Shown here piece after piece: positions 1 through 64,000 of a stretch of DNA of 64,000 nucleotides. Made by a program: the position numbers and the translations under genes. This DNA is from Hyphomicrobiales bacterium (GTDB lineage: Bacteria; Pseudomonadota; Alphaproteobacteria; SPJN01), in NCBI GenBank assembly GCA_006844605.1, contig SPJN01000001.1, positions 74,024 through 138,023 of the forward strand, written 5' to 3'. Under the pieces are notes generated by a model, which was given only the letters and a program-made list of their open reading frames with translations, had not been told where the DNA came from and did not search any database. Within the stretch, counting starts at the first letter, position 1. Every line of letters begins with the position of its first letter.

Positions 1-1
1 C

Positions 2-652
2 CCTGTCGAAGATGCCATTGCCGCCTATGATTGGGTGCTGGAGCAGGGCTTTGACCCCAGCCGTATCGGTATTGCCGGCGATAGCGCCGGTGGTGGCTTG
101 ACTTTTGCCACGCTTGCCAAAATCAGGGATACGGATCGGCCAATGCCTGCGGTGGCATTCGGCATTTCCCCGTGGACTGATTTGGCGTGTACGGGCAAGT
201 CACTGCGCACCAATGCCAAGGCTGACCCAATGTTTGATCCCGGCGCTATTCCGCGTGCGGTTGATTTCTATTTGCAGGGGGCTGATCCCTACGACCCTTA
301 TGCCTCACCGCTTTACGCAGATTTTGAAGGCTTTCCGCCGACCATGATCCATGTCGGCTCTTCTGAAATCCTGCTCGATGATGCGCGCCGCCTTGCCCAT
401 AATATGAAAGAGGCCGGCGTGATGGTTGAGCTGGAGGTCTGGCGCAACATGCCCCATGTCTGGCATGTGTTCGCACCGTTCCTGCCCGAATCCACACAGG
501 CCATCTCGCGCGGTGCTCGCTTCTTGTTGCGCCACATGGCAGAGGGGCGCGAGCGTCGCTCAGCCTCGATCACCTATTTGGAAAGTCATCGCGAAGCGCC
601 GATTTCACGCGCACCGCGTCGGCACGCCAAGATGTCCGGCGACAGCAAATAG
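2..652 (+). CDS. alpha/beta-hydrolase fold esterase/lipase (HSL family), 5'-truncated by window edge
   Basis: In frame 2 from base 2 the translation reads PVEDAIAAYDWVLEQG... with the GDSAGG nucleophile elbow (IAGDSAGGGL). A catalytic-His region (NMPHVWH) lies near the C-terminus. There is no start codon inside the window; the ORF track begins at an internal Met at 35. Confidence 0.7.
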   Translation, partial: PVEDAIAAYDWVLEQGFDPSRIGIAGDSAGGGLTFATLAKIRDTDRPMPAVAFGISPWTDLACTGKSLRTNAKADPMFDPGAIPRAVDFYLQGADPYDPYASPLYADFEGFPPTMIHVGSSEILLDDARRLAHNMKEAGVMVELEVWRNMPHVWHVFAPFLPESTQAISRGARFLLRHMAEGRERRSASITYLESHREAPISRAPRRHAKMSGDSK

Positions 653-682
653 CATCGCCAGCATTTAGGGGGCGCTGTCTAA

Positions 683-744
683 CTGAATGTGCGCTGTCTA
701 AAAGGGGCACTATCTGAATGTGCGCTGATTTAATGGGGGAGATC
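683..744. repeat. tandem direct repeat (~31-bp unit; CTGAATGTGCGCTG core at 683-696 and 714-727) upstream of glsB-like gene
   Basis: Seen directly: GCGCTGTCTAA-CTGAATGTGCGCTGTCTAAAAGGGGCACTAT-CTGAATGTGCGCTGATTTAATGGGGGAG. The 14-mer is exactly duplicated and ends 5 bp before the ATG at 749. Confidence 0.4.
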
Positions 745-748
745 TGTA

Positions 749-994
749 ATGGGTATTTTAAGCTGGATTTTGCTTGGCCTTGTGGCCGGAGCGTTGGCGA
801 AATGGATTATGCCGGGACGTGACCCCGGCGGCTGGATGATCACCATTGTCATTGGTATCGTTGGCGCAATGATCGGTGGCTTTGTTGCCGGGTTCTTCGG
901 CTTTGGCGGTGTTGATGGGTTCAACATCGGCTCGCTTGTTATTGCCGTTGGTGGTGCCTTGCTTCTTTTGTTTGCGTATCGCAAGCTGGCCTAG
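749..994 (+). CDS. GlsB/YeaQ/YmgE family stress-response membrane protein (transglycosylase-associated)
   Basis: An 81-aa Gly-rich double-TM peptide (WILLGLVAGALAKWIMPG...IVIGIVGAMIGGFVAGFFGF), typical of this family. A GGGGGAG Shine-Dalgarno sits 6 nt upstream. Confidence 0.8.
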   Translation: MGILSWILLGLVAGALAKWIMPGRDPGGWMITIVIGIVGAMIGGFVAGFFGFGGVDGFNIGSLVIAVGGALLLLFAYRKLA

Positions 995-1055
995 AATTAT
1001 ATTCCTATACACTTGATCGATCTGTTCTGGTCGGTCCCAGCAGGATTAGCGCCGC

Positions 1056-2576
1056 TTGGTCGTTCGCATTCGTACCGTTGCCTTTGAAGGCATCGCCATC
1101 AAACCTGTCGAAGTTCAGGTGCAGATCGCCAGCGGTCTGCCTGCCTTTACGCTTGTGGGGTTGGCCGACAAGGCCGTGACAGAGGCAAAGGAACGTGTCC
1201 GTTCTGCCATCACCGCGCTGGGCCTTGCGATGCCCGCCAAACGCATCACCGTTAATCTGGCCCCCGCCGATCTGCCCAAAGAAGGCAGCCATTATGATCT
1301 GCCGATTGTCTTGGGACTGATGGCTGCAATGGGGGCGATTGACCCGGTTGAGGTGCAAGGCCCGATCGTGATGGGCGAATTGGCCTTGGATGGCGCGCTT
1401 GCCCCTGTGCCTGGTGTGTTGCCTGCGGGTCTGTTTGCAGCAGAACACGACACAATGCTGATCTGTCCGGCTGAAAATGGTGCCGAGGCGCTGTGGGCCA
1501 GTCCTGATTTGCAGATCATCGCCGCCCCGTCATTGCGTGCGGTGATCGATCATCTTAGTGGACAAAACTCTTGTCCCTTGCCTGACCTGAAAGCAGGTTT
1601 GGACAAGGGGGAAGAGAATGGCCCGCTGGGCCTGCTTGATCTGAAAGACGTGAAGGGCCAGGAAACTGCCAAACGTGCGTTGGAGGTGGCAGCGGCAGGG
1701 TCCCACAATATGTTGATGGTTGGCCCGCCCGGTGCGGGCAAATCGATGTTGGCGGCGCGCCTGCCGTCGATCCTGCCGCCCCTGACCCCGCGCGAGGCAC
1801 TGGATCTTGCCATGGTCCGCTCCCTTGCCGGGGCCGAAGATGGCGCGGTAATGCGGGCGGCCCGTCCATTTCGCAACCCGCATCATTCGGCAAGCATGGC
1901 GGCATTAATTGGTGGCGGTCAACGCGCTCGTCCCGGCGAGGTATCGCTTGCCCATTGTGGTGTTTTGTTTTTGGACGAGTTGCCTGAATTTGCGCGCCCC
2001 GTTTTGGATGCCTTGCGGCAACCATTGGAATCGGCGCAGGCGGTGATTGCGCGCGCCAATCGGCATGTGACCTATCCCGCTGATGTGCAGTTGGTGGCGG
2101 CCATGAACCCCTGCCGTTGCGGTTATATGGGTGACCCGGCGCGCGCCTGTTCACGTGTGCCCCGCTGTGGCGAGGACTATCAGGCCAAGATTTCCGGCCC
2201 CCTGTTGGATCGTATCGATATCCGTATTGATGTGCCGCCGGTTCGTCCGCGTGATCTGGCGCTTCCCGAAGCAAAAGAAGGCAGCGCAGAGGTGCGCGCC
2301 CGTGTCATTGCCGCTCGTGATGCGCAAACCGAACGTTATAAAGACCTGCCGATCCGCAGTAACGCACAGGCTGATAATCAGGTGCTTAATGAACGTGGCG
2401 GGATAGCCCCCGATGCGATGGAATTGGCGTTGCAGGCAGCTGACAAATTTGCCCTGTCGGCACGCGGTTTTGTGCGCGTGTTACGGGTTGGGCGCACCAT
2501 CGCGGATCTTGATGCCAGCGAAGCGGTGCACAAAATCCATATGGGCGAGGCGTTGTCCCTGCGCCGCGCTGTTTAG
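1056..2576 (+). CDS. comM: YifB/ComM family Mg-chelatase-like AAA+ ATPase
   Basis: N-terminal Lon-protease-like domain, Walker A MVGPPGAGKSMLA, Walker B FLDELPEF and a C-terminal ChlI-like region. TTG at 1056 is the first start after an in-frame stop. Confidence 0.85.
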   Translation: MVVRIRTVAFEGIAIKPVEVQVQIASGLPAFTLVGLADKAVTEAKERVRSAITALGLAMPAKRITVNLAPADLPKEGSHYDLPIVLGLMAAMGAIDPVEVQGPIVMGELALDGALAPVPGVLPAGLFAAEHDTMLICPAENGAEALWASPDLQIIAAPSLRAVIDHLSGQNSCPLPDLKAGLDKGEENGPLGLLDLKDVKGQETAKRALEVAAAGSHNMLMVGPPGAGKSMLAARLPSILPPLTPREALDLAMVRSLAGAEDGAVMRAARPFRNPHHSASMAALIGGGQRARPGEVSLAHCGVLFLDELPEFARPVLDALRQPLESAQAVIARANRHVTYPADVQLVAAMNPCRCGYMGDPARACSRVPRCGEDYQAKISGPLLDRIDIRIDVPPVRPRDLALPEAKEGSAEVRARVIAARDAQTERYKDLPIRSNAQADNQVLNERGGIAPDAMELALQAADKFALSARGFVRVLRVGRTIADLDASEAVHKIHMGEALSLRRAV

Positions 2577-2633
2577 GCGGCCTGTTCCCCTGATCTTGCT
2601 TCTTGATTTCGCCATCATTGCGGGCGAGTGTCG

Positions 2634-4001
2634 ATGCAATTGCATTTAGAAACTGTTGTGAACCCTATGTCCGACCAGACGAGCCCCATCGTTCAGAGAA
2701 AATCAGTGTTGCAAGCGCTGCGCGTTTATTTTGAAGCGCCGGTCTTCACCATGATTCTGTTTGGTTTTGCCAGTGGCTTGCCGTTGGCGTTGACCGGATC
2801 AACTCTGCTGGGTTGGATGACAGAGGAAGGGGTCAGCCTGACCAGCATTGGTCTGTTTGCCTCTGTCGGGGTGCCATACTCGTTAAAGTTTTTGTGGTCC
2901 CCATTGATTGATGGTGTGCCACTACCGGTTATGACCCGTTTGTTTGGGCGGCGGCGCGGGTGGCTGATCACACTTCAGATATTGTTAATCGGGGCGATTG
3001 TGCTGTTGGGCATGAATGATCCGACATCCAGCCTGTTTGTCACGGCGGTGTTGGCGCTGGCGGTTTCAACATTGTCGGCCAGTCAGGACATCGTAATCGA
3101 TGCGTTCCGCATTGAAAGTCTTGATGAAGACCGCATGGCGGCAGGCGCGTCTGCCTATGTGTTCGGCTATCGGGCCGGGATGTTGTTGTCTGGCGCGGGG
3201 GCATTCGCGCTGGCTGAATTTTATAGCTGGCCGATGGCCTATTTCGTGATGGCGGCTGCATTGGGCGTGATGATCTTTGTCACCCTTTGGCGGCCTGAGC
3301 CTGCTGAAGTGCCTCCTGAAGATGCCGAGGGAGACGCGGCGGCAGGGCCTGCGGGCAGTATCGGGCATTTCATCAAACACAGCGTGATCGGCCCGTTTGC
3401 TGATTTCATGACCCGCCGACAATGGTGGCTGATCCTGCTGTTCATCATGTTCTATAAATTCGGCGATTCGTTGGCCGGCGTCATGACCACGCCTTTTTTG
3501 CTGACAATCGGGTTTGAAAAACTGGAAATTGTCGGGATCGTCAAAACATTCGGGTTTGCTGCCACGATGGCTGGATTTGCCCTTGGCGGGCCTTTGGCAG
3601 CAGGCATGGGGCTGGTGCGGGCATTGTGGATTGCCGGGGTTTTGCAAATGTTATCGAACTTAATGTTTGCAGTTCAGGCAGTTGCAGGCGCTGACCCCAC
3701 CATCCTGACAGCCACAATTGCCATAGAAAATTTGGCTGGCGGACTGGGGACAGCGGTTTTTGTCGCCTATATGTCAAGCCTGTGTCATATTTCTTACACA
3801 GCAACGCAATACGCCTTACTGTCATCCTTCATGGCGTTTGCCCGGACCCTCTTATCTTCCGGTGCAGGTGCGATGGCGGATTGGCTTGACTGGACGGGGT
3901 TCTTCTTGATGACGACCGTTGCAGCCTTGCCCGGATTTGTTTTCCTGTGGGTGATCACCCGCAAGCAGGATGCAAGTGTTGACAGCAACAGTCGGGCATA
4001 G
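2634..4001 (+). CDS. ampG: AmpG-family MFS muropeptide permease
   Basis: About 12-14 TM segments, an MFYKFGDSLAGVMTTPFLL signature and AmpG-like length. ATG at 2634 follows the GTG at 2628; the start is uncertain, with 2664 as an alternative. Confidence 0.7.
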   Translation: MQLHLETVVNPMSDQTSPIVQRKSVLQALRVYFEAPVFTMILFGFASGLPLALTGSTLLGWMTEEGVSLTSIGLFASVGVPYSLKFLWSPLIDGVPLPVMTRLFGRRRGWLITLQILLIGAIVLLGMNDPTSSLFVTAVLALAVSTLSASQDIVIDAFRIESLDEDRMAAGASAYVFGYRAGMLLSGAGAFALAEFYSWPMAYFVMAAALGVMIFVTLWRPEPAEVPPEDAEGDAAAGPAGSIGHFIKHSVIGPFADFMTRRQWWLILLFIMFYKFGDSLAGVMTTPFLLTIGFEKLEIVGIVKTFGFAATMAGFALGGPLAAGMGLVRALWIAGVLQMLSNLMFAVQAVAGADPTILTATIAIENLAGGLGTAVFVAYMSSLCHISYTATQYALLSSFMAFARTLLSSGAGAMADWLDWTGFFLMTTVAALPGFVFLWVITRKQDASVDSNSRA

Positions 4002-4068
4002 GCGAAACGGATCGTAACATGAATGACATATCGTTCGACCATACCATTCAAGCCATTGGACCTTGCAA

Positions 4069-4977
4069 ATGAGTGGTGATGACATGAACAAATTGACGAC
4101 CCCCGGTCGCTTGAGGCAGGAATTTTCCGGCGGGATCAAGGTTGACCAACGGAATCCGAAGGCCGCGCCGATTGAGGGACGCATACTGGCGAAGGCCGGT
4201 GACCTTGAAGTGCGCTTGGCTGAAACCGCCAGTGAAATACGTGCCTCGCAAGCGTTGCGTTACAAGGTTTTCTATAAGGAAATGTCCGCCAAGCCATCTG
4301 CCGATATGGCAGCGGTTGAACGTGACTTTGACGCTTTTGACGACGTGACAGATCATTTGTTGGTCATTGATCGGTCACGCACAGGCGATGATGCTGTGGT
4401 TGGCACCTATCGTTTGTTGCGGCAGGAAGTGGCGATGCGCAATGACGGGTTTTACAGCGTGTCTGAATTTGATATTGCGCATCTGTTGGAAAACGGATTG
4501 GGCAAGGTTGACGAGCGTAACACCCAGTTTCTTGAACTTGGTCGGTCTTGTGTGCGGGACGGGTATCGCAGCAATGCAACGATCCAGTTGTTGTGGCGCG
4601 GCATCACTGATTATGTCGTGCATCACAAAATCGGCTGCATGTTCGGTTGCGCCAGTCTTGAGGGGATTGACCCTGACAAGCTGGCAGTGCCGCTATCGTT
4701 CCTGCATCACAATTTTTCACCCGAACCGCGCTGGATGGTACGGGCCTTGCCTGATCTTTATGTGAATATGAACCGCATTCCCGCAGATCAACTTGATATG
4801 AAGGCAGCTTTGCGCGGCCTTGCTCCGCTGATCAAGGGCTATCTGCGGCTCGGTGCCTTTATCGGTGACGGCGCGGTTGTTGACCATCAATTCGGCACAA
4901 CAGACGTGGCAATTATTTTGCCGGTTGAGCGTATCTCAGACCGTTATGTCAAACGCTATGACAAGTCAGGCAGCTGA
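4069..4977 (+). CDS. olsB: GNAT-type N-acyltransferase, ornithine-lipid (lyso-OL) synthase OlsB-like
   Basis: About 300 aa with LEVRLAETASEIRASQALRYKVFYKEMSA at the N-terminus, as in OlsB and hemolysin-like N-acyl amino-acid synthases. The start (4069 vs 4084) is uncertain. Confidence 0.6.
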   Translation: MSGDDMNKLTTPGRLRQEFSGGIKVDQRNPKAAPIEGRILAKAGDLEVRLAETASEIRASQALRYKVFYKEMSAKPSADMAAVERDFDAFDDVTDHLLVIDRSRTGDDAVVGTYRLLRQEVAMRNDGFYSVSEFDIAHLLENGLGKVDERNTQFLELGRSCVRDGYRSNATIQLLWRGITDYVVHHKIGCMFGCASLEGIDPDKLAVPLSFLHHNFSPEPRWMVRALPDLYVNMNRIPADQLDMKAALRGLAPLIKGYLRLGAFIGDGAVVDHQFGTTDVAIILPVERISDRYVKRYDKSGS

Positions 4978-5011
4978 CGTCATCTGCATAACGTCAACCA
5001 CGTAATATCAA

Positions 5012-7660
5012 CTAATTGGCAAGTGGTGCCCGAACCGCGCGACGGCGGGGCACCAGCTTGTCGATCACAACCGCCAAGGCGGGCAGGGCGGTAACCGCGC
5101 CTACCATGTTCAGCACAAACATCACACAAAGCAGCAGGCCCATTTCTGCCTGAAATTGCAGGTCTGACCAGGCCCAGGCGATGACGCCCAATGCCAATGT
5201 CAGGGCGGTTGCAATCACGGCGCTGCCTGTTTCTGCAATAGATTGGCGATAGGCATCAACCACATCATGACCGCGCGACAGGTGATGTTGTAGGCGGTTA
5301 TAGATATAAAAGGCGTAGTCAACGCCGACGCCGACTGCCAATACCAGCACGGGCAGGGTGGCAACTGATAGACCAATGTCCATCACGCTCATAAACCAGT
5401 AGCCGGAAAAAGTTGCCCCGGTCAGTGGCAGGGTACAGCATATAGTGGCGCGCCAGTCACGATAGGTGACAGCGACGAGCAGAATGATCACGGCATAAAC
5501 GATAAGGAAGGCGCGAATTTCCTGCCGCTCAACCTCTTCATTCAGGGCGGCTTGAATACCGGCATTCCCCCCGGCCAGACGATAGCGGGCATAATCCATT
5601 GTTCCGCAATAGATCTGAATGTCCTTGATCAGTGGTTCAAGGTTAGTGCGCCCTTCGGCCCATTCACACATTTGGTTGATCGGCTCATGCGGGGGGCGCG
5701 CGTCGATTGAGCCGCGGCCCTGACGGTTGCCAAACTCATTGATGAAGATCACGACCCGTTCATGGGCGCAGAAATTATCAATCTGCTGCCCGCCCGGCAG
5801 GGTGGAATTCAGTACCACGTGATCAATGCAAAACCGTAACGTGGCGTTGGCAATTTGTGATTTGGCCTGTGCCGATATTGGTTGATGGCGTTGATACTGG
5901 TTCACCTCATCAATTACCCGTGACAAGGTGGTGTCCGCATGGTCAACCAGTGTCAGCGCCACAGGCACCATCCGGCAGGTGGGGTCAAGCAGTTGTCCGC
6001 CCAACCCCGCAGCATCAATAGTGCGGGCAATGTCGGCGGGGTCATCGGGCAGCATGTCCATGCCCCAATAGGCGCGCTGTGCGGCCGCAAGTTTTGTTGT
6101 GACGGCATCGGCGCGGGCGACCCCTTCAACAGTTGCCATTTTACTGCGGAAACGTTCAACTTTTTCAAGACCCGCCTTGGTGCGGCATTGCCCGTGGGGC
6201 AGTTCAACCGCGATGGCCAGCTTGTCTGTCCCGGCAGAAAACAGTGCCGCAATAGTGGTGGCATCCTGATTATAGCGATCTTCAGCATGTAGTTCAGGCG
6301 CGCCATGTTTGTCGTCACCGATTTGGCGGTCGCGGCTTTGCCAAACTGATGTGCCGATCACCAGCATGGTGATGAGCGTGACCAAAAATGCGTAACGCGG
6401 TTCCGCAACCCAGCCCAAACGCGCCAGCAATTGTTCGCGTTTGTGGCGGACCCGCGTGATGCGACTGCGATAGGCATGGCTGTAGGGCAGGTAGGAGCCG
6501 ATGATGGGTAGCAGCACCAGATTGGACAGGATCATAAAGCCCAGTCCGGTCATCGCAGCGATAGAGATATCGCGGATCAGCGGGATCGGCACCAACATCA
6601 AGGTGCCAAAGCCGATCAGGTCGGTCAGCAACGCCATCGACCCGGGGATCATCAATTGCCTGAAGCTGGCCCGTGCTGCCTCCAGCGGGGTGTGGCCCGA
6701 GCAGACGGATCGGCTAAGTCGATTGACCTGCTGCAATCCGTGCGAGATGCCGATAGCAAATAACAGGAACGGGATCAGCACACCCAGCGGATCAAACGTT
6801 ACCCCCGCCATTGCCAGCACGCCAACCTGCCACGTCACCGCAAGGCTTGAACAGAAGGTCGCCAACATGCCCAACCAGATCGAACGGGCAAAATAGATCA
6901 CAAACAGGAAGGTCATGATGGCCGATAGGGCGATAAATTGAATCACTTCCTGCGCATGTTCGGCAATCGCCCCGATACGTTTTGCAAAGCCGACAATAAG
7001 CACCTGTCTGCCATCGCGTTCAAAACGGGGGCGCAAATCTTGTTCTATCGCCTGATTCAGATTGGCAAAACCCGTACCATTGAGCTGGCTGTAAACGCGC
7101 ACCGTGATCAGGCTGGCATTGTTGTTGTCGCCGATCAAAAGACCTTCAAGATTGCCCCGTTCTGCACGCGCCTGCATGGCGGCAAGATCATCGGGGGTTA
7201 ACTCTGCCAGCGCACGCCCTTGCGGCACCAGCGGCGCAATCTCAAGCCCATCATCGCCCCAGACCTGTTCACCAACCGTGGGGGACAGAATTGATGTGAC
7301 AGTTTCCTGATGGATATAGGGCAGCGTGCGCACTGCTGCCTCCAACGCTGCCAATTCCTGCAAATACTCAGGGTCATAGATGCTTTGCCCTTCGCGTTGG
7401 GTCAGGGCGATGGCCAATTCGTCAGCTGGGGTCAGGTCATTGCCGTAATGGGCAAATGTTTTGATATAGGGGTGGGATTGCGGCAGTTGCTTGTCGAATT
7501 GCGAATCAAACTTGATGTCCGCCATGCCCCAAATGGCAATGCCGGTCAGGACAGTAAACAACAGCACTGTGATGGGGCGGCTGGCGAAAAAAAGCCCCTC
7601 AAACATGGTTATCAGGTTGGCCGGAAATGATCCGGCGCGTTGTCCTGTTTGATGTGCCAT
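5012..7660 (-). CDS. RND-superfamily exporter (MMPL/HpnN-like, two sterol-sensing-like TM bundles)
   Basis: An 880-aa protein with two periplasmic loops and two 5-6 TM clusters (the GxSxxxD region in LAVTWQ...), the MMPL/HpnN architecture. The ATG at 7660 gives MAHQTGQ; the 888-aa ORF in the track is probably a short N-terminal extension. Confidence 0.7.
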   Translation of the reverse strand: MAHQTGQRAGSFPANLITMFEGLFFASRPITVLLFTVLTGIAIWGMADIKFDSQFDKQLPQSHPYIKTFAHYGNDLTPADELAIALTQREGQSIYDPEYLQELAALEAAVRTLPYIHQETVTSILSPTVGEQVWGDDGLEIAPLVPQGRALAELTPDDLAAMQARAERGNLEGLLIGDNNNASLITVRVYSQLNGTGFANLNQAIEQDLRPRFERDGRQVLIVGFAKRIGAIAEHAQEVIQFIALSAIMTFLFVIYFARSIWLGMLATFCSSLAVTWQVGVLAMAGVTFDPLGVLIPFLLFAIGISHGLQQVNRLSRSVCSGHTPLEAARASFRQLMIPGSMALLTDLIGFGTLMLVPIPLIRDISIAAMTGLGFMILSNLVLLPIIGSYLPYSHAYRSRITRVRHKREQLLARLGWVAEPRYAFLVTLITMLVIGTSVWQSRDRQIGDDKHGAPELHAEDRYNQDATTIAALFSAGTDKLAIAVELPHGQCRTKAGLEKVERFRSKMATVEGVARADAVTTKLAAAQRAYWGMDMLPDDPADIARTIDAAGLGGQLLDPTCRMVPVALTLVDHADTTLSRVIDEVNQYQRHQPISAQAKSQIANATLRFCIDHVVLNSTLPGGQQIDNFCAHERVVIFINEFGNRQGRGSIDARPPHEPINQMCEWAEGRTNLEPLIKDIQIYCGTMDYARYRLAGGNAGIQAALNEEVERQEIRAFLIVYAVIILLVAVTYRDWRATICCTLPLTGATFSGYWFMSVMDIGLSVATLPVLVLAVGVGVDYAFYIYNRLQHHLSRGHDVVDAYRQSIAETGSAVIATALTLALGVIAWAWSDLQFQAEMGLLLCVMFVLNMVGAVTALPALAVVIDKLVPRRRAVRAPLAN

Positions 7661-7842
7661 TCGATAGCCCCAATTCACACTTGCGCGATTTCGTGCCGCG
7701 TTGTCCCGTTTCGATTGCAGTCTAAGTGCTTTTGATCATTTGGCAATCACTTGAAATCGGGTTGGCGATCAAATCGGTCATTCGCCGGACCGCCGTGTCC
7801 GTACCGACCCGGAACAGGTGGGAATGTTTCCGCCCCTAAAAG

Positions 7843-7858
7843 ATGACACAGGCGTCAT
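7843..7858. promoter_or_regulatory. inverted repeat ATGAC-N6-GTCAT (AAGATGAC-N6-GTCATTTT) in divergent promoter region
   Basis: Seen directly in the 254-bp intergenic region shared by the minus-strand RND gene and the plus-strand diiron gene. Confidence 0.3.
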
Positions 7859-7932
7859 TTTGTTCTTGAGAGTCGCAAGAGCGCGCGGCATGATCTGGCC
7901 ACCATTGGGCAACAAATGAGGGAGGCAGTTTT

Positions 7933-9036
7933 ATGACTGACCAGATTACCAAAGACGCAGCCTATAACGCGGTTGCGCCGGATGATTTCAAAAGCATGAT
8001 CGAAGTGGATCGGTACAATGACCGTTCTACACATTTCGACAAGATTATCACCGCAACGCATGATCATTTCTGGGATCCGCTGGACGAAAAATATATCGAC
8101 TTTAACGAGCCATTCGATATTGAAAACGAAATGATCCTGCCGATTGAGCTGGTGCCTGAGCTGCAAACAGAAATCGCAGACAAGCTGACGGACAAGCAGA
8201 AGATTGCCTTTGCCAATGAAAACGCTCGTTGGATGTTGTCTGCCATTTTGCATGGTGAGCAAGGCGCGATGAGCCTGTCTGCAAGCCTGTGCCATATCTT
8301 GCGCGATCCGGGCGCACAGGAATATGCCTCAAACCAGGCACGTGAAGAGGCACGCCATGTGTTGGGCTTCTCCCGTTATATCCAGTCACGTTGGGGCACG
8401 CCGCTGACATGTGGTCAGACCCTGGCTGATTTGCTGGAAGAAATGGTCAACGCACCGCAGGTTTACAAAAAGCTGGTCGGTATGCAGATGCTGGTTGAAG
8501 GTTTGGCAATGGGTGCCTTTGCAACCTTGTTCAATCACGCCAAAGACCCGCTATTGGTTAAGTTGACCCAGTTGGTCATGACTGATGAAGCGTTCCACCA
8601 CAAGTTTGGTAAAATCTGGGCGGACAAAACCATTCCGCATCTGGATACCAAGGAACATGAGATCATCGAAGACTGGGCCGCAAAATGCTTCCAGACTTTG
8701 CTGTTCAACCTGATCAATCCCGAACAGAAGAAAGAGATTTATGGTCAGTTCGGGCTGGATTGGGAATGGTGCATGGAAGTTATGGTCAAGGCTGCAACTG
8801 ATGAAGTGCGCCGCGAACATATGCAGGAATCAACTGATATTTTCCGCGTGTTGATCAAAACACTGCTGAATGCCGGGATCATCACTGATCGGACCAAGCC
8901 ATTCTATGCCATGTATGTGGATATGGATGAATTGGCCAAGGAAGGTGACGAAATGGTTGGTGACGCGATTGCCGAAGAAGGCATCAAGTTCCTGCAAACC
9001 ATCAACTTTTCTGAAAAGGCTGCCGCTGCTGAATAA
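7933..9036 (+). CDS. ferritin-like diiron-carboxylate protein (AurF/CmlI-type oxygenase-like)
   Basis: Candidate diiron ligand motifs are HGEQG (E), EEARH (ExxH), VEGLAMG (E) and DEAFHHKF (ExxH plus H), spaced as in AurF-like N-oxygenases. The protein is 367 aa and soluble. Confidence 0.5.
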   Translation: MTDQITKDAAYNAVAPDDFKSMIEVDRYNDRSTHFDKIITATHDHFWDPLDEKYIDFNEPFDIENEMILPIELVPELQTEIADKLTDKQKIAFANENARWMLSAILHGEQGAMSLSASLCHILRDPGAQEYASNQAREEARHVLGFSRYIQSRWGTPLTCGQTLADLLEEMVNAPQVYKKLVGMQMLVEGLAMGAFATLFNHAKDPLLVKLTQLVMTDEAFHHKFGKIWADKTIPHLDTKEHEIIEDWAAKCFQTLLFNLINPEQKKEIYGQFGLDWEWCMEVMVKAATDEVRREHMQESTDIFRVLIKTLLNAGIITDRTKPFYAMYVDMDELAKEGDEMVGDAIAEEGIKFLQTINFSEKAAAAE

Positions 9037-9062
9037 GCAGCCGTAGCTTCCAGAATAACAAA

Positions 9063-9100
9063 CCCCGCCCGTGCTGATGCGCTGGCGGGGTTTTCTTTTG
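9063..9100 (+). terminator. rho-independent terminator (CCCCGCC...GGCGGGG + TTTTCTTTTG)
   Basis: A GC hairpin at 9063-9090 followed by a T-run, 27 nt after the diiron gene stop. Confidence 0.6.
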
Positions 9101-9120
9101 ATTTGATTGTTCAGTGATGA

Positions 9121-9669
9121 TTAGAACAACCGATCAAGCAGGCCGCCATCTTTCTTGTCGTCATCATCTTCGCTGTCGTCATCACCCTCGTCTTCGCCAT
9201 CATCATCGTCACCCAGAACGGTGATGGTGATTTGGTCAGAGATGATTGCAGGCTTGTGCGGGATGTGATTGTGATCAGCCAGCAGTAACTGCAATGTGTG
9301 TTCGCCCGGCGCCAGTTCCAGTGTTGTTTGGGTCTGACCGCCGCCAAAATGCACCACATGGTCATCAGCGGGCAGGGCGTCTTTCATGTCGTCCTTACTG
9401 GGCGTGTCGCGATCGATCAACAGGTGATGATGCCCGGTGTTTTTCTTTTCAACACCGGCGGGGGCAACGCCCATGCCTTTCAGGCCGAACAGAACCGTAA
9501 CCGGTCCTTCAATTTCGTCGCCGTCAGCGGGTGAGATGATATAGACCTCAGCCTTGTCAGCCTTGGGCATTTTTTCCTTGTTGCCGCCATGATGGTCGGC
9601 AATGGCTGACGTGGCGATGCCGGCAATCCCGATGGCTGCGGCTGCGATTGACAGTGCGAGTTTGCGCAT
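9121..9669 (-). CDS. secreted His-rich hypothetical protein with polyacidic C-terminal tail
   Basis: Signal peptide MRKLALSIAAAAIGIAGIATSAIA and His clusters (DHHGGN, TGHHHLL, HNHIPH). The C-terminus is DDDDGEDEGDDDSEDDDDKKD. It may be a DUF4399-like periplasmic domain, but I am not certain. Confidence 0.55.
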   Translation of the reverse strand: MRKLALSIAAAAIGIAGIATSAIADHHGGNKEKMPKADKAEVYIISPADGDEIEGPVTVLFGLKGMGVAPAGVEKKNTGHHHLLIDRDTPSKDDMKDALPADDHVVHFGGGQTQTTLELAPGEHTLQLLLADHNHIPHKPAIISDQITITVLGDDDDGEDEGDDDSEDDDDKKDGGLLDRLF

Positions 9670-9751
9670 GGTCCTCTATCCTTCTATTAACCTGAATGGG
9701 AGTGAAGCCTGCCATGACCGCGCAGGCCGCACAAGTAAAAGGGCAAATTGA

Positions 9752-10246
9752 ATGATGGATGACCCATCACAGACAAATGTAGTGCGCGAACGGGACACCA
9801 CGCGCGCTGATGATATTCGGATGGGCGCGCAAATTCTGCTGCGCCAGTTCAATATTATTGCGGCAGCAGAGGTGACGTTGCCTGACGGGCGACGTGCTGA
9901 CCTGTTCGGCATCGACCCGAAGGGGCGCGTGACGATTGTTGAGATTAAATCAGGCGCAGCTGACTTTTTGTCTGATAACAAGTGGACGGACTATAAAGAC
10001 TGGTGCGATGACTTCTATTTCGCGGTCGATCCTGATTTTCCGCAGGACCTGTTGCCTGAAGCTGAAGGGCTGATCATTGCAGATCGCATGGGCGGCGAAA
10101 TCTTGCGCCCCGCAGCCCCTGCTGACCCAATCGCGGCAGCGCGCCGCAAAAAGCTGCTGATCCTGTATGCGCGCAAGGCAGCAGACCGGCTGGCGCGGTT
10201 GGAACGTCTGGTCGGGAAAATTATGTTGGATGACGAAGGCGCATAA
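9752..10246 (+). CDS. MmcB-family DNA repair protein (PD-(D/E)XK nuclease fold)
   Basis: 164 aa with TLPDGRRADLFGIDPKGRVTIVEIKSGAADF (D...EIK motif), resembling Caulobacter MmcB. Confidence 0.6.
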   Translation: MMDDPSQTNVVRERDTTRADDIRMGAQILLRQFNIIAAAEVTLPDGRRADLFGIDPKGRVTIVEIKSGAADFLSDNKWTDYKDWCDDFYFAVDPDFPQDLLPEAEGLIIADRMGGEILRPAAPADPIAAARRKKLLILYARKAADRLARLERLVGKIMLDDEGA

Positions 10247-10264
10247 CGCCGGGCCTAACAACAA

Positions 10265-10300
10265 AAAACCCCCGCCGACCGGCAGGGGTTACTTGTTCTT
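10265..10300. terminator. bidirectional hairpin terminator between convergent genes
   Basis: AAAAAACCCCCGCCGACCGGCAGGGGTTACTTGTTCTTTATT: a GC stem with a one-base bulge, flanked by an A-run and a T-rich tail. Confidence 0.45.
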
Positions 10301-10313
10301 TATTGCGTTTGGT

Positions 10314-10874
10314 TTAACGCGGTGACCGTTTGGCCAAAATCCGCTGCAAGGTACGACGATGCATGTTCAGACGACGTGCTGTTTCAGAAACATTGCGACC
10401 GCAAAGTTCATACACGCGTTGAATATGTTCCCACCGTACCCGGTCAGCTGACATGGGGTTTTCCGGCGGTTCGGGCAATTCATCACCCGTTACCATCAAG
10501 GCGGCTTCCACATCATCGGCATCTGCAGGCTTGGCAAGGTAATCAACCGCGCCGGCCTTCACCGCAGCAACTGCTGTTGGGATATTACCGTAACCTGTCA
10601 GCATGATGATGCGGGCATCATCGCGTGATTCGTGAAGCGCCCGGACAACATCAAGGCCGTTGCCATCTTCAAGGCGCAGGTCAACCACACCATAGGCGGT
10701 GGGTGTTTCCTTAATGATGGCCAAAGCTTCCTGAACACCTTCAGCCAGCTTTACATCAAATTGACGCTTTTCCATGGCGCGGCCAAGCCGTTCTCGCCAA
10801 GGCTTGTCATCATCGCAGATCAGCAATGTGCGATCGCCTTCAAATACTTCCGGCTCGTCATCAAGTTCGCTCAT
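10314..10874 (-). CDS. regA: redox-responsive two-component response regulator, RegA/ActR/PrrA family
   Basis: REC domain (LLICDDD...D...K) plus a C-terminal Fis-type HTH (ETARRLNMHRRTLQRILAKR), about 186 aa as in RegA/ActR. Confidence 0.85.
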   Translation of the reverse strand: MSELDDEPEVFEGDRTLLICDDDKPWRERLGRAMEKRQFDVKLAEGVQEALAIIKETPTAYGVVDLRLEDGNGLDVVRALHESRDDARIIMLTGYGNIPTAVAAVKAGAVDYLAKPADADDVEAALMVTGDELPEPPENPMSADRVRWEHIQRVYELCGRNVSETARRLNMHRRTLQRILAKRSPR

Positions 10875-10998
10875 CCCAGCGTCCTTTCCTTTTATTATGT
10901 CAGCCCCATGAGGTGATGAGTCGTGAATGACTCGAATTTCGTAGGGTCATACTACAAGTTTTGGCCCCATTGCCAATATTCTAAACGAAGTTTTGTTC

Positions 10999-12498
10999 CT
11001 AATCTTGTGCCGAACTGGTTTCTACCGTGTCATTGGGGCGCTGCGCCTCCAATAACTGGCGCGGCCAACTGGCGGCGACAACCGCGCCTTCATTCGCGCC
11101 ATTGGCAAAGCTGACCTCAGCCCCTGTGCGTTCCAGCAATGATTTGGCAATAAATACGCCCAAACCCATCCCCTGATGGCCGTCTTCGCCGGGGTTTTGT
11201 CCGCGCTTTTCAAAGTTTTCCTTGCGCCGGGTAGACACGTAAGGTTCGCCGATCTTGTCCAAAATATCAGGGGCAAAGCCGGGGCCGTCATCATTGATGC
11301 GCACTGTGATCTTCTGATCTGACCAGCTTAACAAAATCTCAACCCGGCTTTTGGCAAAGTCCACGGCGTTTTCGACAAAGTTGCCAAGCCCGTGAATTAT
11401 CTCAGGATGGCGGATGATATAGGGTTGTTCTTCTGACCCACGATCGGTAATGGCGGCCAATCCGCGCCGTTTGCCGCGATGGCCCAGCACCTTAACCTCA
11501 ACCACTTTGCCGCTTGTTTTATAGGGGGCGACCGCTTCATCCACGACGCCTTCAAACGCAGCGCGGGCAAAATGGATGTCTTCCTTGTCTGGCCGGTTCG
11601 AGAAATTGTTTAATATTTCCCGGCAGCGGGCCGCTTCTTCGGCAAGAATATCAAGATCATCTTGATATTCGGATTCTTCCAAATCGTGTGACAGCTCCCG
11701 CGCGATCAGGGTGATTGTGCCCAGCGGTGTGCCAAGCTCATGGGCGGCGGCGGCAGCCAAGCCACCAAGGGCAGACAGGCGTTGCTCCTTGGACAGGGCC
11801 AATTGTGTGGCGGCCAGCGCGTTGCGCATCTTGCGCGACTCCTCTGAAATTCGCCACGCATAAATGCCGATGAACAAACACCCAACAATGATCGCACCCC
11901 ACTGGGCGAATTGATAAAGGTCAGGCAGGGCAGGGCGGATCAACTCATCATGCCAGGGTAATGGTTGGTGATAGGCGGTCAGGAAGCTGACCATAATCAC
12001 CGTTAGGGACCCCAGCACCAATGTATTGGCGCGCCCCAAAATGGTGGCAGAAATGGTGACGGGGACCAAAAACAGCAGCATGAACGGATTTTCACTGCCC
12101 CCGGTTAAATAAAACAGGCCCGCCAACTGAATCGTGTCATAGGCAAGGAACAGCCCGGCCTGTCGTTCGGACAATCGCTTGGTTGCCGGATGCCGGACGG
12201 TGACGATGATGTTCAGCCACGCTGATACAGCGATAATGCCAAGGCACCACCAGATCGGCAGATCATAGCCCAGCCCAAAGTGAACCGCCGTAACCGTCAG
12301 GAATTGACCGATGATCGCAAACCACCGGATCACCACCAGCGTGCGCGACCTGATGCGCCCCTCGCGCTGTTTGGATATTGCCTTCGCAGCCAATCCGGCG
12401 GTGTGATCCGCAACGTGATTGCCCGCAATATTGGCGCTTATATTCGTACTTTGGTTCATCTGCCCTTTTGGGTCTTGCGGACCCTGCCACCTAGTCAT
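10999..12498 (-). CDS. regB: sensor histidine kinase RegB/ActS/PrrB family
   Basis: An N-terminal 6-TM domain, H-box AHELGTPL, and HATPase N/G boxes (NAVDF, DDGPGF, GMGLG). Confidence 0.8.
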   Translation of the reverse strand: MTRWQGPQDPKGQMNQSTNISANIAGNHVADHTAGLAAKAISKQREGRIRSRTLVVIRWFAIIGQFLTVTAVHFGLGYDLPIWWCLGIIAVSAWLNIIVTVRHPATKRLSERQAGLFLAYDTIQLAGLFYLTGGSENPFMLLFLVPVTISATILGRANTLVLGSLTVIMVSFLTAYHQPLPWHDELIRPALPDLYQFAQWGAIIVGCLFIGIYAWRISEESRKMRNALAATQLALSKEQRLSALGGLAAAAAHELGTPLGTITLIARELSHDLEESEYQDDLDILAEEAARCREILNNFSNRPDKEDIHFARAAFEGVVDEAVAPYKTSGKVVEVKVLGHRGKRRGLAAITDRGSEEQPYIIRHPEIIHGLGNFVENAVDFAKSRVEILLSWSDQKITVRINDDGPGFAPDILDKIGEPYVSTRRKENFEKRGQNPGEDGHQGMGLGVFIAKSLLERTGAEVSFANGANEGAVVAASWPRQLLEAQRPNDTVETSSAQD

Positions 12499-12501
12499 TC
12501 A

Positions 12502-12537
12502 GCCTGCACAGAAGTGTTGCCAACAGCCTGTGCAGGC
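12502..12537. promoter_or_regulatory. perfect 10-bp inverted repeat GCCTGCACAG-N16-CTGTGCAGGC immediately upstream of regB start
   Basis: Seen directly, 4 nt upstream of the regB ATG (minus strand). It could be an operator or a leader hairpin. Confidence 0.3.
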
Positions 12538-12668
12538 CATTAGACACAAGCCTATAGCGTATCGCGTCAAACTGACGCAATATAAAAACACCAAGCTGAT
12601 GGGAATTTTTATGGAAAAATAAGGCGTTGTGCCATTTTTACACAATGTAAAGGTTTTGTGTGGTGGGT

Positions 12669-13700
12669 TTACAGGTTTTGGCCTGCGGCGGCGGGGTGCA
12701 ATGGGCGTGTTTCACCGATTTTCATGACCCATAAATCATCATCGGCATAACCCTGGTCACGGCCCGACTTGATGAAACGCTCAGGCGGTTCAAACGGCGG
12801 TTCCGCAGTCAGAATCACAGTGCCCCAATGCATGCCGACAAGGCGGCGGGCACCCATATCAACGCCCATCCGTACTGCTTCTTCGGGTGTCGCGTGGGAG
12901 GCATGCATAATCTCGCGCGGGGCATAGGCACCGATGCCCAGCAATGCGGTATCAAACGGGCCGAAACGGGCACCGATTTCTTCAAACACCGGGCCATAGG
13001 CCGAATCGCCACCGAAAAACAGGCTTTGCTTTTCGCTTTCCATCTTGAACCCGGCCCACAGGGTGCGGTTGCGGTCATAGCCGCGCCGGTTCGACCAATG
13101 AACCACTGGCAACGCTGTGACGGTCACGCCCTGATGGGTGTGGGATTGTTCCCAATCAAGCTCAATAATCTTGGTATAGCCGCGCTCGCGAAACCATTTG
13201 CCCAATTTCAATGGTACGATGACCGTTGTGTGGGCCTTGTGGGGTAGTCGTCGAATGGTGGCGTCATCCAGATGGTCATAATGATTGTGCGAGACAATCA
13301 GCAAATCAATCACAGGCAGGTCACGCACCGGAATGCCGCTTTTGACATAACGCTTGGGGCCAAAGCCTGACGGACCGGCATAGGTGGACAAATAGGGGTC
13401 GGTCAGAATGTTCAAACCGTTCATCTTGATCAGAAACGCAGCATGGCCCAACCAGCACAGCAGATCGTCCCCTGTAGTTTGATCGAGCCTGTCCCATGTT
13501 GCCTTGGCCACTTCGCGCGGCAGCACATGGCCTTCGGGCACATCAACACCGGCGCGCTGCATCTTTGCCATTTCGCGGGAAAAGCGCAGAACAGTGCGGG
13601 CACGTGGGTTCCGCTTGGGGGAGCCTTTGGGATTGCGAAACTTCCCGTCGGGCAAATGATGCCAAGGCCGTTCGGGCTGGTCGTCGGATTGGTCTGCCAT
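12669..13700 (-). CDS. MBL-fold metallo-hydrolase (NAPE-PLD-like)
   Basis: HNHYDHLDD Zn-binding motif and a downstream GMHWGTV, about 340 aa. Confidence 0.7.
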   Translation of the reverse strand: MADQSDDQPERPWHHLPDGKFRNPKGSPKRNPRARTVLRFSREMAKMQRAGVDVPEGHVLPREVAKATWDRLDQTTGDDLLCWLGHAAFLIKMNGLNILTDPYLSTYAGPSGFGPKRYVKSGIPVRDLPVIDLLIVSHNHYDHLDDATIRRLPHKAHTTVIVPLKLGKWFRERGYTKIIELDWEQSHTHQGVTVTALPVVHWSNRRGYDRNRTLWAGFKMESEKQSLFFGGDSAYGPVFEEIGARFGPFDTALLGIGAYAPREIMHASHATPEEAVRMGVDMGARRLVGMHWGTVILTAEPPFEPPERFIKSGRDQGYADDDLWVMKIGETRPLHPAAAGQNL

Positions 13701-13714
13701 GAAAGGGTCTGTGC

Positions 13715-14281
13715 CTAATAGGTCGCGTTACGGGATTCAAGGAACCGCATGATGCCGCGTTGGCGCGATTCTTCGGCATGGGCAAGGGCGCTGCGGCCCG
13801 TATAATCGGTGTGATTAAGGTCGGCACCGGCATCCGCCAGCGTGCGGACAATGCGCAAATGTCCCTTGCGGACAGCCTTGATCATGGCGGTTTCACCGCG
13901 ATCATCTTCCTGATTGAAGTCGGCGCCCGCATCGATCAGTTGCTCGACAATATCAATATTGCCTTCATCGGCTGCGGCGATCATTGCCGTTTCACCGGTT
14001 TCTTTTGTGGTGGCATTCACATTGGCCCGATTTTGCAGCAGAAAATCGATCAGATAATAGCGGTTATGCTGCGCGGCCAGAACAATGGCAGGCACGCCAT
14101 CACCATCCCGTTGATTGACGGATGAGCCGTTCAAAACCTCATGTCTGGCAATGGCGAGATTGTTATCCAAAATCGCATCAATCAATTTGCTGCCGGGCAA
14201 GCCTTGCGCGGTTGCCGGGCCTACTTGCGCAAGCAGACCAAGCGCCAATACGGCAATTGCCCCGGAGATGCGGCTGATCAT
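13715..14281 (-). CDS. secreted ankyrin-repeat protein
   Basis: At least four ANK repeats (GxTAL/MIxAAxxGHxxIVxxLLxxGAD). Signal peptide MISRISGAIAVLALGLLAQVGPATAQG. The ORF could extend to 14320. Confidence 0.75.
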   Translation of the reverse strand: MISRISGAIAVLALGLLAQVGPATAQGLPGSKLIDAILDNNLAIARHEVLNGSSVNQRDGDGVPAIVLAAQHNRYYLIDFLLQNRANVNATTKETGETAMIAAADEGNIDIVEQLIDAGADFNQEDDRGETAMIKAVRKGHLRIVRTLADAGADLNHTDYTGRSALAHAEESRQRGIMRFLESRNATY

Positions 14282-14495
14282 AGTGTGTCGAATGTGCCAA
14301 AACTGCATGGTTATTCTCATCTAGCCAACGCCCGGATCGAAAGTCGATGGGCGGTTTATCATGTGTCTATAGCAAAGCTACGCCAGGTTTGCCAATGATC
14401 CCGGTTCCTATGTCGAATGTACCAAAAGGCCGCCTTTTCCCGCAATTGCCCGCGCGCTAGACTAATGGCGACTCAAATTCAATCGGGAGAAATCC

Positions 14496-15089
14496 ATGCG
14501 CCGCCTGTTGCTTATTCTGGCTGTTATTCTTGTTGCCCTTTTGGGCCTTTATGTGGCGACAATGCCGTCAAAGACGTCTGATAGCGCAAAAGGGGACGTG
14601 GGTGTATTGATTGGCGGTGATTTTTCATTGGTTAACCATCAGGGCCAACCGGTGCGCGCAGCTGATTATCAGGGCAAGCTGCTGCTGATCTATTTCGGGT
14701 TCACCTATTGCCCCGATGTGTGCCCGACGGAATTGCAAAAAATCTCTGCCGTATTGGATCAATTATCTGACAGGCAGCGCGCCGGGATCGTGCCATTGTT
14801 TGTTACGGTTGATCCAGAACGCGACACGGTTGAGCAGATGGCATTGTATCTCAGCAATTTTCACCCTGCTATTGTCGGTCTGACCGGCAGTGTTGCGCAG
14901 GTGAAGGAAGCGGCCAGCATGTACAAAATCTATATGCAGAAGGTTGAGGATGAAACGTCATCGGCCAGCTATACGATGGATCATTCAAATCTGGTCTATT
15001 TGATGGATGGCGATAATCATTACCTGAAGCATTTCACGGGCCGGGCGACAGTGACCGATATGCTTAAAGCCATAAAGGCTGCCTTGTGA
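14496..15089 (+). CDS. senC: SCO1/SenC family copper chaperone (thioredoxin fold)
   Basis: FGFTYCPDVCPTEL CxxxC motif, a conserved His (MDHS), an N-terminal TM anchor, 197 aa. Confidence 0.85.
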   Translation: MRRLLLILAVILVALLGLYVATMPSKTSDSAKGDVGVLIGGDFSLVNHQGQPVRAADYQGKLLLIYFGFTYCPDVCPTELQKISAVLDQLSDRQRAGIVPLFVTVDPERDTVEQMALYLSNFHPAIVGLTGSVAQVKEAASMYKIYMQKVEDETSSASYTMDHSNLVYLMDGDNHYLKHFTGRATVTDMLKAIKAAL

Positions 15090-15784
15090 GTGCGCTGACA
15101 AGGCGTCTTGATGGGGCGCTGATTCTAAAACCGACAAAGCGCGCCAAAAACCTGTCTATCAGAATTGATGCGGCGCAGCGCAAGGCGGTGATTATTGTAC
15201 CGCCCCGCGTGTCGGAACGTGCAGCCCGCAATTTTGCCAAAAAACATGCGGACTGGATTGCCGATCACCTTGATGCCTTGCCCCCGCGCGTCCCCTTTGC
15301 GCCGGGGCAGGTCATTCCTCTACGTGGCGACCCTTGTTTGTTGGTGCATCAGGCTGACCAGATGCGCTATCCCACCAAGCTGGAGGGGCAAAGCATTGTC
15401 ACGGGCGGTGATATTGACGCCTTTCCCGGGCGCATTGACCGTTATTTGCGGGCCGAAGCGCGCGCCGATATTGTGCCGCTGGTGCAGAAATTCGGCGAGG
15501 TGATGGGCTGCAAGCCGGGGCGCGTGTCGATCAAGGACACGAAATCCCGTTGGGGCAGTTGCACGCCGGGTCGTGACCTTTCATTCAGTTGGCGTTTAAT
15601 TCTCGCCCCGCCGCCTGTTCTGCGCTATGTGGTGGCCCATGAAGCTGCACATATGAAGCAGCTCAACCACTCGCCCCACTTTTGGGCAGAGGTTGACGCG
15701 CTGATGCCCGATTATGGGGCAGCGAAACAATGGCTCACCGACCGTGGCATGAGCCTTCATGCCTATGGCCGCGAGACAAAATAA
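15086..15784 (+). CDS. YgjP/DUF45-like (M48/WLM family) zinc metallo-hydrolase
   Basis: The HEAAHMKQLNHSPHFW HExxH motif lies near the C-terminus. The GTG start overlaps the senC stop (GTGA). Confidence 0.65.
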   Translation: MSALTRRLDGALILKPTKRAKNLSIRIDAAQRKAVIIVPPRVSERAARNFAKKHADWIADHLDALPPRVPFAPGQVIPLRGDPCLLVHQADQMRYPTKLEGQSIVTGGDIDAFPGRIDRYLRAEARADIVPLVQKFGEVMGCKPGRVSIKDTKSRWGSCTPGRDLSFSWRLILAPPPVLRYVVAHEAAHMKQLNHSPHFWAEVDALMPDYGAAKQWLTDRGMSLHAYGRETK

Positions 15785-15816
15785 GCCCGCACAAAACGGG
15801 CAATTGGGGACTAATT

Positions 15817-17022
15817 GTGAAAAAGCTGCCGGTCGATGGCCGTCTATATCCGTTCGCGCTTGCCGCCCTGATGTCATTGGGGCCGTTTGGCATCGATATG
15901 TATTTGCCGTCTTTGCCGGCGATGGCTGTCGATTTTAATTCTGATGCGGCGGGCCTGCAAATTTCACTGTCGTTGTTTATGGTGTGCTTTGGCGCGGGCC
16001 AGATTGTAACCGGGCCGCTTGCTGATCGTTATGGCCGCAAGATCGTTGCGATGGGCGGATTGGTTCTGTTCTGTGCGACAAGTTTTTTGGTGGCGCAGGC
16101 AACATCGCTTGAAACGCTTTATATCGCCCGTATGTTGCAGGGGCTTGCTGCATCATGTGGGCCGATTGCCAGTCGTGCCTTTGTGCGTGACAATTTTGAT
16201 GGCAGTCGGGCTGCGGCCATGTTCGGTTACCTTGGGGCCATCATGGCCATTGTGCCGATGCTTGCGCCCATCTTGGGCGGTCTTATGCAGGAATGGTGGG
16301 GCTGGCAGGCGACGTTCTGGTTCATGGGTGGGGCGGCCTTGTTGATTGCGATGGTCTATCTGTTGTTTGTTGAAGAAAGCCTGACAGCGGAAAACATGCA
16401 GCCCATTCGCCCCCTTGTCGTGTTGCGCAATTTTGGCGAGCTGCTGACAAATCGTTACTTCCTGAACAATGTACTTGTTGTCAGCCTGATGTTCGGCGGT
16501 CTGATGGCCTTTATCAATGGGTCAAGTTTCGTCATGCAGGATGTGTATGGCCTTAGCCCATTTGTCTATTCGCTGGTCTTTGGATTGAATGTTGTCGGGT
16601 TCATGACCGGGACGATCATGACCTCGCGCCTGTCAACCAGCTGGGGGTCGGAACGGTTGGTGCGCATCGGTATGACCAGCCTGTTTATCAGTGCCTTTGT
16701 GCAGATGATCCCGGTATTGTTGGATATGCAGTCGGTGCCCACGCTTGTTGTGGCGCAGTTCTTTGGGTCTGCCGGGTTTGGCCTGTGTAATGCACAGTTT
16801 TCAGCGCGCATCTTGCAACCTTTTCCGCGCATGGCGGGGACCGCTGCGGCCCTGTCGGGGACATTGCAATTGGGTGTGGCGGGGGCGATTTCCGCTATTC
16901 CGGGGTTCTTGTTTGATGGCACCGGGCACCCCTTTGCCTATGTGGTGGCAGGGTCCAGCATTGCAGGGGTGTTGATCTGGTACTTCACATTGCGTGGCCG
17001 CGCCGCGCCTGATGTGGGCTAA
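15817..17022 (+). CDS. MFS transporter, Bcr/CflA drug-resistance subfamily
   Basis: 12 TM segments, with GPFGIDMYLPSLPAMA and DRYGRK (MFS motif A). The GTG at 15817 avoids overlap with the upstream gene. Confidence 0.75.
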   Translation: MKKLPVDGRLYPFALAALMSLGPFGIDMYLPSLPAMAVDFNSDAAGLQISLSLFMVCFGAGQIVTGPLADRYGRKIVAMGGLVLFCATSFLVAQATSLETLYIARMLQGLAASCGPIASRAFVRDNFDGSRAAAMFGYLGAIMAIVPMLAPILGGLMQEWWGWQATFWFMGGAALLIAMVYLLFVEESLTAENMQPIRPLVVLRNFGELLTNRYFLNNVLVVSLMFGGLMAFINGSSFVMQDVYGLSPFVYSLVFGLNVVGFMTGTIMTSRLSTSWGSERLVRIGMTSLFISAFVQMIPVLLDMQSVPTLVVAQFFGSAGFGLCNAQFSARILQPFPRMAGTAAALSGTLQLGVAGAISAIPGFLFDGTGHPFAYVVAGSSIAGVLIWYFTLRGRAAPDVG

Positions 17023-17047
17023 CGTTCAAGAACCGCGCGACCGGGCC

Positions 17048-19030
17048 CTAGAAAATAGAATCGAAGATCGTGTCGAAGAAATCGCGCACGGGGCGATCCT
17101 GTTTTTCAAGCTGCGGTTTGGGTTTGCCATGATGGGCACCAAACATATAGTCACGCCAAATCAACGCCGGTGTGCCGCCGCCTGATACATTCTGCATCGG
17201 GCTGGCATCATCATTGCCGACCCAAACCCCGGTTACCAAATCACCTGAATAGCCAACGAACCATGCATCGCGTGCGTTTTGGCTGGTGCCGGTTTTGCCC
17301 GCCACATTTAGCCCATCGGGTTTGGCGCGTTTGCCCGTGCCCTGTTCTACGACACGTTCAAGCATGGCTGTCATGGTTTTGGCGGTGCTGGTTGACAGGA
17401 TTTTTTCACGATCAATCCCCTCACGCGTGTAAAGCACGCGGCCCCCCTCTGTGCGGATATCGATGATCCCATAGTGATGCACAGACCACCCGCCTGACGC
17501 AAAGACAGCATAGGCGCTTGTCAGTTCCGCAAGGCTGGTTTCCCCGGTGCCCAAGGCGACGGAAGGATGTGGGGGCAGGCGGCCTGTCATGCCCAAACGG
17601 CGGGCGGTTTCGATAACTTGCTGGCGACCTGACCGTTCAGAAACCTTCACCGCAATTGTGTTGATGGAGCGGGCAAGGGCGTCTTCAAGTGCCATCTCGC
17701 CATGATATTTGCCGTCATAATTGCGCGGTGACCAGCCATTTAGCACCAATGGTGTATCACGCATGATGGTTTTGGGGGATAGGCCATATTCAAGGGCGCG
17801 GGTATAGACAATTGGCTTGAAGGCGGAACCGGGTTGGCGTTGTGCCAGTGTTGCGCGGTTAAACTGGCTTGTGCGGTAATCGCGCCCGCCAACCATTGCT
17901 CGCACAGCGCCGCTGTGATCCATTGAGATCAACGCCCCCTGACCGATTTTGTGTTTCTTGCCCAACAGGTCCAACCAATGCGTTAATGTTCGGTCGGCCA
18001 AACTTTGCAGTGCCGGATCAAATGTTGTGGTGACAATCAGGTTCTGATTGGTGTGGCCCACATGTTGGGTTAACCGATCCAGCACCCAATCAATATAGTA
18101 ACGCGGTGTTTGGTCCGCCGCCCATTTGGTGGGGCGTGCAGGGCGGCCCTTGGCATTTTTGGCCTCTGCCGTGGTTAAATAGCCTGCTTCCACCATATTT
18201 TGCAGCACAGTGGCAGCGCGCGCCTGCGACCGTTTCAGATTGGCCGTCGGCGCATAGCGGCTGGGCGCTTTGAGCAAGCCAACCATCATGGCGGATTGTT
18301 GCAATGTCAGCTTGGTTGCGCTGTGGCCGAAATATTTCTTCGACGCGGCATCAATTCCGTATGTCCCGGCACCGAAATAAACCCGGTTCAGGTACAGCGT
18401 CAGAATTTCGTCCTTCGTAAAACGATATTCCAGCCACATGGCCAGCACCAGTTCCTGGGCCTTACGGGTAATGGTCTGATCAGGCGTCAAGAAGACGTTC
18501 TTGGCAAGCTGCTGCGTGATAGTTGAGCCGCCTTCGACAATCCGCCTGGCTTTCAAATTGGTCAGCATGGCACGGGCAAAGCCGATAGGGTCAAACCCGA
18601 AATGATGACGGAAGCGGCGGTCCTCGGTGGCCAGCAATGCCTGTTCCACATAGGCCGGCAGCTCATTGACCTGAACGGGTACACCATACAGGTCGCCACG
18701 GGTTGCCAAGGTGCCGCCGCGCGCATCAATCAGTGTGACTGTGGGGCTACGATCAACAATATTCAGCTGCCCCGTATCGGGCAGGCTGAAAAAGATAAAG
18801 GCGCCAAAGCCCAGCATCCCACCAACCAGCCACAGACCGGCGACGGTGCCCCAATATAGCGCGGCCTTGAAGATGTTGGTGGGCGGGGGTTTGCGCCCAT
18901 CACGTGTGGCCCGTTTGCGACGGGCCTTACGTTGTTCTTCCTGACGTGCCTTTTGTTGCTTTGTCAGATGCGCCCCACCTGCCTTGCGTGCCTTGGCATC
19001 GGGCTTTTTCGGTGGTGTGGGTTTGCGCAT
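17048..19030 (-). CDS. mrcA: class A penicillin-binding protein 1A (glycosyltransferase + transpeptidase)
   Basis: GT51 motifs (EDRRF, GGSTITQQ), a transpeptidase motif (KTGTSQ) and an N-terminal TM anchor after a Lys/Arg-rich cytoplasmic tail. Confidence 0.85.
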   Translation of the reverse strand: MRKPTPPKKPDAKARKAGGAHLTKQQKARQEEQRKARRKRATRDGRKPPPTNIFKAALYWGTVAGLWLVGGMLGFGAFIFFSLPDTGQLNIVDRSPTVTLIDARGGTLATRGDLYGVPVQVNELPAYVEQALLATEDRRFRHHFGFDPIGFARAMLTNLKARRIVEGGSTITQQLAKNVFLTPDQTITRKAQELVLAMWLEYRFTKDEILTLYLNRVYFGAGTYGIDAASKKYFGHSATKLTLQQSAMMVGLLKAPSRYAPTANLKRSQARAATVLQNMVEAGYLTTAEAKNAKGRPARPTKWAADQTPRYYIDWVLDRLTQHVGHTNQNLIVTTTFDPALQSLADRTLTHWLDLLGKKHKIGQGALISMDHSGAVRAMVGGRDYRTSQFNRATLAQRQPGSAFKPIVYTRALEYGLSPKTIMRDTPLVLNGWSPRNYDGKYHGEMALEDALARSINTIAVKVSERSGRQQVIETARRLGMTGRLPPHPSVALGTGETSLAELTSAYAVFASGGWSVHHYGIIDIRTEGGRVLYTREGIDREKILSTSTAKTMTAMLERVVEQGTGKRAKPDGLNVAGKTGTSQNARDAWFVGYSGDLVTGVWVGNDDASPMQNVSGGGTPALIWRDYMFGAHHGKPKPQLEKQDRPVRDFFDTIFDSIF

Positions 19031-19062
19031 CAATTCTTCCCGCGTTCGCGTTCAGCCCTAAG

Positions 19063-20010
19063 CTAGGCGCGCTTTGCCTCAATCGCATCCATAATGGCTG
19101 CGGCCGCATTGGTGCCGTCAAATCGCTCAAGCTCCTGAATGCCTGTGGGGGAGGTGACGTTGATTTCGGTCAACACATCACCGATCACATCAATCCCGGC
19201 AAAGATCAGACCCTGCTCTCGCAGTGACGGGCCGATGATCTCGCAAATTTCGCGATCACGCTTGGTCAGCTCAACCTTTTCGGCCCTGCCGCCGACATGC
19301 ATGTTGGAGCGGGAGTCCCCCTCGGCGGGCACGCGGTTGATGGCGCCAATCGGCTCCCCCTCCACAAGGATGACACGTTTGTCACCGGCGCGAACGGCGG
19401 GCAGATAGGCCTGAATGACATAATGTTCCCGCATCGTGTCGTGGAACATTTCCAGCAGGGAATTTAGGTTTTCGTCACCATCCTTGATGCGGAAAATGCC
19501 GGCGCCACCATTGCCGTAAAGCGGCTTGATGATGATGTCTTTATGTTCCTTGCGAAATTCTGCCACGGCGGCAGGGTCGCGTGTGATCAGGGTGGGGGGC
19601 ATAATCCCCTCAAACTCTGTCACGAACAGTTTTTCAGGGGCATTGCGAACAGACACCGGATCATTCACCACCAAGGTTTCGGGGTGGACACGCTCCAGCA
19701 AATGCGTGGTTGTAATATAGGCCATGTCAAACGGCGGGTCCTGCCGTAGCAGCACGCAGTCAAGCTGGGTCAACGGGCGTGTTTCCCGCACGCCCAACTG
19801 GGCGTGATTGCCCTTTTCACGCTTGAGCGTCAGCGCGTGACCCGAGGCAAAGACAATGCCATCTTTCATATAAAGATCATCGGGCAGATAATAGAATAGT
19901 TCATGCCCGCGATCCTGCGCCTCCAGCCCGAGGCGGAAGGTGGAATCACCATCAATATCAATGGCATCAATCGGGTCCATCTGGATGGCAACGCTCAATT
20001 GCTTGGGCAT
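19063..20010 (-). CDS. gshB: glutathione synthetase
   Basis: [25 protein letters not shown] matches the N-terminus of GshB, and an ATP-grasp C-terminus follows. ATG at 20010. Confidence 0.9.
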
Positions 20011-20126
20011 GTGCGTGTCCTTCGCTTTAGTCACTGGAAATTAGTGGATCAGTGGCATGATCCGCCCCATGACGCAAGCGTGATAGGGCGGCATTGGGGC
20101 GGAAGCTGGGGCCGGTTGTCCGGGAT

Positions 20127-20726
20127 TTACCGGCGCGGGTCGTTCTTCAGAACGACATGGCTGACGATCCTGACAACGCCTGATACTTGTTGGATCTGCC
20201 ATGTTGTGCGCTTCAACTCGGCATCTGATTGGGCAATACCCAACAGATAAACCACGCCATTGACCGTCTCAATCGTATAGTTGATATCGACGACATCGGG
20301 GTCGGTCAGCAGTCGCGCGCGGATTTTGGTGGTGATCCACGTGTCCTTGGCGCTGTCGAGCAGCGTGAAATCAGGATTGACCTCAATCTCGTTGATGACC
20401 TCCTGCACGCCTTCGATTGACCAGACAAGGCGGGCAGCTTTCACGCGGAATTCTGCCGTGTCTACCGCGCCGGTCAACAGGACACGGCCTTCATGAACTT
20501 CTGAGCTGACTTGCGCAAACAGGTCGATATTTTCATCAAGCAGGAGTGAGTTGATCTGTACCCCGATCAGTGAATCATCAACCGCATCACCGACTGACCG
20601 TTCCTGCGCAGCAGCCAGCCCTACGGTGGCAGCGCCGCCTACAATGGTTTCAACACAGCCTGTCAGGCTGCCGCCCATTAGGGCAATAAGCGCCATAGGG
20701 GCCAGAATTTGTGATGGTTTGCGCAT
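20127..20726 (-). CDS. dual BON-domain outer-membrane lipoprotein (DolP/YraP-like)
   Basis: Lipobox LTGC after the signal peptide, followed by two BON domains. A GGGAGG RBS is present. Confidence 0.7.
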   Translation of the reverse strand: MRKPSQILAPMALIALMGGSLTGCVETIVGGAATVGLAAAQERSVGDAVDDSLIGVQINSLLLDENIDLFAQVSSEVHEGRVLLTGAVDTAEFRVKAARLVWSIEGVQEVINEIEVNPDFTLLDSAKDTWITTKIRARLLTDPDVVDINYTIETVNGVVYLLGIAQSDAELKRTTWQIQQVSGVVRIVSHVVLKNDPRR

Positions 20727-20935
20727 GGAACCTCCCGAATCAACTGATGGGTGCAGTTTGTCGCCGGATTACGGCTCAATCAAGGCACTTGGTATGGCGA
20801 CAGACAAGGCAAATACTATGCTTTCGAGCCATGTTCAGGTGGGATTAGACGATCTGCCCGAAATTTGACATAAGTTGTGGGTATGAAGACGCAAAATCAG
20901 AAGGATGTGGCGTGCAAAACAGAACTGATCACAAA

Positions 20936-22600
20936 ATGACAGCGCGGGTGGCGATATTGACCGTGTGTGCCTTGGTTCTGGCTGCTTGCGGGGCGGATGG
21001 ACCGCGTGAAAAGCCGCCGATTGTCTATCGTGGTGATCAGGGAGGCTATCAACAGCCGACCCAAACCATGCCTGATCGCGGCCGCGAAGGCGCGGAAACA
21101 GATATTCCGCCGCCGGTGGATATGCGTACCGATGAATATGACACCGCCTATCTTTGGGGGCGTGATCGTGCAGCCGAAGAACAAAGCGGTGATGTGACCT
21201 ATCTGCCCGGTGCGCCAGGTGGCAGGCAGCATGATGGCGAAGGGCAACAACAAGGCTCGGCCAATTCATCCGGCTCCTCGGGCATGTATGATTTTGATTT
21301 TTCGGGTGTCGGCACGACCGGTACGAATGATGTGATGCTGCAGGGTGCCTCGCGCATTGCGATATTGGTGCCGTTAAGTGGCCCCCATGCCCATATTGGC
21401 AAGGCGCTTTATCGTGCAGCACAAATGGCATTGTTTGCGCATGGTGAACGCGGCGTGGTGTTGATGCCGCGTGATACGCAAGGGCGTCCGGATCAGGCTG
21501 CCCTGATGGTCCGTCAGGCAGCTGCCGATGGCGCTGATCTGATCCTTGGGCCGTTATTTTCTGAATCTGTCAGCGCCGCCGCACCTGAGGCCAAGCGGGC
21601 CGGCCTGTCCATGATTGCCTTTTCCAATAATCGCGATGTGGCACGGCCCGGCGTGTTTCTTTTGGGCTTTTTACCAGAACAACAAGTGACGCGTGTTGTG
21701 CGTTATGCCAGCGGGCAGGGTCTGTACCGCTTTGCCGGATTGTTCCCGGATACCAGCTATGGTCGCCGGGTCGCCTATGCCTTCCACGATGCTGTCAGCC
21801 GGTCAGGCAGTGCGGTTACACAGACCGAAGTATACTATCCCAGCGCCGAAGCGATGTTTGACCCGGTGCGGCGATTGACCAATTATGACGTACGGGTTGC
21901 CGCCTATAAACGCCAGGTCGCTGCGTTGGAAGCTGAAGACACGGCCTTTGCCCGTGCCGCGCTTGAACGGTTACAAGATCGTGAGGCGGTGGGTGATGTC
22001 GGGTTTGATGCAGTGCTGTTGCCCGCAGGGGGCACAAATCTTAAGTCACTTGCCCCCTTGCTGCCCTATTACGAAGTAAACCCCAAGGATGTGAAGTTTT
22101 TGGGTACGGGCCTTTGGGGCGAAGCGGGTGTCGGCCTTGAGCCTGCGTTGGTAGGCGGGTGGTATGCGGGGCCACCCCCCGCACATGAGGCCAGCTTTGC
22201 CGCGCGGTATGAGGCCGTGTTTGATAACAGACCCCCCCGTTTGGCAAGTTTGGGCTTTGACGCCATGTCACTTGCGGTGGCATTACATAAGGCTGATCCG
22301 ACCAGCACCAGTCGCCGTCGCTTTGCTGCCCGGTCAATCGCCCGCCCCCAAGGGTTCGCCGGGATGGATGGCATTTTCCGGTTTCATGACAATGGTTTGA
22401 ATGAGCGCGGCTTGGCGGTGATTGAGGTTTTGCCGACAGGGACCAAGGTGATTGACCCTGCGCCGACCCGTTTCATAATTTATGATGCGCAGTGGCAGCA
22501 AGACACGCCTGAGGCCCGCGCAAGGCAGCGCCTGACCCCACAACAGGATGAATATCAGCAGCCTTATTTCAATCCCGGCTTTGGTCGCGCCACACCCTAA
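20936..22600 (+). CDS. LpoA-like penicillin-binding protein activator lipoprotein (periplasmic-binding-protein type I fold C-domain)
   Basis: Lipobox LAACG and an LivK-like PBP-I fold (ILVPLSGPHAHIGKALYRAAQMAL). The gene is adjacent to the dolP-like and PBP1A genes, as in the enterobacterial yraM(lpoA)-yraP(dolP) locus. A GTG at 20912 is a possible alternative start. Confidence 0.55.
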   Translation: MTARVAILTVCALVLAACGADGPREKPPIVYRGDQGGYQQPTQTMPDRGREGAETDIPPPVDMRTDEYDTAYLWGRDRAAEEQSGDVTYLPGAPGGRQHDGEGQQQGSANSSGSSGMYDFDFSGVGTTGTNDVMLQGASRIAILVPLSGPHAHIGKALYRAAQMALFAHGERGVVLMPRDTQGRPDQAALMVRQAAADGADLILGPLFSESVSAAAPEAKRAGLSMIAFSNNRDVARPGVFLLGFLPEQQVTRVVRYASGQGLYRFAGLFPDTSYGRRVAYAFHDAVSRSGSAVTQTEVYYPSAEAMFDPVRRLTNYDVRVAAYKRQVAALEAEDTAFARAALERLQDREAVGDVGFDAVLLPAGGTNLKSLAPLLPYYEVNPKDVKFLGTGLWGEAGVGLEPALVGGWYAGPPPAHEASFAARYEAVFDNRPPRLASLGFDAMSLAVALHKADPTSTSRRRFAARSIARPQGFAGMDGIFRFHDNGLNERGLAVIEVLPTGTKVIDPAPTRFIIYDAQWQQDTPEARARQRLTPQQDEYQQPYFNPGFGRATP

Positions 22601-22618
22601 ACGGCGCTGCGGGATCGT

Positions 22619-24226
22619 TTAATGCTCGTCCAGTGCTGCCATCATGGCCGTGCGGGCGTCTTGGGCTGTTTTGATTTCAGATGCCTTGCGGGCGTCATCC
22701 CAATCAAGCTGCGCGGCCATCGCCGTGGCGGCTTCATCAAGGGCGCTGATCCCGCCATCAAGATCATACCATGCCCGGCCTGACCGTCTGACCCACCAGT
22801 CTTCCAATCGTTGCGCCCCTTCATGGGTCACTGCATAGCGTGCCTCATGCGCGGGGCCAAAGGGGGCACCGTCTGCTGTTGCAAGTGCCGCCGCAGCATG
22901 TGCGCCATAGCTTGTGGTCAGCTTGGTCGCCTGCGCCGATGAAAGGCCAAACTGTTGCGCAAGCGATGCTTCAAATTGGGCAAGGTCCGCAATATCGCCG
23001 CCGGGAAGGGGCAGCGTATCTGTGGGCGGTGTATCGCATGGGTGCCCCAACCGCTTTGCAATTTGATCGGCCAATCGTGCCGCCATTTTGCGATAGGCTG
23101 TCAGCTTCCCCCCCGCGATGGAGATCATGCCGTGCGGCCCTTCAAGAATTTCGTCTTTGCGGGAAATGTCTGATGGGGCCTTGCCTTCCTCTCCCAACAG
23201 GGGCCGGACGCCGGACCACAATCCGCAAACATCCGCTGGCGTCAGCTGATTGCCGCCAAACGTGTCATTGCCGCTTTCCAGTAAATAGGCGATATCGCTG
23301 AAAGTGATGGTGGGCCAGTAATCGGCATCTGCATAAAACGTATCGGTGGTGCCGAAATAGACGATATCCCCCTTGGGCACGACAAACACATTGCGGCCAT
23401 CGGGGCCGCGCATTGTTACTGTGTTGTTCAGTGGCAGGCGGCTGCGCGGCACGCAGGCATGAATGCCCTTGGTCAGAATCAGGCGTTTGGCGGCATCGGC
23501 GTCCTCAAGGCTGCGCAAGGCATCGACCCAAGGGCCGGCAGCATTGATTAACTGTTTGGCCTTAATGGTTGCGCCCAGCGTTTCGCCGGGCAGGGTGCTC
23601 TGCACCTCAAACCCTGTAATTGTGTTTTGTTCAATGATGGCCTTGGTGGCGCGGGCATAATTGACCGTTACCGCGCCGTGTAATGCTGCATCCTGCACAT
23701 TGGCAAGGGTCAGGCGCGCATCATCAGTCAGATATTCATAATAATGACAGGCCCCGGCAAAGCGGCCCGGCTTGATCGCTGGTTCAATTTCTTGCAATTG
23801 CGCAGCGCTGACCATGCGGTGACGTTCATTCTTGGCAACGCGCCCCAGCTTTTCAAAGGCAATAAGCCCGGCCTTGATGATCCATTGTTCCTTGCGGCTG
23901 CGGGCGGTTACCAGCATGGGGTTCACTCGCGCCAGATGCGGCGCAATCTGGCGCAAGGCTGCCCGTTCCCGTGACGCTTCGCGGACAACGCCGAAATCAC
24001 CCTGGGCAAGATAGCGCAAACCGCCATGCACCAACTTGGATGACCGGCTGGAGGTGCCGGCGGCGAAGTCGCTGGCCTCCACAAGGGCGCAGGTCAGCCC
24101 ACGCATTGCCACCTCACGCGCCAGACCGGCACCTGTTATGCCGCCGCCGATGATCAGAACGTCAAATGTTTCGGCCTCAAGACGATTGAATATTGCCTGT
24201 CTGTTGCGCAGGTCAAAACCTGTCAT
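22619..24226 (-). CDS. glpD: FAD-dependent glycerol-3-phosphate dehydrogenase
   Basis: Rossmann motif DVLIIGGGITGAGLAREVAMRGL. The 535-aa protein starts at MTGFDL; the 631-aa track ORF carries a basic N-terminal extension that is unlikely to be real. Confidence 0.85.
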   Translation of the reverse strand: MTGFDLRNRQAIFNRLEAETFDVLIIGGGITGAGLAREVAMRGLTCALVEASDFAAGTSSRSSKLVHGGLRYLAQGDFGVVREASRERAALRQIAPHLARVNPMLVTARSRKEQWIIKAGLIAFEKLGRVAKNERHRMVSAAQLQEIEPAIKPGRFAGACHYYEYLTDDARLTLANVQDAALHGAVTVNYARATKAIIEQNTITGFEVQSTLPGETLGATIKAKQLINAAGPWVDALRSLEDADAAKRLILTKGIHACVPRSRLPLNNTVTMRGPDGRNVFVVPKGDIVYFGTTDTFYADADYWPTITFSDIAYLLESGNDTFGGNQLTPADVCGLWSGVRPLLGEEGKAPSDISRKDEILEGPHGMISIAGGKLTAYRKMAARLADQIAKRLGHPCDTPPTDTLPLPGGDIADLAQFEASLAQQFGLSSAQATKLTTSYGAHAAAALATADGAPFGPAHEARYAVTHEGAQRLEDWWVRRSGRAWYDLDGGISALDEAATAMAAQLDWDDARKASEIKTAQDARTAMMAALDEH

Positions 24227-24383
24227 AAAGGGGCGCTCCTTGCGTAAAAGTTGCGCGATTGTGCCATAGACGGGAAGGGGGGTGCCATTGAAATTATGAT
24301 GTTTTCGTCCGTCACGATTGCCAATCGCCCAAAAAAGGCGGAGACTTCCTACTAGGGCATATACTCTAGGCACAAAGCGCGGG

Positions 24384-26894
24384 GAGGCGTTTATGGCACA
24401 TGTGTGGATGACCGTATTGGGGCTGATGGTTTTATTGACCGGGGCCGTTCTGGTGTTGCCCATCGCCAATCGCGTGCGCTTTCCCTTTACCGTGCTATTG
24501 GCCATCGTTGGCATGGGGGTCGGTTTCCTTGCCGAAGGTCTGGGTATCGCGGGGCACGTCGCCCAATTAACCCAAGATCATCATGGCAGCGGGTCCGCAT
24601 TTCGGGATGCCCTTATCGCCCTTGTCAGCCTTGATGTAACGTCAGAGGCGATCTTGTTTATCTTCCTTCCTGCCCTTGTGTTTGAAAGCGCCCTGTCGAT
24701 TGATGTGCGCCGCCTGATGGAAGATATTGGCCCGATCCTGTTTTTGGCAGCGTTGGGGTTGCTGGTGTCTACAGCGGTTATCGGGATTGTTCTAAATCAA
24801 TTCAGCGGCATGTCGCTGATTGCCTGCCTGTTGTTGGGGGCCATATGCTCTGCCACTGACCCGGTTGCGGTCGTGGCGATATTCAAAGAAGTAGGGGCAC
24901 CCAAGCGGCTTGCCATTTTGGTTGAAGGGGAAAGCCTGTTCAATGATGCAACAGCCATCGTTGTCTTTACCTTGTTGCTTGCCATGTTGACCGGTGAAGG
25001 TGGCATCAGTTTTCTGGGGGGGGTCGGCAGTTTCCTGAAGGTGTTTATCGGCGGCATCATCGTCGGGTTTGTGATGGCCCGCGTGTTCTGTGTGGTTATC
25101 GGACGGTTGAATGATTTTCCATTGGCGGCGATCACCCTGACGATCACGTTGGCCTATCTATCCTTTATCGCTGCGGAACATTATCTGCATGTGTCTGGTG
25201 TGATGGCATCGGTCACTGCCGCGCTGGTGGTCGGGTCAACCGGGCGCACCGCGATCAAGCCTGCAATTTTCCATTCCATGCATGACATATGGGAACAGTT
25301 GGGATTTTGGGCAAATGCTGTCATTTTCGTGTTGGTGGGCATTGCCGTGCCGCATTTGTTGGCAAAGGCTGATCCGCGCTTGTTCCTGATGGTTGGTGTG
25401 TTGATCGTCACCGCAACGATAATTCGTTCGCTGATCGTCTATGGATCGGTGCCTATGTTGGCGCGTTTGGGTGTGGCGCAAAAGGTCTCACAATCCTTCC
25501 AGACCGTTATGGTGTGGGGCGGTCTGCGCGGGGCGGTGTCGTTGGCATTGGCGCTGGCAGTGGTAGAAAACGAGTTGGTCCCTGAAGATGCGCGCACCTT
25601 TATTGCAGTGCTGGTCACGGGTTTTGTGTTGTTCACCCTGTTTACACAGGCCACGACGATCCGCCCGGTCATGAATAAGTTGGGGCTTGATAAACTCAGC
25701 CACGCGGATGAGGCATTGCGCAACCGCTCCGTCGGGTTTGCGGCTGACCGTATTCGCGGATCGGTGCAGGCATTTGGCGAAGCGCGTGGCCTGACGGAAG
25801 ATGAGATCAATGCCGCCTTTGACGAAGAAACAGGCTTCGAAGATAAGGCGTTTGAAGCCACTGTGACAGAGGATGAGTGGATTGTGGCAGGGCTGAAAGC
25901 CATGCTGTCACAGGAGCGGCGTGCCTATCTTGATGGGTTTGGTTCTGGGGCCATTTCCTCTACCGCCTTGCGTGAATTGTTGATGCGCGTTGATGATATT
26001 GCAGACGCGACCAAGGCAGGTGGGATTGAAGGGTACCGGAACGCCAGCGAGGCTGCGGTAGAGTTTGATCGCGGGTTCCGTGTTGGTCGGTGGTTGCAGC
26101 GCCGCTTTGGGGTCGATGCGGTTTTGGCCCGCGCCCTTGCCCTGCGGTTTGAGGTGCTGGACGCAATGGCAGCAGCACTGACTGCGCGCTCATCCGAAGA
26201 CAGCGCCGAAATGCGTGCGTTGGTCGGCGCACAGGGTGCTGAAAAAGCGACACAAGAATTGGCCGCCCGTACAAAAAGGGTTGAGCGGCGGTTAAACAAT
26301 ATCAAGCTGCTATATCCTGACTATGTTGAACGGGTCGAGGCACGCAATCTGCGCCTTGTCGCCCTGCGGTTGGAACAGGCTGATTATGACAGGTTGGCTG
26401 CGCAGTCCCTGATCGGGGCATCCGTTCATCAATCATTGGTGGATGAGCTGGCGGAAAAACGGCGGGCGCTTGATAAACTTCCGGCGCTGGATATTCATCT
26501 TGATGCCACGCTGTTGCTGCGTAAGGTGCCGCTATTTGCCAAGTTAACCGATAGTGAAATCGCGGCGGTTGCCAAATTGATGAAGCCGCGCCTGATGTTG
26601 CCCGATGAAACAATTTTCAAACGCGGTGATGTGGGTCGCGAGATGTTCTTTATCTCGCTTGGCGCGGTTGAGGTGCTGTTGCCGGGCCGATCGATTGAGT
26701 TGGGCTCGGGCAGCTATTTCGGTGAGATTGCCCTGTTTGAAGATCAGGAACGTAATGCGGATGTTAAGACATTAAGTTTTTGTGAGGTGCTGGCGCTATC
26801 CAGGGACGATCTTGACCGCCTACTTGCGACCAAGCCTGAGTTGCGCGATGAACTGCGCCGCGAAGTGGCGCGCAGGCTGGCGGAAAACCAATAA
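24384..26894 (+). CDS. CPA1 (NhaP-type) Na+/H+ antiporter fused to C-terminal cyclic-nucleotide-binding (CAP-ED) domain
   Basis: About 400 aa of 12-13 TM segments with an ATDPVAV motif, then a coiled-coil linker, then a cNMP-binding fold (FGEIALF, RNADVKT). Confidence 0.75.
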   Translation, partial: EAFMAHVWMTVLGLMVLLTGAVLVLPIANRVRFPFTVLLAIVGMGVGFLAEGLGIAGHVAQLTQDHHGSGSAFRDALIALVSLDVTSEAILFIFLPALVFESALSIDVRRLMEDIGPILFLAALGLLVSTAVIGIVLNQFSGMSLIACLLLGAICSATDPVAVVAIFKEVGAPKRLAILVEGESLFNDATAIVVFTLLLAMLTGEGGISFLGGVGSFLKVFIGGIIVGFVMARVFCVVIGRLNDFPLAAITLTITLAYLSFIAAEHYLHVSGVMASVTAALVVGSTGRTAIKPAIFHSMHDIWEQLGFWANAVIFVLVGIAVPHLLAKADPRLFLMVGVLIVTATIIRSLIVYGSVPMLARLGVAQKVSQSFQTVMVWGGLRGAVSLALALAVVENELVPEDARTFIAVLVTGFVLFTLFTQATTIRPVMNKLGLDKLSHADEALRNRSVGFAADRIRGSVQAFGEARGLTEDEINAAFDEETGFEDKAFEATVTEDEWIVAGLKAMLSQERRAYLDGFGSGAISSTALRELLMRVDDIADATKAGGIEGYRNASEAAVEFDRGFRVGRWLQRRFGVDAVLARALALRFEVLDAMAAALTARSSEDSAEMRALVGAQGAEKATQELAARTKRVERRLNNIKLLYPDYVERVEARNLRLVALRLEQADYDRLAAQSLIGASVHQSLVDELAEKRRALDKLPALDIHLDATLLLRKVPLFAKLTDSEIAAVAKLMKPRLMLPDETIFKRGDVGREMFFISLGAVEVLLPGRSIELGSGSYFGEIALFEDQERNADVKTLSFCEVLALSRDDLDRLLATKPELRDELRREVARRLAENQ

Positions 26895-26969
26895 GATTTT
26901 ACAGGCAAACAGGCCGCAGAATGTGCTAAATGTTAGGTATATATCAATTACCTTTCAGGGCCTGATTTT

Positions 26970-28019
26970 ATGAACCTGCCTGTTTCGTTTCGCCGTTTGA
27001 TGATTGCATCAACGCTTTTAGTGGTTTCTGCCGCGCCCATGGCTGTGGCGCAAGACACGCCCCTGTTGGTTGAGGTTGCTGCCGCAACCAACGCCGCCTT
27101 GACCGATCCGATTAAGGCACTGGGAACGTTAAAGCCGCGCGAGGCGGTGGATATCACTTCATCGGTTTCAGATAAGGTGCAGACAGTGCATGTGGCCGAT
27201 GGGGCCACTGTTGATGCGGGCGACCTGTTGGTCAGCCTTGAAAGTGCCGAGGAAAAGGCAGCTGTGCGTGCCGCTGCAGCCTTGGTTGAAGAACGCCGGC
27301 TGTCATATCGGCGGGCGCAGGATTTGGCAGAACGCAAGTCAGGCCCGCTGGCATTGGCCGAAGAACGCAGGGCAGCCTATGAACAGGCGGTGGCAGGGCT
27401 GGAAACAGCGCAGGCCCGCCTTGCTGATCGGCAGTTGCGCGCGCCATTTGCGGGGCAGTTGGGGTTCAAGCGTGTCAGCCCCGGTGCGCTGGTGCGCCCT
27501 GCGGATGTCATAATCTCCCTATGGGATACCCAAATGCTCTATCTGGACTTTACGGTGTCTGACCGTCATTTGGCCGCGCTGAAAAAGGGATTGTCGGTCA
27601 ATGCGACCGCAACGGCCTATCCTAAACGTGTATTTCAAGGGACGGTTGACCTTGTGAACCCGGCGGTTGATGCGTTGACCCGTGCGGTGACGGTGCGGGC
27701 ATTGCTTGACAACAGTGACGGCGCGCTGAAACCCGGCATGGCCCTGCAGGTGACCCTGAACAAGTCGCCGCGTGACGCCCTGATGATCCCTGAAGAAGCA
27801 TTGGTGCCATCCGATCAGGGGCAAAGGGTGTTCGTAATTGCGCCAACTGAACCGGGATTGGGAACAGTTTCGCAATCCATCGTTCAGTTGGGTGCGCGCC
27901 GACCCGGGAGTGTTGAAATTCTATCTGGCCTTGTGCCGGGTCAATTGGTTGTGACGCGCGGTACTTTACGTGTGCGCCCGGGCCAAACTGTCCGCTTCAA
28001 GGCGGAGGCTGCGCAGTGA
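26970..28019 (+). CDS. RND efflux periplasmic adaptor (membrane fusion protein)
   Basis: Signal peptide, coiled-coil hairpin and beta-barrel domains. The stop overlaps the start of the RND pump (GTGA). Confidence 0.85.
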   Translation: MNLPVSFRRLMIASTLLVVSAAPMAVAQDTPLLVEVAAATNAALTDPIKALGTLKPREAVDITSSVSDKVQTVHVADGATVDAGDLLVSLESAEEKAAVRAAAALVEERRLSYRRAQDLAERKSGPLALAEERRAAYEQAVAGLETAQARLADRQLRAPFAGQLGFKRVSPGALVRPADVIISLWDTQMLYLDFTVSDRHLAALKKGLSVNATATAYPKRVFQGTVDLVNPAVDALTRAVTVRALLDNSDGALKPGMALQVTLNKSPRDALMIPEEALVPSDQGQRVFVIAPTEPGLGTVSQSIVQLGARRPGSVEILSGLVPGQLVVTRGTLRVRPGQTVRFKAEAAQ

Positions 28020-31000
28020 TCCTATCTGACGTTTCTGTAAAGCGGCCTGTCTTCGCCGCTGTCTTAAGCCTGTTGATGGTGACATTCGGCACCATTTCGT
28101 TTGAGCGTCTTTCGTTGCGCGAATATCCTGATATTGACCCGCCCGTTGTGACGATTGATACGCGTTATCCCGGCGCGTCAGCTGAAATTGTAGATAACCG
28201 CATCACCGAAACGATTGAGGATCGGGTGTCAGGCATCAGCGGTGTGCGCTTCATCTCCTCGCAATCAAGTCCGGGCCGTTCACGCGTCACGATTGAGTTT
28301 GAGTTGGGCCGCGATGTTTCCGATGCGGCCAATGATATTCGTGATCGTGTCGGCGGTTTGCTCGACAACTTGCCCGATCAGGCCGAACCGCCAGAAGTTG
28401 AGAAAGCTGATGGCGATGATTCTGTCATGATGTGGATTCATCTGGTCAGTGACCGTCATGATCTGATGGACCTGACAGACTACGCGGAACGCCATTTGGT
28501 TGACCGGTTTTCCGCTATCAGCGGTGTGGCGCGCGCCCGCGTGTCGGGTGGCAAGGTGCCAGCCATGCGTATTTGGCTTGATAAGGTGGCGATGGCTGCG
28601 CGCGGTATCACCGCGCCGGATATTGAGGCGGCCTTGCTGCGTGAGAATATTGAACTTCCCGCAGGGCGTATTGAAACGCCGGGGCGGTTGATCGGCATGC
28701 GGCTTGAACGATCCTATAAAACGGTTGAAGATTTTCAGGCCCTTGTGATCCGTGAAGGCGCAGACGGGCATCTGGTACAATTGTCTGATGTCGCGCGCAT
28801 TGAACGGGCCCCGCGAGAGGAAAGAACGCTGTTTCGTGGCAATGGCGTGCCCATGGTTGGCATCGGTGTCGTCAGACAAAGCCAGTCAAACGCGTTGGAG
28901 GTTGCCTATAAAGTCCGCGCTGAGGTTGAGCGCCTGCGTAATGGCCTGCCTGAGGCGATGGACCTGAAGTTAAGCTATGACAAAACAATATTTGTCGAAG
29001 GGGCGGTTAAGGAAGTTTACAAAACGCTGGGTATTGCGATCATCTTTGTGATTGGCGTGATCTATCTGTTCTTGGGGTCGGTCCGCGCCATGATTGTGCC
29101 TGCTGTCACGGTGCCGGTGTCTTTGGTGGCAACCTTTACGGTGATTTATGCGCTGGGTTTTTCGATCAATCTGCTGACCTTGCTGGCGCTGGTGCTTGCC
29201 ATTGGTCTTGTGGTTGATGATGCGATTGTGGTGCTGGAAAATATAGTCCGCCGCATGAAGGAGGAGGGCGAGCCACCCTTGCGTGCCGCCTATCTTGGTG
29301 CGCGGCAGGTTGGGTTTGCTGTTGTGGCGACAACGCTTGTGCTTGTGTCGGTCTTTGTGCCGCTTGCCTTTTTGGAAGGTGATGTCGGGCGGCTGTTTAC
29401 TGAATTTGCGCTGACGATGGCAGTTGCGGTTGTCTTCTCGTCCATCACGGCGCTTAGTCTGTCTGCCATGCTGGCGTCGAAATTGTTGAAGCCCAGCAGT
29501 CATTCAACAATGGCATCACGCTTGGTCGATAACAGCTTTTCACGCCTGCAGGGTGCCTATCAGCGTGGCCTTGATACAAGCCTGCGCCATCCGTGGGTCG
29601 TGTTGATTGTCTTTGTCAGCTTGCTTGGTGGCACGGCGGCACTGTTCAACGCCTTGCCGCGTGAGTATGCCCCTGCAGAAGATCGCGGCATATTCTTTAT
29701 GTCGGTTAAGGGGCCTGAAGGGGCGACCTATGACTATATGAAGGCGTATGGGGATGAGATTGAGGAACGGCTGACCCCATTGATTGAGAACGGTGATATA
29801 AGCCGGTTATTGCTGCGCGTGCCGATTAGCTTTGGCAATCCAGAAAGTTTTAACTCCGCCGCTGCCATCGTCGTGCTGAATGATTTTGATAAACGACGTG
29901 ATGCCTTCACCATTATCGAGGATGTAAAGGCGCGGCTGCATGATTTAAGCGGTGTGCGCGTCTTCCCGTCTATGCGGCGTGCCTTTGGTAAGCGATCATC
30001 AAGCCCGGTGCAGTTTGTAATCGGGGGCGGTTCTTACGAAGAATTGGTCGTGTGGCGTGACATGATGTTGGCCGCTATCGCTGATCGTGACGGGCTTGGC
30101 GTTGTGGATGTGGATTCAGATTTCAAACAAACCCAACCGCAAATTCGGATAGATATAGATAAAACCCGGGCAGGTGATTTGGGTGTGCCTATCGGTGATG
30201 TGGGGGTGACCCTTGAAACCATGTTGTCCGGGCGCATTGCGGGCCGCTTCATAGAAAATGGTGAAGAATATGATGTGGTGATCGAGGGGGAGCGGGCGCA
30301 ACGTCAATCCCCCGCAGATGTCACCGATATTCATGTGCGGTCGCGGAACGATGGCCTGTTGGTGCCGCTTGATCAATTGATCAGCTTTGAAGAACAGGCA
30401 ACCTCGAACACCTTGCCGCGCTATAATCGGGTGCGAGCCATAACCATCACGGGCGATTTGGCAGAAGGGGTGCCCCTGGGCACCGCGCTGGATAATCTGG
30501 ATGAGTTGGCGCGCGAGATTTTGCCGGAGGCAGCCTCAATCGATTACAAGGGGGAAAGCCGGGATTTGCGTTATGATTCCGGTTCGCTCGACTTCGTATT
30601 GATTTTGGGGATTGTCATCGTCTTTTTGGTGTTGGCGGCACAATTTGAAAGTTTTGTGCATCCACTGGTCATCATGTTGACGGTGCCGCTGGCCATCGGC
30701 GGGGCGTTGTTGGGGATTTGGCTGACGGGCGGATCGCTTAACATTCAGACGCAAATTGGTTTGGTGATGCTGGTGGGGTTGGCGGCCAAAAACGGCATTT
30801 TGATCGTGGAATTCGCCAATCAGCTGCGCGGTCAGGGCCGGGCGTTTGATGACGCCATTCGGGAGGCGAGCCTGCTGCGCTTGCGGCCCATTATCATGAC
30901 CGGGATCACAACGGCTATCGGTGCTGTGCCGTTGATACTGGCCAGCGGGCCGGGATTTGAAATGCGGGCGGCGATTGGCGTGACAATCTTTTTCGGTGTG

Positions 31001-31135
31001 GTGATCGCCACATGCCTGACGATATTTGTGGTGCCTGTTGCCTATAAGATTTTGGCGCGTGGCACAAAAAGCGCCAGTGCCGTTGCCGACCAGCTGGCGG
31101 GGGAGTTGTCAGCCCCACAAGGCGGCGGCGAATGA
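28016..31135 (+). CDS. RND efflux permease (AcrB/HAE1 family)
   Basis: 1039 aa, 12 TM segments with two large periplasmic loops, and a conserved TM4 region (LLALVLAIGLVVDDAIVV). Confidence 0.9.
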   Translation: MILSDVSVKRPVFAAVLSLLMVTFGTISFERLSLREYPDIDPPVVTIDTRYPGASAEIVDNRITETIEDRVSGISGVRFISSQSSPGRSRVTIEFELGRDVSDAANDIRDRVGGLLDNLPDQAEPPEVEKADGDDSVMMWIHLVSDRHDLMDLTDYAERHLVDRFSAISGVARARVSGGKVPAMRIWLDKVAMAARGITAPDIEAALLRENIELPAGRIETPGRLIGMRLERSYKTVEDFQALVIREGADGHLVQLSDVARIERAPREERTLFRGNGVPMVGIGVVRQSQSNALEVAYKVRAEVERLRNGLPEAMDLKLSYDKTIFVEGAVKEVYKTLGIAIIFVIGVIYLFLGSVRAMIVPAVTVPVSLVATFTVIYALGFSINLLTLLALVLAIGLVVDDAIVVLENIVRRMKEEGEPPLRAAYLGARQVGFAVVATTLVLVSVFVPLAFLEGDVGRLFTEFALTMAVAVVFSSITALSLSAMLASKLLKPSSHSTMASRLVDNSFSRLQGAYQRGLDTSLRHPWVVLIVFVSLLGGTAALFNALPREYAPAEDRGIFFMSVKGPEGATYDYMKAYGDEIEERLTPLIENGDISRLLLRVPISFGNPESFNSAAAIVVLNDFDKRRDAFTIIEDVKARLHDLSGVRVFPSMRRAFGKRSSSPVQFVIGGGSYEELVVWRDMMLAAIADRDGLGVVDVDSDFKQTQPQIRIDIDKTRAGDLGVPIGDVGVTLETMLSGRIAGRFIENGEEYDVVIEGERAQRQSPADVTDIHVRSRNDGLLVPLDQLISFEEQATSNTLPRYNRVRAITITGDLAEGVPLGTALDNLDELAREILPEAASIDYKGESRDLRYDSGSLDFVLILGIVIVFLVLAAQFESFVHPLVIMLTVPLAIGGALLGIWLTGGSLNIQTQIGLVMLVGLAAKNGILIVEFANQLRGQGRAFDDAIREASLLRLRPIIMTGITTAIGAVPLILASGPGFEMRAAIGVTIFFGVVIATCLTIFVVPVAYKILARGTKSASAVADQLAGELSAPQGGGE

Positions 31136-32092
31136 ATGGGCGCGCCCTGCGCCAAGTTTAAGCGGTGGGGACACATCCTGCTTTAACATGCTGGCACCAT
31201 CCAAATCGCAAAAGTCAGCTTGGCTTGCCACGACAAAGGCAGGGGCCATGGCCCGTGATGTGCCGATCATGCAGCCGACCATCACCTTGAATTGTTGCGC
31301 CCTTGCGGCGTGAAGCAAGTGCAGCGCGGCGGTCAGGCCGCCTGTTTTATCCAGCTTGATATTCACAAATTGATAGCGGCCAACAAGCATCGGCAGGTCA
31401 TCAGCAGTTTTGCAGGCCTCGTCCGCTGCAAGCGGTATGGGGCAATCAATTGTGTCCAGCGCCGCATCTTGGCCTGCGGGCAGGGGTTGTTCTATCAGGC
31501 TGACCCGGTGCTTGGTTAATACAGGTATGATTTGCTGCAACAGGTCAGGCGTCCAACTTTCATTGGCATCGACAAACAGTTCTGCGGTTGGCAGGGCGTG
31601 GCGCACAGCGGCAAGCCTGTCGTCGATCAGCTCTGCGTTCAATTTGATTTTAACCAGATCATAGTCGCGCAGGGTGTTTGCGGCCCTTGCCATCTTTTCA
31701 GGCGTATCAATTGAAATTGTGTAATCCGCCCGCACCGGGTCGGTTGGCTCATCCAGTCCCAATATTTGCCAGATGCGCTTGCCTTCCTGTTTGCAGCGCA
31801 AATCCCACAGGGCGCAATCAAGCGCATTGCGCGCTGACCCGGCAGGCAACAGCTCAAGCAAATCATCATTACTGATCGTGCCGCTTTCGATTTGGGGACG
31901 GATAGCCGCCAGCTCCTGCAAGTCACCCGCTGGGCTGCGCCCCAAAAATGGTTTCGGCGTTGCCTCACCCCGGCCAATATGGCTGCCTTCTGAAAGTTCA
32001 ACACAGGTCAGCGCGACCTCGTCAAAGCCTTCGCGAGCCAGCACAAAGGGGACGGTCAGCTGTCGCTGGTCGGTATATGCGGTCAGTTTCAT
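31109..32092 (-). CDS. enolase-superfamily dipeptide epimerase (L-Ala-D/L-Glu epimerase-like)
   Basis: KxK (VKIKL) and the metal ligands D(FVDANE), E(IEQP) and D(AADE), with a second base in KLDKTGG. About 327 aa. Confidence 0.7.
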   Translation of the reverse strand: MKLTAYTDQRQLTVPFVLAREGFDEVALTCVELSEGSHIGRGEATPKPFLGRSPAGDLQELAAIRPQIESGTISNDDLLELLPAGSARNALDCALWDLRCKQEGKRIWQILGLDEPTDPVRADYTISIDTPEKMARAANTLRDYDLVKIKLNAELIDDRLAAVRHALPTAELFVDANESWTPDLLQQIIPVLTKHRVSLIEQPLPAGQDAALDTIDCPIPLAADEACKTADDLPMLVGRYQFVNIKLDKTGGLTAALHLLHAARAQQFKVMVGCMIGTSRAMAPAFVVASQADFCDLDGASMLKQDVSPPLKLGAGRAHSFAAALWG

Positions 32093-32183
32093 GGGCAAAC
32101 CATACTGAAATCAGATGATTCTGGGTATGGTTTCGCACGCCCTTTGGTGCCTGGCTTCTGAATTCGCAATTGGTGTGATTTAG

Positions 32184-32212
32184 TTGACAATGTATACTAT
32201 ATGCGTAAATAT
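32184..32212 (+). promoter_or_regulatory. candidate sigma70-type promoter (TTGACA-N16/17-TAAATAT) upstream of the SDR/sulfotransferase operon
   Basis: Seen directly: tagTTGACAatgtatactatatgcgTAAATAT, about 115 nt upstream of the ATG at 32326. Confidence 0.35.
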
Positions 32213-32325
32213 CCTGCCTAGATATTGCGAATAATGACAGTTTTGGGGTCGGAAATTGCCAACCTGCCGTGTGGGGTGGGGTGGTGATGGCCCAACAGGG
32301 TGGCAACAGGGCAGGGAATAATACA

Positions 32326-33093
32326 ATGACAAACGGACGTTTGGCCGGACGGGTTGGGCTTGTCACCGGTGCGGGGCAAGGTGTTGGTGCCGGTATTGCC
32401 AAGGCGCTGGTCGCCGACGGCGCTTCTGTGATGTTGGCTGGGCGCACCCTGTCAAAGGTTGAGGATCAGGCGGAGGCATTGGCCCGCGCAGGCGGCACGG
32501 TCACCGCCATGGCATGCGACGTCACTGATCGTGACGCATTGATTGCCGCTGTTGATACGACCGCCGGGCATTTCGGTAAGCTGGATATTTTGGTGAACAA
32601 TGCGCAGCAGGTGCCGCTTGGCCCCCTTCATAAACTTGATGACGATGCGGTTGAGGCAGGTTGGCAGTCAGGTCCAATGGCGGTTCTGCGGGCTATGCGT
32701 GCGGCATTACCCCATATGAAGGCAGCAGGCGGCGGGGCCATTGTTAATTTGGGATCATCGTCTGCATTTCGGTGGGATAATGGCGGCTATGGTGCCTATG
32801 GCGCCGTCAAGGAAGCGATCCGCCAACTGACGCGTGCAGCCGCAAGCGAATGGGGACGGTATGATATTCGCGCCAATGTGATCCTGCCGCTTGGCAACTC
32901 CCCCGGCATGGCAATGTGGAGCGAGCATAACCCTGACGAGGCTGCTGCCTTTGTCAAAACTGTGCCATTGGGCCGTGTCGGTGATTGTGAAGACGATATT
33001 GGCCGTGCCGTCGCGTGGCTGTGCAGTGACGAGGCAGGCTATGTCACCGGACAGTCAATCGGCCTTGATGGCGGTCAGGCACGCTTGGTCTAG
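32326..33093 (+). CDS. SDR-family oxidoreductase
   Basis: TGAGQGVGAGIA Rossmann motif and a YxxxK active site (YGAYGAVK). Confidence 0.8.
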   Translation: MTNGRLAGRVGLVTGAGQGVGAGIAKALVADGASVMLAGRTLSKVEDQAEALARAGGTVTAMACDVTDRDALIAAVDTTAGHFGKLDILVNNAQQVPLGPLHKLDDDAVEAGWQSGPMAVLRAMRAALPHMKAAGGGAIVNLGSSSAFRWDNGGYGAYGAVKEAIRQLTRAAASEWGRYDIRANVILPLGNSPGMAMWSEHNPDEAAAFVKTVPLGRVGDCEDDIGRAVAWLCSDEAGYVTGQSIGLDGGQARLV

Positions 33094-33101
33094 GGATAAT
33101 A

Positions 33102-34208
33102 ATGATGAACAAATCAATCGACGAGCAAGTCACCAGCGGCGCGGCATGGGCGCAATTCTGCGATGACCTGAAGGCGGTGGGTGACTTGCTGCTACAACCG
33201 GAAAATCCGCAGGATGCGTTTACGCAAGCCGAAGGGATGCGGTATCTGTCCCGCCTGACGCGGATGGGGCTTGAAAACTTTTTGGAATATCGCGACCCGC
33301 TGTTCCCGGTGTTTCGTCGTTCCTGTCATGAAACGATCAAGCTGGGTGGTGATAACCCGGACAATCATTATGCCAATGCGCAGATTGACGGATCGTTTGA
33401 CTACAAGATCACAGGGTCGCGCGGGTCTGTTCACTATTTGGGGATCGGAACCCAATCCGGCAATTACGGCAAGGACGGGACGTTGCAAACCATCGGCTTT
33501 ATCGATGCCGATAAGGATATTGCGATTAATGATGATGGCAGTTTTGAAATCATCGTGTCGCAAACAGAACAGCCGGGCAATTGGCTGAAGATGACAGACG
33601 GTACGGGCATGGTGCTGGTGCGCCAAACCTTTCATGATCGCGAAACAGAAACCCCTGCTGTGCTGACGATTGAACGGCTAAATGCAGAGGGTGAGGCCCC
33701 TGCACCCCTGTCGTCGCAACGTATCGCGCATGGGTTGATGGCGGCCAGCCGCTACGTGGCAGGCTCCGTCAAGTTGTTCTTGGAATGGAGCCATGAGTTC
33801 CGCACCTATGACCTCAACACGTTCAAAATGCTGGATCATAAACGCGCCCAGCGTGTCGGGGGCGATCCCAATATACGCTATTTTTATGGGTGGTATGATT
33901 TCGCAGATGATGAGGCATTGGTGATCACCACACCGCTGCCTGAATGTGATTACTGGAATATCCAATTGTGCAATTTTTGGATGGAAAGTTTTGATTATCG
34001 CTATCACCGGGTTCATCTGAACCACCACCTTGCGCAAAATGACGGCAAGACGGCTGAGGTTGTGGTGGCGCACAGGCAGCTGGATCACCCCAACGCCATC
34101 GAAACGGCAGGCCATAAGGAAGGCGTGTTGATGTGGCGCTGGATCGGCGCATCTGATCACCCTGTCCCGCAAGTGCGCAAGGTGAAGATAAGCGAGATTG
34201 CAGGATGA
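33102..34208 (+). CDS. conserved hypothetical protein, translationally coupled to sulfotransferase
   Basis: A 368-aa soluble protein with no recognisable catalytic motif by eye. Its stop overlaps the next start (ATGA at 34205-34208). Confidence 0.55.
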   Translation: MMNKSIDEQVTSGAAWAQFCDDLKAVGDLLLQPENPQDAFTQAEGMRYLSRLTRMGLENFLEYRDPLFPVFRRSCHETIKLGGDNPDNHYANAQIDGSFDYKITGSRGSVHYLGIGTQSGNYGKDGTLQTIGFIDADKDIAINDDGSFEIIVSQTEQPGNWLKMTDGTGMVLVRQTFHDRETETPAVLTIERLNAEGEAPAPLSSQRIAHGLMAASRYVAGSVKLFLEWSHEFRTYDLNTFKMLDHKRAQRVGGDPNIRYFYGWYDFADDEALVITTPLPECDYWNIQLCNFWMESFDYRYHRVHLNHHLAQNDGKTAEVVVAHRQLDHPNAIETAGHKEGVLMWRWIGASDHPVPQVRKVKISEIAG

Positions 34209-35383
34209 GCCGCATTCCCCTGGAACGTGATGCCCTGATGGCGGCGGCGGTGCAATCTGCCGGGCTGGACGATTTCGGCGATTTGTTTTTTATAGAGCCG
34301 TTGGATGTTTTGTTAAGCGCCCTCACAACCGAAGCTGATCTGAACGATGCGGCCCTGAAAGTGCGGCCCATGCAGTTGGTCAACAGTTTGGTCAATCGCC
34401 TGCGGACAGAGGATTACATCAAACGCCATCCGGAAATTTTGGATGAAGAAATTTTGGTCGATGCGGTAATTGTTGGTTTGCCGCGCACAGGCAGCACAAT
34501 GCTGCATCGCCTGTTGGCAGCTGATCCGGGCAATACCGCGATGCAGATGTGGGAAGGGGGGCAACCTGCGCCTTGGCCTGAAGAGGACTTGGGTACAGCA
34601 AAAGAGCTGGGGAATCCCATCGGCCGCCAGAAAATGGGCGAGAAGACCGCCGCCTATATTAATCAATCCAGCCCCGGCTTTGGTTCGATCCATGATGTGA
34701 ATGCCTATAGTCCAGAAGAAGAAATCCTGCTGCTGGAACATTGTTTCATGAGCTCAGTCCCTGAATCCGGTTTCTATATCCCCAGCTATACGGATTATCT
34801 AAAGGGCGCTGATCATTCGCGCGCCTATCAGGATTTGAAACGCTTTCTGCAATTCTTGCAATGGCAGCGCCCCGAACGGCGTGGCAAAAAATGGGTGCTG
34901 AAAACACCGCAGCATGTCCCGTTGGTTGATGTTGTGCTGAAGACGTTTCCCGGGGCCAAGATTGTCATGACCCATCGTGATCCGGTTGAAACCGTGCCCA
35001 GCTTTTGTTCGATGGTCGCGCATTATGCAGGGCCGTGGACCAATCACCTTGATGAAAAGGCGATCGGCAAATTGTGGGCCGATCGCTTGGCGTGGAACCT
35101 TGACCAGTTTATGCAGCAGCGTGATGCGCTGGGTGAGGCGCACTTTATCGATACTGACTACCGCAAGACCATCACTGATCCGCTTGGGGTGGCGCGTGAT
35201 CTGTACGCGCAGTTGGGCCGCACCGTCACCGCATCGGGTGCGGCGCAGATGAAAGAACATGCAGCGGCCAACAAGAAAAACAAACATGGCAAGCATCACT
35301 ATACCGCAGCGCAATTCGGGTTAAGTGACAGTGGCATTGCAGACCAGTTCGCTGCCTATCGTGGCCGATATATCAAAGGGTAA
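34205..35383 (+). CDS. PAPS-dependent sulfotransferase family protein
   Basis: 5'-PSB loop LPRTGSTMLHRLL and a downstream 3'-PB-like region. About 390 aa and cytoplasmic. Confidence 0.7.
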   Translation: MSRIPLERDALMAAAVQSAGLDDFGDLFFIEPLDVLLSALTTEADLNDAALKVRPMQLVNSLVNRLRTEDYIKRHPEILDEEILVDAVIVGLPRTGSTMLHRLLAADPGNTAMQMWEGGQPAPWPEEDLGTAKELGNPIGRQKMGEKTAAYINQSSPGFGSIHDVNAYSPEEEILLLEHCFMSSVPESGFYIPSYTDYLKGADHSRAYQDLKRFLQFLQWQRPERRGKKWVLKTPQHVPLVDVVLKTFPGAKIVMTHRDPVETVPSFCSMVAHYAGPWTNHLDEKAIGKLWADRLAWNLDQFMQQRDALGEAHFIDTDYRKTITDPLGVARDLYAQLGRTVTASGAAQMKEHAAANKKNKHGKHHYTAAQFGLSDSGIADQFAAYRGRYIKG

Positions 35384-35389
35384 TCACAA

Positions 35390-36172
35390 ATGTTGTTGAA
35401 AGATAAAGTTGTTCTGATCACAGGAATTGGCCCGGGCATGGGCCAGCACCTTGCCCGCATCGCTGCCGAAGAAGGCGCGAAAATCGCCATTTGCGCCCGC
35501 AACAAGGAACGGCTTGACGGTTATGCAGTTGATATCGCAAAGGCGGGCGGTGACGTGATTGCCATCCCGACAGATATTGCGGATGAAGGACAGGTTAGCC
35601 ATTTTGTGGACACCGCAGCACAGCATTATGGCCGTGTCGATGGGCTGGTGAACAGCGCCTATAAGCATGTGGGGTTTAAGCCGTTTGAGGATGCCGATCT
35701 GGATGTGTGGCGGGCCAGTATGGAAACCAATTTCTTTGGCACATTGTCTGTCACGCAGAAAGCGGTGCCCCATATGAAGGCGGCAGGCGGCGGGGCAATT
35801 GTGTCGGTCAACACAATGGCGAACCGGAAACCCATGGCGGGCGAGGGCGGCTATGCCAGTGCCAAGGCGGCAATGGCAGGCGCAACCCGTATGCTGGCCC
35901 AGGAGTTGGGGCAGTATAATATTCGCGTCAACTCAACCTTTATGGGGTGGTTATGGGGTCCTGGCGTGCAGGGATATGTTGCCCACACCGCCAAGGCACA
36001 AGGCGTTGACGAAGCGCAGATCATCAAGGGCATCACCCGCAATATCCCGCTGGGTGTGGTGCCGCCCGATGAAGAATGCGCCAAGACGGTTTTGATGTTC
36101 GTGTCGGACTATACAAAGATGGTCACCGGCGCGTCATTGGATGTGAATGGCGGCGAGTTTATGACGCCCTAA
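35390..36172 (+). CDS. SDR-family oxidoreductase
   Basis: ITGIGPGMGQHLA glycine motif and YASAKAAM (YxxxK). Confidence 0.85.
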   Translation: MLLKDKVVLITGIGPGMGQHLARIAAEEGAKIAICARNKERLDGYAVDIAKAGGDVIAIPTDIADEGQVSHFVDTAAQHYGRVDGLVNSAYKHVGFKPFEDADLDVWRASMETNFFGTLSVTQKAVPHMKAAGGGAIVSVNTMANRKPMAGEGGYASAKAAMAGATRMLAQELGQYNIRVNSTFMGWLWGPGVQGYVAHTAKAQGVDEAQIIKGITRNIPLGVVPPDEECAKTVLMFVSDYTKMVTGASLDVNGGEFMTP

Positions 36173-36197
36173 TTTTGGGTCGTGCAGGAGTTGAGCA

Positions 36198-36683
36198 ATG
36201 GCATTGGATCTTGAAGCAATTGAGCTGATTAAGCAGCTAAAGCACCGCTACTTTCGGTGTCTTGATATGGCCGACCATAATGAATTGGCCACAACATTGA
36301 CCGATGATGTGACGATTGATTATCAGGGCGGATCGTATCGTGCCCAATATGATAATCGTAGCGACTTTCTTGAATTTTTGGCTATGGCCTTTCATTCGCA
36401 GGCTGTGGCCCAGCATACCGCCCACCATCCTGAAATTGAGGTTGCTGCCGATGGCAAGACCGCGACGGGCAAATGGTATTTGCATGATATTTTCTGGGAT
36501 TTGAAATACCGCGTGAAAACATCAGGCGTTGCGCTTTACCAAGACAAATATGTCAAAACGGACGATGGCTGGAAAATCGCCCATTCAGGCTATACGCGGG
36601 TGTATGAGTTGGTTGAGAAGATTGAGGAAGACCCGCCCTTTACCGCCCGTCATTTGCAATCGGTGGGGCGGGTGCTGGATTAG
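36198..36683 (+). CDS. NTF2-like (SnoaL/ketosteroid-isomerase-like fold) protein
   Basis: 161 aa. The LIKQLKHRYFRCLDMAD N-terminus is typical of SnoaL-like/NTF2 family proteins. Confidence 0.55.
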   Translation: MALDLEAIELIKQLKHRYFRCLDMADHNELATTLTDDVTIDYQGGSYRAQYDNRSDFLEFLAMAFHSQAVAQHTAHHPEIEVAADGKTATGKWYLHDIFWDLKYRVKTSGVALYQDKYVKTDDGWKIAHSGYTRVYELVEKIEEDPPFTARHLQSVGRVLD

Positions 36684-37138
36684 TCTTTATCTTTGAAGGG
36701 TGTTTTGAAGGCACCTTTCAGGATTTTCCAGACGCCGCTGGCATTGGCAACGACGTTGCCATCGGCCAATAATTCACCTTGCACAAAAACCATCGACCCG
36801 CCGCGCGATACCTTGGTGGCAACCGCCTCCAGCACCATGCCTTCGGTAATCGCGCCAATGAAATTGGTAGTGAGCGAGACTGTGACCGCAGGCTGGTCAC
36901 CAATAAAGTGCCAGGCAGCAGCGCCCAAAGCCTCGTCCGCTATGGTCATGGTCAATCCACCATGAACGCGTGCGCCTGAATTAAGGTGACGCTCTTCGAT
37001 CTTCAGGCCAAACCAATGTTGCTGTGCGCCATCTGGCCCGTCTGTTATTTTGTGCCAAAACGGTCCGGCAATATCGCCGAAGGGGTCGTAATAATCGCCC
37101 TGTGCATAACCATCTGGCATAGTTGGTTGGTCGGTCAT
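36680..37138 (-). CDS. PaaI/YbgC-type hotdog-fold thioesterase
   Basis: 152 aa with HGGLTMTIADEALGAA, the hotdog-fold catalytic region. Confidence 0.7.
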   Translation of the reverse strand: MTDQPTMPDGYAQGDYYDPFGDIAGPFWHKITDGPDGAQQHWFGLKIEERHLNSGARVHGGLTMTIADEALGAAAWHFIGDQPAVTVSLTTNFIGAITEGMVLEAVATKVSRGGSMVFVQGELLADGNVVANASGVWKILKGAFKTPFKDKD

Positions 37139-37884
37139 GACTTGTGGGCCTCCGCAGCGATGTTCAGGAAGCTTGGCGGCTCCCCGCCCCCATGAACTTC
37201 AAGCGATGCGCCGCTGATATAGCTGGCCTGATCCGATGTCAGGAACAGGCAGGCCTGCGCGATATCTTCCGGTGTCGCCATACGCTTCATGGGCAGGGCC
37301 GCTTCAATTTTTCGGATACCCTCGTCGCCCGCGTAATGGTCATGGGCCGCTGGGGTCTTGATCAGGCCAGCAATGATGGCGTTGACGCGCACCTTGGGGG
37401 CCCACTCCATCCCCAATGATTGCGTCAGGTTCAGCAGGCCCGCCTTGGCCGCGCCATAGGCTGCGGTCCCGGGGCTGGGGCGCATGCCAGATACGCTGGC
37501 AATATTCACGATCGCGCCACCATCGGTCATGTGTTGATGGGCAGCCTGTGCCAAGTTCAACGGCGCAATCAGGTTCAGCTTGATAATGCTTTCAGAAAAC
37601 CGGGGGGATGCTGTGGCAGCATCCGCCGGGGGACTGCCCCCTGCATTGTTGATCAGAATGTCAAACCGGCCATCCTTCGTGGCAATGTCAGCGATCAATG
37701 TTGCCACCTGTTCCGGGTCGCGAATATCGGCGCTGATGAACTGTGCGGCGCTTTCATTGTCGGGGTTGTTGCGCCCGCAAGTCCAAACCGATGCGCCCGC
37801 AGCAAGATAGGCGTCAGCGATTGCCCTGCCCACGCCGCGCGTGCCGCCGGTGACCAGCACCGTTTTGCCGTTAAAGCCTGTCAT
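37135..37884 (-). CDS. SDR-family oxidoreductase
   Basis: VTGGTRGVGRAIA glycine motif and YGAAKAGL (YxxxK). Overlaps the thioesterase gene by 4 nt, so the two are probably an operon. Confidence 0.85.
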   Translation of the reverse strand: MTGFNGKTVLVTGGTRGVGRAIADAYLAAGASVWTCGRNNPDNESAAQFISADIRDPEQVATLIADIATKDGRFDILINNAGGSPPADAATASPRFSESIIKLNLIAPLNLAQAAHQHMTDGGAIVNIASVSGMRPSPGTAAYGAAKAGLLNLTQSLGMEWAPKVRVNAIIAGLIKTPAAHDHYAGDEGIRKIEAALPMKRMATPEDIAQACLFLTSDQASYISGASLEVHGGGEPPSFLNIAAEAHKS

Positions 37885-38030
37885 GACGTGCCTTCTTTTC
37901 CTGATTCATCTTGCAATTCTACGCAAACCACATAGAATATCGAGCAATAATTTGCCAAATGCGTAAAAAACTATCGTAATTATAACGCATATGGATGGTT
38001 TGGCCTGATTCTTCAGGCAGGGAGGAATAT

Positions 38031-39614
38031 GTGACCGAAACCGGGAAACCTGCGGGTCCGGCGCTTTTGCGCAAGACCATGCCGCAAATGTTGCGGCAGG
38101 CGGCGGCAACTTGGCCTGATCATATCGCAATTTTGGAAGATGGTGAAAGCCTGACCTATCAGGACTTGCTTGCGCAGGCGTCTGAGGTGGCTGCCGGCTT
38201 TGTCAGCGCGGGGCTGGATAAGGGTGACAGGTTTGCAATCTGGGCACCCAATTGCCGTGAATGGATTGTGACCGCGTTGGGTGGTTTGATGGCCGGGTGT
38301 GTGCTTATCCCGATCAATACGCGTTTCAAGGGGAGCGAGGCTGCCGATATTCTGGGCCGTGGCGGGGTGAAGGCCCTGTTCACGGTGAAGGGTTTTTTGG
38401 GGGCCGACTATCCCGCCATGTTGGATGGGTATGACCTGCCCACACTTGATTTAACGGTGCTGTTGCGCGGCGACAACGGGGCCAGTTGGGCCGGCTTTAT
38501 TGACAGTGTAATCGATGAAGATCGCGTCCGCGCCCATGAGCGTGAGGCCGCGCTGCGCCCAGAAGACGTGGCTGATATCTTGTTCACGTCGGGCACGACA
38601 GGCCAGCCCAAGGGGGCAATGACGGCGCATGGACAAAATGTGGCTGTGTTTGATGAATGGGCCAGTCTGATCAGCCTGCATGATCAGGATCGCTATTTGA
38701 TCGTCAATCCATTCTTTCACAGCTTCGGCTATAAGGCAGGCTGGTTTGCCTGCCTGTTAAAGGGGGCAACAGCCTTGCCCCATGCGGTGTTTGATGTGGA
38801 TCAGATATTGGATCGTATCGCCGCTGACAAGGTTACGGTGTTGCCGGGGCCGCCAACCATTTTCCAAAGCCTGATAAATCACGCCGGGTTGGCGGGGGCC
38901 GATATCAGCAGCCTGCGTGCCACGGTGACGGGCGCGGCGTCCATCCCTGTGCATTTGGTTGAACAGATGAAGCAGGTGCTGGGCTTTGACATTGTGTTAA
39001 CCGCCTACGGCCTGACTGAGGCGACGGGCACTGTCACCATGTGTCGACCCGAAGATGATTTTGAAACCATTGCCAACACGTCTGGCCGCGCCATTCCGTT
39101 TGTGGAGGTGAAATGCGTGGACGGGCAGGGCAATGCCGTGCCCGCGGATGAGGCAGGGGAAGTGCTGATCCGTGGTTATAATGTGATGCAGGGCTATCTT
39201 GATAATCAGGCCGCCACAGATGACGCGATCACAGATGATGGTTGGTTGAGGACCGGTGACATCGGCATTCTGGACGCGCACGGTTATTTGCGTATCACTG
39301 ACCGGGCGAAGGACATGTTCATTACCGGTGGGTTTAATTGTTATCCGGCTGAAATTGAAAACACATTATTGCGGCATGACGCTGTGGCTGACGCTGCGGT
39401 TATCAGCGCGCCTGACGACAGAATGGGTGAAGTTGCCCATGCCTTTATCGTGTTGAAGGCAGGGCAGGTGTTAGAGGCCAATGAGTTGATTGGCTGGGCA
39501 CGTCATGAGATGGCGAATTATAAAGTGCCGCGACTTGTCAGTTTTGTGGACGAGTTGCCGCGCAACGCTTCAGGAAAAGTACAGAAATTCAAATTACGGG
39601 ATTTGGCTGCATGA
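38031..39614 (+). CDS. AMP-dependent acyl-CoA synthetase/ligase (class I adenylate-forming)
   Basis: AMP-binding motifs FTSGTTGQPKG and YGLTE, and TGDIG with a C-terminal GKVQK. GTG at 38031 has a GGAGG 7 nt upstream. The stop overlaps the next start. Confidence 0.8.
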   Translation: MTETGKPAGPALLRKTMPQMLRQAAATWPDHIAILEDGESLTYQDLLAQASEVAAGFVSAGLDKGDRFAIWAPNCREWIVTALGGLMAGCVLIPINTRFKGSEAADILGRGGVKALFTVKGFLGADYPAMLDGYDLPTLDLTVLLRGDNGASWAGFIDSVIDEDRVRAHEREAALRPEDVADILFTSGTTGQPKGAMTAHGQNVAVFDEWASLISLHDQDRYLIVNPFFHSFGYKAGWFACLLKGATALPHAVFDVDQILDRIAADKVTVLPGPPTIFQSLINHAGLAGADISSLRATVTGAASIPVHLVEQMKQVLGFDIVLTAYGLTEATGTVTMCRPEDDFETIANTSGRAIPFVEVKCVDGQGNAVPADEAGEVLIRGYNVMQGYLDNQAATDDAITDDGWLRTGDIGILDAHGYLRITDRAKDMFITGGFNCYPAEIENTLLRHDAVADAAVISAPDDRMGEVAHAFIVLKAGQVLEANELIGWARHEMANYKVPRLVSFVDELPRNASGKVQKFKLRDLAA

Positions 39615-41410
39615 CAATATCACGCGAAGAAACGCAGGAAAAAATCAACCGCCAGATTTTTGGCGCGAGCAAGAACAAGCCCAGTCAAGCACATTGTGTG
39701 GCTGATCGTTATGAACAATGGGCAACCGAACGGCCCGATGTGCCCGCCGTACTTTATCAGGACCGGGTGTTAAGTTACGCGGACCTTGACGCGGCTGCCA
39801 ATCAGTTGGCTGTTGTGCTGCATAACAAGGGTGTGGAACGCGGTGATGTGGTGGCGTTCGGTATGGAGAACCGCCCAGAGTTTTATGTTGGGGTTTTGGC
39901 GCTGGCCAAATTGGGTGCTGTTGGGTCCCTGATCAATATTCAGCAGGTTGGCGATCGGCTGGTTTATTCGGTTGAAAAAGTAACGCCAAAACTTGTTCTG
40001 TTTGGCTCTGAATGTATTGCAAGTTTACAGGCCGCGTGGCCAACACCGACCGCGCCCGTATTGGTCTGGCAGGACCCTGAATCGCCACAAGATGCGGGCA
40101 GCTATGCCGAGGATATTACCGATGTTATCGCCGCAGCCGACCCGGGGGGCTATGACAAGTCATGGCGTGATGGATTGGTGGCGGGTGACATGTTCGTCTA
40201 TGTCTTCACGTCAGGCACGACAGGCTTCCCCAAGGCGGCAAAGCTGTCCCATGTGCGTTGGTTGAATACCGGCGATGGGATGAGCGCGCTTTTGGAATTT
40301 CGTCCAGATGACGTGTTCTATTGCACCTTGCCGCTTTACCATTCGGCGGGGCTGATGTCGTTAACGTCGATGTGTTTGGCGGTGGGCGGCACGATGGCGA
40401 TGCGGCGCAAATTCTCTGTCTCGCAATTCTGGGACGATATCCGCAAACATAACGTAACCGTGACGCAATATATTGGCGAGATGTGCCGTTATCTGATGGC
40501 ACAGCCGGAACAGGCTGATGATGCAGACAATCCGCTGCGCGCCATGATCGGTAGTTCCATCGGGATGGATATCTGGGCCGCGTTTAAGGAACGCTTTGCA
40601 GTTGACCAGATTTTTGAAGGGTGGGGGGCAACAGAAGCCAATACCGGCATGACCAATGTTGACGAAAAAATCGGTGCTGTTGGCCGTGTGCCCTTCAAGG
40701 AGATGAGCAATATTCGCCTCGTCCGTTTTGATGTCGAAGCGGACGATCACATCCGTGATGAAAATGGCTTCTTGATTGAGTGTGAGCCTGATCAGCCCGG
40801 TGAGGTTGTGGCACGTATCTTGGCGCTGCCCGATAGTGCTGCTGGACGGTTCGAAGGCTACACGGATGCGGAGGCGACTGAGGCAAAAATCCTGCGCAAT
40901 GTGTTTGAGGAAGGCGATGCCTATTTCCGTTCAGGTGATTTGATGAAGCGGGATGCGGATGATTATTTCTATTTCCTTGATCGCATCGGCGATACGTTCC
41001 GGTGGAAGTCGGAAAATGTGTCCACGATGGAAGTGGCAGAAGAATTGTCGGGCTTTGACGGTATTGCCTTTTGCAACTGTTATGGTGTGCGTGTGCCGGG
41101 CACCGAAGGGCGCGCGGGTATGGTGGCGCTGGGCCTGAAAGACGGGGCAAGTTTTGATGCTGTGGGCTTCTACAAATTTGCCAAGGAGCGTCTGGCCCAT
41201 TACGCCGTGCCGCTGTTTGTCCGCATTGCCGAGGAATTGGACATGACCTCCACGCTCAAGATGCGCAAAGTGGATTTTCAGCGGCAGGGGTATGACCCTG
41301 CGGCGATGGATGATCCGCTTTATGTGATTGATGATGCGGCAGGGGCTTATGTACCGCTGAATGATCAGGCGCTATCAAATGCAGGCTTGGCACCGTTTGA
41401 CGGGGACTGA
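39611..41410 (+). CDS. FATP/very-long-chain acyl-CoA synthetase-like ligase (bile-acid-CoA-ligase-related subfamily)
   Basis: FVYVFTSGTTGFPKAAKLSHVRW and YRSGDLMKRD are FATP/FadD6-like signatures. 599 aa. Confidence 0.75.
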   Translation: MTISREETQEKINRQIFGASKNKPSQAHCVADRYEQWATERPDVPAVLYQDRVLSYADLDAAANQLAVVLHNKGVERGDVVAFGMENRPEFYVGVLALAKLGAVGSLINIQQVGDRLVYSVEKVTPKLVLFGSECIASLQAAWPTPTAPVLVWQDPESPQDAGSYAEDITDVIAAADPGGYDKSWRDGLVAGDMFVYVFTSGTTGFPKAAKLSHVRWLNTGDGMSALLEFRPDDVFYCTLPLYHSAGLMSLTSMCLAVGGTMAMRRKFSVSQFWDDIRKHNVTVTQYIGEMCRYLMAQPEQADDADNPLRAMIGSSIGMDIWAAFKERFAVDQIFEGWGATEANTGMTNVDEKIGAVGRVPFKEMSNIRLVRFDVEADDHIRDENGFLIECEPDQPGEVVARILALPDSAAGRFEGYTDAEATEAKILRNVFEEGDAYFRSGDLMKRDADDYFYFLDRIGDTFRWKSENVSTMEVAEELSGFDGIAFCNCYGVRVPGTEGRAGMVALGLKDGASFDAVGFYKFAKERLAHYAVPLFVRIAEELDMTSTLKMRKVDFQRQGYDPAAMDDPLYVIDDAAGAYVPLNDQALSNAGLAPFDGD

Positions 41411-41443
41411 CCCTATCTGGCCACAAATGAATTCACACAAAGA

Positions 41444-41476
41444 AAAAGGCCGGTCGCAAGACCGGCCTTTCTAATT
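41444..41476. terminator. bidirectional rho-independent terminator (GGCCGGTC-gcaa-GACCGGCC flanked by A- and T-runs)
   Basis: Seen directly between convergent genes. Confidence 0.65.
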
Positions 41477-41494
41477 CTGTATGTCGGTTAGGTC

Positions 41495-42826
41495 TTAAAG
41501 ACCCAGACCGATCAGACCCAAAATGGTGTCGGGGCCGAAGCCTGCGCCACCACCGCTGGGTGACAGACCTTTAAGGTTGATCAGCATTGTGGTCGGGTCA
41601 GTGTTGCCACCAACGGCTTCCAGAATGGTGATCTCTGTCAGGCCTGATGCATCGCTAAGCGGTGCCAATAACGGCAGGCCAATTTCCAACAGGGCGTCGG
41701 AACCGGCTGCGCCGGGCTGACCGGAAACCCCAATGGCAACCAGTGATTCCAGATCAGGAATGCCTGAAGGGGCACCTGACGGTGCGCTACCTGCATCAAG
41801 GTTCAGCAATGCTGTGGCAGGATCAGTGTTGCCGTTAATCGCTTCCAGAACAGAAATGTTGACATTCTCGCCACCGTCAAACACCTGCAGGGCAGACGCC
41901 TGTACGATATTGTTCTTGGAACCACCAGCGGGGTCGTTACCAATCACAACATCGGCAAGTGAGCTTTGGTTGGCTGCAGATGCCGGATCACTTGAAAGAC
42001 CGGTCAGGCCCTGACCAACAGCAACCGCAATAACGGAACCATTGTCGCCAGAGGCACCACCGAAGCTCAAGCTACCATTTTGATCTGATGTGGCGTCGTC
42101 AGCTGCTGAGCTGGCCAAATCACCATCAAGGCCGTCTGCTGAACCATCATCATTAACGTCATCGCTGGCAATTGCATCGCCTGATGCGCTGGGATCGTCC
42201 AAGCTATCGTCACCGTCGCCGTCACCGGCTGCTGCAACATCGTCGCCTGAATCAGCGCCGTCTGTTGTGTCGTCACTGGCATCACCGAACAGATCATCGC
42301 CTGCATCGGTGTCGGTGCCGCCTGTTGTGTCGTCAGCGAACAGATCGTCGAACTCATCTGCGTCGTCAGCTTCTGCTGCCTCATCGGCGGCATCACCGGC
42401 GTCGGCCATGTCGTCGGCAACGTCATCATCGGCTGCATCTTCTGCAACCTGATCATCACCCGCGGCGTCATCACCGGTTTCGGCTGTTTCTTCTTCGTCA
42501 CCGAAAAGGTCTTCATCATCGGCGAACAAGTCTTCTTCTTCGTCTGATTCTTCAGCGAACAAGTCTTCTTCTTCGTCGGCACTTTCATCGTCGGTCATGA
42601 AGTCGGCGAAAAGATCATCTTCATCTTCCGCATCTTCGGTTTTACATTCGTCAGGAATATCCTGTTCCAGAAAACCAAGTGCTGCGGCGTCTTTATATTC
42701 GGCGCACTTGTCTTCTTGTGCTGCCATATCTTCCTGCGCGTCAACGAAGGAAGGGGCACCAATTGACAAGATGCCTGCGAATGCGATGGCGCTGATGCCA
42801 CCCAAAAGTTTGTGACGGATAGACAT
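41495..42826 (-). CDS. secreted polyacidic repeat protein (hypothetical)
   Basis: Signal peptide, about 250 aa of D/E-rich low complexity with repeated (E/D)DLF(A/G)D units, then a C-terminal Gly/Ser-rich region with two ~25-aa repeats (LEA(I/V)NGNTDP.T.L.NL). Confidence 0.6.
   Translation of the reverse strand: MSIRHKLLGGISAIAFAGILSIGAPSFVDAQEDMAAQEDKCAEYKDAAALGFLEQDIPDECKTEDAEDEDDLFADFMTDDESADEEEDLFAEESDEEEDLFADDEDLFGDEEETAETGDDAAGDDQVAEDAADDDVADDMADAGDAADEAAEADDADEFDDLFADDTTGGTDTDAGDDLFGDASDDTTDGADSGDDVAAAGDGDGDDSLDDPSASGDAIASDDVNDDGSADGLDGDLASSAADDATSDQNGSLSFGGASGDNGSVIAVAVGQGLTGLSSDPASAANQSSLADVVIGNDPAGGSKNNIVQASALQVFDGGENVNISVLEAINGNTDPATALLNLDAGSAPSGAPSGIPDLESLVAIGVSGQPGAAGSDALLEIGLPLLAPLSDASGLTEITILEAVGGNTDPTTMLINLKGLSPSGGGAGFGPDTILGLIGLGL
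42490..42600. repeat. intragenic 33-bp tandem repeats (GCGAACAAGTCTTCTTCTTCGTC at 42522 and 42555) encoding EEEDLFA units
   Basis: A 23-bp perfect direct repeat with 33-bp period, seen directly. Confidence 0.6.
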
Positions 42827-43054
42827 GATAACTCCACTTAATACGCGTAAACCCGCTGAGTGAGACGGATATTAAACCATTCTACTAATTGTGCTAGCCC
42901 CCAAAGCTACTGAATCGGCGTTATAGGCAATGTGGCGTTGCAAACATGTCCCATATTGGTCGGGATTACTAACAGACCGTTAATTCGGCCTTGATTTGCA
43001 GCGCCGGGTGCTATTCATTGTGCGTGAGGATGATTGTTTCAGAAGGAAATTCCT

Positions 43055-44437
43055 ATGCGTATTGCGTCTAAAGCGTCCTTTTCTAGGAAATTGATGGCTT
43101 CGACCGCACTGGTTGGTGCGTTAACCATTGGCATCATTGGGGGTGCCACGACTGCTCAAGCTGACGAAATGATGTCAGCGCAGGAGCGTGCTTCGCTTGA
43201 AGCGTCGCTAGAGCAGCAGCGTCTTGCCGCCCTTGCACAGCCCAGCAACATGCAAATTCAATTTGAACGTGCAATGACAGCCAAAAAATTGGGATACACG
43301 GATGAAGCGATCCGCGTTCTGTCAATGATGGTTGATCAGCAGCCCGGCCTTGCCCGTGCAGAGCTGGAATTGGCTGCTTTATACTACCAGTCAGGTGATT
43401 ACGAAAAAGCTAAGCCCCATTTTGAGGCTGCCGCCGCATCACCTAAAGCATCTGTTGAGCTTAAAGAGCGTATCGCTGTTTATCTTGAATCAATCGACAA
43501 CAAGCTGCGCCGGTCATTGACCACAGGCACATTGGTTGTCGGTGTGGGCTTCCAGACCAACGCCAATGGCGGTTCTGACGATTTCGCCAATACGGCCAAT
43601 ATCTCAGAAGTGGCTGAAGCTGACGACTTTAATCTGTTCGCGTCATTGGGCGTCAATCACAATCGTAAGGTTGGCGAATCAGACCGTACGGTTTGGGAAA
43701 ACAGCGGGAACCTGTATGGCTCCTTGCAGCTTGACGTTGATGAATTGAATCTGATGTATGCTGAAGTGTCATCAGGCCTGAAATTCGGTCTTGCTAATGA
43801 CAATCCCATGTCATTGAACATCAAGCCCTATGTGAAGCTTGGCTACCTGTTCCTTGAAGACACAACCTACCTGACGTCACCGTCAGCAGGTGCAGTCATG
43901 AACATGCAGCTTGGCGACAATATGGTTCTGGGCGTTGGTTACGACTTTACGCTTGAGATGTACAATAACAGCGACACGCGTACACGCGCCGAAGATCGTG
44001 ATGGCGATGACCATATGCTGACAGTCAGCCTGGGTATTGCTGCAACACAGCAGGATGTTTTGTCCTTCCAGCTGGATGCGGGCAAGAAATCAGCAGACAG
44101 GGATGAATGGTCATTTGATTCATTGGGCCTGTCAGCACGTTACTCACATAGCTTCGCTGAAGCCATCGTGCCGGGCACACTTGCCGGTACGTTAAGCCTT
44201 GGCGCGTCATATTACATGTCTGAATATGATGCCGCTGACCAAAATCTTACCGCAGTGGGTCTGGGCACGATTGTTCGTGAAGATGATCGTTTCGTTGTTG
44301 ACGCCGGTGCCGTGTTGCCGCTGTCAGACACAATGGGCATTTCAGTGGGCGCAAGCTACACCATGCAGGACTCAAACGTGTCCTTGTATGAATATGACAA
44401 TCTGCGTGTCTTGGCCGGGGTTGCATTCGCACTCTAA
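43055..44437 (+). CDS. outer-membrane protein with N-terminal TPR-like helical domain and C-terminal beta-barrel (DUF560/Slam-like, putative)
   Basis: Signal peptide, a helical TPR-like segment (AELELAALYYQSGDYEKAKPHFEAA), then about 300 aa of alternating amphipathic beta-strand pattern ending ...LAGVAFAL. An AGAAGGA RBS precedes the ATG at 43055. Confidence 0.5.
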   Translation: MRIASKASFSRKLMASTALVGALTIGIIGGATTAQADEMMSAQERASLEASLEQQRLAALAQPSNMQIQFERAMTAKKLGYTDEAIRVLSMMVDQQPGLARAELELAALYYQSGDYEKAKPHFEAAAASPKASVELKERIAVYLESIDNKLRRSLTTGTLVVGVGFQTNANGGSDDFANTANISEVAEADDFNLFASLGVNHNRKVGESDRTVWENSGNLYGSLQLDVDELNLMYAEVSSGLKFGLANDNPMSLNIKPYVKLGYLFLEDTTYLTSPSAGAVMNMQLGDNMVLGVGYDFTLEMYNNSDTRTRAEDRDGDDHMLTVSLGIAATQQDVLSFQLDAGKKSADRDEWSFDSLGLSARYSHSFAEAIVPGTLAGTLSLGASYYMSEYDAADQNLTAVGLGTIVREDDRFVVDAGAVLPLSDTMGISVGASYTMQDSNVSLYEYDNLRVLAGVAFAL

Positions 44438-44460
44438 GCTTTCACACAGCAGAACAAATA

Positions 44461-44495
44461 AAACCCCGGATCGGCTGATCCGGGGTTTTTCTTTT
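44461..44495. terminator. bidirectional rho-independent terminator (CCCCGGATC-ggct-GATCCGGGG + TTTTTCTTTTG)
   Basis: Seen directly between convergent genes. Confidence 0.7.
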
Positions 44496-44556
44496 GTCTG
44501 GTTCTTGTCTGCCCGGGCATGGCGCTGGGCCACACCCGGATAGTGAGGAGTTCGGC

Positions 44557-46059
44557 TTACTTCATTGTCGGAATGACAAAGCTGGCGCCATCGCGTGCTG
44601 AATGATCAGGCCAACGGGCCGTCACGGTCTTGACCTTGGTCCAGAATTTCACGCCCTCTGTCCCGTGTTGGTTGGTGTCGCCGAAGGCTGACCGTTTCCA
44701 CCCACCAAAGGAATGATAGGCAAGCGGTACCGGGATCGGCACATTGATGCCAACCATGCCAACATTCACCTTGGCGGCAAACGTGCGGGCCGCATCGCCA
44801 TCGCGAGTAAAGATCGCAACGCCGTTGCCATATTGATGGCGTGATGGCAGGGCAACGGCTTCTTCAAAATCATTGGCGCGCATGATTGACAGAACCGGGC
44901 CAAAAATCTCTTCCTTATAGATCGTCATGTCGGGTGTGACGTGATCGAACAGGCAACCGCCCATAAAGAAACCGTCTTCATGGCCTTGCAGTTTGAAGTC
45001 ACGGCCATCGACCAGCAGCTTTGCGCCTTCCTTGATGCCGATATCAACATAGTTCTTGATCTTGGCAAGGTGGGCTGCGGTCACGACCGGGCCAAAATCG
45101 GCATCCGGGTCGGTGGCTGTGCCAACGCGCAGGGCTTCAACGCGGGGGATCAGCTTTTCTACCAAGGCGTCAGCGGTTTCATCACCAACCGTTACGACCT
45201 GACTGATCGCCATGCAGCGTTCCCCGGCAGAGCCAAAGCCCGCACCGATCAGTGCGTCAGATACTTGGTCAAGATCGGCGTCAGGCATGATGATCGCGTG
45301 GTTCTTTGCGCCGCCCATTGCCTGCACACGCTTGCCGTTGGCCGCGCCGGTTGCATAGATGTATTCAGCGATGTCCGAGCTGCCGACAAAGCTGACCGCT
45401 TCAACCCGCGGATCGGTTAGAATTGTATCAACGGCTTCCTTGTCACCAACCACGATATTCAGCACGCCTTCGGGGGCGCCGGCTTCCAACATCAATTCGC
45501 CAAGGCGCAAGGGTAGTGATGGGTCACGTTCTGACGGTTTGCAAACAAATGTGTTGCCGCACGCTATGGCAACACCGAACATCCACATAGGGATCATGGC
45601 GGGGAAGTTGAACGGTGTGATGCCGGCGCAAACACCAAGGGGTTGGCGCATGGAATACATGTCGATGCCGGGGCCTGCACCTTCGGTGAACTCACCTTTT
45701 TGCAGGTGGGGGATACCGCAGGCAAATTCGATCACTTCGATGCCGCGTTGAATGTCGCCCTTTGAATCAGCGACGACCTTGCCATGTTCGCGTGACAGCA
45801 TTTCGGCCAGCGAGTCCATCTCGCGCTCGACCAATTCCTTGAACTTGAACATCACCCGCGCCCGTTTTTGCGGGTTGGTGGCGGCCCATTCAGGGAAGGC
45901 GGCCTGCGCAGCGGCGATGGCGTCCTGCACTTCTTCGGTTGCGGCAAGCGGTGCCTTGGCCTGCACTTCCCCGGTTGAGGGGTCATAGACGTCGTGGAAC
46001 CGGCCAGAGCGGCCTTCGACCACTTTACCGTTGATGAAATGGGTCAATGTTTTGGTCAT
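44557..46059 (-). CDS. mmsA: CoA-acylating methylmalonate-semialdehyde dehydrogenase
   Basis: ALDH family with catalytic Cys (FGSAGERCMA) and an N-terminus MTKTLTHFINGK typical of MmsA. The ATG at 46059 has a GGGAGA RBS. Confidence 0.85.
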   Translation of the reverse strand: MTKTLTHFINGKVVEGRSGRFHDVYDPSTGEVQAKAPLAATEEVQDAIAAAQAAFPEWAATNPQKRARVMFKFKELVEREMDSLAEMLSREHGKVVADSKGDIQRGIEVIEFACGIPHLQKGEFTEGAGPGIDMYSMRQPLGVCAGITPFNFPAMIPMWMFGVAIACGNTFVCKPSERDPSLPLRLGELMLEAGAPEGVLNIVVGDKEAVDTILTDPRVEAVSFVGSSDIAEYIYATGAANGKRVQAMGGAKNHAIIMPDADLDQVSDALIGAGFGSAGERCMAISQVVTVGDETADALVEKLIPRVEALRVGTATDPDADFGPVVTAAHLAKIKNYVDIGIKEGAKLLVDGRDFKLQGHEDGFFMGGCLFDHVTPDMTIYKEEIFGPVLSIMRANDFEEAVALPSRHQYGNGVAIFTRDGDAARTFAAKVNVGMVGINVPIPVPLAYHSFGGWKRSAFGDTNQHGTEGVKFWTKVKTVTARWPDHSARDGASFVIPTMK

Positions 46060-46138
46060 GCGGATCTCCCTTAAAATAGTTGCAGGCAGTCTATGCCCTG
46101 ATAAAACGCAATTAAAGATTGAATTTGACAATATTGAC

Positions 46139-46152
46139 TTGCATATTTGCAA
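46139..46152. promoter_or_regulatory. LysR-type T-N11-A box (TTGCA-TATT-TGCAA dyad)
   Basis: A perfect dyad in the mmsA/LysR divergent intergenic region. Confidence 0.45.
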
Positions 46153-46225
46153 TATAAACTGGTGTTAGGGGTGCTATGGCCAACAAAATTGGGAGGCTAT
46201 AGCCGACAAAAAGGAAGGGCTGGCA

Positions 46226-47109
46226 TGAATTGGGATGATATCCGCCTGTTTCTCGCGGTCAGCCGTGCGGGGTTGCTGAAAGATGCCGCCGCTCGCCTTG
46301 GCGTGGATGAGGCAACGTTGAGCCGCCGGATTAGAAGGTTGGAGCGGGACATGGACGCCCGCCTGTTTGAGCGGACGCGGCGCGGTCACCAGCTGACCAA
46401 ACAGGGGGAGGAATTGCTGGCCCATGCTGAGATTATGGAGCAGGCCGGTCTTGCCGCCGCAGAAACCGTGGCGGGCCAGCAAGGCGCGGTTGTCGGTACC
46501 GTCCGCCTGTCAGTGGCTGAGGGGTTTGGCTCCCGCTTTGTGGCACCGTCAATCAACAAACTGATGAAAGCCTATCCGGGGTTGGAGCTTGATTTGGTTG
46601 CGGGCACGGGGGTGTTGAGCCCATCCAAGCGGGAGGCTGACATCGCCGTGGGCCTGTCGCGGCCCCGTGGCGGGCAAATCTTTGTGCGGAAATTGACGGA
46701 TTATCGGTTGCGCCTTTATGGGGCGTCGTCCTTTTTCGCGCGCCATCATCTGGTGAAGGTACGTGACGACCTCGACGGTTTGCCCCTGATCGGTTATGTG
46801 GATGATCTGATTTTCGCGCCAGAACTGCGTTATACTGATGACGCCTTGCCGGGCCAGCGCCCGCAGTTACGGTCAACCTCTATCAATGCGCAATATGAAA
46901 TGGTGCGCACAGGCAACGGGTTGGCGATCCTGCCTGACTTTATGGTCAAGCCGGGGGACGGGCTGTTGCCGGTGCTGGAGGATGAGATCGTCGTGACGCG
47001 CAGTTTTTGGCTGTCGGTCCATCAGGACATTCGCACCTTGCCCCGCGTGCGTGCGGTGATCGATTTCCTTGATGGTTTGGTCAAGGGCGGAGCGGTCAAT
47101 CAGACCTGA
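46226..47109 (+). CDS. LysR-family transcriptional regulator (divergent from mmsA)
   Basis: An N-terminal wHTH (IRLFLAVSRAGLLKDAAARLGVDEATLSRRIRRLE) and a LysR substrate-binding domain. Confidence 0.85.
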
Positions 47110-47746
47110 ACATAAACCCGCATACCAGCCACGCGATCACCGCGCCGGCAAGTTGCGCCAGAATAAATCCGATGACATGGTCGGGGTTGATCCCGGCAAA
47201 AGTATCACTGAATGACCGGGCGATGGTCACGGCCGGATTGGCAAAACTGGTGGAGGCCGTGAACCAATAGCCTGCCGTGATGTACAGGCCAACCGCCATG
47301 GGGACCGCCTCGGGGCGCGCCCGCACGGTGCCGATTATGGTCAGCAACAACCCGAATGTGGCAACCCCTTCCGCAAACCATTGATTGGGACCTGTGCGTA
47401 GCTTGGTTGATTCCTGCAACAACGCCATGTCGAACATATAGTGGGCGGCAACAACGCCGATCAGCCCGCCGATGATCTGCACCCCGACATAGGCAATGGA
47501 ATCGCCTAACGGCATGTCCTTGCGCAGCCACATCACCAATGTCACGGCCGGGTTGAAATGTGCCCCTGACAACGCGCCGAATATGGTGATCAACACAAAC
47601 AAAATGGCGCCTGTGGCAATTGTATTCCCCAGCAGGGCAATGGCGTCATTACCGTTTGCCAGCGTCTCCCCCATAATGCCGGACCCGACCACGGTGGCCA
47701 GAAGCAGGGCGGTGCCGATCAATTCAGCGGAAAGTTTGCGGATCAT
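47096..47746 (-). CDS. aqpZ: aquaporin Z (MIP family)
   Basis: Two NPA boxes (HFNPAVT, FANPAVT). Start MIRKLSAELIGT. Confidence 0.85.
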   Translation of the reverse strand: MIRKLSAELIGTALLLATVVGSGIMGETLANGNDAIALLGNTIATGAILFVLITIFGALSGAHFNPAVTLVMWLRKDMPLGDSIAYVGVQIIGGLIGVVAAHYMFDMALLQESTKLRTGPNQWFAEGVATFGLLLTIIGTVRARPEAVPMAVGLYITAGYWFTASTSFANPAVTIARSFSDTFAGINPDHVIGFILAQLAGAVIAWLVCGFMFRSD

Positions 47747-47820
47747 GGTCGAAAGCTCCAGCGTGGTATTCAAGAAGACAATAGTCTAACGGTCTAGCTG
47801 TGAAATAAGACAGATTTGTT

Positions 47821-48675
47821 TCAGGGTCTCAGGGCGATGTTCAAACAGCCCACCTTGTGCAGCATGGTGTCACCACTTTCAAAGATGCGATCAGCCTCTG
47901 CAAACAGGGGGGGTAGCGGTTGCCACTGCGGCGGGGCCGTTGGTTCATGCGGCCAAATAAACGCGCCTTGGGAAAAGTGGCTTGCCAATTCTTGTTGGAA
48001 GGCGGCGATATCCTCGCCCAGTCGCGTCATGCCATAGGGCCAATATTCGATCAGCATCAGGCTGGCCTGTGCCAGCACATGTTTGCCGCCGCGAAACAAT
48101 AATGGTTCCGCCCCTTGAATGTCGCTTTTGATGCATAGGGGGCGGGGCAAACTGTCTATATCGCCTAGTAATTCATCCAAGGGCGCTGTGGGCACGGTGA
48201 TCAGGTCACGGGTCGCCTCAGCCATCAGGTCGTTGCTGGCTGACGGGGTATCTTTGTGCAGGCGGTGGTCGCCGAAATTATCCGGCGCGCGTTCAAAGCT
48301 GATGGTGCCGGTTTTGTCGCTGATGGCCTGATTGATTATGGTGACGGGCGGGCAATCATTATGGGCGATGTTGCGCGTTAACAGTTCGGCATTCAGGGGA
48401 TCAGCCTCAATCGCGATCAGGTGCCTGAACAGGCCCGATTTGGCCTGCGGGATCAGCGTCAGGCCGATATTGGCCCCAATGTCGATATAGGTGCCGCCGG
48501 GGTGCTGATTGCCAAACTGCGAAAACAATGCGGTCACATCTTCGCCCCAAATAGCCTTATCCTGATAGGTGCTAAAAACCACCTTGTCGGCGGGCAGCCC
48601 TTCGATACGGCCATTGCGCCCGTCTGCAATCGCGGTATTGTGAAGCCGATTTTGGTCGGAAGGAGAAAGAGGCAC
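47821..48675 (-). CDS. FkbM-family SAM-dependent methyltransferase
   Basis: GTYIDIGANIGLTLIP SAM-binding motif typical of the FkbM family. GTG start. Confidence 0.65.
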   Translation of the reverse strand: MPLSPSDQNRLHNTAIADGRNGRIEGLPADKVVFSTYQDKAIWGEDVTALFSQFGNQHPGGTYIDIGANIGLTLIPQAKSGLFRHLIAIEADPLNAELLTRNIAHNDCPPVTIINQAISDKTGTISFERAPDNFGDHRLHKDTPSASNDLMAEATRDLITVPTAPLDELLGDIDSLPRPLCIKSDIQGAEPLLFRGGKHVLAQASLMLIEYWPYGMTRLGEDIAAFQQELASHFSQGAFIWPHEPTAPPQWQPLPPLFAEADRIFESGDTMLHKVGCLNIALRP

Positions 48676-48747
48676 GTGCGCAAAACCCTGTTTATAAAGC
48701 GGGGGCGGGAAAGCCGTTCTGATAGCAGGCGAAGCCCGGTCAAGGCA

Positions 48748-49602
48748 ATGACCGGATTGGCCTTGCTGGTTTTTGGCATGTTGGCGGTTCTGCCCGTCAG
48801 GGCTGATGATGCATATATACCTGTGGTGTGGTCTTCTGTGGTGGCTGCACCGACTGAGGAGGCGCTGGATGAAAGCCTGTATCAGCCAATGCAGGTGACC
48901 TTACGCCATCGGCAAACCGGGGCGACCAAAAGCGCTGCTGACTGTTTCGATACTGCCGATTTGATTGAGCGCGGGTATCGCCCTGATGGTGATATGGCCC
49001 ATGATGATGTGATCAATGCCTATCTGTGTTTGGCGCGCCGGATCATTGCTGCGGCAGCCATACCGGAAACCAGCCATATGCGTGATGGGAGTGGCGTCGC
49101 ACCGCCGCTGCATGTTGATGATATGAAGCGTCTGCCCGCCATGCTTGGCCCGGGGGAAAGTTGTGCCTTGCGTGCAGTTGGTCATTTAACGGGCAATGAT
49201 TGGTATTCCGTTGCGCGGTTCTTCCACATCTATATGGCGGGGCAAAAAGATGACTATCGCGAGGAACGCAGCATCGTAACCGACCCGGCGGCTTTGACCG
49301 CGACCACATTGTTGGTCACTGCACAAGGCCCGGACCAGTTGACATTGACAACGGCTAATAGCCATACAGTGTTGCAGCGCCTGGGGTTTGGCGATGTGAA
49401 TGGCGATGGCATTGATGACATGCTGTTGTTGCGCATTCCAAAAACCGGTGTGCCGCAATTGGCGGTGCTGACAAAGGTGCGTGCGGAAAGCTTGATCAGC
49501 CCATTGAACCGCACTGATATATTTCTAGACTTTTCCTATAGCTGCCCGGAAGAGGCGGTGGCGCTTGTCGCCCGTGGTGCGGACAAGGAAGGGTGTGATT
49601 GA
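48748..49602 (+). CDS. secreted hypothetical protein with Ca-binding-like DVNGDGIDD motif
   Basis: Signal peptide MTGLALLVFGMLAVLPVRA, four Cys, and an FG-GAP/dockerin-like DxNGDGxxD loop. Start re-placed to avoid the antisense overlap with the FkbM gene. Confidence 0.5.
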   Translation: MTGLALLVFGMLAVLPVRADDAYIPVVWSSVVAAPTEEALDESLYQPMQVTLRHRQTGATKSAADCFDTADLIERGYRPDGDMAHDDVINAYLCLARRIIAAAAIPETSHMRDGSGVAPPLHVDDMKRLPAMLGPGESCALRAVGHLTGNDWYSVARFFHIYMAGQKDDYREERSIVTDPAALTATTLLVTAQGPDQLTLTTANSHTVLQRLGFGDVNGDGIDDMLLLRIPKTGVPQLAVLTKVRAESLISPLNRTDIFLDFSYSCPEEAVALVARGADKEGCD

Positions 49603-50402
49603 TGCGCTGGCTGTTCCTGACTTTGCTGATGATGCTATTGACGCCCACGGCCCACGCCTTTGTTAGTGAGGCATTGGTGCCTGCCCCGCATGATGGGCAG
49701 CGAGATATTGTCGCCAGCTTTAACGCGCCGTTTGAACCGCTGGTTGAGGCGGACGGGGTTGGCAGCGTGACTTTGGTGCGGGAAAGTTTGACCGGGGCGC
49801 AGCGCCTGCGTGTTGAAAGCTGCGCGGCGTTAATGGACGTCTATTATGACGGCACGTGGGAGGTTGAGGCACAGGAAACTGTTTATTATACCCCGTGGCT
49901 GATTGCCCGCTGTGTCGCGCTTGATCAACTGGCGAGCGCCGGTGCGGCGGCGTTGACGACACAAATCTCAGCGCTGGAACTCGACCCCGATGACTTGCCC
50001 GCCCATCTTGCACCGTTTGAAAATTGTCAGGACCGGATTGATCATATTCGCGCTGCCCTTGCCGGGGAAACGTTGGCCGATCGCCTTGGTGATGGCTGGG
50101 AAGAGGTCGTTGATGATGAGGTGCATGAGGATGACGCCCGGCTGATGAAGTTAAAAACCGCACAAGGACGGACCCTGAAGGTTGAGCTGCTGGGATCATA
50201 CGGGACTGAAACACCGGTTTGGCTGGTGCTTGTCACCCAGTCCGACGACATGGTTGGCAGTACAGTGATGGAGGTTTGGCCCCTAACAAAGGCAGCCGAT
50301 GACGACGGGGTGACCTATGTGCAGGGATTGGATTTGGTGCAGGCCGCCATGACCACATGCCCCAGTTTTCTGCCCCTGCTGCTGACCGATGAGTGCCCCT
50401 AA
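49599..50402 (+). CDS. secreted hypothetical protein (Cys-containing)
   Basis: Signal peptide MMRWLFLTLLMMLLTPTAHA. The ATGA overlap with the upstream gene indicates an operon. Confidence 0.5.
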   Translation: MMRWLFLTLLMMLLTPTAHAFVSEALVPAPHDGQRDIVASFNAPFEPLVEADGVGSVTLVRESLTGAQRLRVESCAALMDVYYDGTWEVEAQETVYYTPWLIARCVALDQLASAGAAALTTQISALELDPDDLPAHLAPFENCQDRIDHIRAALAGETLADRLGDGWEEVVDDEVHEDDARLMKLKTAQGRTLKVELLGSYGTETPVWLVLVTQSDDMVGSTVMEVWPLTKAADDDGVTYVQGLDLVQAAMTTCPSFLPLLLTDECP

Positions 50403-50487
50403 TTCGCGCCGTTCTGCGCCCTTGGCTTGACAAGGGCGGGTGTAGGGGGCACCTATCGCGCGACTTATATTTGCGGACACGCCCTTT

Positions 50488-51699
50488 ATGACCACCCAAG
50501 ACACAGGCCCGTTAGCAGCCTATCAAGCCCAATTGGATGCAGGCACATTGCGCCGCGACCCTGTTCAGGCCCATGTGGTTGATGCCTTGCAGGCGCTTGC
50601 CGACAGGATTATCGACACGGCTGCACAGGCACCCGCCAAAAAGGGCCTGGGCCGGTTATTTTCACGCAAAAACAAAACCGCAGCGGCACCGATTGACGGC
50701 ACGGTCGGCCTTTATGTTTATGGTGGGGTGGGGCGCGGCAAGTCCATGTTGATGGACATGTTCTTTGACACATTGCCCGATTTGCCGAGCCTGCCGAAAA
50801 AGCGCGTGCATTTTCATGAGTTCATGTTGGACGTTCACGCCCTGGTGCATGAATTCCGCAAGGCCAGCGCGACCGAGCGCGCCGAAAATTGGGGCATGCG
50901 GTGGCGCGGAACGGATGATCCCATTCCCCCGGTTGCAGCCCGTATCGCCAGTGAAGCCAAGGTTCTGTGCTTTGATGAATTGCAGGTGAACAATGTGGCT
51001 GATGCCATGATCATCTCGCGCCTGTTTGGTACCTTGCTTGAAGAAGGGGTGTGGACGATCTTCACCTCCAACCGGGTGCCGTCTGATTTGTATATCGGGG
51101 GGCATAATCGCCAATTGTTCCTGCCGTTCATCGCGACGCTGGAAAAGCGGTTGGACATTCTTGAGCTTGATAGCCCCACAGATTACCGCCTTGACCGCCT
51201 GAAGGGGGTTGAAACCTATCATGCGCCGTTGGATGACGGGGCCAAGGCCGCCGTTGATGCAGCATGGCGTGGCCTGACCGATCAGGACAGTGGTGACCCG
51301 CTGGAACTTGAGACACACGGCGATGGTGGGCGCACGGTCCATGTGCCATGCTCCGCCAAAGGCGTTGCGCGTTTCGGCTTTGCAGATTTATGCGCCCGCC
51401 CGGTCGGGTCAGCGGATTATCTGGCGATTGCCAACCGTCATCATACGGTTTTGATGGATAATATCCCGCTGTTAACACCTGAAAAGCGGAACGAGGCCAA
51501 GCGATTCGTGACCCTCATCGATGTGCTGTATGAGCATAATGTGAAGCTGATCTGTTCTGCTGCTGCGCCGCCCGAAAGCCTTTATCCCAAGGGTCATGGG
51601 GCGTTTGAGTTTGAGCGGACGGTGTCTCGACTGATGGAAATGCAGTCAGAGGACTATTTGGCCCGCGGTCATGGCGTGGCGGAGCCTGCGGAAGGCTGA
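50488..51699 (+). CDS. zapE: ZapE/AFG1-family ATPase
   Basis: Walker A YVYGGVGRGKSMLMD and Walker B VLCFDELQV. Its position upstream of mdh is conserved in alphaproteobacteria. Confidence 0.85.
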   Translation: MTTQDTGPLAAYQAQLDAGTLRRDPVQAHVVDALQALADRIIDTAAQAPAKKGLGRLFSRKNKTAAAPIDGTVGLYVYGGVGRGKSMLMDMFFDTLPDLPSLPKKRVHFHEFMLDVHALVHEFRKASATERAENWGMRWRGTDDPIPPVAARIASEAKVLCFDELQVNNVADAMIISRLFGTLLEEGVWTIFTSNRVPSDLYIGGHNRQLFLPFIATLEKRLDILELDSPTDYRLDRLKGVETYHAPLDDGAKAAVDAAWRGLTDQDSGDPLELETHGDGGRTVHVPCSAKGVARFGFADLCARPVGSADYLAIANRHHTVLMDNIPLLTPEKRNEAKRFVTLIDVLYEHNVKLICSAAAPPESLYPKGHGAFEFERTVSRLMEMQSEDYLARGHGVAEPAEG

Positions 51700-51799
51700 C
51701 CAAAGTCTAGTATTCCCGCCGGATCGCGACAGGAAAACCCCTTGCGTGTCCCCCCCAATTGGCGTAGGTCCGTGGCCACACTTCTGGTTCCAGTCCTAA

Positions 51800-52780
<981 letters not shown>

Positions 52781-52808
52781 GCTTAGCGCCACATAAAGTT
52801 CTGCAAGG

Positions 52809-52840
52809 CCCCGTCAGCACGCTGGCGGGGTTTTGTTTTG
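52809..52840 (+). terminator. rho-independent terminator after mdh
   Basis: CCCCGTCAGC...GCTGGCGGGG hairpin plus TTTTGTTTTG. Confidence 0.6.
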
Positions 52841-52951
52841 CCTGCGGCACTCTTGCGAGGTGCGCTTTATCCGTAACGGTTGATATTTGTTGTTGTTTGT
52901 GTAACACCTGTTTCGTATTAGCGGTCATATTGCGGCGTTGTGGAGGGTCAG

Positions 52952-53584
52952 GTGCCGAAATTCGTCAATCATGAGGAAAAGCGGCGGGAGCTGATTATTG
53001 AAGCCATGAATTTAGTGGCTTCAGAAGGCTATGAGGCCACCAGTATGCGCCGTATTGCCGGTGCCGCCGGGTGTACAACCGGAACATTAACGCATTATTT
53101 CCCTGACCGGGCGTCTATCCTTATCGCCATGCTACGCTATGTGCATGAGCAGGCGACCAAGCGAATGCAAGACTGCCTAGATGATGAAGCTGCACCGAAA
53201 GAACAGCTGACGGCTGTGCTGCGTGAAGCCTTGCCATTGCGTCCTGAAAGTTATCGTGAGTGGCGGGTTTGGCTGGCTTTTTGGGGAGCGGGCAACACAA
53301 ACCGTAAGCTGGTGGCCGAACATCAGGCGCGCTATCAGGAATGGCATCGCTTGCTGGAACAATTGGTAACAACCGTTATGTCAAAACAGTCTGGCGGGAA
53401 CCCAAAAACCGTTGCGTTGCACTTGATAGCGCTTGTTGATGGCTTTGGCATCCAAATTGCCATGACGGGCGGCTTCGAAAATGCGATTGCGAAGACCCTG
53501 ACCCGCGATTGCCTGTCGATCATGCAAAATGTGATTGCCGATTCGGTGTCGCCGGGGCGCGAATTTGGGGCCCCGGGGGCCTGA
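52952..53584 (+). CDS. TetR/AcrR-family transcriptional regulator
   Basis: HTH EGYEATSMRRIAGAAGCTTGTLTHYF. The GTG at 52952 has a GGAGGG RBS; 52940 is an alternative. Confidence 0.8.
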   Translation: MPKFVNHEEKRRELIIEAMNLVASEGYEATSMRRIAGAAGCTTGTLTHYFPDRASILIAMLRYVHEQATKRMQDCLDDEAAPKEQLTAVLREALPLRPESYREWRVWLAFWGAGNTNRKLVAEHQARYQEWHRLLEQLVTTVMSKQSGGNPKTVALHLIALVDGFGIQIAMTGGFENAIAKTLTRDCLSIMQNVIADSVSPGREFGAPGA

Positions 53585-53836
53585 CGTTTTGTCATAAAAG
53601 TCCATGATTGCCGCCATTTTCGCAACTGGTTCAAAAATTGACACTATTTTAACAAAACAGACGTTATAAAATTTGCATGGGTTTTTGCGGATGCTATAAC
53701 CGCGACTGTAAACATTCACTCCCGGTGTCGGGGTAGGTGGGGGCTGCAAAACGGTCGTTTTCGCCCATTATAGCCTGCCGCATCCGTCGCCATGTCTTAA
53801 ACGCCTTCCCATCAGTGGGCCAAAAGGGGCGCATCA

Positions 53837-55003
53837 ATGAATATCCATGAATATCAAGCCAAAGAGGTGCTGCGTGGCTTCGGCGTATCTGTTGCAACCG
53901 GTAAGGTTGCCTATACGCCCGACGAAGCGGTAGCCGCTGCGGAAAGTTTGAACAGTGCCGTCTATGTTGTGAAGGCACAAATCCATGCAGGTGGTCGCGG
54001 TAAAGGTGGCGGCGTCAAGGTTGTCAAAACCCTTGATGAAGTCCGTGCCGAAGCAGAACGCATGTTGGGCATGACGCTTGTCACGCACCAAACCGGCCCT
54101 GAGGGCAAGTTGGTTCGTAAGGTCTATGTTGAAGAAGGCACCGCCATTGCGCGTGAGCTTTACCTCAGCTTGTTGATCGACCGTGGCAACAGCCGCGTCA
54201 GCTTCATTGCGTCAACCGAAGGCGGTATGGACATTGAGGAAGTTGCGGCAAGCACTCCTGAAAAAATCCTGACCATCGACGTTGATCCCGCTGCCGGCAT
54301 TTCCGGTCATCATGGCCGCCGCATTGCCTATGCGCTGGGTTTGAAGGGCGATGAAGTGAAACAGGGCGTGAAGTTGATCACAGCGATCTACAACGCCTTT
54401 GTTGAAACCGATGCCAGCCTGATGGAAATCAATCCGTTGGTTGTGACCGAAGATGGCCAGCTGACCTGCCTTGATGCCAAGGTAAACTTTGATGGCAACT
54501 CATTGTTCCGTCATCCTGATCTGGTTGACTTGCGCGACCCTGATGAGGAAGACCCCGCAGAACGTGAAGCTGCCAAGCATGACCTTGCCTATATCAAGCT
54601 GGACGGCCAAATCGGCTGCATGGTGAACGGTGCCGGTCTTGCGATGGCAACCATGGACATCATCAAGCTGTATGGCGGCGAACCTGCCAACTTCCTTGAT
54701 GTCGGTGGCGGTGCCACGAAGGAAAAAGTGACAGAGGCGTTCAAGATCATTCTGTCTGATCCGAATGTGGAAGCCATTTTGGTGAATATCTTTGGTGGGA
54801 TCATGCGCTGTGACGTGATTGCAGAAGGCGTTGTCGCCGCTGCGCGCGAAGTCAGCCTGTCAGTGCCCTTGGTTGTCCGTCTTGCGGGGACCAATGTGGA
54901 CCTTGGCAAAAAGATCCTTGAAGAATCCGGTCTGCCCATCGTGTCAGCCGATGATTTGAACGACGCGGCTGAAAAAGTCGTCAAAGCCCAGAAGGAGGCC
55001 TGA
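53837..55003 (+). CDS. sucC: succinyl-CoA synthetase beta subunit
   Basis: [13 protein letters not shown]-terminus and an ATP-grasp domain; unmistakable. Confidence 0.95.
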
Positions 55004-55006
55004 TCC

Positions 55007-55882
55007 ATGTCAGTTCTCGTTAATAAAGACACGAAAGTTATCTGTCAGGGCTTTACCGGCTCGCAAGGGACATTCCACACCGAACAGGCCATTGCCTATG
55101 GCACCAAAATGGTTGGTGGTGTGACGCCCGGCAAGGGTGGTTCTGAACATTTGGGTCTGCCCGTGTATGACACGGTTGCAGGTGCCGTTGAAAACACCGG
55201 CGCAACCGCGTCTGTGGTTTATGTGCCGCCCCCCTTTGCTGCTGACGCCATTTTGGAAGCCATCGCGGCTGAGCTGGAATTGGTTGTTTGCATTACCGAA
55301 GGTGTGCCGGTTATGGACATGGTGAAGGTGAAGCGGGCGCTGTCCGGATCCAACACCCGTCTTGTTGGCCCCAACTGCCCCGGCGTGATCACGCCTGATG
55401 AATGCAAGATCGGCATTATGCCCGGTCACATTCACAAGCGCGGCAATGTCGGTATCGTTTCCCGTTCAGGCACCTTGACCTATGAAGCTGTGGCACAGAC
55501 CACCGCTGCCGGTCTTGGCCAATCAACCTGTATCGGTATTGGCGGTGACCCGGTGAACGGCACCAATTTCATTGATTGCCTAGATATGTTCCTGGGCGAT
55601 GATGAAACCGAAAGCATCATCATGATCGGTGAAATCGGTGGGTCAGCTGAAGAAGAAGCTGCCGAATTCCTGAAGCAGTCCAAGGTGAAGAAGCCGGTTG
55701 TTGGCTTTATCGCCGGGACAACGGCCCCTCCTGGTCGGACAATGGGCCATGCTGGTGCCATTGTGTCCGGCGGCAAGGGCGGTGCTGATGGCAAGATTGA
55801 TGCGATGAAGTCGGCCGGTATTACCGTGTCTGCCTCTCCCGCCTCATTGGGCACCACATTGGTTGACGTCCTCAAGGGCTGA
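55007..55882 (+). CDS. sucD: succinyl-CoA synthetase alpha subunit
   Basis: Phospho-His loop SRSGTLTYE and CoA-binding GFTGSQG. Confidence 0.95.
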
Positions 55883-55896
55883 ACCTTTGCGACTTT

Positions 55897-55935
55897 GGTC
55901 GGGTAAACCGCTGGAATTGCTTGCGGATTTACCTG
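55897..55935 (+). promoter_or_regulatory. hairpin (GGTAAACCGC-loop-GCGGATTTACC) in sucD-sucA spacer, possible partial terminator/processing site
   Basis: Seen directly 15 nt after the sucD stop. No strong U-run follows, so read-through into sucA is likely. Confidence 0.3.
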
Positions 55936-56085
55936 TCCTTTGTCACAGTTGAACTTACATATGTGTCGAGGCGGTTTCGGTCGTCTCGCCACGCTTCTGC
56001 AATGTGTCAAATCCGATAAAGACATGGCCGCATAGAAAGAATGCGGATCATATAGGCGGATTTGCAATCGAAGTGGACGAAGACC

Positions 56086-59085
56086 ATGGCAGCAGGCGGT
56101 GCAGATAAAAACGCATCTCAAGGACCGGACGATGAGAACGGCCCCGTCGGAAACGATGTGATGGAGGCGACCTCATTCCTATTCGGTGCCAACGCACCTT
56201 TCGTTGAGGATTTATACGCCCGCTATTGCGATAATCCGGCCAGCGTTGATCAAAGCTGGGCGGATTTTTTTTCGTCGCTTGATGACGATCCCAAGGCAGT
56301 TTTGAAAGAGGCAAAGGGCGCCAGTTGGCAGCGCCCTGATTGGCCCCCCGTTGCGAATGGCGAGTTGGTTTCTGCCCTTGATGGCAATTGGACTGCGCTT
56401 GAGGCTGAATTGGGTGACAAGATTGAGGCCCGCGCCAAAGCCGGTGGCGGCTCTATCTCGCAAGAAGAAGTGCGCGAAGCCACATTGGATTCTGTGCGCG
56501 CCATCATGATGATCCGCGCCTATCGTATTCGTGGTCATTTGATTGCTGAACTTGACCCCCTGCGCTTGGATGAAGCCCCGTGGCATACCGAGCTGGACCC
56601 CAAAACCTATGGTTTCGACAAGGATGATTGGGACCGCCCGATCTTTCTGGATTTCGTGCTTGGTCTTGAAACCGCAACCATTCGTGAAATCATGTATGTG
56701 GTCCGCAAAACCTATTGCGGTGCCATCGGTGTGGAATTCATGCACATTTCTGACCCTGAGCAGAAGGCATGGATCCAGCACAAAATTGAAGGCATGGACA
56801 AGGATGTTGAATTTACCCAGAACGGTAAAAAGGCCATCCTGAACAAGTTGATCGAGGCTGAAAGCTTCGAAAAATTCCTGAACGTCAAATATACCGGTAC
56901 CAAGCGTTTCGGCCTTGATGGTGGCGAGGCGCTGATCCCCGCAATGGAAGCGATCATTAAAACCGGTGGTCAAAACGGCGTGAAGGAAATCATTCTGGGC
57001 ATGCCCCATCGTGGCCGCCTGAATGTGCTGGCCAATGTTTTGCAAAAACCCTATCGCGCGATCTTCCATGAGTTTCGCGGCGGCTCCTCCACCCCTGATC
57101 AGGTGCAGGGTTCCGGCGATGTGAAATATCATTTGGGCAGTTCTGCCGATCGTGAGTTTGACGGCAATGAAGTGCATATGTCATTGACCGCCAACCCCTC
57201 CCATCTTGAGGCTGTGGACCCGGTCGTCTTGGGCAAGGTCCGTGCCAAGCAGGCGCAGCGCGGTGATGCGACCCGTCAGGAAGTGTTGCCGCTGTTGTTG
57301 CATGGTGATGCGGCCTTTGCCGGGCAGGGCATTGTGGCGGAATGTTTTGGTCTGTCGGGGCTGAAAGGCCATCGGACCGGCGGCACGATCCATATTGTTG
57401 TGAACAATCAAATCGGCTTTACCACCAGCCCGATTTATTCGCGGTCGTCTCCTTATCCGTCGGACGTGGCAAAGATTGTGCAGGCCCCCATCTTCCATGT
57501 GAATGGTGATGACCCCGAAGCGGTGACCCATGTTGCCAAGATTGCAACTGAATTCCGCCAGAAGTTTGGCTGGGACGTTGTGATCGACATGTTCTGTTAT
57601 CGCCGTCATGGTCATAACGAAGGGGACGAGCCCAGCTTTACCCAACCAATCATGTATAAAAGGATTGGCGGCCACGAAACCGTGCGCAATCTGTATGCCC
57701 AACGTCTTGTTGACGAAGGCACGATGACGGCGCAGGAAGTTCAAGAGATGGGCGACGATTTCTGGTCCATGCTGGAACAGGAATTTGAAGCCGGTGACAA
57801 TTTCAAGGCCAACAAGGCTGACTGGCTTGATGGCCGTTGGTCTGGCCTTGGCCTGCCGGACGATGATGACCGTCGCGGCAAAACCGGTGTTGCCCTTGAT
57901 AAATTGAAATTGGTCGGCGAACAGCTGGTTCGCATCCCTGACGATTTCAACGCCCATAAAACGATTAAGCGCCTGATGAAGCAAAAGGCTGCGATGTTCG
58001 AATCTGGTGAAGGGTTCGACTGGGCAACGGCTGAGGCATTGGCCTTTGGCAGCCTGTTGAAAGAAGGCTTCCCCGTGCGGCTGTCCGGTCAGGATTCAGG
58101 GCGCGGCACGTTCAGTCAGCGCCATTCGGTTTTGGTCGATCAGATGACCGAAGAACGTTACGAGCCGTTGAACAATATCAAGGACGGTCAGGCCAAGTAT
58201 GAAGTGATCGATTCCATGCTGTCCGAAGCTGCCGTTCTTGGCTTTGAATATGGCTATTCACTGGCGGAACCGAATGCCCTTGTGTTGTGGGAGGCGCAGT
58301 TCGGTGACTTTGCCAATGGCGCACAGGTGATCATTGATCAATTCGTTGCCGGTGGTGAGATTAAGTGGTTGCGCATGTCCGGTTTGGTCATGCTGTTGCC
58401 GCATGGCTATGAAGGGCAGGGGCCTGAACATAGCTCCGCCAAGCCGGAACGTTATCTGCAAATGTGCGCCGAAGATAATATGCAGGTCGCCAATGTGACG
58501 ACCCCGGCAAACTATTTTCATATCTTGCGTCGCCAGATCCATCGTCAGTTCCGTAAACCGTTGGTGTTGATGACGCCGAAAAGCCTGCTGCGTCACAAGC
58601 TGGCCAAGTCTCGTTTGGAAGAAATGGGCCCCGGCACAACATTCCATCGTCTGTTGTGGGATGATGCAGAAATGTATCCCGGCTCCTCTGTCCAGATGAA
58701 ACCGGATGATGAGATCAAGCGTGTCGTGCTGTGTTCGGGCAAGGTCTATTACGACCTGTTTGAGGAGCGTGAGGCACGCGGGATTGACAATATCCAAATC
58801 CAGCGTATCGAACAGCTATACCCGTTCCCCTACAAGTCACTGATTGACGAACTGAAACGCTTCCCCAATGCGGATGTGGTTTGGTGTCAGGAAGAGCCTA
58901 AGAATATGGGCTACTGGTTCTTTGTCGATCCGTTGATCGAATGGTGCCTTGAAAAGGCAGAGGCGAAAGTGAACCGCCCCGCCTATGCCGGACGGCCCGC
59001 TGCCGCGTCGCCTGCAACGGGGTTGATGTCGAAACATATTGCACAGCAAAAGTCGTTAATCGACGACGCGCTGACGCTTGATTGA
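56086..59085 (+). CDS. sucA: 2-oxoglutarate dehydrogenase E1 component
   Basis: ThDP-dependent E1o (GDAAFAGQG, HGYEGQGPEHSS). ATG at 56086; the track ORF starts at a TTG at 56062. Confidence 0.9.
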   Translation: MAAGGADKNASQGPDDENGPVGNDVMEATSFLFGANAPFVEDLYARYCDNPASVDQSWADFFSSLDDDPKAVLKEAKGASWQRPDWPPVANGELVSALDGNWTALEAELGDKIEARAKAGGGSISQEEVREATLDSVRAIMMIRAYRIRGHLIAELDPLRLDEAPWHTELDPKTYGFDKDDWDRPIFLDFVLGLETATIREIMYVVRKTYCGAIGVEFMHISDPEQKAWIQHKIEGMDKDVEFTQNGKKAILNKLIEAESFEKFLNVKYTGTKRFGLDGGEALIPAMEAIIKTGGQNGVKEIILGMPHRGRLNVLANVLQKPYRAIFHEFRGGSSTPDQVQGSGDVKYHLGSSADREFDGNEVHMSLTANPSHLEAVDPVVLGKVRAKQAQRGDATRQEVLPLLLHGDAAFAGQGIVAECFGLSGLKGHRTGGTIHIVVNNQIGFTTSPIYSRSSPYPSDVAKIVQAPIFHVNGDDPEAVTHVAKIATEFRQKFGWDVVIDMFCYRRHGHNEGDEPSFTQPIMYKRIGGHETVRNLYAQRLVDEGTMTAQEVQEMGDDFWSMLEQEFEAGDNFKANKADWLDGRWSGLGLPDDDDRRGKTGVALDKLKLVGEQLVRIPDDFNAHKTIKRLMKQKAAMFESGEGFDWATAEALAFGSLLKEGFPVRLSGQDSGRGTFSQRHSVLVDQMTEERYEPLNNIKDGQAKYEVIDSMLSEAAVLGFEYGYSLAEPNALVLWEAQFGDFANGAQVIIDQFVAGGEIKWLRMSGLVMLLPHGYEGQGPEHSSAKPERYLQMCAEDNMQVANVTTPANYFHILRRQIHRQFRKPLVLMTPKSLLRHKLAKSRLEEMGPGTTFHRLLWDDAEMYPGSSVQMKPDDEIKRVVLCSGKVYYDLFEEREARGIDNIQIQRIEQLYPFPYKSLIDELKRFPNADVVWCQEEPKNMGYWFFVDPLIEWCLEKAEAKVNRPAYAGRPAAASPATGLMSKHIAQQKSLIDDALTLD

Positions 59086-59149
59086 TTGAATTTTTAGTTG
59101 ATGGTTGGCGCCGTCAAAGACCGCGCCGCGATCCGGGAAGGAAAATGAA

Positions 59150-60367
59150 ATGGCCGTTGAAATTCGAGTGCCAACCCTGGGTGAATCGGTAACCGAAGCG
59201 ACCGTGGGCCAATGGTTCAAGGCCGTTGGCGATGCCGTCAAAGCGGACGAGCCGATTTGCGAGCTTGAGACCGATAAGGTCACGCTAGAAGTGCCCGCGC
59301 CGTCATCCGGTGTGCTGGTTGAAATTCTTGCCGGTGAAGACGACACGGTAGAGCCTGATGCCTTGTTGGGCATGATTGATGAAACCGCCAGCGCCGCAGC
59401 TGGTAGTTCATCAAGTGCGAAGCCTGCTGCTGATCCTGCCCCCGCTGCTGCGCCCACTGCCGCTGCCGCATCGGATGGCCCCAGTAAGCCTGCTGATGCG
59501 CCCCATGCCCCATCTGTGCAGCGTGTTGCTGCCGAAGGCGGTATCGATGCCAATCAGATTTCAGGCACAGGCCCCGGTGGTCGTGTAACCAAGGGTGATG
59601 CGCTGAACGCCTTGGCCGGCAAGGCTGCCGCTCCCGCTGCAGCAGAAACCGCGCCGCGTGAGGCAGGTCCGCGCGAAGAACGGGTAAAGATGACCCGTCT
59701 GCGTCAGACCATTGCGCGTCGTTTGAAAGAGGCGCAGAACTCTGCAGCCATGTTGACCACCTTTAACGAGGTGGATATGGGCAATGTGATGGCCCTGCGC
59801 AATGACTATAAGGCTGAGTTTGAGAAGAAGCACGGTGTGCGCCTTGGCTTTATGAGTTTCTTTGTGAAGGCTTGCGTGCAGGCATTGAAAGAAATTCCGG
59901 CAGTGAATGCTGAAATTGATGGCAATGAACTCGTCTACAAAAATTACTATGATATCGGTATGGCCGTTGGCACGCCGCAGGGGCTTGTGGTGCCTGTCGT
60001 GCGCGATACGGACGAAAAAAGCTTTGCCGGGATCGAAAAGGAAATCGGTGCGCTTGGTAAGAAGGCCCGTGATGGCAAGCTAAGCATGGCTGATTTGCAG
60101 GGCGCGACATTCACCATTTCCAATGGCGGTGTGTACGGCTCGCTTATGTCCACGCCGATTTTGAATGCGCCGCAGTCAGGTATTCTTGGTCTGCACAAGA
60201 TTCAGGAACGGCCTATGGTGGTTGAGGGCGAGATCAAGATCCGTCCGATGATGTATCTGGCCTTGTCCTATGACCATCGTATCATTGACGGGCGGGAGGC
60301 TGTGACCTTCCTGGTGCGTGTCAAAGAAAATATTGAATCGCCCGAGCGGCTATTGATTGACCTATAA
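59150..60367 (+). CDS. sucB: dihydrolipoyllysine-residue succinyltransferase (E2o)
   Basis: Lipoyl domain (ETDKVTLEV), an Ala/Pro linker, a PSBD, and a catalytic DHRIIDG. Confidence 0.9.
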
Positions 60368-60385
60368 GTTCAAGGTGACAGGGTT

Positions 60386-61795
60386 ATGAGTGACGAACAA
60401 TTTGATGTGGTCATCATCGGTGCCGGTCCCGGCGGCTATGTGGCAGCTATTCGCGCGGCCCAACTGGGGCTGAAGGTTGCTTGCGTTGAAAAACGTGACA
60501 CGTTGGGCGGCACCTGCCTGAATGTTGGTTGCATCCCGTCAAAGGCATTGCTGCACGCAACTGAATTGCTGGAAACAGCCCAACATCAGTTTGCATCGTT
60601 CGGCATCAAGACAGGCAAGGTCAGTGTAGATCTGCCCCAGATGATGCAGCACAAATCCGACACCGTTACCGGGCTGACTGACGGCATTGGCTTTCTGTTC
60701 AAGAAAAACAAAGTCACGTCAGTTTTCGGCACTGCTAAAATTGATGCACCGGGGCAGGTTTCTGTCACGCTGAATGATGGCGGCGCACAGGTTTTGAAGG
60801 CCAAGAATATCGTTATCGCCACGGGGTCTGAGCCTGCCTCCATCCCCGGTGTTGAAATTGACGAAGAACGTATCGTCAGTTCCACCGGCGCGCTTGAGCT
60901 ATCGTCCATCCCGAAAAAAATGGTGATGATCGGCGCAGGCGTCATTGGCCTTGAAATGGGATCGGTCTGGGCGCGGCTTGGGACCGAAGTGACGGTTGTA
61001 GAGTTTTTGGATCGTATTACCCCCGGTATGGACGGGGAAATTTCCAAACAGTTCCAGCGCACGTTGAAAAAACAAGGCATGACCTTCCACCTGTCTACAA
61101 AAGTGACGGGCGTTGAAAAGCTGAAAACAAAACTGAAAGTCGATGTTGAACCTGTCGCCGGTGGTGACGGGCAAAGCCTTGATGCCGATGTGGTGTTGGT
61201 TGCTGTTGGCCGCCGTCCGTTTACCGATGGGCTTGGCTTGGACACTGTTGGTGTGACCGTTGATGAACGCGGTATGATCCCGACCGATGCGCATTTCAAA
61301 ACCAATATTGACGGCATTTATGCCATTGGTGATGTGATTACCGGCCCCATGTTGGCCCATAAGGCCGAAGATGAAGGCGTCGCCATCGCCGAACATTTGG
61401 CCGGAAAGTGGAGCCATGTGAATTATGATGCGATCCCGTCAGTGGTTTACACGCATCCCGAAGTTGCCTCAGTCGGTATGACGGAAGAGCTATTGAAAGA
61501 GGCCGGCATCGCCTATAACAAGGGCAAATTCCCCTTTACCGCCAATGCGCGTGCGAAATCACATCTCGACACAGAAGGCTTCGTAAAGATTCTGGCGTCA
61601 AAAGAGACCGACCGTGTCTTGGGTGTCCATATGATTGGTCCCGGCGTGGGTGAATTGATTGGTGAGGCTGTCGTGGCGATGGAACTGGGCGCAAGCGCAG
61701 AAGATATCGCCCGGACCTGTCATGCCCATCCCACCATGTCAGAGGCGGTCAAGGAAGCGGCACTAGGCGTTGACGGGCGTATCATTCACGCGTGA
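60386..61795 (+). CDS. lpdA: dihydrolipoyl dehydrogenase (E3)
   Basis: [13 protein letters not shown] redox-active disulfide and a C-terminal HAHPTMSE. Confidence 0.9.
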
Positions 61796-61828
61796 TACTT
61801 CTGCAATCACAATTGCAGGAGCATAATC

Positions 61829-62332
61829 ATGTCGGATGAACAGGACGAACTGAACGAACCTATCGGCGGAAATACCCCTGTCGATGTGGCGGCAACCAAA
61901 TTGCATCCGCCCAAGGCGTTGCTGACATGGATTGTCGTGGCGGTCGTGTTGGATTTCTTTTTGCCATTGGCAACCTTTGCGTCAGAACTACGCTGGGTCG
62001 GTTTTTGTTTGGTTGGGGTTGCATTGGGCCTGTTCGCATGGTCGCTACAAACCTTCAAGCGTGTTGGCACGGATGTGAAAACAACGACGCCTGCTGATAA
62101 TTTGGCTTCTGACGGTCCCTATGGGATCAGCCGCAATCCGATTTATCTGGCGATGATCACCCTTGGTGTCGGGCTTGGTCTTTTGCTGGGCAATATGTGG
62201 CTGTTGATCGGGGCGATTGTGTTCTATGGGCTGATTACCAAATTGGTGATAGAGCCTGAGGAGGCCTATATGGAACGGGCTTTTGGTGACAAATACATCA
62301 CCTATCGCTGTCGGGTGCGTCGCTGGGTTTAA
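61829..62332 (+). CDS. ICMT/PEMT-like membrane methyltransferase family protein
   Basis: A 4-TM protein with RNPIYLAMI and an EE..L..FG..Y motif, typical of isoprenylcysteine carboxyl methyltransferase-like enzymes. Confidence 0.55.
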   Translation: MSDEQDELNEPIGGNTPVDVAATKLHPPKALLTWIVVAVVLDFFLPLATFASELRWVGFCLVGVALGLFAWSLQTFKRVGTDVKTTTPADNLASDGPYGISRNPIYLAMITLGVGLGLLLGNMWLLIGAIVFYGLITKLVIEPEEAYMERAFGDKYITYRCRVRRWV

Positions 62333-62370
62333 TGTTGTTGGGTTTAGTGCCGTTTCGGCTGTTTGATCAG

Positions 62371-63348
62371 TCAAGATTTGGCGCGCGGGTGTGCTGCCTT
62401 GTAATGGCGCATGACATCACTGTCGGCAACTTCTGTATAACGCTGCGTGGTGCTTAATTGCGCATGGCCCAACAGATCCTGAATCGTTCGTAAATCGCCA
62501 CCATCTGCCAGCAAGTGCGTGGCAAAGCTGTGGCGTAGGGCATGGGGGGTGGTGCTGTCGGGCAGGCCCAATGCATAGCGCAATGTGCTGATGATTTCCT
62601 GTGCCTGACGGGGGTGCAGATTGCCGCCCCTGATGCCACGAAACAGCGGCTGATCGGGCGTTAGAATATGGGGACACAGATCACGATACGTATCTATCGC
62701 TTCTGCGACGATGGGCAGGACAGGGACCAACCGTTCCTTGTTGCCCTTCCCCATGATCGTCAGCGGCCCGGGCATTGATCCGCGTGGTGCGGCCCCTTCG
62801 GTCAGCGCCAACGCTTCTGACAGGCGCAACCCACAGCCATACAGCAATGTGATCAGGGCCACATCGCGGGCCTGAACCCAGCGGCGCTTGTCTTGTTTGC
62901 CAGCCTGATCGATCATGGCGGCTGCGCCCTCGACAGAGACGGGCTTGGGCACTGCATGGGGCAGCTTGGGGCCGCGCACACGGCTTATCGCCCCGTTATC
63001 GACCAACCCCTCGCCCTCAAGCCAGCGATGCAGGGTGCGCAGGGCACTTAACGCGCGGGCAAGGCTTGTGCTGCTTAACCCATCCTTGCGGCGCACAGCC
63101 AAAAAGGCGCGGAAGTCGGCAACCATCAATGACTGCAACGTGGCGATAGCCACAGGTTCGCCACGGTGGTCATTCACAAAGCGGATAAAGGGGATGACGT
63201 CCCGCACATAGGCATTAAGCGTGTGGGGTGACAGGCGGCGTTCGGCCCGCAAATGATGGTGCCAGCGCCCCAATGCGGTCAGCAAGTCTTCGCCAAGCGG
63301 CAGGCCCTGATAGGGGTTCGCCAATCTGTCTAGGGTAGATCTAGCCAT
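62371..63348 (-). CDS. xerC: tyrosine site-specific recombinase XerC (chromosome dimer resolution)
   Basis: RHSFATHLL...LGH...Y catalytic RHRY tetrad and a phage-integrase N-terminal SAM-like domain. It sits immediately downstream of a DUF484-like gene, as in yigA-xerC. Confidence 0.75.
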   Translation of the reverse strand: MARSTLDRLANPYQGLPLGEDLLTALGRWHHHLRAERRLSPHTLNAYVRDVIPFIRFVNDHRGEPVAIATLQSLMVADFRAFLAVRRKDGLSSTSLARALSALRTLHRWLEGEGLVDNGAISRVRGPKLPHAVPKPVSVEGAAAMIDQAGKQDKRRWVQARDVALITLLYGCGLRLSEALALTEGAAPRGSMPGPLTIMGKGNKERLVPVLPIVAEAIDTYRDLCPHILTPDQPLFRGIRGGNLHPRQAQEIISTLRYALGLPDSTTPHALRHSFATHLLADGGDLRTIQDLLGHAQLSTTQRYTEVADSDVMRHYKAAHPRAKS

Positions 63349-63974
63349 AGCCGCAGCATACGCACTAATGCGTCGCCAAGAAACTCAATTAGATCAGTGC
63401 CCATGCCCGGCTGGAATGTCCCGGCCTGCCCACTGCCGAAAGCCAGCAAACCTGCGGGCGCACCACCTGTTTGGGTTAGGCGCACCAGCGCATCTGATTG
63501 TACCATTGGCGCGGCGGGGCCGTAGATCAAATCACGGGCCATAGGGTCGGGGAACAGGGCGGCGTTGACCCCTTCGCCCATCATTTGGTCGATGGTGCCG
63601 GGGGGGATGACAAACACGCCCTTGGTCGCTTCGCGCGGCAGGACATTGTCTTCGCCTTCCATCGAAATGGACACCACATCTGTGTCCATAATTTCCGGCC
63701 ATTCTCCGGTGACGACCTCTAACAACTGACCAAGGCCTTTGGCCTCCATCAGGCGCAGCACAGCCAGATGCGTCCGCTCTGTCACGTTCATATTGTTGCG
63801 CGCATTGTCCAGCAGGTCAGCTTTCTGCATCTCCAACATAGACATGTCGAACTTGATGCGTTTCAGCAGCCGTGCCTGAAAGTCGATGATTTCATCATCG
63901 TCCTGAAACCGTTCAGGGATAGGATCTTGATCGTCGCTCATGCTCACAGGATGGACTGCCCTGTTTTGGCCCAA
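63330..63974 (-). CDS. DUF484-like (GAF-fold) protein upstream of xerC
   Basis: About 205-214 aa, with a GAF-like C-terminal region and synteny with xerC. The start is either TTG at 63974 or ATG at 63941. Confidence 0.5.
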   Translation of the reverse strand: MGQNRAVHPVSMSDDQDPIPERFQDDDEIIDFQARLLKRIKFDMSMLEMQKADLLDNARNNMNVTERTHLAVLRLMEAKGLGQLLEVVTGEWPEIMDTDVVSISMEGEDNVLPREATKGVFVIPPGTIDQMMGEGVNAALFPDPMARDLIYGPAAPMVQSDALVRLTQTGGAPAGLLAFGSGQAGTFQPGMGTDLIEFLGDALVRMLRLWLDLP

Positions 63975-64000
63975 TCATCCAAAAAGGCGGCAAGCCCCTT

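Follow-up and report, generated by a model that had tools for sequence, protein, structure and literature searches.

A nine-gene module around an Stf1-type sulfotransferase in an alphaproteobacterium, possibly for the transformation of steroid- or bile-acid-type carboxylic acids

Nine closely packed genes (g1 to g9) lie between positions 32326 and 41410 of the window, i.e. the whole 64-kb stretch of DNA that was analysed. All nine ORFs claimed in a preliminary description of the locus were found, their families could be assigned with Pfam and NCBIfam, and the depositors' gene calls on the source contig (MAG Alphaproteobacteria, GCA_039768095.1) concur, including the starts at 32326 and 38031. 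Five genes on the plus strand come first: g1 (32326-33093, an SDR oxidoreductase of 255 aa), g2 (33102-34208, 368 aa, DUF1214/DUF1254 fold), g3 (34205-35383, a Sulfotransfer_3, Stf1-type PAPS-dependent sulfotransferase of 392 aa), g4 (35390-36172, an SDR oxidoreductase of 260 aa) and g5 (36198-36683, a BaiE-like protein of the SnoaL_4/NTF2 type). They are followed on the minus strand by g6 (36680-37138, a hotdog-fold (4HBT/PaaI-like) acyl-CoA thioesterase of 152 aa) and g7 (37135-37884, an SDR oxidoreductase of 249 aa), and again on the plus strand by g8 (38031-39614, a FadD3-family acyl-CoA ligase of 527 aa) and g9 (39611-41410, a FATP/FadD6-type very-long-chain acyl-CoA synthetase of 599 aa). 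For g1 a longer ORF would be possible from a GTG at 32269; the depositors start at 32326. The ATGA coupling claimed for the 368-aa protein and the sulfotransferase is present (34205-34208), as is the claimed overlap of the tandem ligases g8 and g9 (39611-39614); a further 4-nt ATGA overlap joins the stop of g7 to the start of g6 (37135-37138, minus strand), and the convergent genes g6 and g5 share 4 nt.

At the end of the module we found an intrinsic-terminator-like, bidirectional hairpin (41443-41472; a 13-pair stem with seven G-C pairs and T-runs on both strands), in line with the strong terminator placed earlier near 41444. The promoter proposed upstream of g1 is a weak candidate (32184-32212, plus strand): the TTGACA at 32184 is there, but the weak -10 (TAAATA/AAATAT) matches at only 3 of 6 positions and the site was not called by the scan. 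Promoter-like hits across the region were at chance level (12 found against 8.7 expected). The 9-mer ATGCGTAAA has exactly two exact copies in the 64-kb window, one per promoter region: the first within the candidate promoter (32201-32209), the second in the divergent g7/g8 intergenic region, inside an imperfect inverted repeat (37955-37994; arms of 15 nt, 80% complementary) that is a candidate operator. No actinobacterial KstR or KstR2 operator motif was found near the module, and inside it there is, as noted before, no PAPS-synthesis, transporter or regulator gene. The flanks in the window are housekeeping genes (RND pump, mdh, sucCDAB, lpd and xerC), the RND efflux operon (26970-31135) being directly upstream, and none of the ring-cleavage hallmarks KshA, HsaC, IpdAB and KstD was found within the 64 kb.

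Among the three SDRs, g1 matches adh_short_C2 (1.6e-49), g4 the NCBIfam model PRK07890 (300 bits, cutoff 258) and g7 the equivalog PRK07856 (377 bits, cutoff 255). The g5 protein matches SnoaL_4 (1.1e-26), and its PDB matches are BaiE entries only (4L8P, 2.7e-26; 96 bits, with an identity of roughly 35-40% as judged by eye from the alignment). The BaiE residues Tyr30, Asp35 and His83, for which catalytic roles have been described (PMC11110704), align with identical residues in g5. BaiE, Hsh2 and SteC are all NTF2-fold hydroxysteroid dehydratases, and the g5 sequence fixes neither the position of the hydroxyl nor the need for a CoA ester. SteC, a BaiE-like enzyme of Comamonas, takes the 12-beta-hydroxyl off HIP derivatives (PMC13101464), an activity that fits the presence of a FadD3-type ligase beside SDRs in the module. 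The g6 protein matches 4HBT (5.4e-14), its PaaI score being under the cutoff. For g8, which has a GTG start preceded by a GGGAGG ribosome-binding site, the FadD3-family equivalog NF005801 was found at 709 bits (cutoff 657). The FATP-type signature ascribed to one of the ligases is carried by g9 (PRK08279, 698 bits, cutoff 625; PDB FATP2 entry 9vzp, E 7e-124).

The g3 protein matches Sulfotransfer_3 (E 4.3e-35), and its nearest solved relative is STF1 of M. tuberculosis (PDB 2ZQ5; E 2.3e-54, TM 0.83-0.89), encoded by Rv3529c (PMC8882603). Invariant residues are R94-T95-G96-(S97)-T98, H163, E172, K233, T256-H257-R258-D259-P260 and S266. With the cofactor motifs intact, the earlier assignment as a PAPS-type sulfotransferase was correct and g3 is, as judged by these motifs, a working PAPS enzyme of the Stf1 family. 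It has the same fold and cofactor motifs as M. tuberculosis Stf1, at an identity of only about 30-37%, which means family level and not orthology.

The protein of the preceding gene, g2, had been described as unknown, but it belongs to the DUF1254/DUF1214 fold and has a solved homolog (PDB 6ANS, E 1e-103). The Pfam matches to these two domains are marginal, a weak DUF1214 match preceding the DUF1254 match along the sequence. Both 6ANS (from Burkholderia cenocepacia) and the Vibrio DUF1254/DUF1214 proteins VPA0106 and VPA0735 are structural-genomics entries without assigned function, and no member of the fold has a known catalytic activity. The protein is 50-65% identical across phyla, and 87 of its positions are invariant, including many polar ones (H76, D84-N85-P86-D87-N88, R174-Q175-T176, D255, E295, D298, R300, H324 and H338). 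We describe g2 as a cytoplasmic protein of this fold and the conserved partner of the sulfotransferase.

The two genes are adjacent and co-oriented in 67 of 80 species loci, and loci with the pair span the Gammaproteobacteria, Alphaproteobacteria, Actinomycetota, Gemmatimonadota, Acidobacteriota and Myxococcota. The pair, in many cases together with an SDR, was found in at least 600 species genomes. Of 62 loci, 22 have an SDR immediately after the pair, and the trio of SDR, partner gene and sulfotransferase recurs across phyla in every gene order; in Steroidobacter, for instance, the SDR (47% identical to g4) sits between the other two. PAPS genes adjoin the unit in two taxa (cysD-cysNC-cysQ in Steroidobacter, and cysD with a cysC-annotated gene, taken as cysNC, in Tsukamurella). 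The 4-nt overlap, the adjacency and co-orientation, the association with SDRs and the neighbouring PAPS genes together mark the g2-g3 pair as a functional unit, and it is this pair, often with an SDR, rather than the nine-gene block that is the unit of conservation. In sphingomonads it is often an SDR that accompanies the partner gene, the sulfotransferase being 6-45 kb distant. Short MBL-fold alkylsulfatase-like genes and a second sulfotransferase recur near the unit. Steroid hallmarks within 10 kb of the pair are rare among the best 80 loci (IpdA at two loci, a KstD-like gene at one), which means that most lineages do not couple the pair to the 9,10-seco pathway.

From sequence comparison, the g2-g3 pair is not new as a gene set, as an orthologous operon exists in actinobacteria. 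In Tsukamurella the order is partner gene, SDR, sulfotransferase; the first gene is 30% identical to g2 (E 3e-42) and the sulfotransferase scores 574 bits against STF1. The actinobacterial unit, which has cysD-cysNC next to it, includes the ortholog of Stf1 (Rv3529c) of M. tuberculosis, and therefore probably corresponds to the KstR-regulated Rv3531c-Rv3529c of that species; through Tsukamurella, we infer that g2 is the counterpart of Rv3531c. Rv3531c-Rv3530c-Rv3529c has the same make-up as the module core (an uncharacterised protein, an SDR-type oxidoreductase and a sulfotransferase), and a steroid-catabolic setting is common to both. A KstR operator lies upstream of Rv3531c (PMC1995591), Rv3530c and Rv3531c are reported to be among the upregulated kstR-regulated cholesterol-catabolism genes (bioRxiv 2025.10.17.683041), and a review table marks Rv3531c, though not Rv3529c, as a predicted requirement for growth on cholesterol (PMC6429209). 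The two units are ordered differently (SDR, partner, sulfotransferase, SDR in the window; partner, SDR, sulfotransferase in the Stf1 operon), and relative to the M. tuberculosis unit the window has an additional BaiE-like dehydratase, thioesterase and pair of ligases and no KstR operator.

All nine genes were found in the same order only in two close relatives (L003 and L098), at 55-71% protein identity and with flanks unlike those in the window (acyl-CoA dehydrogenases and CoA-transferases). These flanks are common to L003 and L098, which may represent a single lineage. The g1-g5 genes recur in two more genomes, L088 and L097. Identities to the syntenic genes in L003 and L088 are 62-66% for g1 and 70-71% for g4, and g6 has syntenic copies in L003 (57%) and L098. 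In L097 the SDR, partner, sulfotransferase, SDR and SnoaL_4 genes are immediately preceded by genes for KshA (Rieske + KshA_C) and a flavin reductase, and thiolase, MaoC and acyl-CoA dehydrogenase genes lie downstream of this five-gene block. Co-conservation of the proposed module is thus seen in these relatives, but wide conservation is limited to g2-g3 with or without an SDR. The suggestion that the module is accessory finds no support in its composition (GC 0.546 against 0.552 for the window; GC3 similar), but the block does have different flanks in relatives.

Seven of the nine genes have homologs in the pNL2 steroid cluster of Novosphingobium aromaticivorans, at 38-56% identity: g1 (42%, SARO_RS19455), g2 (38-42%, RS19560/RS19740), g3 (41%, SARO_RS19520), g4 (43%, SARO_RS19610), g5 (42%, an NTF2 gene paired with the SDR homolog of g4 and near the g7 homolog), g7 (56%, SARO_RS19620) and g8 (49% over its full length, the FadD3 homolog SARO_RS19710). 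SARO_RS19620 is an SDR just upstream of VOC, CoA-transferase A/B, enoyl-CoA hydratase and nitronate monooxygenase genes, a run that we read as a ring-C/D (ipdAB-type) operon. On pNL2 and related sphingomonad megaplasmids the homologs lie amid steroid Delta-isomerase, FAD-binding (KstD-like), FadD3-family ligase, cysQ and CoA-transferase A/B genes, the cysQ gene being present in the N. aromaticivorans cluster itself. The pNL2 homologs of g4, g5, g7 and g8 cluster together, but overall the homologs are scattered over about 60 kb with the sulfotransferase apart from the partner gene, whereas the window has only a subset in compact form and, across its 64 kb, neither ring-cleavage nor ring-C/D genes.

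We see about an even chance that the nine genes form an accessory set for breaking down or transforming a bulky, hydroxylated alicyclic carboxylic acid of steroid or bile-acid type. Candidate substrates would be bile acids or ring-C/D propanoate breakdown products (HIP-like acids). We infer the substrate class, the order of the steps and the reason for sulfation as follows. The acid would be converted to its CoA thioester by the FadD3-family ligase g8, the FATP-like g9 or both, ring hydroxyls and keto groups would be interconverted by the SDRs g1, g4 and g7, and the BaiE-like dehydratase g5 would take off a hydroxyl conjugated to a keto group. A leftover hydroxyl would be O-sulfated by g3 with PAPS from the housekeeping CysDNC, g2, translationally coupled to g3, might handle the hydrophobic acceptor or process the sulfate ester, and CoA would be released by the PaaI-like thioesterase g6. 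As to the type of acceptor, the only Stf1-like enzyme with in vitro data in the literature consulted, ErSULT, acts on hydroxyls of lipids, namely hydroxy fatty acids (PMC13449962). The observation made in the preliminary description is confirmed and its interpretation partly supported: the steroid-acid reading gains from the BaiE-like g5, the FadD3-family g8, the FATP2-like g9 and the seven pNL2 homologs, while dedicated sulfated-lipid biosynthesis is the less likely reading given contexts with TonB-dependent receptors, acyl-CoA dehydrogenases, thiolases, KshA and IpdAB. Nevertheless, the SDR, NTF2 and acyl-CoA ligase families are promiscuous, so that identities of 40-56% do not fix the substrate. 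We found no mention of a sulfotransferase in the steroid-degradation literature searched. The expenditure of PAPS in a catabolic route would be costly, and this too speaks against the catabolic reading, as do the housekeeping flanks and missing ring-cleavage hallmarks of the window, the rarity of steroid hallmarks near the pair and the lack of a KstR or KstR2 operator motif.

A specific version of this explanation, which we consider a tentative possibility on the unlikely side, is that a secondary alcohol produced by an SDR is sulfated by g3 and that g2 is a new enzyme which eliminates or displaces the sulfate, so that a hydroxyl without a neighbouring carbonyl, and thus beyond the reach of a BaiE-type dehydratase, is removed, inverted or rearranged. 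The recurrent trio would fit such a route, as would the invariant polar positions and cross-phylum identity of g2, as expected of an enzyme active site, the adjoining genes for PAPS supply and PAP removal and the nearby alkylsulfatase-like and second sulfotransferase genes; a stable sulfate ester, moreover, has no obvious use in catabolic clusters. Precedent for sulfation creating a leaving group comes from the CurM and OLS sulfotransferase domains, retinol dehydratase and LGS1, all of them among the proteins with a fold like that of g3. However, none of these was retrieved by sequence search with g3, the likeness to CurM and retinol dehydratase (TM about 0.3-0.36) is at the general sulfotransferase-fold level, and it is a thioesterase (CurM/OLS sulfotransferase-thioesterase domains) or the sulfotransferase itself, and no DUF1214-fold protein, that carries out their later chemistry. 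The lack of any known catalytic activity for the g2 fold and the distant sulfotransferases of sphingomonads also count against it, and as Rv3531c is flagged for growth on cholesterol and Rv3529c is not, the partner may act without sulfation.

Rather improbable is that toxic, membrane-active steroid or bile-salt intermediates are sulfated for solubility and then pumped out, with g2 as a lipid-binding carrier. Sulfation serves detoxification and export in animals (SULT2A1), the RND operon lies directly upstream, an exporter (HlyD, MFS and outer-membrane factor) adjoins a g2 homolog in S. herbicidovorans, and MFS transporter genes are found near the pNL2 homologs. However, in L003, L098 and L088 the module occurs without linkage to the RND operon, no transporter is conserved beside the pair across the 80 loci, and export would not account for a highly conserved cytoplasmic protein being so strictly paired with the sulfotransferase.

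The other reading in the preliminary description, an endogenous sulfated membrane or signalling lipid made from a very-long-chain hydroxy fatty or isoprenoid acid, we consider improbable. M. tuberculosis Stf3 sulfates omega-hydroxy-dihydromenaquinone to sulfated menaquinone, so Stf-type enzymes do build cell lipids. The Stf1-like ErSULT of Eubacterium ramulus sulfates lipid hydroxyls in vitro (3- and 16-hydroxyhexadecanoate; PMC13449962), a type I polyketide synthase of Planktothrix has a terminal sulfotransferase domain of the g3 type, and g9 is FATP2-like. ErSULT and Stf3 are, like g3, Stf-type bacterial PAPS sulfotransferases and both act on lipid hydroxyls, but neither has a catabolic context or a reported DUF1214-fold partner. 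Genes for lipid assembly, such as those for an acyltransferase, glycosyltransferase or flippase, are absent from the module, its dehydratase, FadD3-type ligase and thioesterase are catabolic in character, and the catabolic surroundings of homologous units point the same way, making the catabolic accessory module the more likely of the two.

Finally, it is very improbable that the module is not one functional unit but three unrelated neighbouring parts (the g1-g5 operon, g6-g7 and g8-g9): wide conservation is confined to g2 and g3, with or without an SDR, and g6-g9 are syntenic only in L003 and L098, possibly a single lineage, but the nine-gene order was retained there while the flanks differ from the window, the exact 9-mer occurs in both promoter regions and nowhere else in the 64 kb, and the homologs of g4, g5, g7 and g8 are clustered in pNL2.

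The individual enzymes of the module belong to known families; what is uncharacterised is that an Stf1-type sulfotransferase (g3, 392 aa) is conserved as a pair with a DUF1214-fold protein (g2, 368 aa) in steroid-type catabolic contexts. On the basis of Pfam and NCBIfam, the forward strand carries g1 (32326-33093, SDR), g2 (33102-34208, marginal DUF1254/DUF1214 matches only), g3 (34205-35383, Sulfotransfer_3), g4 (35390-36172, SDR, PRK07890) and g5 (36198-36683, SnoaL_4), followed on the reverse strand by g6 (36680-37138, 4HBT thioesterase) and g7 (37135-37884, SDR, PRK07856, 377 bits) and again on the forward strand by g8 (38031-39614, FadD3-family ligase) and g9 (39611-41410, PRK08279 long-chain acyl-CoA synthetase). 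All nine open reading frames of the preliminary description were found in place, and the depositors' gene calls agree with them, including the starts at 32326 (g1) and 38031 (g8). The start/stop overlaps described there for g2/g3 and g8/g9 were recovered, a further one occurs in g7/g6, all three being ATGA, and the terminator proved to be a 13-bp hairpin at 41443-41472. The promoter proposed for g1 is weak: it has the TTGACA, but its -10 element agrees in only three of six positions and a promoter scan made no call. The GC content of the module (0.546) is close to that of the window (0.552), GC3 is similar as well, and recent horizontal transfer of the module was rejected as the composition gives no signal for it. 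The stop codons of the convergent genes g5 (forward) and g6 (reverse) overlap by 4 nt at 36680-36683 with no terminator between them, so transcription of one unit must collide with that of the other or read through. Directly past the terminator lies a reverse-strand open reading frame of 443 aa (41495-42826) that has no Pfam match and had been called a polyacidic protein locus; the next gene encodes a TPR protein (43034-44437).

The sulfotransferase assignment of g3 is strong by profile (Sulfotransfer_3, 122.4 bits against a cutoff of 27), and the only solved structures that its sequence matched were 2ZQ5 (STF1, E 2.3e-54) and 2Z6V (STF9). A structure model built from 20 homologs was predicted with a pLDDT of 91 and superposes with a TM-score of 0.83-0.89 on 2ZQ5 and of 0.87 on 2Z6V. 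The 5'-phosphosulfate-binding loop reads G-L-P-R94-T-G-S-T98 and is aligned in STF1; R94, T95, G96 and T98 are invariant in the 20 homologs, and the basic loop residue is Arg, as in Stf1, and not the Lys of cytosolic SULTs. The 3'-phosphate-binding motif, T256-H257-R258-D-P followed by S266, is invariant throughout, its Arg and Ser again aligning in STF1. The preliminary description had made its reading depend on these PAPS-binding residues, and since both motifs are intact and invariant, g3 looks PAPS-competent. By profile, motifs and fold it is an Stf1-type PAPS-dependent sulfotransferase, with sulfuryl transfer itself as the predicted activity. The absence of PAPS-synthesis genes noted earlier for the module extends to the whole 64-kb window, in which we found no PAPS-synthesis, cysQ or sulfatase genes. 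The family to which g3 belongs is very large (more than 6000 matches). In Planktothrix agardhii a full-length sulfotransferase domain of the Stf1 type forms the end of a type I polyketide synthase encoded on plasmid p1 (L094 2638-10170); it shares ~31% identity with g3 over residues 6-389, so this family is used inside assembly lines too.

The partner protein g2 is less easily placed. DUF1254 was matched with 23.9 bits (cutoff 22.2) over just 68 of the 133 profile positions and DUF1214 with 22.2 bits, under the cutoff of 25; the fold of g2 is common to solved members of the DUF1214/DUF1254 superfamily. Family members are 50-65% identical between phyla and share 87 invariant positions among 15 diverse sequences, many of them polar (DNPDN, RQTF-x-D, GDP, W-x-ES-x-D-x-R and several His). 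[quoted passage not shown] Genes for EthD-domain proteins do lie near the homologous unit in two relatives (L088 8570-9160, L090 1573-2196).

When one genome per species was scanned, g2-family proteins were matched in at least 600 species genomes. A sulfotransferase gene is adjacent to the g2 homolog and co-oriented with it in 67 of the best 80 loci, with an estimated gap of at most 150 nt in 59; ten of the 80 have no sulfotransferase gene, at least four of these being contigs of less than 6 kb. The pair was found in, among others, Halieaceae, other Gammaproteobacteria, Gordonia, Longimicrobiales, Thermoanaerobaculia, Myxococcota and Acidimicrobiia. Immediately after the pair, 22 of 62 loci have a gene for an SDR of ~330 aa, and no other neighbour is frequent. 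The full nine-gene order recurs in two homologous loci (L003 and L098, 55-71% identity, with flanks that differ from those in the window), and g1-g5 recur in L088 and L097, but wide conservation applies only to g2-g3 with or without an SDR. In Steroidobacter the partner gene, an SDR and the sulfotransferase adjoin cysD-cysNC-cysQ, and in Tsukamurella a hypothetical protein, an SDR and the sulfotransferase adjoin cysD and a gene annotated as cysC, which we read as cysNC. The conservation of the pair and these cysD/cysNC neighbours point to a functional core of g2 and g3, with or without the SDR, that draws on PAPS.

A second, longer sulfotransferase (418-423 aa) is encoded near the pair in Steroidobacter, Halioglobus and a metagenome contig (L004 11710-16559, L087 15964-18461, L096 6257-7528), accompanied in Steroidobacter and Halioglobus by a short MBL-fold protein with an alkylsulfatase dimerisation domain (408-425 aa); together these may form a sulfation/desulfation cycle. 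Many of the pair-bearing genomes are from marine Halieaceae, Gemmatimonadota and Acidobacteriota, and several MAGs (L015, L018, L026, L037, L069, L073, L074, L084) may derive from marine-sponge symbionts, judging from isolate names such as SB06xx_bin, APA_bin, RHO1_bin and Candidatus Palauibacter. Sterols and sterol sulfates abound in sponges.

Several other module genes point to steroid-type substrates. The product of g5 (SnoaL_4, 93.8 bits) has the Tyr, Asp and His that correspond to Tyr30, Asp35 and His83 of BaiE when aligned to 4L8P and 4LEH, residues with catalytic roles in that enzyme (PMC11110704). By domain and triad g5 is a candidate BaiE-type NTF2 hydroxysteroid dehydratase, a type defined by dehydration of a 7-alpha-hydroxy-3-oxo-delta-4 steroid or its CoA ester; SteC, a BaiE-like protein of Comamonas, removes the 12-beta-hydroxyl from HIP derivatives (PMC13101464). 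The ligase g8 passes the NCBIfam equivalog NF005801 (FadD3 family) with 708.8 bits against a cutoff of 657. The FATP-type signature reported for one of the ligases belongs to g9 (PRK08279, 698.5 bits, cutoff 625), which matches the FATP2 entry 9vzp with E 7e-124 and stays under the cutoff of the FadD6 model (424 vs 975).

Seven of the nine module genes have homologs in the steroid supercluster on plasmid pNL2 of Novosphingobium aromaticivorans: g7 (SARO_RS19620, 56%, at the head of a run of VOC and CoA-transferase A/B genes), g8 (SARO_RS19710, FadD3 family, 49%), g4 (SARO_RS19610, 43%), g5 (SARO_RS19600, 42%), g1 (SARO_RS19455, 42%), g3 (SARO_RS19520, 41%) and g2 (SARO_RS19740 and RS19560, 42% and 38%, respectively). 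The annotated genes of that cluster encode CoA-transferase A/B, enoyl-CoA hydratase, nitronate monooxygenase and a FadD3-family ligase, and also a steroid Delta-isomerase, FAD-binding (KstD-like) proteins and CysQ. The pNL2 homolog of g8 is associated with genes of the ring-C/D type, whereas no homolog of the pNL2 CoA-transferase A/B, enoyl-CoA hydratase or nitronate-monooxygenase genes was found in the 64-kb window. Homologs of g2 and g3 (~41% identity) are carried by sphingomonad megaplasmids, and in Rhizorhabdus the sulfotransferase and partner genes cluster with three SnoaL_4 genes, many SDRs, an OYE, an acyl-CoA dehydrogenase and TonB-dependent receptors. A KshA gene (Rieske and KshA_C) and a flavin reductase gene lie directly upstream of the five-gene unit in L097, and CoA-transferase A/B and KstD-like genes adjoin the homologous unit in L091. 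In the window we found none of the hallmarks kshA, hsaC, kstD and ipdAB and no ring-cleavage or ring-C/D genes, the flanks consisting of housekeeping genes. Among the best 80 loci, steroid hallmark genes were also rare at distances of up to 10 kb from the pair, and a strict role of the pair in the 9,10-seco pathway was rejected on that account.

A connection to mycobacteria runs through Tsukamurella, whose sulfotransferase scored 574 bits against STF1, the product of Rv3529c (PMC8882603), and is thus an STF1 ortholog. The corresponding score of g3 is 188 bits, and we rejected g3 as an ortholog of Rv3529c/Stf1; the two share a family but belong to different subclades. The first gene of the Stf1-type operon of Tsukamurella encodes a homolog of g2 (WP_068741472.1, 30% over 332 aa, E 3e-42). 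In a review table Rv3529c is listed as conserved hypothetical, Rv3530c as oxidoreductase and Rv3531c as hypothetical, the last being marked as a predicted requirement for growth on cholesterol (PMC6429209). Rv3531c is preceded by a KstR operator (PMC1995591), and together with Rv3530c it is reported among the upregulated kstR-regulated cholesterol-catabolism genes (bioRxiv 2025.10.17.683041). From the composition of these operons, and by way of Tsukamurella, the pair probably corresponds to the Rv3531c-Rv3530c-Rv3529c trio of M. tuberculosis. The module differs from the latter operon in that no KstR or KstR2 operator precedes it. Among the best 120 matches to the partner protein of Gordonia there was no Mycobacterium. 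The Gordonia copies (L007, L013, L086) are closest, at ~65%, to those of Salinisphaeraceae, Enhygromyxa, Chloroflexi and Binatia and not to those of other actinobacteria; judged by these sequence relations, the Gordonia copy was probably acquired horizontally. Given this similarity and the mere 30% between the Tsukamurella protein and g2, the g2 family comprises at least two subfamilies.

Our literature search retrieved no paper with both DUF1214 and sulfotransferase, and no paper on steroid or bile-acid degradation, sphingomonads included, that mentions a sulfotransferase or a sulfation step. Since in addition the window lacks ring genes and hallmarks are rare near the pair, we infer the class of the acceptor from context. 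We read the module as an accessory catabolic or transformation kit for a hydroxylated acid of the steroid or bile-acid type, a proposal that we consider evenly balanced. In such a kit g8 and g9 would activate the acid with CoA, g1, g4 and g7 would shuffle hydroxyl and keto groups, g5 would catalyse a BaiE-type dehydration, g3 with its partner g2 would perform PAPS-dependent O-sulfation, and g6 would release CoA. Less probably, sulfation could serve detoxification and export. Another, improbable rival is the idea of the preliminary description, biosynthesis of an endogenous sulfated lipid; the observation of the gene set in that description was confirmed, and its interpretation is partly supported. 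Two hydroxy fatty acids, 3- and 16-hydroxyhexadecanoate, are sulfated in vitro by ErSULT, an STF1-like gut enzyme (PMC13449962). Chance adjacency of the genes is the least probable rival.

A bolder extension of the catabolic reading, which we regard as rather improbable, is that the SDR, the Stf1-type sulfotransferase and the DUF1214-fold protein form a three-enzyme device that removes or inverts unactivated hydroxyls on steroid-like rings: the SDR would reduce a ketone to an alcohol, the alcohol would be sulfated with PAPS, and the g2-type protein would eliminate or displace the sulfate. Sulfate as a leaving group fits in that the trio recurs, g2 is conserved like an active site and other enzymes use sulfate in this way. 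If true, the DUF1214-fold protein would be the first enzyme of its fold, and a function would be given to Rv3529c-Rv3531c and to thousands of orphan gene pairs of marine and soil bacteria. The pair is present in sphingomonad steroid clusters, beside KshA in a relative and probably in the KstR regulon of M. tuberculosis. Solving its function would provide the first activity for a fold with three solved structures, name a substrate for Stf1 and possibly reveal a new reaction type in steroid catabolism, or a route to bacterial sulfated steroids. Because the sulfotransferase is here paired with a BaiE-like dehydratase and a FadD3-type ligase, the compact module offers a ready set of candidate substrates.

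With respect to regulation, no site was found in the window for the KstR2 operator CAAGNNCTTG, and the KstR operator TNNAACNNGTTNNA has a single site there, which falls at 28886 and so beyond the module. Two exact copies of the 9-mer ATGCGTAAA are present in the 64 kb, one in the promoter region of g1 (32201-32209) and one in the divergent g7/g8 region (37959-37967), the second copy lying within an imperfect 15-nt inverted repeat (37955-37969 / 37980-37994). Both copies may serve a regulator encoded elsewhere as a common operator; in L003, TTACGCA precedes the g1 homolog by 18 nt.

Follow-up and report, generated by a model that had tools for sequence, protein, structure and literature searches.

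Bacterial sulfotransferases have been described in several settings where the gene or domain next to them serves the same reaction. In Mycobacterium tuberculosis, the PAPS-dependent sulfotransferase Stf3 (sulfomenaquinone S881) is encoded beside Cyp128, an enzyme that prepares its lipid acceptor, and in rhizobia the sulfotransferase NodH is encoded beside the dedicated PAPS synthesis genes of NodPQ. In curacin CurM, sulfation activates a hydroxyl for elimination, the enzyme that then acts on the sulfate ester is physically linked to the sulfotransferase (ST), and a ketoreductase (SDR-type) step precedes the ST step. Closer to the locus examined here is the M. tuberculosis operon Rv3531c-Rv3530c-Rv3529c, in which Rv3529c encodes Stf1, a protein whose crystal structure has been available for years. 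In the MTBC locus the order is a 375-aa gene, an SDR gene and the Stf1 gene, with overlaps of 4 nt and 1 nt. A KstR operator lies upstream of Rv3531c, within the KstR cholesterol regulon (PMC1995591). One source lists Rv3531c among the genes predicted to be needed by cells growing on cholesterol, a second-hand Tn-seq call, but lists neither Rv3529c nor Rv3530c in this way (PMC6429209).

The window, which is the whole 64,000-nucleotide stretch of DNA analysed, and the Rv3531c-Rv3530c-Rv3529c operon hold the same three protein families, each in one tightly coupled same-strand run. In the window these are ORF A (33102..34208), the ST (ORF B; 34205..35383) and an SDR gene (35390..36172); successive genes are spaced by -4 and +6 nt. 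ORF A is 28% identical to the 375-aa MTBC protein (E=2e-30), and the downstream SDR aligns along its whole length with the 260-aa MTBC SDR at 37% identity (E=7e-58). The run ORF A-ST-SDR is the counterpart of the M. tuberculosis operon, although the gene order is DUF-ST-SDR in the window and DUF-SDR-ST in M. tuberculosis. The KstR operator found in the M. tuberculosis locus is absent from the window, where a search for TAGAACNNGTTCTA with up to 2 mismatches gave no match. Because KstR is actinobacterial, this absence is expected. Steroid-ring degradation genes are likewise absent, as no KshA, Hsa or FadE-pair genes were found in the window.

The other systems are less similar. The NodH-NodPQ arrangement resembles those ORF A-ST loci elsewhere that are linked to cysD/cysNC, but ORF A is neither a P450 nor a known tailoring enzyme, and its linkage to the ST is far wider and tighter than in Stf3-Cyp128 or NodH-NodPQ. 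CurM differs in having its domains fused inside a polyketide synthase, an ST from another subfamily and an alpha/beta-hydrolase as its second enzyme. Unlike CurM, the ORF A-ST pair has no conserved thioesterase.

The overlap between ORF A and the sulfotransferase gene

ORF A (368 aa) and the ST gene (392 aa) are on the forward strand and both begin with ATG. ORF A is 100% identical to an annotated alphaproteobacterial MAG protein with the same deposited start and stop coordinates, and both ORF A and ORF B are real genes. The junction reads gcaggATGAgc, with the first A of the ATGA at 34205 and the last at 34208. The ATG that starts the ST gene (34205-34207) and the TGA that ends ORF A (34206-34208) thus lie within the same 4 nt, and direct reading of the sequence agrees with the original prediction that the stop of ORF A overlaps the ST start. 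The accompanying claim, that this overlap implies stoichiometric co-expression, did not survive, since the same overlap is common in the window, and neither does the overlap prove a complex. Further 4-nt overlaps are found at 28016-28019, 39611-39614, 37135-37138 (minus strand) and 49599-49602, one of which joins two acyl-CoA synthetase genes. Tight spacing recurs between ORF A and the ST gene in other loci: among 132 same-strand pairs of the two genes, a start codon was available between -8 and +30 nt from the upstream stop in 117 and an exact 4-nt overlap was available in 60.

A 4-nt overlap between ORF A and the ST gene is also present in the deposited annotation of all five proteobacterial genomes that were examined and had been annotated independently (Burkholderia, Pseudomonas, Cupriavidus, Halioglobus and Hydrocarboniphaga). 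It is the conservation of the gene pair that is above chance, while the ATGA overlap itself is generic in the window. Promoter and terminator scans of positions 31900-38100 found matches at chance level only.

ORF B is predicted to be an Stf1-type sulfotransferase

ORF B matched the Pfam Sulfotransfer_3 profile over positions 3-213 of 216 with 122.4 bits (cutoff 27; E=4.3e-35). It also matched the Stf1 structure (PDB 2zq5) over residues 9-383 (E=2.3e-54) and, at 4e-34, PDB 2z6v. The 5'-phosphosulfate-binding loop G91-L-P-R-T-G-S-T98 and the 3'-phosphate motif H257-R258-D-P...S266 are both present, and K233, P235 and H237 fall within the sequence WVLKTPQH. An alignment of 20 homologues shows no variation in the columns holding G91, L92, R94, K233, P235, H237, H257, R258 and S266. 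The loop (G-x-x-R/K-x-G-S/T-T) and the R...S motif correspond to motifs that generally bind PAPS in sulfotransferases. ORF B is thus predicted to be a PAPS-dependent sulfotransferase of the Stf1 type.

ORF A is a member of the 6ANS family

The original prediction could assign no motif to ORF A. It is, however, a clear member of a family represented by PDB 6ANS, an uncharacterised Burkholderia cenocepacia protein from structural genomics that has been public since 2017. The match to 6ans_A covers residues 8-365 (E=1e-103), and ORF A belongs to this family by both full-length sequence and structure. The protein is cytoplasmic and DUF1214-like, with the VPA0735 fold. Residues 6-62 form N-terminal helices and are followed by a first beta-sandwich (88-192), a long helix (205-233) and a second beta-sandwich (258-362). 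A signature G-x-D-N-P-D-x-x-Y at residues 82-90 recurs in the form G-G-D-P-N-x-x-Y at 253-260. Across the family no variation was seen, even at 26% identity, in D84, P86, D87, Y90, Y101, R174, N239, W293 or R346, while H338 and the second GGDPN motif are lost in distant clades. The mean pairwise distance was 0.47 for ORF A and 0.60 for the ST, so ORF A is the better conserved of the two. About a third of ORF A homologues carry an amphipathic N-terminal extension rich in Arg and Leu.

The Pfam profile DUF1214 (PF06742) scored 22.2 bits on ORF A, under the cutoff of 25, and aligned only at positions 57-103 of 112. Precomputed PF06742 matches in most ORF A homologues are likewise flagged as faint or weak. 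The DUF1214-like match lies at residues 131-172 and a DUF1254 (PF06863)-like match at 239-309, which is the reverse of the canonical order with DUF1254 N-terminal and DUF1214 C-terminal. The canonical order is seen in VPA0735 and VPA0106 of Vibrio parahaemolyticus (PDB 2P3Y and 3U07). ORF A is shorter than these proteins, has no signal peptide and shows no detectable sequence relationship to them, even with the family profile. An NCBIfam search returned no match for either ORF A or the ST, and profile and sequence searches revealed neither a cofactor-binding motif in ORF A nor any resemblance to a hydratase or isomerase. Open-access literature searches on DUF1214, DUF1254, their pairing with a sulfotransferase and the genes Rv3529c, Rv3530c and Rv3531c found no functional study, nor any paper giving a substrate or function for Stf1 (Rv3529c) or 6ANS. 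The family to which ORF A belongs is an uncharacterised one, and not a characterised family unrelated to sulfation, which the original prediction had named as grounds for abandoning a link to the ST.

Conservation of the gene pair

An ORF A homologue is found beside an Stf1-type ST in hundreds of bacteria, including M. tuberculosis. When genome loci were collected using ORF A, the ST gene was directly adjacent and on the same strand in 70 of the 77 informative loci. Among the remainder, the ST gene was adjacent but convergent in two and 3.7 kb away in one, and in four loci there was no ST gene within 3-8 kb of the ORF A homologue. Starting instead from the ST in metagenomes, an ORF A homologue was found in 66 of 69 informative loci, and three ST loci were without one. 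The metagenome scan was seeded with a narrow ST alignment, as a broader, more diverse one was unsuitable. In the ORF A loci that have no ST, no alternative group-transfer partner such as a kinase was found; the neighbours were a GST and a nitroreductase, an acyl-CoA dehydrogenase, or an SDR.

The loci with the pair span at least nine phyla, and the pair was found in Alpha-, Beta- and Gammaproteobacteria, Actinomycetota, Gemmatimonadota, Acidobacteriota, Myxococcota, Spirochaetota, Chlorobiota and Dadabacteria. ORF A precedes the ST gene in 121 cases and follows it in 11, and both orders occur with tight spacing. In Mycobacterium and in a Polyangiaceae genome, an SDR gene lies between the two. 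The pairwise distance matrices of ORF A and the ST were correlated (r=0.76 for 114 pairs), a value that is confounded by shared phylogeny.

The two genes are a conserved unit, and a lack of conservation as neighbours, which the original prediction had named as refuting it, was not what the loci showed. Of the two forms of linkage that it suggested checking, fusion or constant adjacency in other genomes, adjacency held at the frequencies given above, but neither some 134 pairs nor 360 listed cluster representatives yielded a DUF-ST fusion. An apparent fusion at one locus was an alignment segment that crossed a stop codon, which was visible in the translation. A conserved functional partnership of ORF A and the ST is well supported, and the conserved neighbourhood makes it almost certain that both proteins act on a common molecule.

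The SDR gene and other neighbours

Two SDR genes flank the pair in the window, both on the forward strand. The downstream one (35390..36172, 260 aa; Pfam adh_short, 3e-46) starts 6 nt past the ST stop and is the counterpart of Rv3530c. The upstream one (32269..33093; Pfam adh_short_C2, 1.6e-49) has a deposited start at about 32326, giving a protein of 255 aa, and its stop is 8 nt before the ORF A start. It is 29% identical to Rv3530c and 57% identical to the SDR upstream of the ORF A homologue in another of the loci examined. The last gene of the same-strand run encodes a small SnoaL_4 (NTF2-like) protein (36198..36683; Pfam SnoaL_4, 1.1e-26).

Neighbours in other genomes were counted using tblastn, and clustering of the longest ORFs was dropped because it mis-called antisense ORFs in GC-rich loci. 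An SDR gene was adjacent to the pair, or between its members, in 73 of 104 informative loci, and the SDR is the usual third member of the cassette. A gene for an NTF2 or SRPBCC protein was found no more than 2.8 kb from the pair in 41 of 104 loci, and SRPBCC genes were near the pair in 45 loci. SnoaL_4 or SnoaL_2 genes adjoin the pair in Cupriavidus, Hydrocarboniphaga and Halioglobus.

In Cupriavidus, cysD and cysNC are annotated beside the pair, and a cysNC-type gene is beside the Burkholderia pair; overall, cysD/cysNC were beside the pair in about 8-10 loci. A gene for a DHH-motif protein, a candidate PAP phosphatase, lies 3' of the pair in 10 loci. The link to cysD/cysNC in some lineages points to real sulfation by the pair. 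The Burkholderia locus that encodes 6ANS has cysNC-type, DHH-like and SRPBCC genes, whereas the window has none of the three, and no PAPS genes were found in it.

The neighbours of the pair share a hydrophobic or lipid theme but vary between loci. They include a FadE pair in Gordonia, an acyl-CoA dehydrogenase and SnoaL_4 in Hydrocarboniphaga, KshA and HsaF/G in mycobacteria, and the SRPBCC genes of the 45 loci mentioned above. In the window, Pfam matches and the deposited annotation identify a 4HBT thioesterase (36680..37138) and an SDR (37135..37884) on the minus strand, followed by two acyl-CoA synthetases (37995..39614 and 39611..41410) on the forward strand. These lipid/acyl-CoA genes are possibly associated with the pair locally but are not conserved with it, and among 172 loci homologues of the thioesterase were found only on the contig of the window itself.

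Possible roles of ORF A

We think it reasonably probable that ORF A is an obligate genomic partner of the Stf1-type ST in a cassette that modifies a hydrophobic hydroxylated substrate. ORF A, the ST and the SDR, often with an NTF2-like or SRPBCC protein, would form an ancient cassette inherited as a unit, with a substrate that, going only by the variable neighbours, may be of a steroid, isoprenoid or lipid kind. In the order that we would propose, the SDR would adjust the oxidation level of a carbon in a ring or chain (keto to hydroxyl) and the ST would then transfer sulfate from PAPS to that hydroxyl, with ORF A probably dealing with the acceptor or the product of the ST reaction and not with its PAPS side. 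Its two-lobed beta-sandwich with a conserved polar constellation might hand a poorly soluble acceptor to the ST, or might convert the acceptor or its sulfate ester. A physical complex of ORF A and the ST is compatible with catalytic and passive roles alike, and any contact or catalysis by ORF A is something that we infer. The invariant polar residues, together with the better conservation of ORF A than of the ST, slightly favour a catalytic role, and we place a catalytic or ligand-converting ORF A just short of an even chance, ahead of a purely passive specificity subunit.

The passive role was the suggestion of the original prediction. ORF A would then be a non-catalytic substrate-binding or specificity subunit in a stoichiometric complex with the ST, extracting or presenting a poorly soluble acceptor, and we regard this as possible but doubtful. 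The near-obligate adjacency, the occurrence of both gene orders, the recurrent stop/start overlaps and the congruent distance matrices are consistent with such a subunit. The amphipathic N-terminal extension of some homologues could sit on a membrane surface, and an additional conserved stretch of some 85 residues at the N-terminus of the Stf1-type ST could be a docking site. However, the overlap is generic in the window, fusions were absent from the pairs and representatives surveyed, and the SDR gene separates ORF A from the ST in mycobacteria and in the Polyangiaceae genome. The polar set D84, D87, Y90, R174, N239 and R346 is also invariant at 26% identity in the better conserved of the two proteins, and this pattern looks more like fixed chemistry than a variable specificity determinant. 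The listing of Rv3531c, but not of Rv3529c or Rv3530c, as needed on cholesterol also speaks against such a subunit (PMC6429209).

If ORF A is an enzyme, it might consume the sulfate ester made by the ST, so that sulfation would serve as leaving-group activation and be followed by an elimination, substitution or rearrangement that releases sulfate. The dedicated genes for PAPS supply and for candidate PAP removal that adjoin the pair imply a high sulfate flux, the invariant Arg, Asp, Tyr and Asn residues of ORF A are of a type that could hold an anionic group and drive it out, and that ORF A is better conserved than the ST also fits. NTF2-like proteins, whose fold is used by dehydratases and isomerases, recur nearby, the module is found in catabolic rather than envelope-biosynthetic settings, and the scheme resembles the sulfotransferase/thioesterase logic of CurM. 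It is nevertheless purely inferential and we consider it improbable, as H338 is lost in distant clades, no thioesterase or other obvious chemistry partner is conserved with the pair and, to our knowledge, no sulfate-ester lyase has the fold of ORF A. Quite improbable is a step ahead of the ST, in which ORF A, as a hydratase or isomerase introducing the hydroxyl for instance, would produce or remodel the acceptor. Cyp128 prepares the Stf3 acceptor in a comparable way, ORF A is usually the first gene and has a conserved polar site, and a phenotype is listed for Rv3531c and not for the genes downstream of it, but ORF A has neither a cofactor-binding motif nor similarity to hydratases or isomerases, and the SDR already offers a route to a hydroxyl. 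A place on the nucleotide side, where PAPS or PAP would be bound or recycled, could draw on the several invariant arginines of ORF A, which might bind phosphates, and adjacency alone cannot tell which molecule is shared by the pair or whether ORF A is an unrelated passenger in the operon. Both are very unlikely. The cysD/cysNC and DHH-type candidate PAP phosphatase genes found separately beside the pair in several lineages indicate that PAPS-side functions are already covered by other genes, and such a role for ORF A was demoted when they were found. A passenger would leave unexplained the two-way adjacency of 91-96%, its extent over at least nine phyla and both gene orders, and we know of no report of other bacterial sulfotransferase types with such a partner.

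With a near-obligate two-family neighbourhood, the SDR trio and, in some lineages, the attached PAPS supply and candidate PAP-removal genes, what were separate orphans become one tractable problem, and the cassette would open a way into three genes of the M. tuberculosis cholesterol regulon that are uncharacterised. It is unlikely, though of wider consequence, that the 6ANS/Rv3531c family is a new enzyme class acting on the sulfate esters of its Stf1-type partner, for example as a sulfate-eliminating lyase or a rearranging enzyme. PAPS-driven sulfation would in that case be how many bacteria activate a leaving group when metabolising steroid-like or isoprenoid alcohols, and M. tuberculosis would do so within its cholesterol regulon. 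The cassette in the window is itself ordinary, one more copy of a very widespread one.

The ORF A-sulfotransferase pair

ORF A (33102..34208, + strand, 368 aa in the ORF listing) and the next gene, ORF B (34205..35383, + strand, 392 aa), have bases 34205-34208 in common, with the TGA of the former and the ATG of the latter lying in the sequence gcaggATGAg at 34200-34209. In an alphaproteobacterial MAG (GCA_039768095.1), the deposited annotation for this contig includes a protein 100% identical to ORF A and gives matching coordinates for both ORFs, so the ATGA overlap originally predicted at 34205 was confirmed from both the sequence and the annotation. By itself, the overlap carries little weight. 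Four further 4 nt overlaps were found within the window, between RND adaptor and pump genes (28016-28019), between thioesterase and short-chain dehydrogenase/reductase (SDR) genes on the - strand (37135-37138), between two paralogous acyl-CoA synthetase genes (39611-39614) and at 49599-49602, and coupling of this type is therefore routine in this genome.

Judged by its sequence, ORF B is a sulfotransferase. It matched Pfam Sulfotransfer_3 (122 bits, E=4e-35), and the nearest solved structures were 2zq5 (E=2e-54) and 2z6v, which represent M. tuberculosis Stf1 and M. avium Stf9, respectively. The predicted PAPS-binding loop (G91-LPRTGST) and an HRDP...S motif were invariant across homologues.

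A scan seeded with ORF A, using one genome per species, recovered 586 stretches encoding relatives, and a sulfotransferase gene was sought by tblastn in the best 80 loci. It was immediately downstream on the same strand in 59 and immediately upstream on the same strand in 10, while L066 had an incomplete copy upstream at a contig edge. In two loci the sulfotransferase gene was adjacent but convergent, in one it was 3.7 kb away and in four it was missing. As three loci were too short to judge, same-strand adjacency was found in 70 of the 77 informative loci among these best 80. When the search was seeded with the sulfotransferase, an ORF A homologue was present on the same strand in 66 of 80 metagenome loci, within 400 nt in 63 of them; 11 of the remaining 14 had less than 300 nt of upstream sequence, leaving three informative loci from which it was absent. 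The partnership claimed in the original prediction is supported by this adjacency, conserved in both directions. The loci came from Alpha-, Beta- and Gammaproteobacteria, Actinomycetota, Gemmatimonadota, Acidobacteriota, Myxococcota, Spirochaetota, Chlorobiota and Dadabacteria.

A start codon was available between -8 and +30 nt from the upstream stop in 117 of 132 same-strand pairs, with an exact 4 nt overlap available in 60 and a 1 nt overlap in 12, all counted on candidate starts. The 4 nt overlap seen in the window was also the annotated arrangement in each of five genomes with independent annotation (Burkholderia, Pseudomonas, Cupriavidus, Halioglobus and Hydrocarboniphaga). No fusion of the two genes was found across about 134 pairs, and no protein of fusion length was among the 360 cluster representatives listed; the sole candidate, in L117, was ruled out by a stop codon between the two.

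Pairwise distance matrices for the two proteins were correlated (r=0.76, 114 pairs), which reflects co-inheritance and not contact, as shared ancestry inflates the correlation. ORF A was the more conserved (mean distance 0.47 versus 0.60 for the sulfotransferase). A distant ORF A clade (25-28% identical) was also linked to a sulfotransferase gene, lying downstream of it in metagenome loci L128, L140 and L149 and upstream in L145, and the L140 and L149 homologues include the motif RWGIDNPDSIY. The pairing is therefore older than the divergence of this clade. The two genes are passed on and expressed as one unit.

ORF A belongs to the 6ANS family

The original prediction that ORF A has no assignable motifs did not hold. 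A profile of the ORF A family matched only 6ANS, a solved Burkholderia cenocepacia protein, among PDB sequences, and ORF A is an ordinary member of this family, with paired GDNPDxxY/GGDPNxxY motifs. This is a very large family: at E<=1e-60, more than 5,500 cluster representatives group with 6ANS alone. Pfam membership is borderline, as the DUF1254 match (23.9 bits, cutoff 22.2) covered half of the profile, the DUF1214 match scored 22.2 bits (cutoff 25) and their order is the opposite of the canonical one. An NCBIfam search gave no match.

In the ORF A model, N-terminal helices (residues 6-62) are followed by a beta-sandwich (88-192), which a long helix (205-233) separates from a second one (258-362). 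There is no signal peptide. K-L-G-G-D-N-P-D-N-H-Y (80-90) precedes the first sandwich and V-G-G-D-P-N-I-R-Y (252-260) the second. Each sandwich includes a D-G-x-hydrophobic-x-hydrophobic(3) ... N-W/A-hydrophobic stretch (DGSFEIIVS...NWL and DGKTAEVVVA...NAI) that closes on an invariant arginine (R174 and R346), with equivalents equally spaced over residues 80-174 and 252-346. Alignment of the halves is in register but weak, with E=0.16 by BLASTP and E=2.5e-4 (43% probability) by hhalign, and an internal duplication is suggested, not proven. Residues D84, P86, D87, Y90, Y101, G146, R174, N239, G253, W293, T335, G337, G341 and R346 were invariant down to 26% identity, and N85, D145, D179, N307, N331 and W332 were nearly so across clades. 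Such lasting conservation of polar residues is suggestive of a binding or catalytic site.

About one-third of homologues are 395-405 aa long and are extended at the N-terminus by about 30 residues that form an amphipathic, Arg/Leu-rich stretch (e.g. MRKLAIGLLAAFRRLLLLARRL; N-termini of homologues P0010, P0027 and P0033), which is absent from ORF A in the window (33102..34208). This extension does not resemble a signal peptide and might anchor the protein at a membrane surface.

Genes associated with the pair

Where at least 900 nt was available on both sides of the pair (104 loci), an SDR gene directly adjoined the pair or lay between its genes in 73, and is usually part of the unit. A gene for an NTF2-like or SRPBCC small protein was found within 2.8 kb in 41 of the 104. 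In the window, all on the + strand, an SDR gene (32269/32326..33093) precedes ORF A, and a second SDR gene (35390..36172) and one for a SnoaL_4 protein (36198..36683) follow the sulfotransferase gene, with successive spacings of 8, -4, 6 and 25 nt. Beyond this run are convergent thioesterase and SDR genes, then two acyl-CoA synthetase genes.

Dedicated PAPS metabolism genes are attached to the unit in some lineages. The PAPS synthesis genes cysD and a cysN-cysC fusion flank the pair in Burkholderia and Cupriavidus, and in about 8-10 loci overall. In 10 loci (Pseudomonas, Burkholderia, Cupriavidus and seven others), a gene for a protein of about 320-328 aa lies 3' of the pair, after the sulfotransferase or SDR gene; examples outside the window are L085:10284-11246, L084:11150-12136 and L169:12158-13123. 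The protein has the DHH-family motifs DADG, DHH and GGGR and a weak DHHA1 match (24.3 bits), with no confident Pfam match and no match to PDB sequences. NrnA-type enzymes are a DHH-family analogue suggestive of PAP phosphatase activity, making this protein a candidate PAP phosphatase that, with cysD/cysNC, would complete a local PAPS cycle.

The surroundings of the pair in Halioglobus maricola (L170, 5663-17461) are rich in sulfur-ester genes, with two extra sulfotransferase genes, an alkyl-sulfatase-type gene (Lactamase_B and Alkyl_sulf_dimr) and genes for a Zn-dependent alcohol dehydrogenase, an old-yellow-enzyme-type reductase (Oxidored_FMN) and an SDR.

The mycobacterial counterpart

In the M. 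tuberculosis complex (MTBC) contig, a PPE gene on the minus strand is followed by genes for a 375-aa protein, a 260-aa SDR and a 384-aa sulfotransferase, with KshA a few genes on. This arrangement recurs in M. kansasii. In the MTBC contig the three genes overlap by 4 and 1 nt, and from their order, lengths and the gene table of PMC6429209 they are Rv3531c, Rv3530c and Rv3529c. The contig encodes a protein 99% identical to the 2zq5 sequence. The 375-aa protein had no Pfam match and was 28% identical to ORF A over 307 residues (E=2e-30). The downstream SDR of the window and Rv3530c could be aligned from end to end (37% identity, E=7e-58), whereas the upstream SDR was more distant (29%). In proteobacteria, the cassette seen in the window corresponds to Rv3531c-Rv3529c, though the SDR gene lies between the other two in mycobacteria and after the sulfotransferase gene in the window.

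Binding of KstR, the cholesterol-regulon regulator, to an operator between Rv3531c and Rv3532 has been reported (Kendall et al., PMC1995591), and a machine-learning preprint predicted a sterol-like substrate for Rv3530c. Neither a KstR-type operator nor steroid-ring genes were found within the window. Searches of the open-access literature found no biochemical function for Rv3531c, Rv3530c or Rv3529c and no mention of DUF1214 together with a sulfotransferase.

Possible role of ORF A

The neighbours of the pair repeatedly point to hydrophobic substrates. They include FadE pairs in Gordonia, an acyl-CoA dehydrogenase and SnoaL_4 in Hydrocarboniphaga, KshA and HsaF/G in mycobacteria, SRPBCC lipid-binding folds, and the acyl-CoA synthetases and thioesterase in the window. 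The SDR would interconvert a keto and a hydroxyl group of a steroid-like compound, isoprenoid or lipid, and the sulfotransferase would transfer sulfate from PAPS onto the hydroxyl so set. Since donor synthesis, transfer and by-product removal are encoded separately in the cysD/cysNC/DHH loci, ORF A is left for the acceptor or product side, and would deal with the acceptor or its sulfate ester.

We tentatively favour a ligand-converting role for ORF A over that of a pure specificity subunit passively presenting the acceptor to the sulfotransferase, which we consider rather unlikely. The invariant polar constellation of ORF A tilts towards conversion, and ORF A is more conserved than the sulfotransferase. 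Also against a specificity subunit, the SDR gene intervenes between the two genes in mycobacteria, either gene is occasionally found alone, and a separate, predicted cholesterol phenotype is listed for Rv3531c but for neither Rv3530c nor Rv3529c (PMC6429209). The Arg/Leu extension would be consistent with a membrane-surface role, whether the protein converts or presents its ligand.

Characterised sulfotransferase pairings include Stf3-Cyp128, NodH-NodPQ and the CurM ST-TE, and none of these is known to use a protein with the VPA0735 fold of ORF A. Their partners are quite unlike ORF A, and the present cassette differs in having an uncharacterised, near-obligate partner; the window copy itself is nothing unusual. 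With this conserved unit, Stf1 and 6ANS, two families that have long been orphans, can be tested together.

Other features of the window

Elsewhere the window has ordinary core-chromosome content, including sucABCD, mdh, lpd and an RND pump. Adjoining the acyl-CoA synthetase genes is a 443-aa ORF (41495..42826, - strand) whose N-terminus is hydrophobic and whose body is repetitive and extremely acidic (DLFAD, EEEDLF and DD-rich runs), to which the deposited annotation assigns no Pfam family. Unrelated to the pair are an ORF at 7933..9036 (+ strand) with a sub-threshold match to AurF-like di-iron oxygenases (27.4 bits, cutoff 29.6) and a gene for a 201-aa ankyrin-repeat protein at 13715..14320 (- strand).

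What the first reader, a model, noticed from the sequence alone, without database searches (positions are those of the whole stretch)
41495..44437. Divergent pair: secreted polyacidic repeat protein and TPR+beta-barrel outer-membrane protein, a possible DUF560/Slam (type XI secretion) transporter-cargo pair
The 43055..44437 product has a signal peptide, a roughly 100-aa TPR-like periplasmic helical region and a roughly 300-aa C-terminal region with beta-barrel-like alternation. That is the architecture of Slam/DUF560 outer-membrane translocators. Slam/T11SS cargo genes are typically encoded adjacent to the transporter. The divergently transcribed neighbour is a signal-peptide-bearing protein of extreme acidity with (E/D)DLF(A/G)D repeats and a C-terminal Gly/Ser-rich beta-prone repeat domain that could be the handle domain a T11SS recognises. 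A polyacidic, non-lipidated cargo would be unlike the known T11SS substrates (TbpB, hemophilin, HrpB). Both genes are bounded by strong bidirectional terminators (41444, 44461), which delimits a two-gene module.
Basis: inference. Interest (0 to 1): 0.65.

Follow-up and report, generated by a model that had tools for sequence, protein, structure and literature searches.

The report
Slam-like outer-membrane channel with polyacidic partner
A marine alphaproteobacterium encodes a distant relative of the Slam/type 11 secretion outer-membrane channel next to a secreted, extremely acidic disordered protein that lacks the barrel domain carried by all known cargo of this system, so it is a candidate new kind of substrate, though export has not been tested.

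Summary
41495..42826(-) encodes a 443-aa Sec-signal protein with net charge about -107 and six (D/E)(D/E)LF(A/G)(D/E) motifs (0.012 expected). 43055..44437(+) encodes a 460-aa signal-peptide protein with TPR repeats and a roughly 14-strand barrel. Hairpin terminators flank the pair.

The OMP is a divergent member of the DUF560/Slam (T11SS) lineage. It misses Pfam SlipAM itself (14.8 bits, cutoff 22). Its profile reaches 1396 full-length relatives, and some pass the cutoff (26-31 bits).

In 27 of 27 loci outside the window's branch, the OMP gene is followed by a FecR-domain secreted protein. In 21 of them that partner carries a C-terminal domain resembling the Slam-dependent cargo barrel (NCBIfam slam_lipo E 4.8e-10, below cutoff).

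In the window's clade that partner is absent. A divergently transcribed polyacidic protein takes its place, down to 38% OMP identity with changing flanks. An analogous acidic repeat protein occurs at 27%.

The acidic protein shows no detectable cargo barrel (hhalign 0.1%; structure model uninformative).

Verdict: a probable transporter-partner pair of the T11SS kind with a non-canonical, barrel-less candidate cargo. Export is untested. This is a new variant of a known kind, of moderate-to-good interest.

The parts
41443..41472 (.). Bidirectional hairpin terminator closing the acidic-protein gene and the convergent acyl-CoA ligase gene
   Evidence: 13-bp stem with 7 G-C pairs and T-runs on both sides.
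41495..42826 (-). Gene for the secreted polyacidic protein (443 aa)
   Evidence: ORF. Composition and motifs. Homologues P0006 (69%) and P0007 (54%), the L005 protein (50%) and the L008 protein (C-terminal domain E 1.4e-17).
42737..42826 (-). Signal peptide, residues 1-30 (…SFVDA|QE), Sec/SPI type, no lipobox
   Evidence: By inspection of the translation. The first 18 residues are almost invariant in the four closest homologues.
42644..42706 (-). N-terminal Cys41…Cys61 loop containing ALGFLEQD
   Evidence: A Cys pair with 15-25 residue spacing is present in 6 of 7 partner proteins. A disulphide is inferred, not shown.
42077..42736 (-). Polyacidic, probably disordered region (residues 31-250) with six (D/E)(D/E)LF(A/G)(D/E) motifs
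   Evidence: 43% D+E. Motif count 6 against 0.012 expected, with 0 of 20,000 shuffles reaching 6. AF2 predicts no structure here. Only a weak 21-bp DNA tandem repeat, so not a recent duplication.
41498..42076 (-). C-terminal Gly/Ser/Asn-rich domain (residues 251-443), the most conserved part of the protein
   Evidence: Conserved down to the L008 homologue (E 1.4e-17). No Pfam, NCBIfam or PDB match. No similarity to the T11SS cargo barrel.
41888..41962 (-). Signature motif SLADVVIGNDPAGGSKNNIVQASAL (residues 289-313)
   Evidence: Found once in the window protein, twice in L008, in a degenerate form in L007, and 4-6 times in the L031 partner. BLASTP of this stretch against L031 gives E 0.006.
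42827..43054 (.). Shared 228-bp divergent promoter region
   Evidence: Alignment of four relatives. No sigma-70-type consensus found.
42937..42959 (+). Conserved box GTTGCAAACATGTCCCATATTGG, a candidate shared regulatory site
   Evidence: Unique in the window, with 0 expected at up to 3 mismatches. Present once or twice in the same intergenic region of L001-L006 and nowhere else in the 34 loci held at the time of the search.
43055..44437 (+). Gene for the TPR + beta-barrel outer-membrane protein (460 aa), a divergent DUF560/Slam-lineage member
43055..43162 (+). Signal peptide of the OMP, residues 1-36 (…TTAQA|DE)
   Evidence: By inspection. Conserved in P0002 and P0003.
43178..43516 (+). Periplasmic TPR region, residues about 42-154
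   Evidence: TPR_14 at 27 bits (cutoff 23.5). TPR_Slam at 24.1 bits (cutoff 35.2). Six helices in the model with pLDDT 72-84.
43523..44431 (+). Beta-barrel of about 14 strands, residues about 157-459
44460..44489 (.). Bidirectional hairpin terminator closing the OMP gene and the convergent aldehyde dehydrogenase gene
   Evidence: 13-bp stem called on both strands.

Best explanation
The two genes form a dedicated two-gene outer-membrane export module of the type 11 secretion (Slam/DUF560) kind, with a non-canonical substrate.

Proposed mechanism:
1. Both proteins enter the periplasm through Sec.
2. The OMP inserts in the outer membrane as a roughly 14-strand barrel, with its TPR domain facing the periplasm.
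3. The polyacidic protein is intrinsically unfolded and almost free of Lys and Arg. It is captured by the OMP and threaded across the outer membrane. Capture is probably through its conserved C-terminal domain (the ADVVIGNDP…NIVQ signature), its N-terminal Cys loop, or both.
4. Outside the cell it is released or stays associated as a polyanionic, probably cation-binding, surface protein.

What is shown: the architecture and homology of the OMP, the conserved pairing, and the mutual exclusivity of the acidic partner with the canonical FecR-plus-barrel partner.

What is inferred: translocation itself, the recognition element, the final location and the cation-binding role.
For: OMP belongs to the DUF560 lineage:
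- The window protein gives sub-threshold hits to SlipAM (E 0.021) and TPR_Slam (E 5e-5).
- phmmer finds a SlipAM-annotated Novosphingobium protein at E 3e-5.
- The profile search finds 1396 full-length relatives.
- Among them, P0010, P0014 and P0004 pass the SlipAM cutoff at 29.1, 31.3 and 26.0 bits.

The wider OMP family behaves as T11SS:
- In 27 of 27 non-acidic loci the next gene encodes a signal-peptide FecR-domain protein. In 21 of them it carries a C-terminal domain.
- That domain hits NCBIfam 'Slam-dependent surface lipoprotein' at E 4.8e-10, FHBP_C at 2e-5 and TbpB_B_D at 2.5e-4.
- Its PDB profile hits are fHbp, GNA2132 and Lipoprot_C.

The acidic protein takes that partner's place:
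- None of the 9 acidic-type loci holds a FecR or barrel protein. None is found elsewhere in the 64-kb window either.
- The OMPs paired with acidic proteins form one clade.
- The divergent pair persists at 92, 65, 61, 44 and 38% OMP identity while the flanking genes change.
- At 27% identity (P0010, SlipAM-positive) there is a divergent acidic repeat protein sharing the signature motif.

Other support:
- A shared intergenic box is specific to the pair.
- Slam translocates unfolded substrates (PMC9090332), which suits an intrinsically disordered protein.
- Net charge of -92 to -111 is conserved across seven very divergent partners, so polyanionic character appears to be selected.
Against: - The defining cargo feature, a C-terminal 8-strand barrel, is not detectable in the acidic protein. 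Its extreme C-terminus varies or is missing in homologues.
- The acidic gene lies upstream and divergent, not downstream and co-directional like the FecR partners. It is therefore not a simple in-place replacement.
- Homology of the L007 and L031 partners to the window protein is weak (BLASTP E 0.2 and 0.006).
- Only seven independent loci are known, all from uncultured bacteria.
- The window OMP itself fails the Pfam cutoffs for SlipAM and TPR_Slam.
- There is no experimental evidence of export.
Confidence: 0.45

Rival explanations
1. The two proteins work together but not as transporter and cargo. For example, the acidic protein could stay in the periplasm or on the inner face of the outer membrane as a cation buffer or as a regulator or plug of the OMP. 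The OMP would then act as a channel or receptor, its TPR domain docking the acidic protein.
For: - The pairing is conserved and the promoter region is shared.
- No cargo-type barrel is found in the acidic protein.
- The gene is placed differently from the FecR partners.
Against: - The sister clades carry canonical-type cargo, and the acidic partner is strictly alternative to it.
- An unfolded polyanion with about 100 negative charges has no obvious periplasmic role.
Confidence: 0.25
2. The adjacency is inherited synteny with no functional link. The OMP's real substrate, if any, is encoded elsewhere in the genome. The acidic protein is exported or retained independently.
For: - Four of the seven loci are close relatives that also share flanking genes (Aldedh, LysR, MIP).
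- About half of Slam homologues have no adjacent lipoprotein gene (PMC5449769).
Against: - The pair stays together at 38-44% OMP identity, and probably at 27%, while both flanks change.
- A pair-specific conserved intergenic box exists.
- None of the 27 other loci of the family has such a protein, and every acidic-type locus lacks the FecR partner.
Confidence: 0.15
3. The OMP is a TPR-plus-barrel exporter of an exopolysaccharide or other polymer, like PgaA, BcsC or PelB. The acidic protein is unrelated or a matrix component.
Against: - PgaA-type barrels have 16 strands (PMC8406197).
- No glycosyltransferase or synthase genes are adjacent. The neighbours are acyl-CoA ligases, an aldehyde dehydrogenase, LysR and MIP.
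- Sequence similarity points to SlipAM and DUF2860, not to the EPS porins.
Confidence: 0.03

Closest known systems
Slam / type 11 secretion system outer-membrane proteins (DUF560, Pfam PF04575 SlipAM; Neisseria Slam1/2, Xenorhabdus NilB/HrpB)
   Same: - Signal peptide, periplasmic TPR domain and a C-terminal barrel of about 14 strands.
- Detectable, mostly transitive, sequence homology.
- Encoded next to a Sec-exported partner.
- Sister clades carry partners with a Slam-type cargo barrel.
   Different: - The window protein is below the Pfam cutoffs for SlipAM and TPR_Slam.
- Its adjacent partner has no detectable 8-strand barrel, is not a lipoprotein, and is transcribed divergently.
- The host is an uncultured, apparently free-living alphaproteobacterium rather than an animal-associated one.
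T11SS cargo of the 'disordered N-terminus' architecture (Grossman et al. 2025, PMC12282271)
   Same: A long disordered N-terminal region after the signal peptide, followed by a conserved C-terminal domain. The gene is encoded beside the OMP.
   Different: - Those cargoes are mostly lipoproteins and all end in the TbpBBD-type 8-strand barrel.
- This protein is non-lipidated and has no detectable barrel.
- It is extreme in charge (about -107, K+R 1.6%).
Marine cluster 3 T11SS OMPs of Rhodobacteraceae/Roseobacteraceae (PMC12282271)
   Same: Alphaproteobacterial DUF560-type OMPs from aquatic settings whose neighbourhoods mostly lack barrel cargo, which raises the same question about alternative substrates.
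   Different: Cluster 3 co-occurs with DUF1194/vWA proteins, thymidylate synthase and glyoxalase. None of those is beside the pair in the window, and the candidate partner here is a polyacidic protein. Membership of the window OMP in cluster 3 was not tested.
DUF2860 (PF11059), an uncharacterised outer-membrane barrel family
   Same: Close relatives of the window OMP pass the DUF2860 cutoff over the C-terminal half of the barrel (P0009 28.7 bits, P0004 27.8).
   Different: The window protein itself gives no DUF2860 hit at E up to 1. The SlipAM alignments cover more of the barrel. No function is known for DUF2860.

Membership tests
Slam/T11SS OMP (DUF560, PF04575) | N-terminal periplasmic TPR domain | tested here: met
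   TPR_14 at 27 bits against a cutoff of 23.5. Six helices at residues 42-154 in the model. The Slam-specific TPR_Slam model reaches only 24.1 bits against 35.2.
Slam/T11SS OMP (DUF560, PF04575) | C-terminal barrel scoring above the Pfam SlipAM gathering cutoff (the window protein itself) | tested here: not met
   14.8 bits, E 0.021, cutoff 22. The alignment spans residues 233-453 and profile positions 80-281 of 288.
Slam/T11SS OMP (DUF560, PF04575) | Homology to bona fide SlipAM members through intermediate sequences | tested here: met
   The profile of the window subfamily hits P0010 at 5.8e-53 and P0014 at 1.2e-44 over the full length. These score 29.1 and 31.3 bits on SlipAM, and P0004 scores 26.0. 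11 of 81 family members hit SlipAM at E<=1e-3.
Slam/T11SS OMP (DUF560, PF04575) | 14-stranded barrel topology | tested here: met
Slam/T11SS OMP (DUF560, PF04575) | Adjacent gene for a cargo with a C-terminal 8-strand TbpB-like barrel | tested here: not met
   In the window, hhalign of the acidic C-terminus against the cargo barrel gives 0.1%. No barrel-profile hit is found in any window ORF. The feature is met in sister clades, in 21 of 27 loci.
Slam/T11SS OMP (DUF560, PF04575) | The OMP is necessary and sufficient for surface display or secretion of the partner | not testable with these tools
   Requires a co-expression or translocation assay.
T11SS cargo (TbpBBD / slam_lipo NF041636 / FHBP_C) | Sec signal peptide (SPI or SPII) | tested here: met
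   An SPI-type signal ending VDA|QE, by inspection. No predictor was run.
T11SS cargo (TbpBBD / slam_lipo NF041636 / FHBP_C) | C-terminal 8-stranded beta-barrel | tested here: inconclusive
   - No sequence similarity.
- The AF2 model was built from only three sequences. It has pLDDT 35 and no fold.
- About ten short hydrophobic segments are present, so a very divergent beta domain cannot be excluded.
Exopolysaccharide TPR-porins (PgaA/BcsC/PelB) | 16-18-strand barrel and adjacent polymer synthase genes | tested here: not met
DUF2860 (PF11059) | Score above the Pfam cutoff of 22.9 bits | tested here: not met
   No hit for the window protein at E<=1. Relatives P0009, P0004, P0010 and P0016 pass at 23.6-28.7 bits.

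The most novel reading that the evidence does not exclude
A clade of T11SS-lineage translocons has switched from barrel-tagged cargo to a barrel-less, intrinsically disordered polyanionic substrate. Recognition would go through a new signal: the ADVVIGNDP…NφφQ repeat, the N-terminal Cys loop, or both. This would be a second cargo-recognition mode for type 11 secretion and a first answer to what the non-cluster-1 T11SS OMPs export.
Probability: 0.3. Interest if true: 0.7.

Novelty: new variant of a known kind. Interest (0 to 1): 0.55.

Why it matters
- All experimentally verified T11SS cargoes come from one animal-associated cluster and share a C-terminal 8-strand barrel.
- What the other clusters transport, especially the environmental and marine ones, is an acknowledged open question (PMC12282271).
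- This pair offers a concrete, cloneable test case: two genes, a shared promoter, and clean terminators on both sides.
- The test is whether a Slam-like channel can move a barrel-less, fully disordered polyanion.
- A positive result would widen the substrate rules of the system. It would also point to a class of extremely acidic bacterial surface proteins, with possible roles in cation binding or particle and mineral interactions.
- The side observation of FecR-domain proteins with a Slam-type barrel beside hundreds of alphaproteobacterial OMPs may be the more general result. It links T11SS-like export to FecR/CHASE2 signalling neighbourhoods.

Tried and rejected
1. The word-index homologue search with the acidic protein found only two proteins. 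The same search with a C-terminal-domain profile found nothing, not even the known homologues. Low-complexity words probably filled the candidate list.
2. Two metagenome-contig scans, one with the acidic C-terminus and one with the OMP profile, found nothing.
The five-sequence alignment A5 worked.
The three-sequence job gave pLDDT 35, so its model was not used for fold search.
6. The PDB profile search with the whole OMP alignment was swamped by TPR hits.
7. S. meliloti NsrA was considered as a relative because of the FecR/CHASE2 context. It is about 1200 aa, and the describing paper is not held. I did not pursue it.
8. A sigma-54 reading of the conserved box on its reverse strand was rejected. 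By inspection the spacing is GG-N9-GC, not N10. No sigma-70 consensus was found either.
9. The variable C-terminal tail (…GLIGLGL) was considered as a sorting signal. I rejected this because it is absent from P0007 and the L005 protein.
10. The NCBIfam MamA hit (E 5.7e-6 against a cutoff of 200 bits) reflects generic TPR similarity only.
Full report

Yes. ORF listing shows a 443-aa ORF at 41495..42826 on the minus strand and a 460-aa ORF from the ATG at 43055 to 44437 on the plus strand. An upstream TTG at 43034 is unlikely to be the start. The sequence AGAAGGAAATTCCT directly precedes the ATG and is invariant in relatives.

The minus-strand product begins MSIRHKLLGGISAIAFAGILSIGAPSFVDA|QE. 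By inspection this is a Sec type I signal with no lipobox cysteine. Residues 31-250 are 43% Asp+Glu. The whole protein has 1.6% Lys+Arg, and the mature protein has a net charge of about -107. It carries six [DE][DE]LF[AGS][DE] motifs against 0.012 expected from composition, and none of 20,000 shuffles reached six. At the DNA level there is only a weak 21-bp two-copy repeat, so the motifs are not a recent tandem duplication.

The plus-strand product has a signal peptide (…TTAQA|DE). It has TPR repeats, with TPR_14 at 27 bits against a cutoff of 23.5. The three-sequence AlphaFold model has helices at 42-154 followed by about 14 strands at 157-459, with pLDDT 61 and pTM 0.47. Hairpins with 13-bp stems sit at 41443-41472 and 44460-44489. 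The flanking genes are two acyl-CoA-ligase-type genes, an aldehyde dehydrogenase, a LysR regulator, an aquaporin and an FkbM methyltransferase. None has an evident link to the pair.

**2. What is the OMP?**

On its own the window protein gives only sub-threshold matches to the two Slam models: TPR_Slam at 24.1 bits (cutoff 35.2, E 5e-5) and SlipAM/DUF560 at 14.8 bits (cutoff 22, E 0.021, covering residues 233-453). The word-index search found three close homologues. It also found, at E 3e-5, a Novosphingobium protein that UniRef calls a surface lipoprotein assembly modifier.

A profile of the three close sequences, run against 1.8 billion representatives, found 1396 proteins at E<=1e-3 and 539 at E<=1e-10. 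Nearly all are 430-480 aa and align end to end. Of 81 sampled members, 11 match SlipAM, 14 match TPR_Slam and 10 match DUF2860 at E<=1e-3. Scored individually, P0010, P0014 and P0004 pass the SlipAM cutoff at 29.1, 31.3 and 26.0 bits, the last two across almost the whole model. P0008 and P0009 just miss it at 20.6 and 20.9 bits. Some members also pass the cutoff of DUF2860, an uncharacterised barrel family.

The published definition of Slam/T11SS OMPs is a periplasmic TPR domain plus a 14-stranded DUF560 barrel (PMC5449769; PMC8406197). I conclude that the window OMP is a divergent member of the DUF560 lineage. It lies outside the current Pfam boundary.

**3. Independent evidence from partners in the wider family**

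A genome scan with a five-sequence OMP profile returned 25 loci. Contig look-ups added more. In every locus outside the window's branch, the gene directly after the OMP, on the same strand, encodes a signal-peptide protein with an N-terminal FecR domain. This covers L009-L030, L032-L034, L036 and L037, or 27 of 27 (Pfam PF04773 E about 1e-6 to 2e-7; tally).

In 21 of those loci the partner carries a conserved C-terminal domain of about 170 aa, sometimes split by MAG frameshifts. The domain ends …GSFFQGG…YGEMGGSLILNG…YLGSGIFAARKP. For the L034 partner, this domain hits NCBIfam NF041636 'Slam-dependent surface lipoprotein' at E 4.8e-10 (39.9 bits, below the equivalog cutoff of 80). It also hits Pfam FHBP_C at 2e-5 and TbpB_B_D at 2.5e-4, both just under cutoff. 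A profile of five such C-termini ranks factor H-binding protein, GNA2132/NHBA and a Lipoprot_C protein at the top of PDB. The individual E-values are weak, 0.04-0.2.

These are the barrel domains of known Slam substrates. So the wider family looks like a genuine T11SS with canonical-type soluble cargo. No FecR-headed cargo architecture is mentioned in the T11SS cargo survey that I read (no occurrence of 'FecR' in PMC12282271). In the hemophilin study, FecR appears only as a co-occurring regulator.

**4. The acidic partner**

The acidic protein has very few relatives.
- P0006 is 69% identical and P0007 is 54% identical.
- The L005 protein is 50% identical.
- The L008 protein matches in its C-terminal domain at E 1.4e-17.
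- The L007 protein (421 aa, 24% D+E, no Lys or Arg) is recognisable only by its signal peptide, Cys loop and composition. BLASTP gives E 0.2.

All of these lie divergently upstream of an OMP of the window's clade, at 92, 65, 61, 44 and 38% OMP identity. The flanks differ.
- On the acidic side they are AMP-binding genes (window, L004), an MR_MLE enzyme (L001), an Fe-S-type oxidoreductase (L007) and an ABC-type gene (L008).
- On the OMP side they are an aldehyde dehydrogenase in most loci and a different gene in L008.

P0010 is 27% identical and passes the SlipAM cutoff. It also has a divergent upstream secreted protein: 623 aa, 17% D+E, 1.9% K+R, with no Pfam or NCBIfam hits. That protein carries four to six copies of the unit [IV]GDDPxxGxxxN[LV][VI]Q[VL]xLLDG. 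The same signature occurs once in the window protein (SLADVVIGNDPAGGSKNNIVQASAL, residues 289-313) and twice in L008. BLASTP of that stretch gives E 0.006. I treat the L031 and L007 proteins as analogous partners sharing a motif, not as proven homologues.

Across all seven partners the conserved properties are:
- a net charge of -92 to -111;
- K+R of 2% or less;
- a Cys pair 15-25 residues apart just after the signal peptide, in six of seven;
- the signature motif.

The DLF motif is confined to the four closest homologues. A neighbour-joining tree puts the six OMPs paired with acidic proteins in one clade. P0010 branches near its base, and the FecR-paired OMPs fall elsewhere.

No acidic-type locus contains a FecR or barrel protein (0 of 9). 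The 64-kb window holds no barrel-type cargo, no convincing FecR-partner match and no second OMP paralogue. The only hit there was a 14.5-bit match of a short ORF at 916-1179 to a doubtful L009 ORF.

The intergenic region holds a 23-nt box, GTTGCAAACATGTCCCATATTGG, at 42937-42959. It is unique in the window. It is present once or twice in the same position in L001-L006 only.

**5. Is the acidic protein a canonical cargo?**

The evidence does not show this.
- Profile-profile comparison of that domain with the cargo-barrel alignment gives probability 0.1%.
- Pfam, NCBIfam and a PDB profile search give nothing.
- The last 20-60 residues are variable, or absent in P0007 and the L005 protein.
It has pLDDT 35 and no fold, so this test is inconclusive rather than negative.

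By inspection the domain has about ten short hydrophobic segments separated by Gly/Asn/Asp/Pro turns. That pattern could equally suit a solenoid-like or repeat beta structure.

**6. Most likely mechanism**

I think the pair is a T11SS-type export module whose substrate class has changed (confidence about 0.45). Both proteins would cross the inner membrane by Sec, which is inferred from the signal peptides. The OMP forms the outer-membrane channel, which is supported by homology and the model. The acidic protein, being natively unfolded, would be passed through it. Slam1 is known to translocate unfolded substrate and to read a C-terminal specificity motif (PMC9090332). Outside the cell the protein would act as a polyanion, most simply by binding cations or coating surfaces.

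Steps shown:
- the lineage and architecture of the OMP;
- the conserved, clade-specific pairing that is mutually exclusive with the FecR partner;
- the shared promoter region.

Steps inferred:
- translocation;
- the recognition element;
- the final location and the function.

Rivals:
- a functional pair that is not transporter and cargo (0.25);
- mere synteny (0.15);
- an exopolysaccharide-type exporter (0.03).

**7. Comparison with known systems and novelty**

The system works like, and descends from, Slam/T11SS. It fails two membership rows: the direct Pfam score, and an adjacent barrel cargo. Its nearest precedents are the 'disordered N-terminus' cargo architectures and the marine cluster 3 T11SS OMPs, whose neighbourhoods mostly lack barrel cargo (PMC12282271). 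Neither involves a polyacidic, non-lipidated, barrel-less partner.

I rate it a new variant of a known kind, with interest 0.55. The OMP assignment is solid but unsurprising. The partner is unusual, and it makes an open question in the T11SS field directly testable. Everything about export, however, remains inference from about seven loci of uncultured bacteria.

Noticed in passing
L009-L030, L032-L034, L036, L037 (e.g. L034:4028-5851, L032:4781-7411, L014:7281-9758): In the wider OMP family the gene directly after the OMP encodes a signal-peptide protein with an N-terminal FecR domain. It usually also has a C-terminal domain resembling the Slam-dependent cargo barrel (slam_lipo E 4.8e-10, FHBP_C 2e-5, TbpB_B_D 2.5e-4). 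This FecR-headed candidate T11SS cargo class is not mentioned in the T11SS cargo survey I read, and it may be the commoner arrangement in Alphaproteobacteria.
   Followed up: partly
L026:8167-10434 (Bradyrhizobium erythrophlei): A CHASE2 + adenylate/guanylate cyclase sensor lies just downstream of the OMP and FecR genes. This recalls the S. meliloti CyaD1 (CHASE2 cyclase) signalling system and the FecR-domain protein SMc02177, a target of the cAMP regulator Clr (PMC5498481). FecR partners exported by this OMP family might feed CHASE2 signalling.
   Followed up: no
window 42937-42959: A 23-nt box, GTTGCAAACATGTCCCATATTGG, sits in the divergent promoter region. It is unique in the window, conserved in L001-L006 and duplicated in L001, L002 and L005. 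The regulator is unknown. Its reverse strand resembles a sigma-54 promoter, but with spacing one base short.
   Followed up: partly
window 42969-42983: cTAA-N7-TTAA lies in the same intergenic region. In all four aligned relatives one half-site is a perfect TTAA, with N7 spacing. This resembles the CtrA box of Alphaproteobacteria, so cell-cycle control is possible. I did not test it statistically.
   Followed up: no
L035 (GCA_905231925.1, contig CAJNJV010011112.1): Family member P0016 is recorded on an 869-kb contig where the called gene spans 1441 bp for 419 aa and does not translate directly. The assembly therefore looks eukaryote-type. This could be bacterial or symbiont DNA in a eukaryotic assembly, or a transferred gene.
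   Followed up: no
window 48421-49602 and 49599-50402: Two overlapping ORFs (393 and 267 aa) beside the FkbM-type methyltransferase have no Pfam match. Genes of similar size with no Pfam hit sit in the same place in L004 (2429-3229 and 3229-4158). They appear to be a conserved pair of unknown function.
   Followed up: no
window 42067-42600, both strands: Several long ORFs of 120-173 aa overlap the acidic gene in other frames and on the opposite strand. They are most likely artefacts of the GAT/GAC/GAA-rich, stop-poor sequence and not genes.
   Followed up: no
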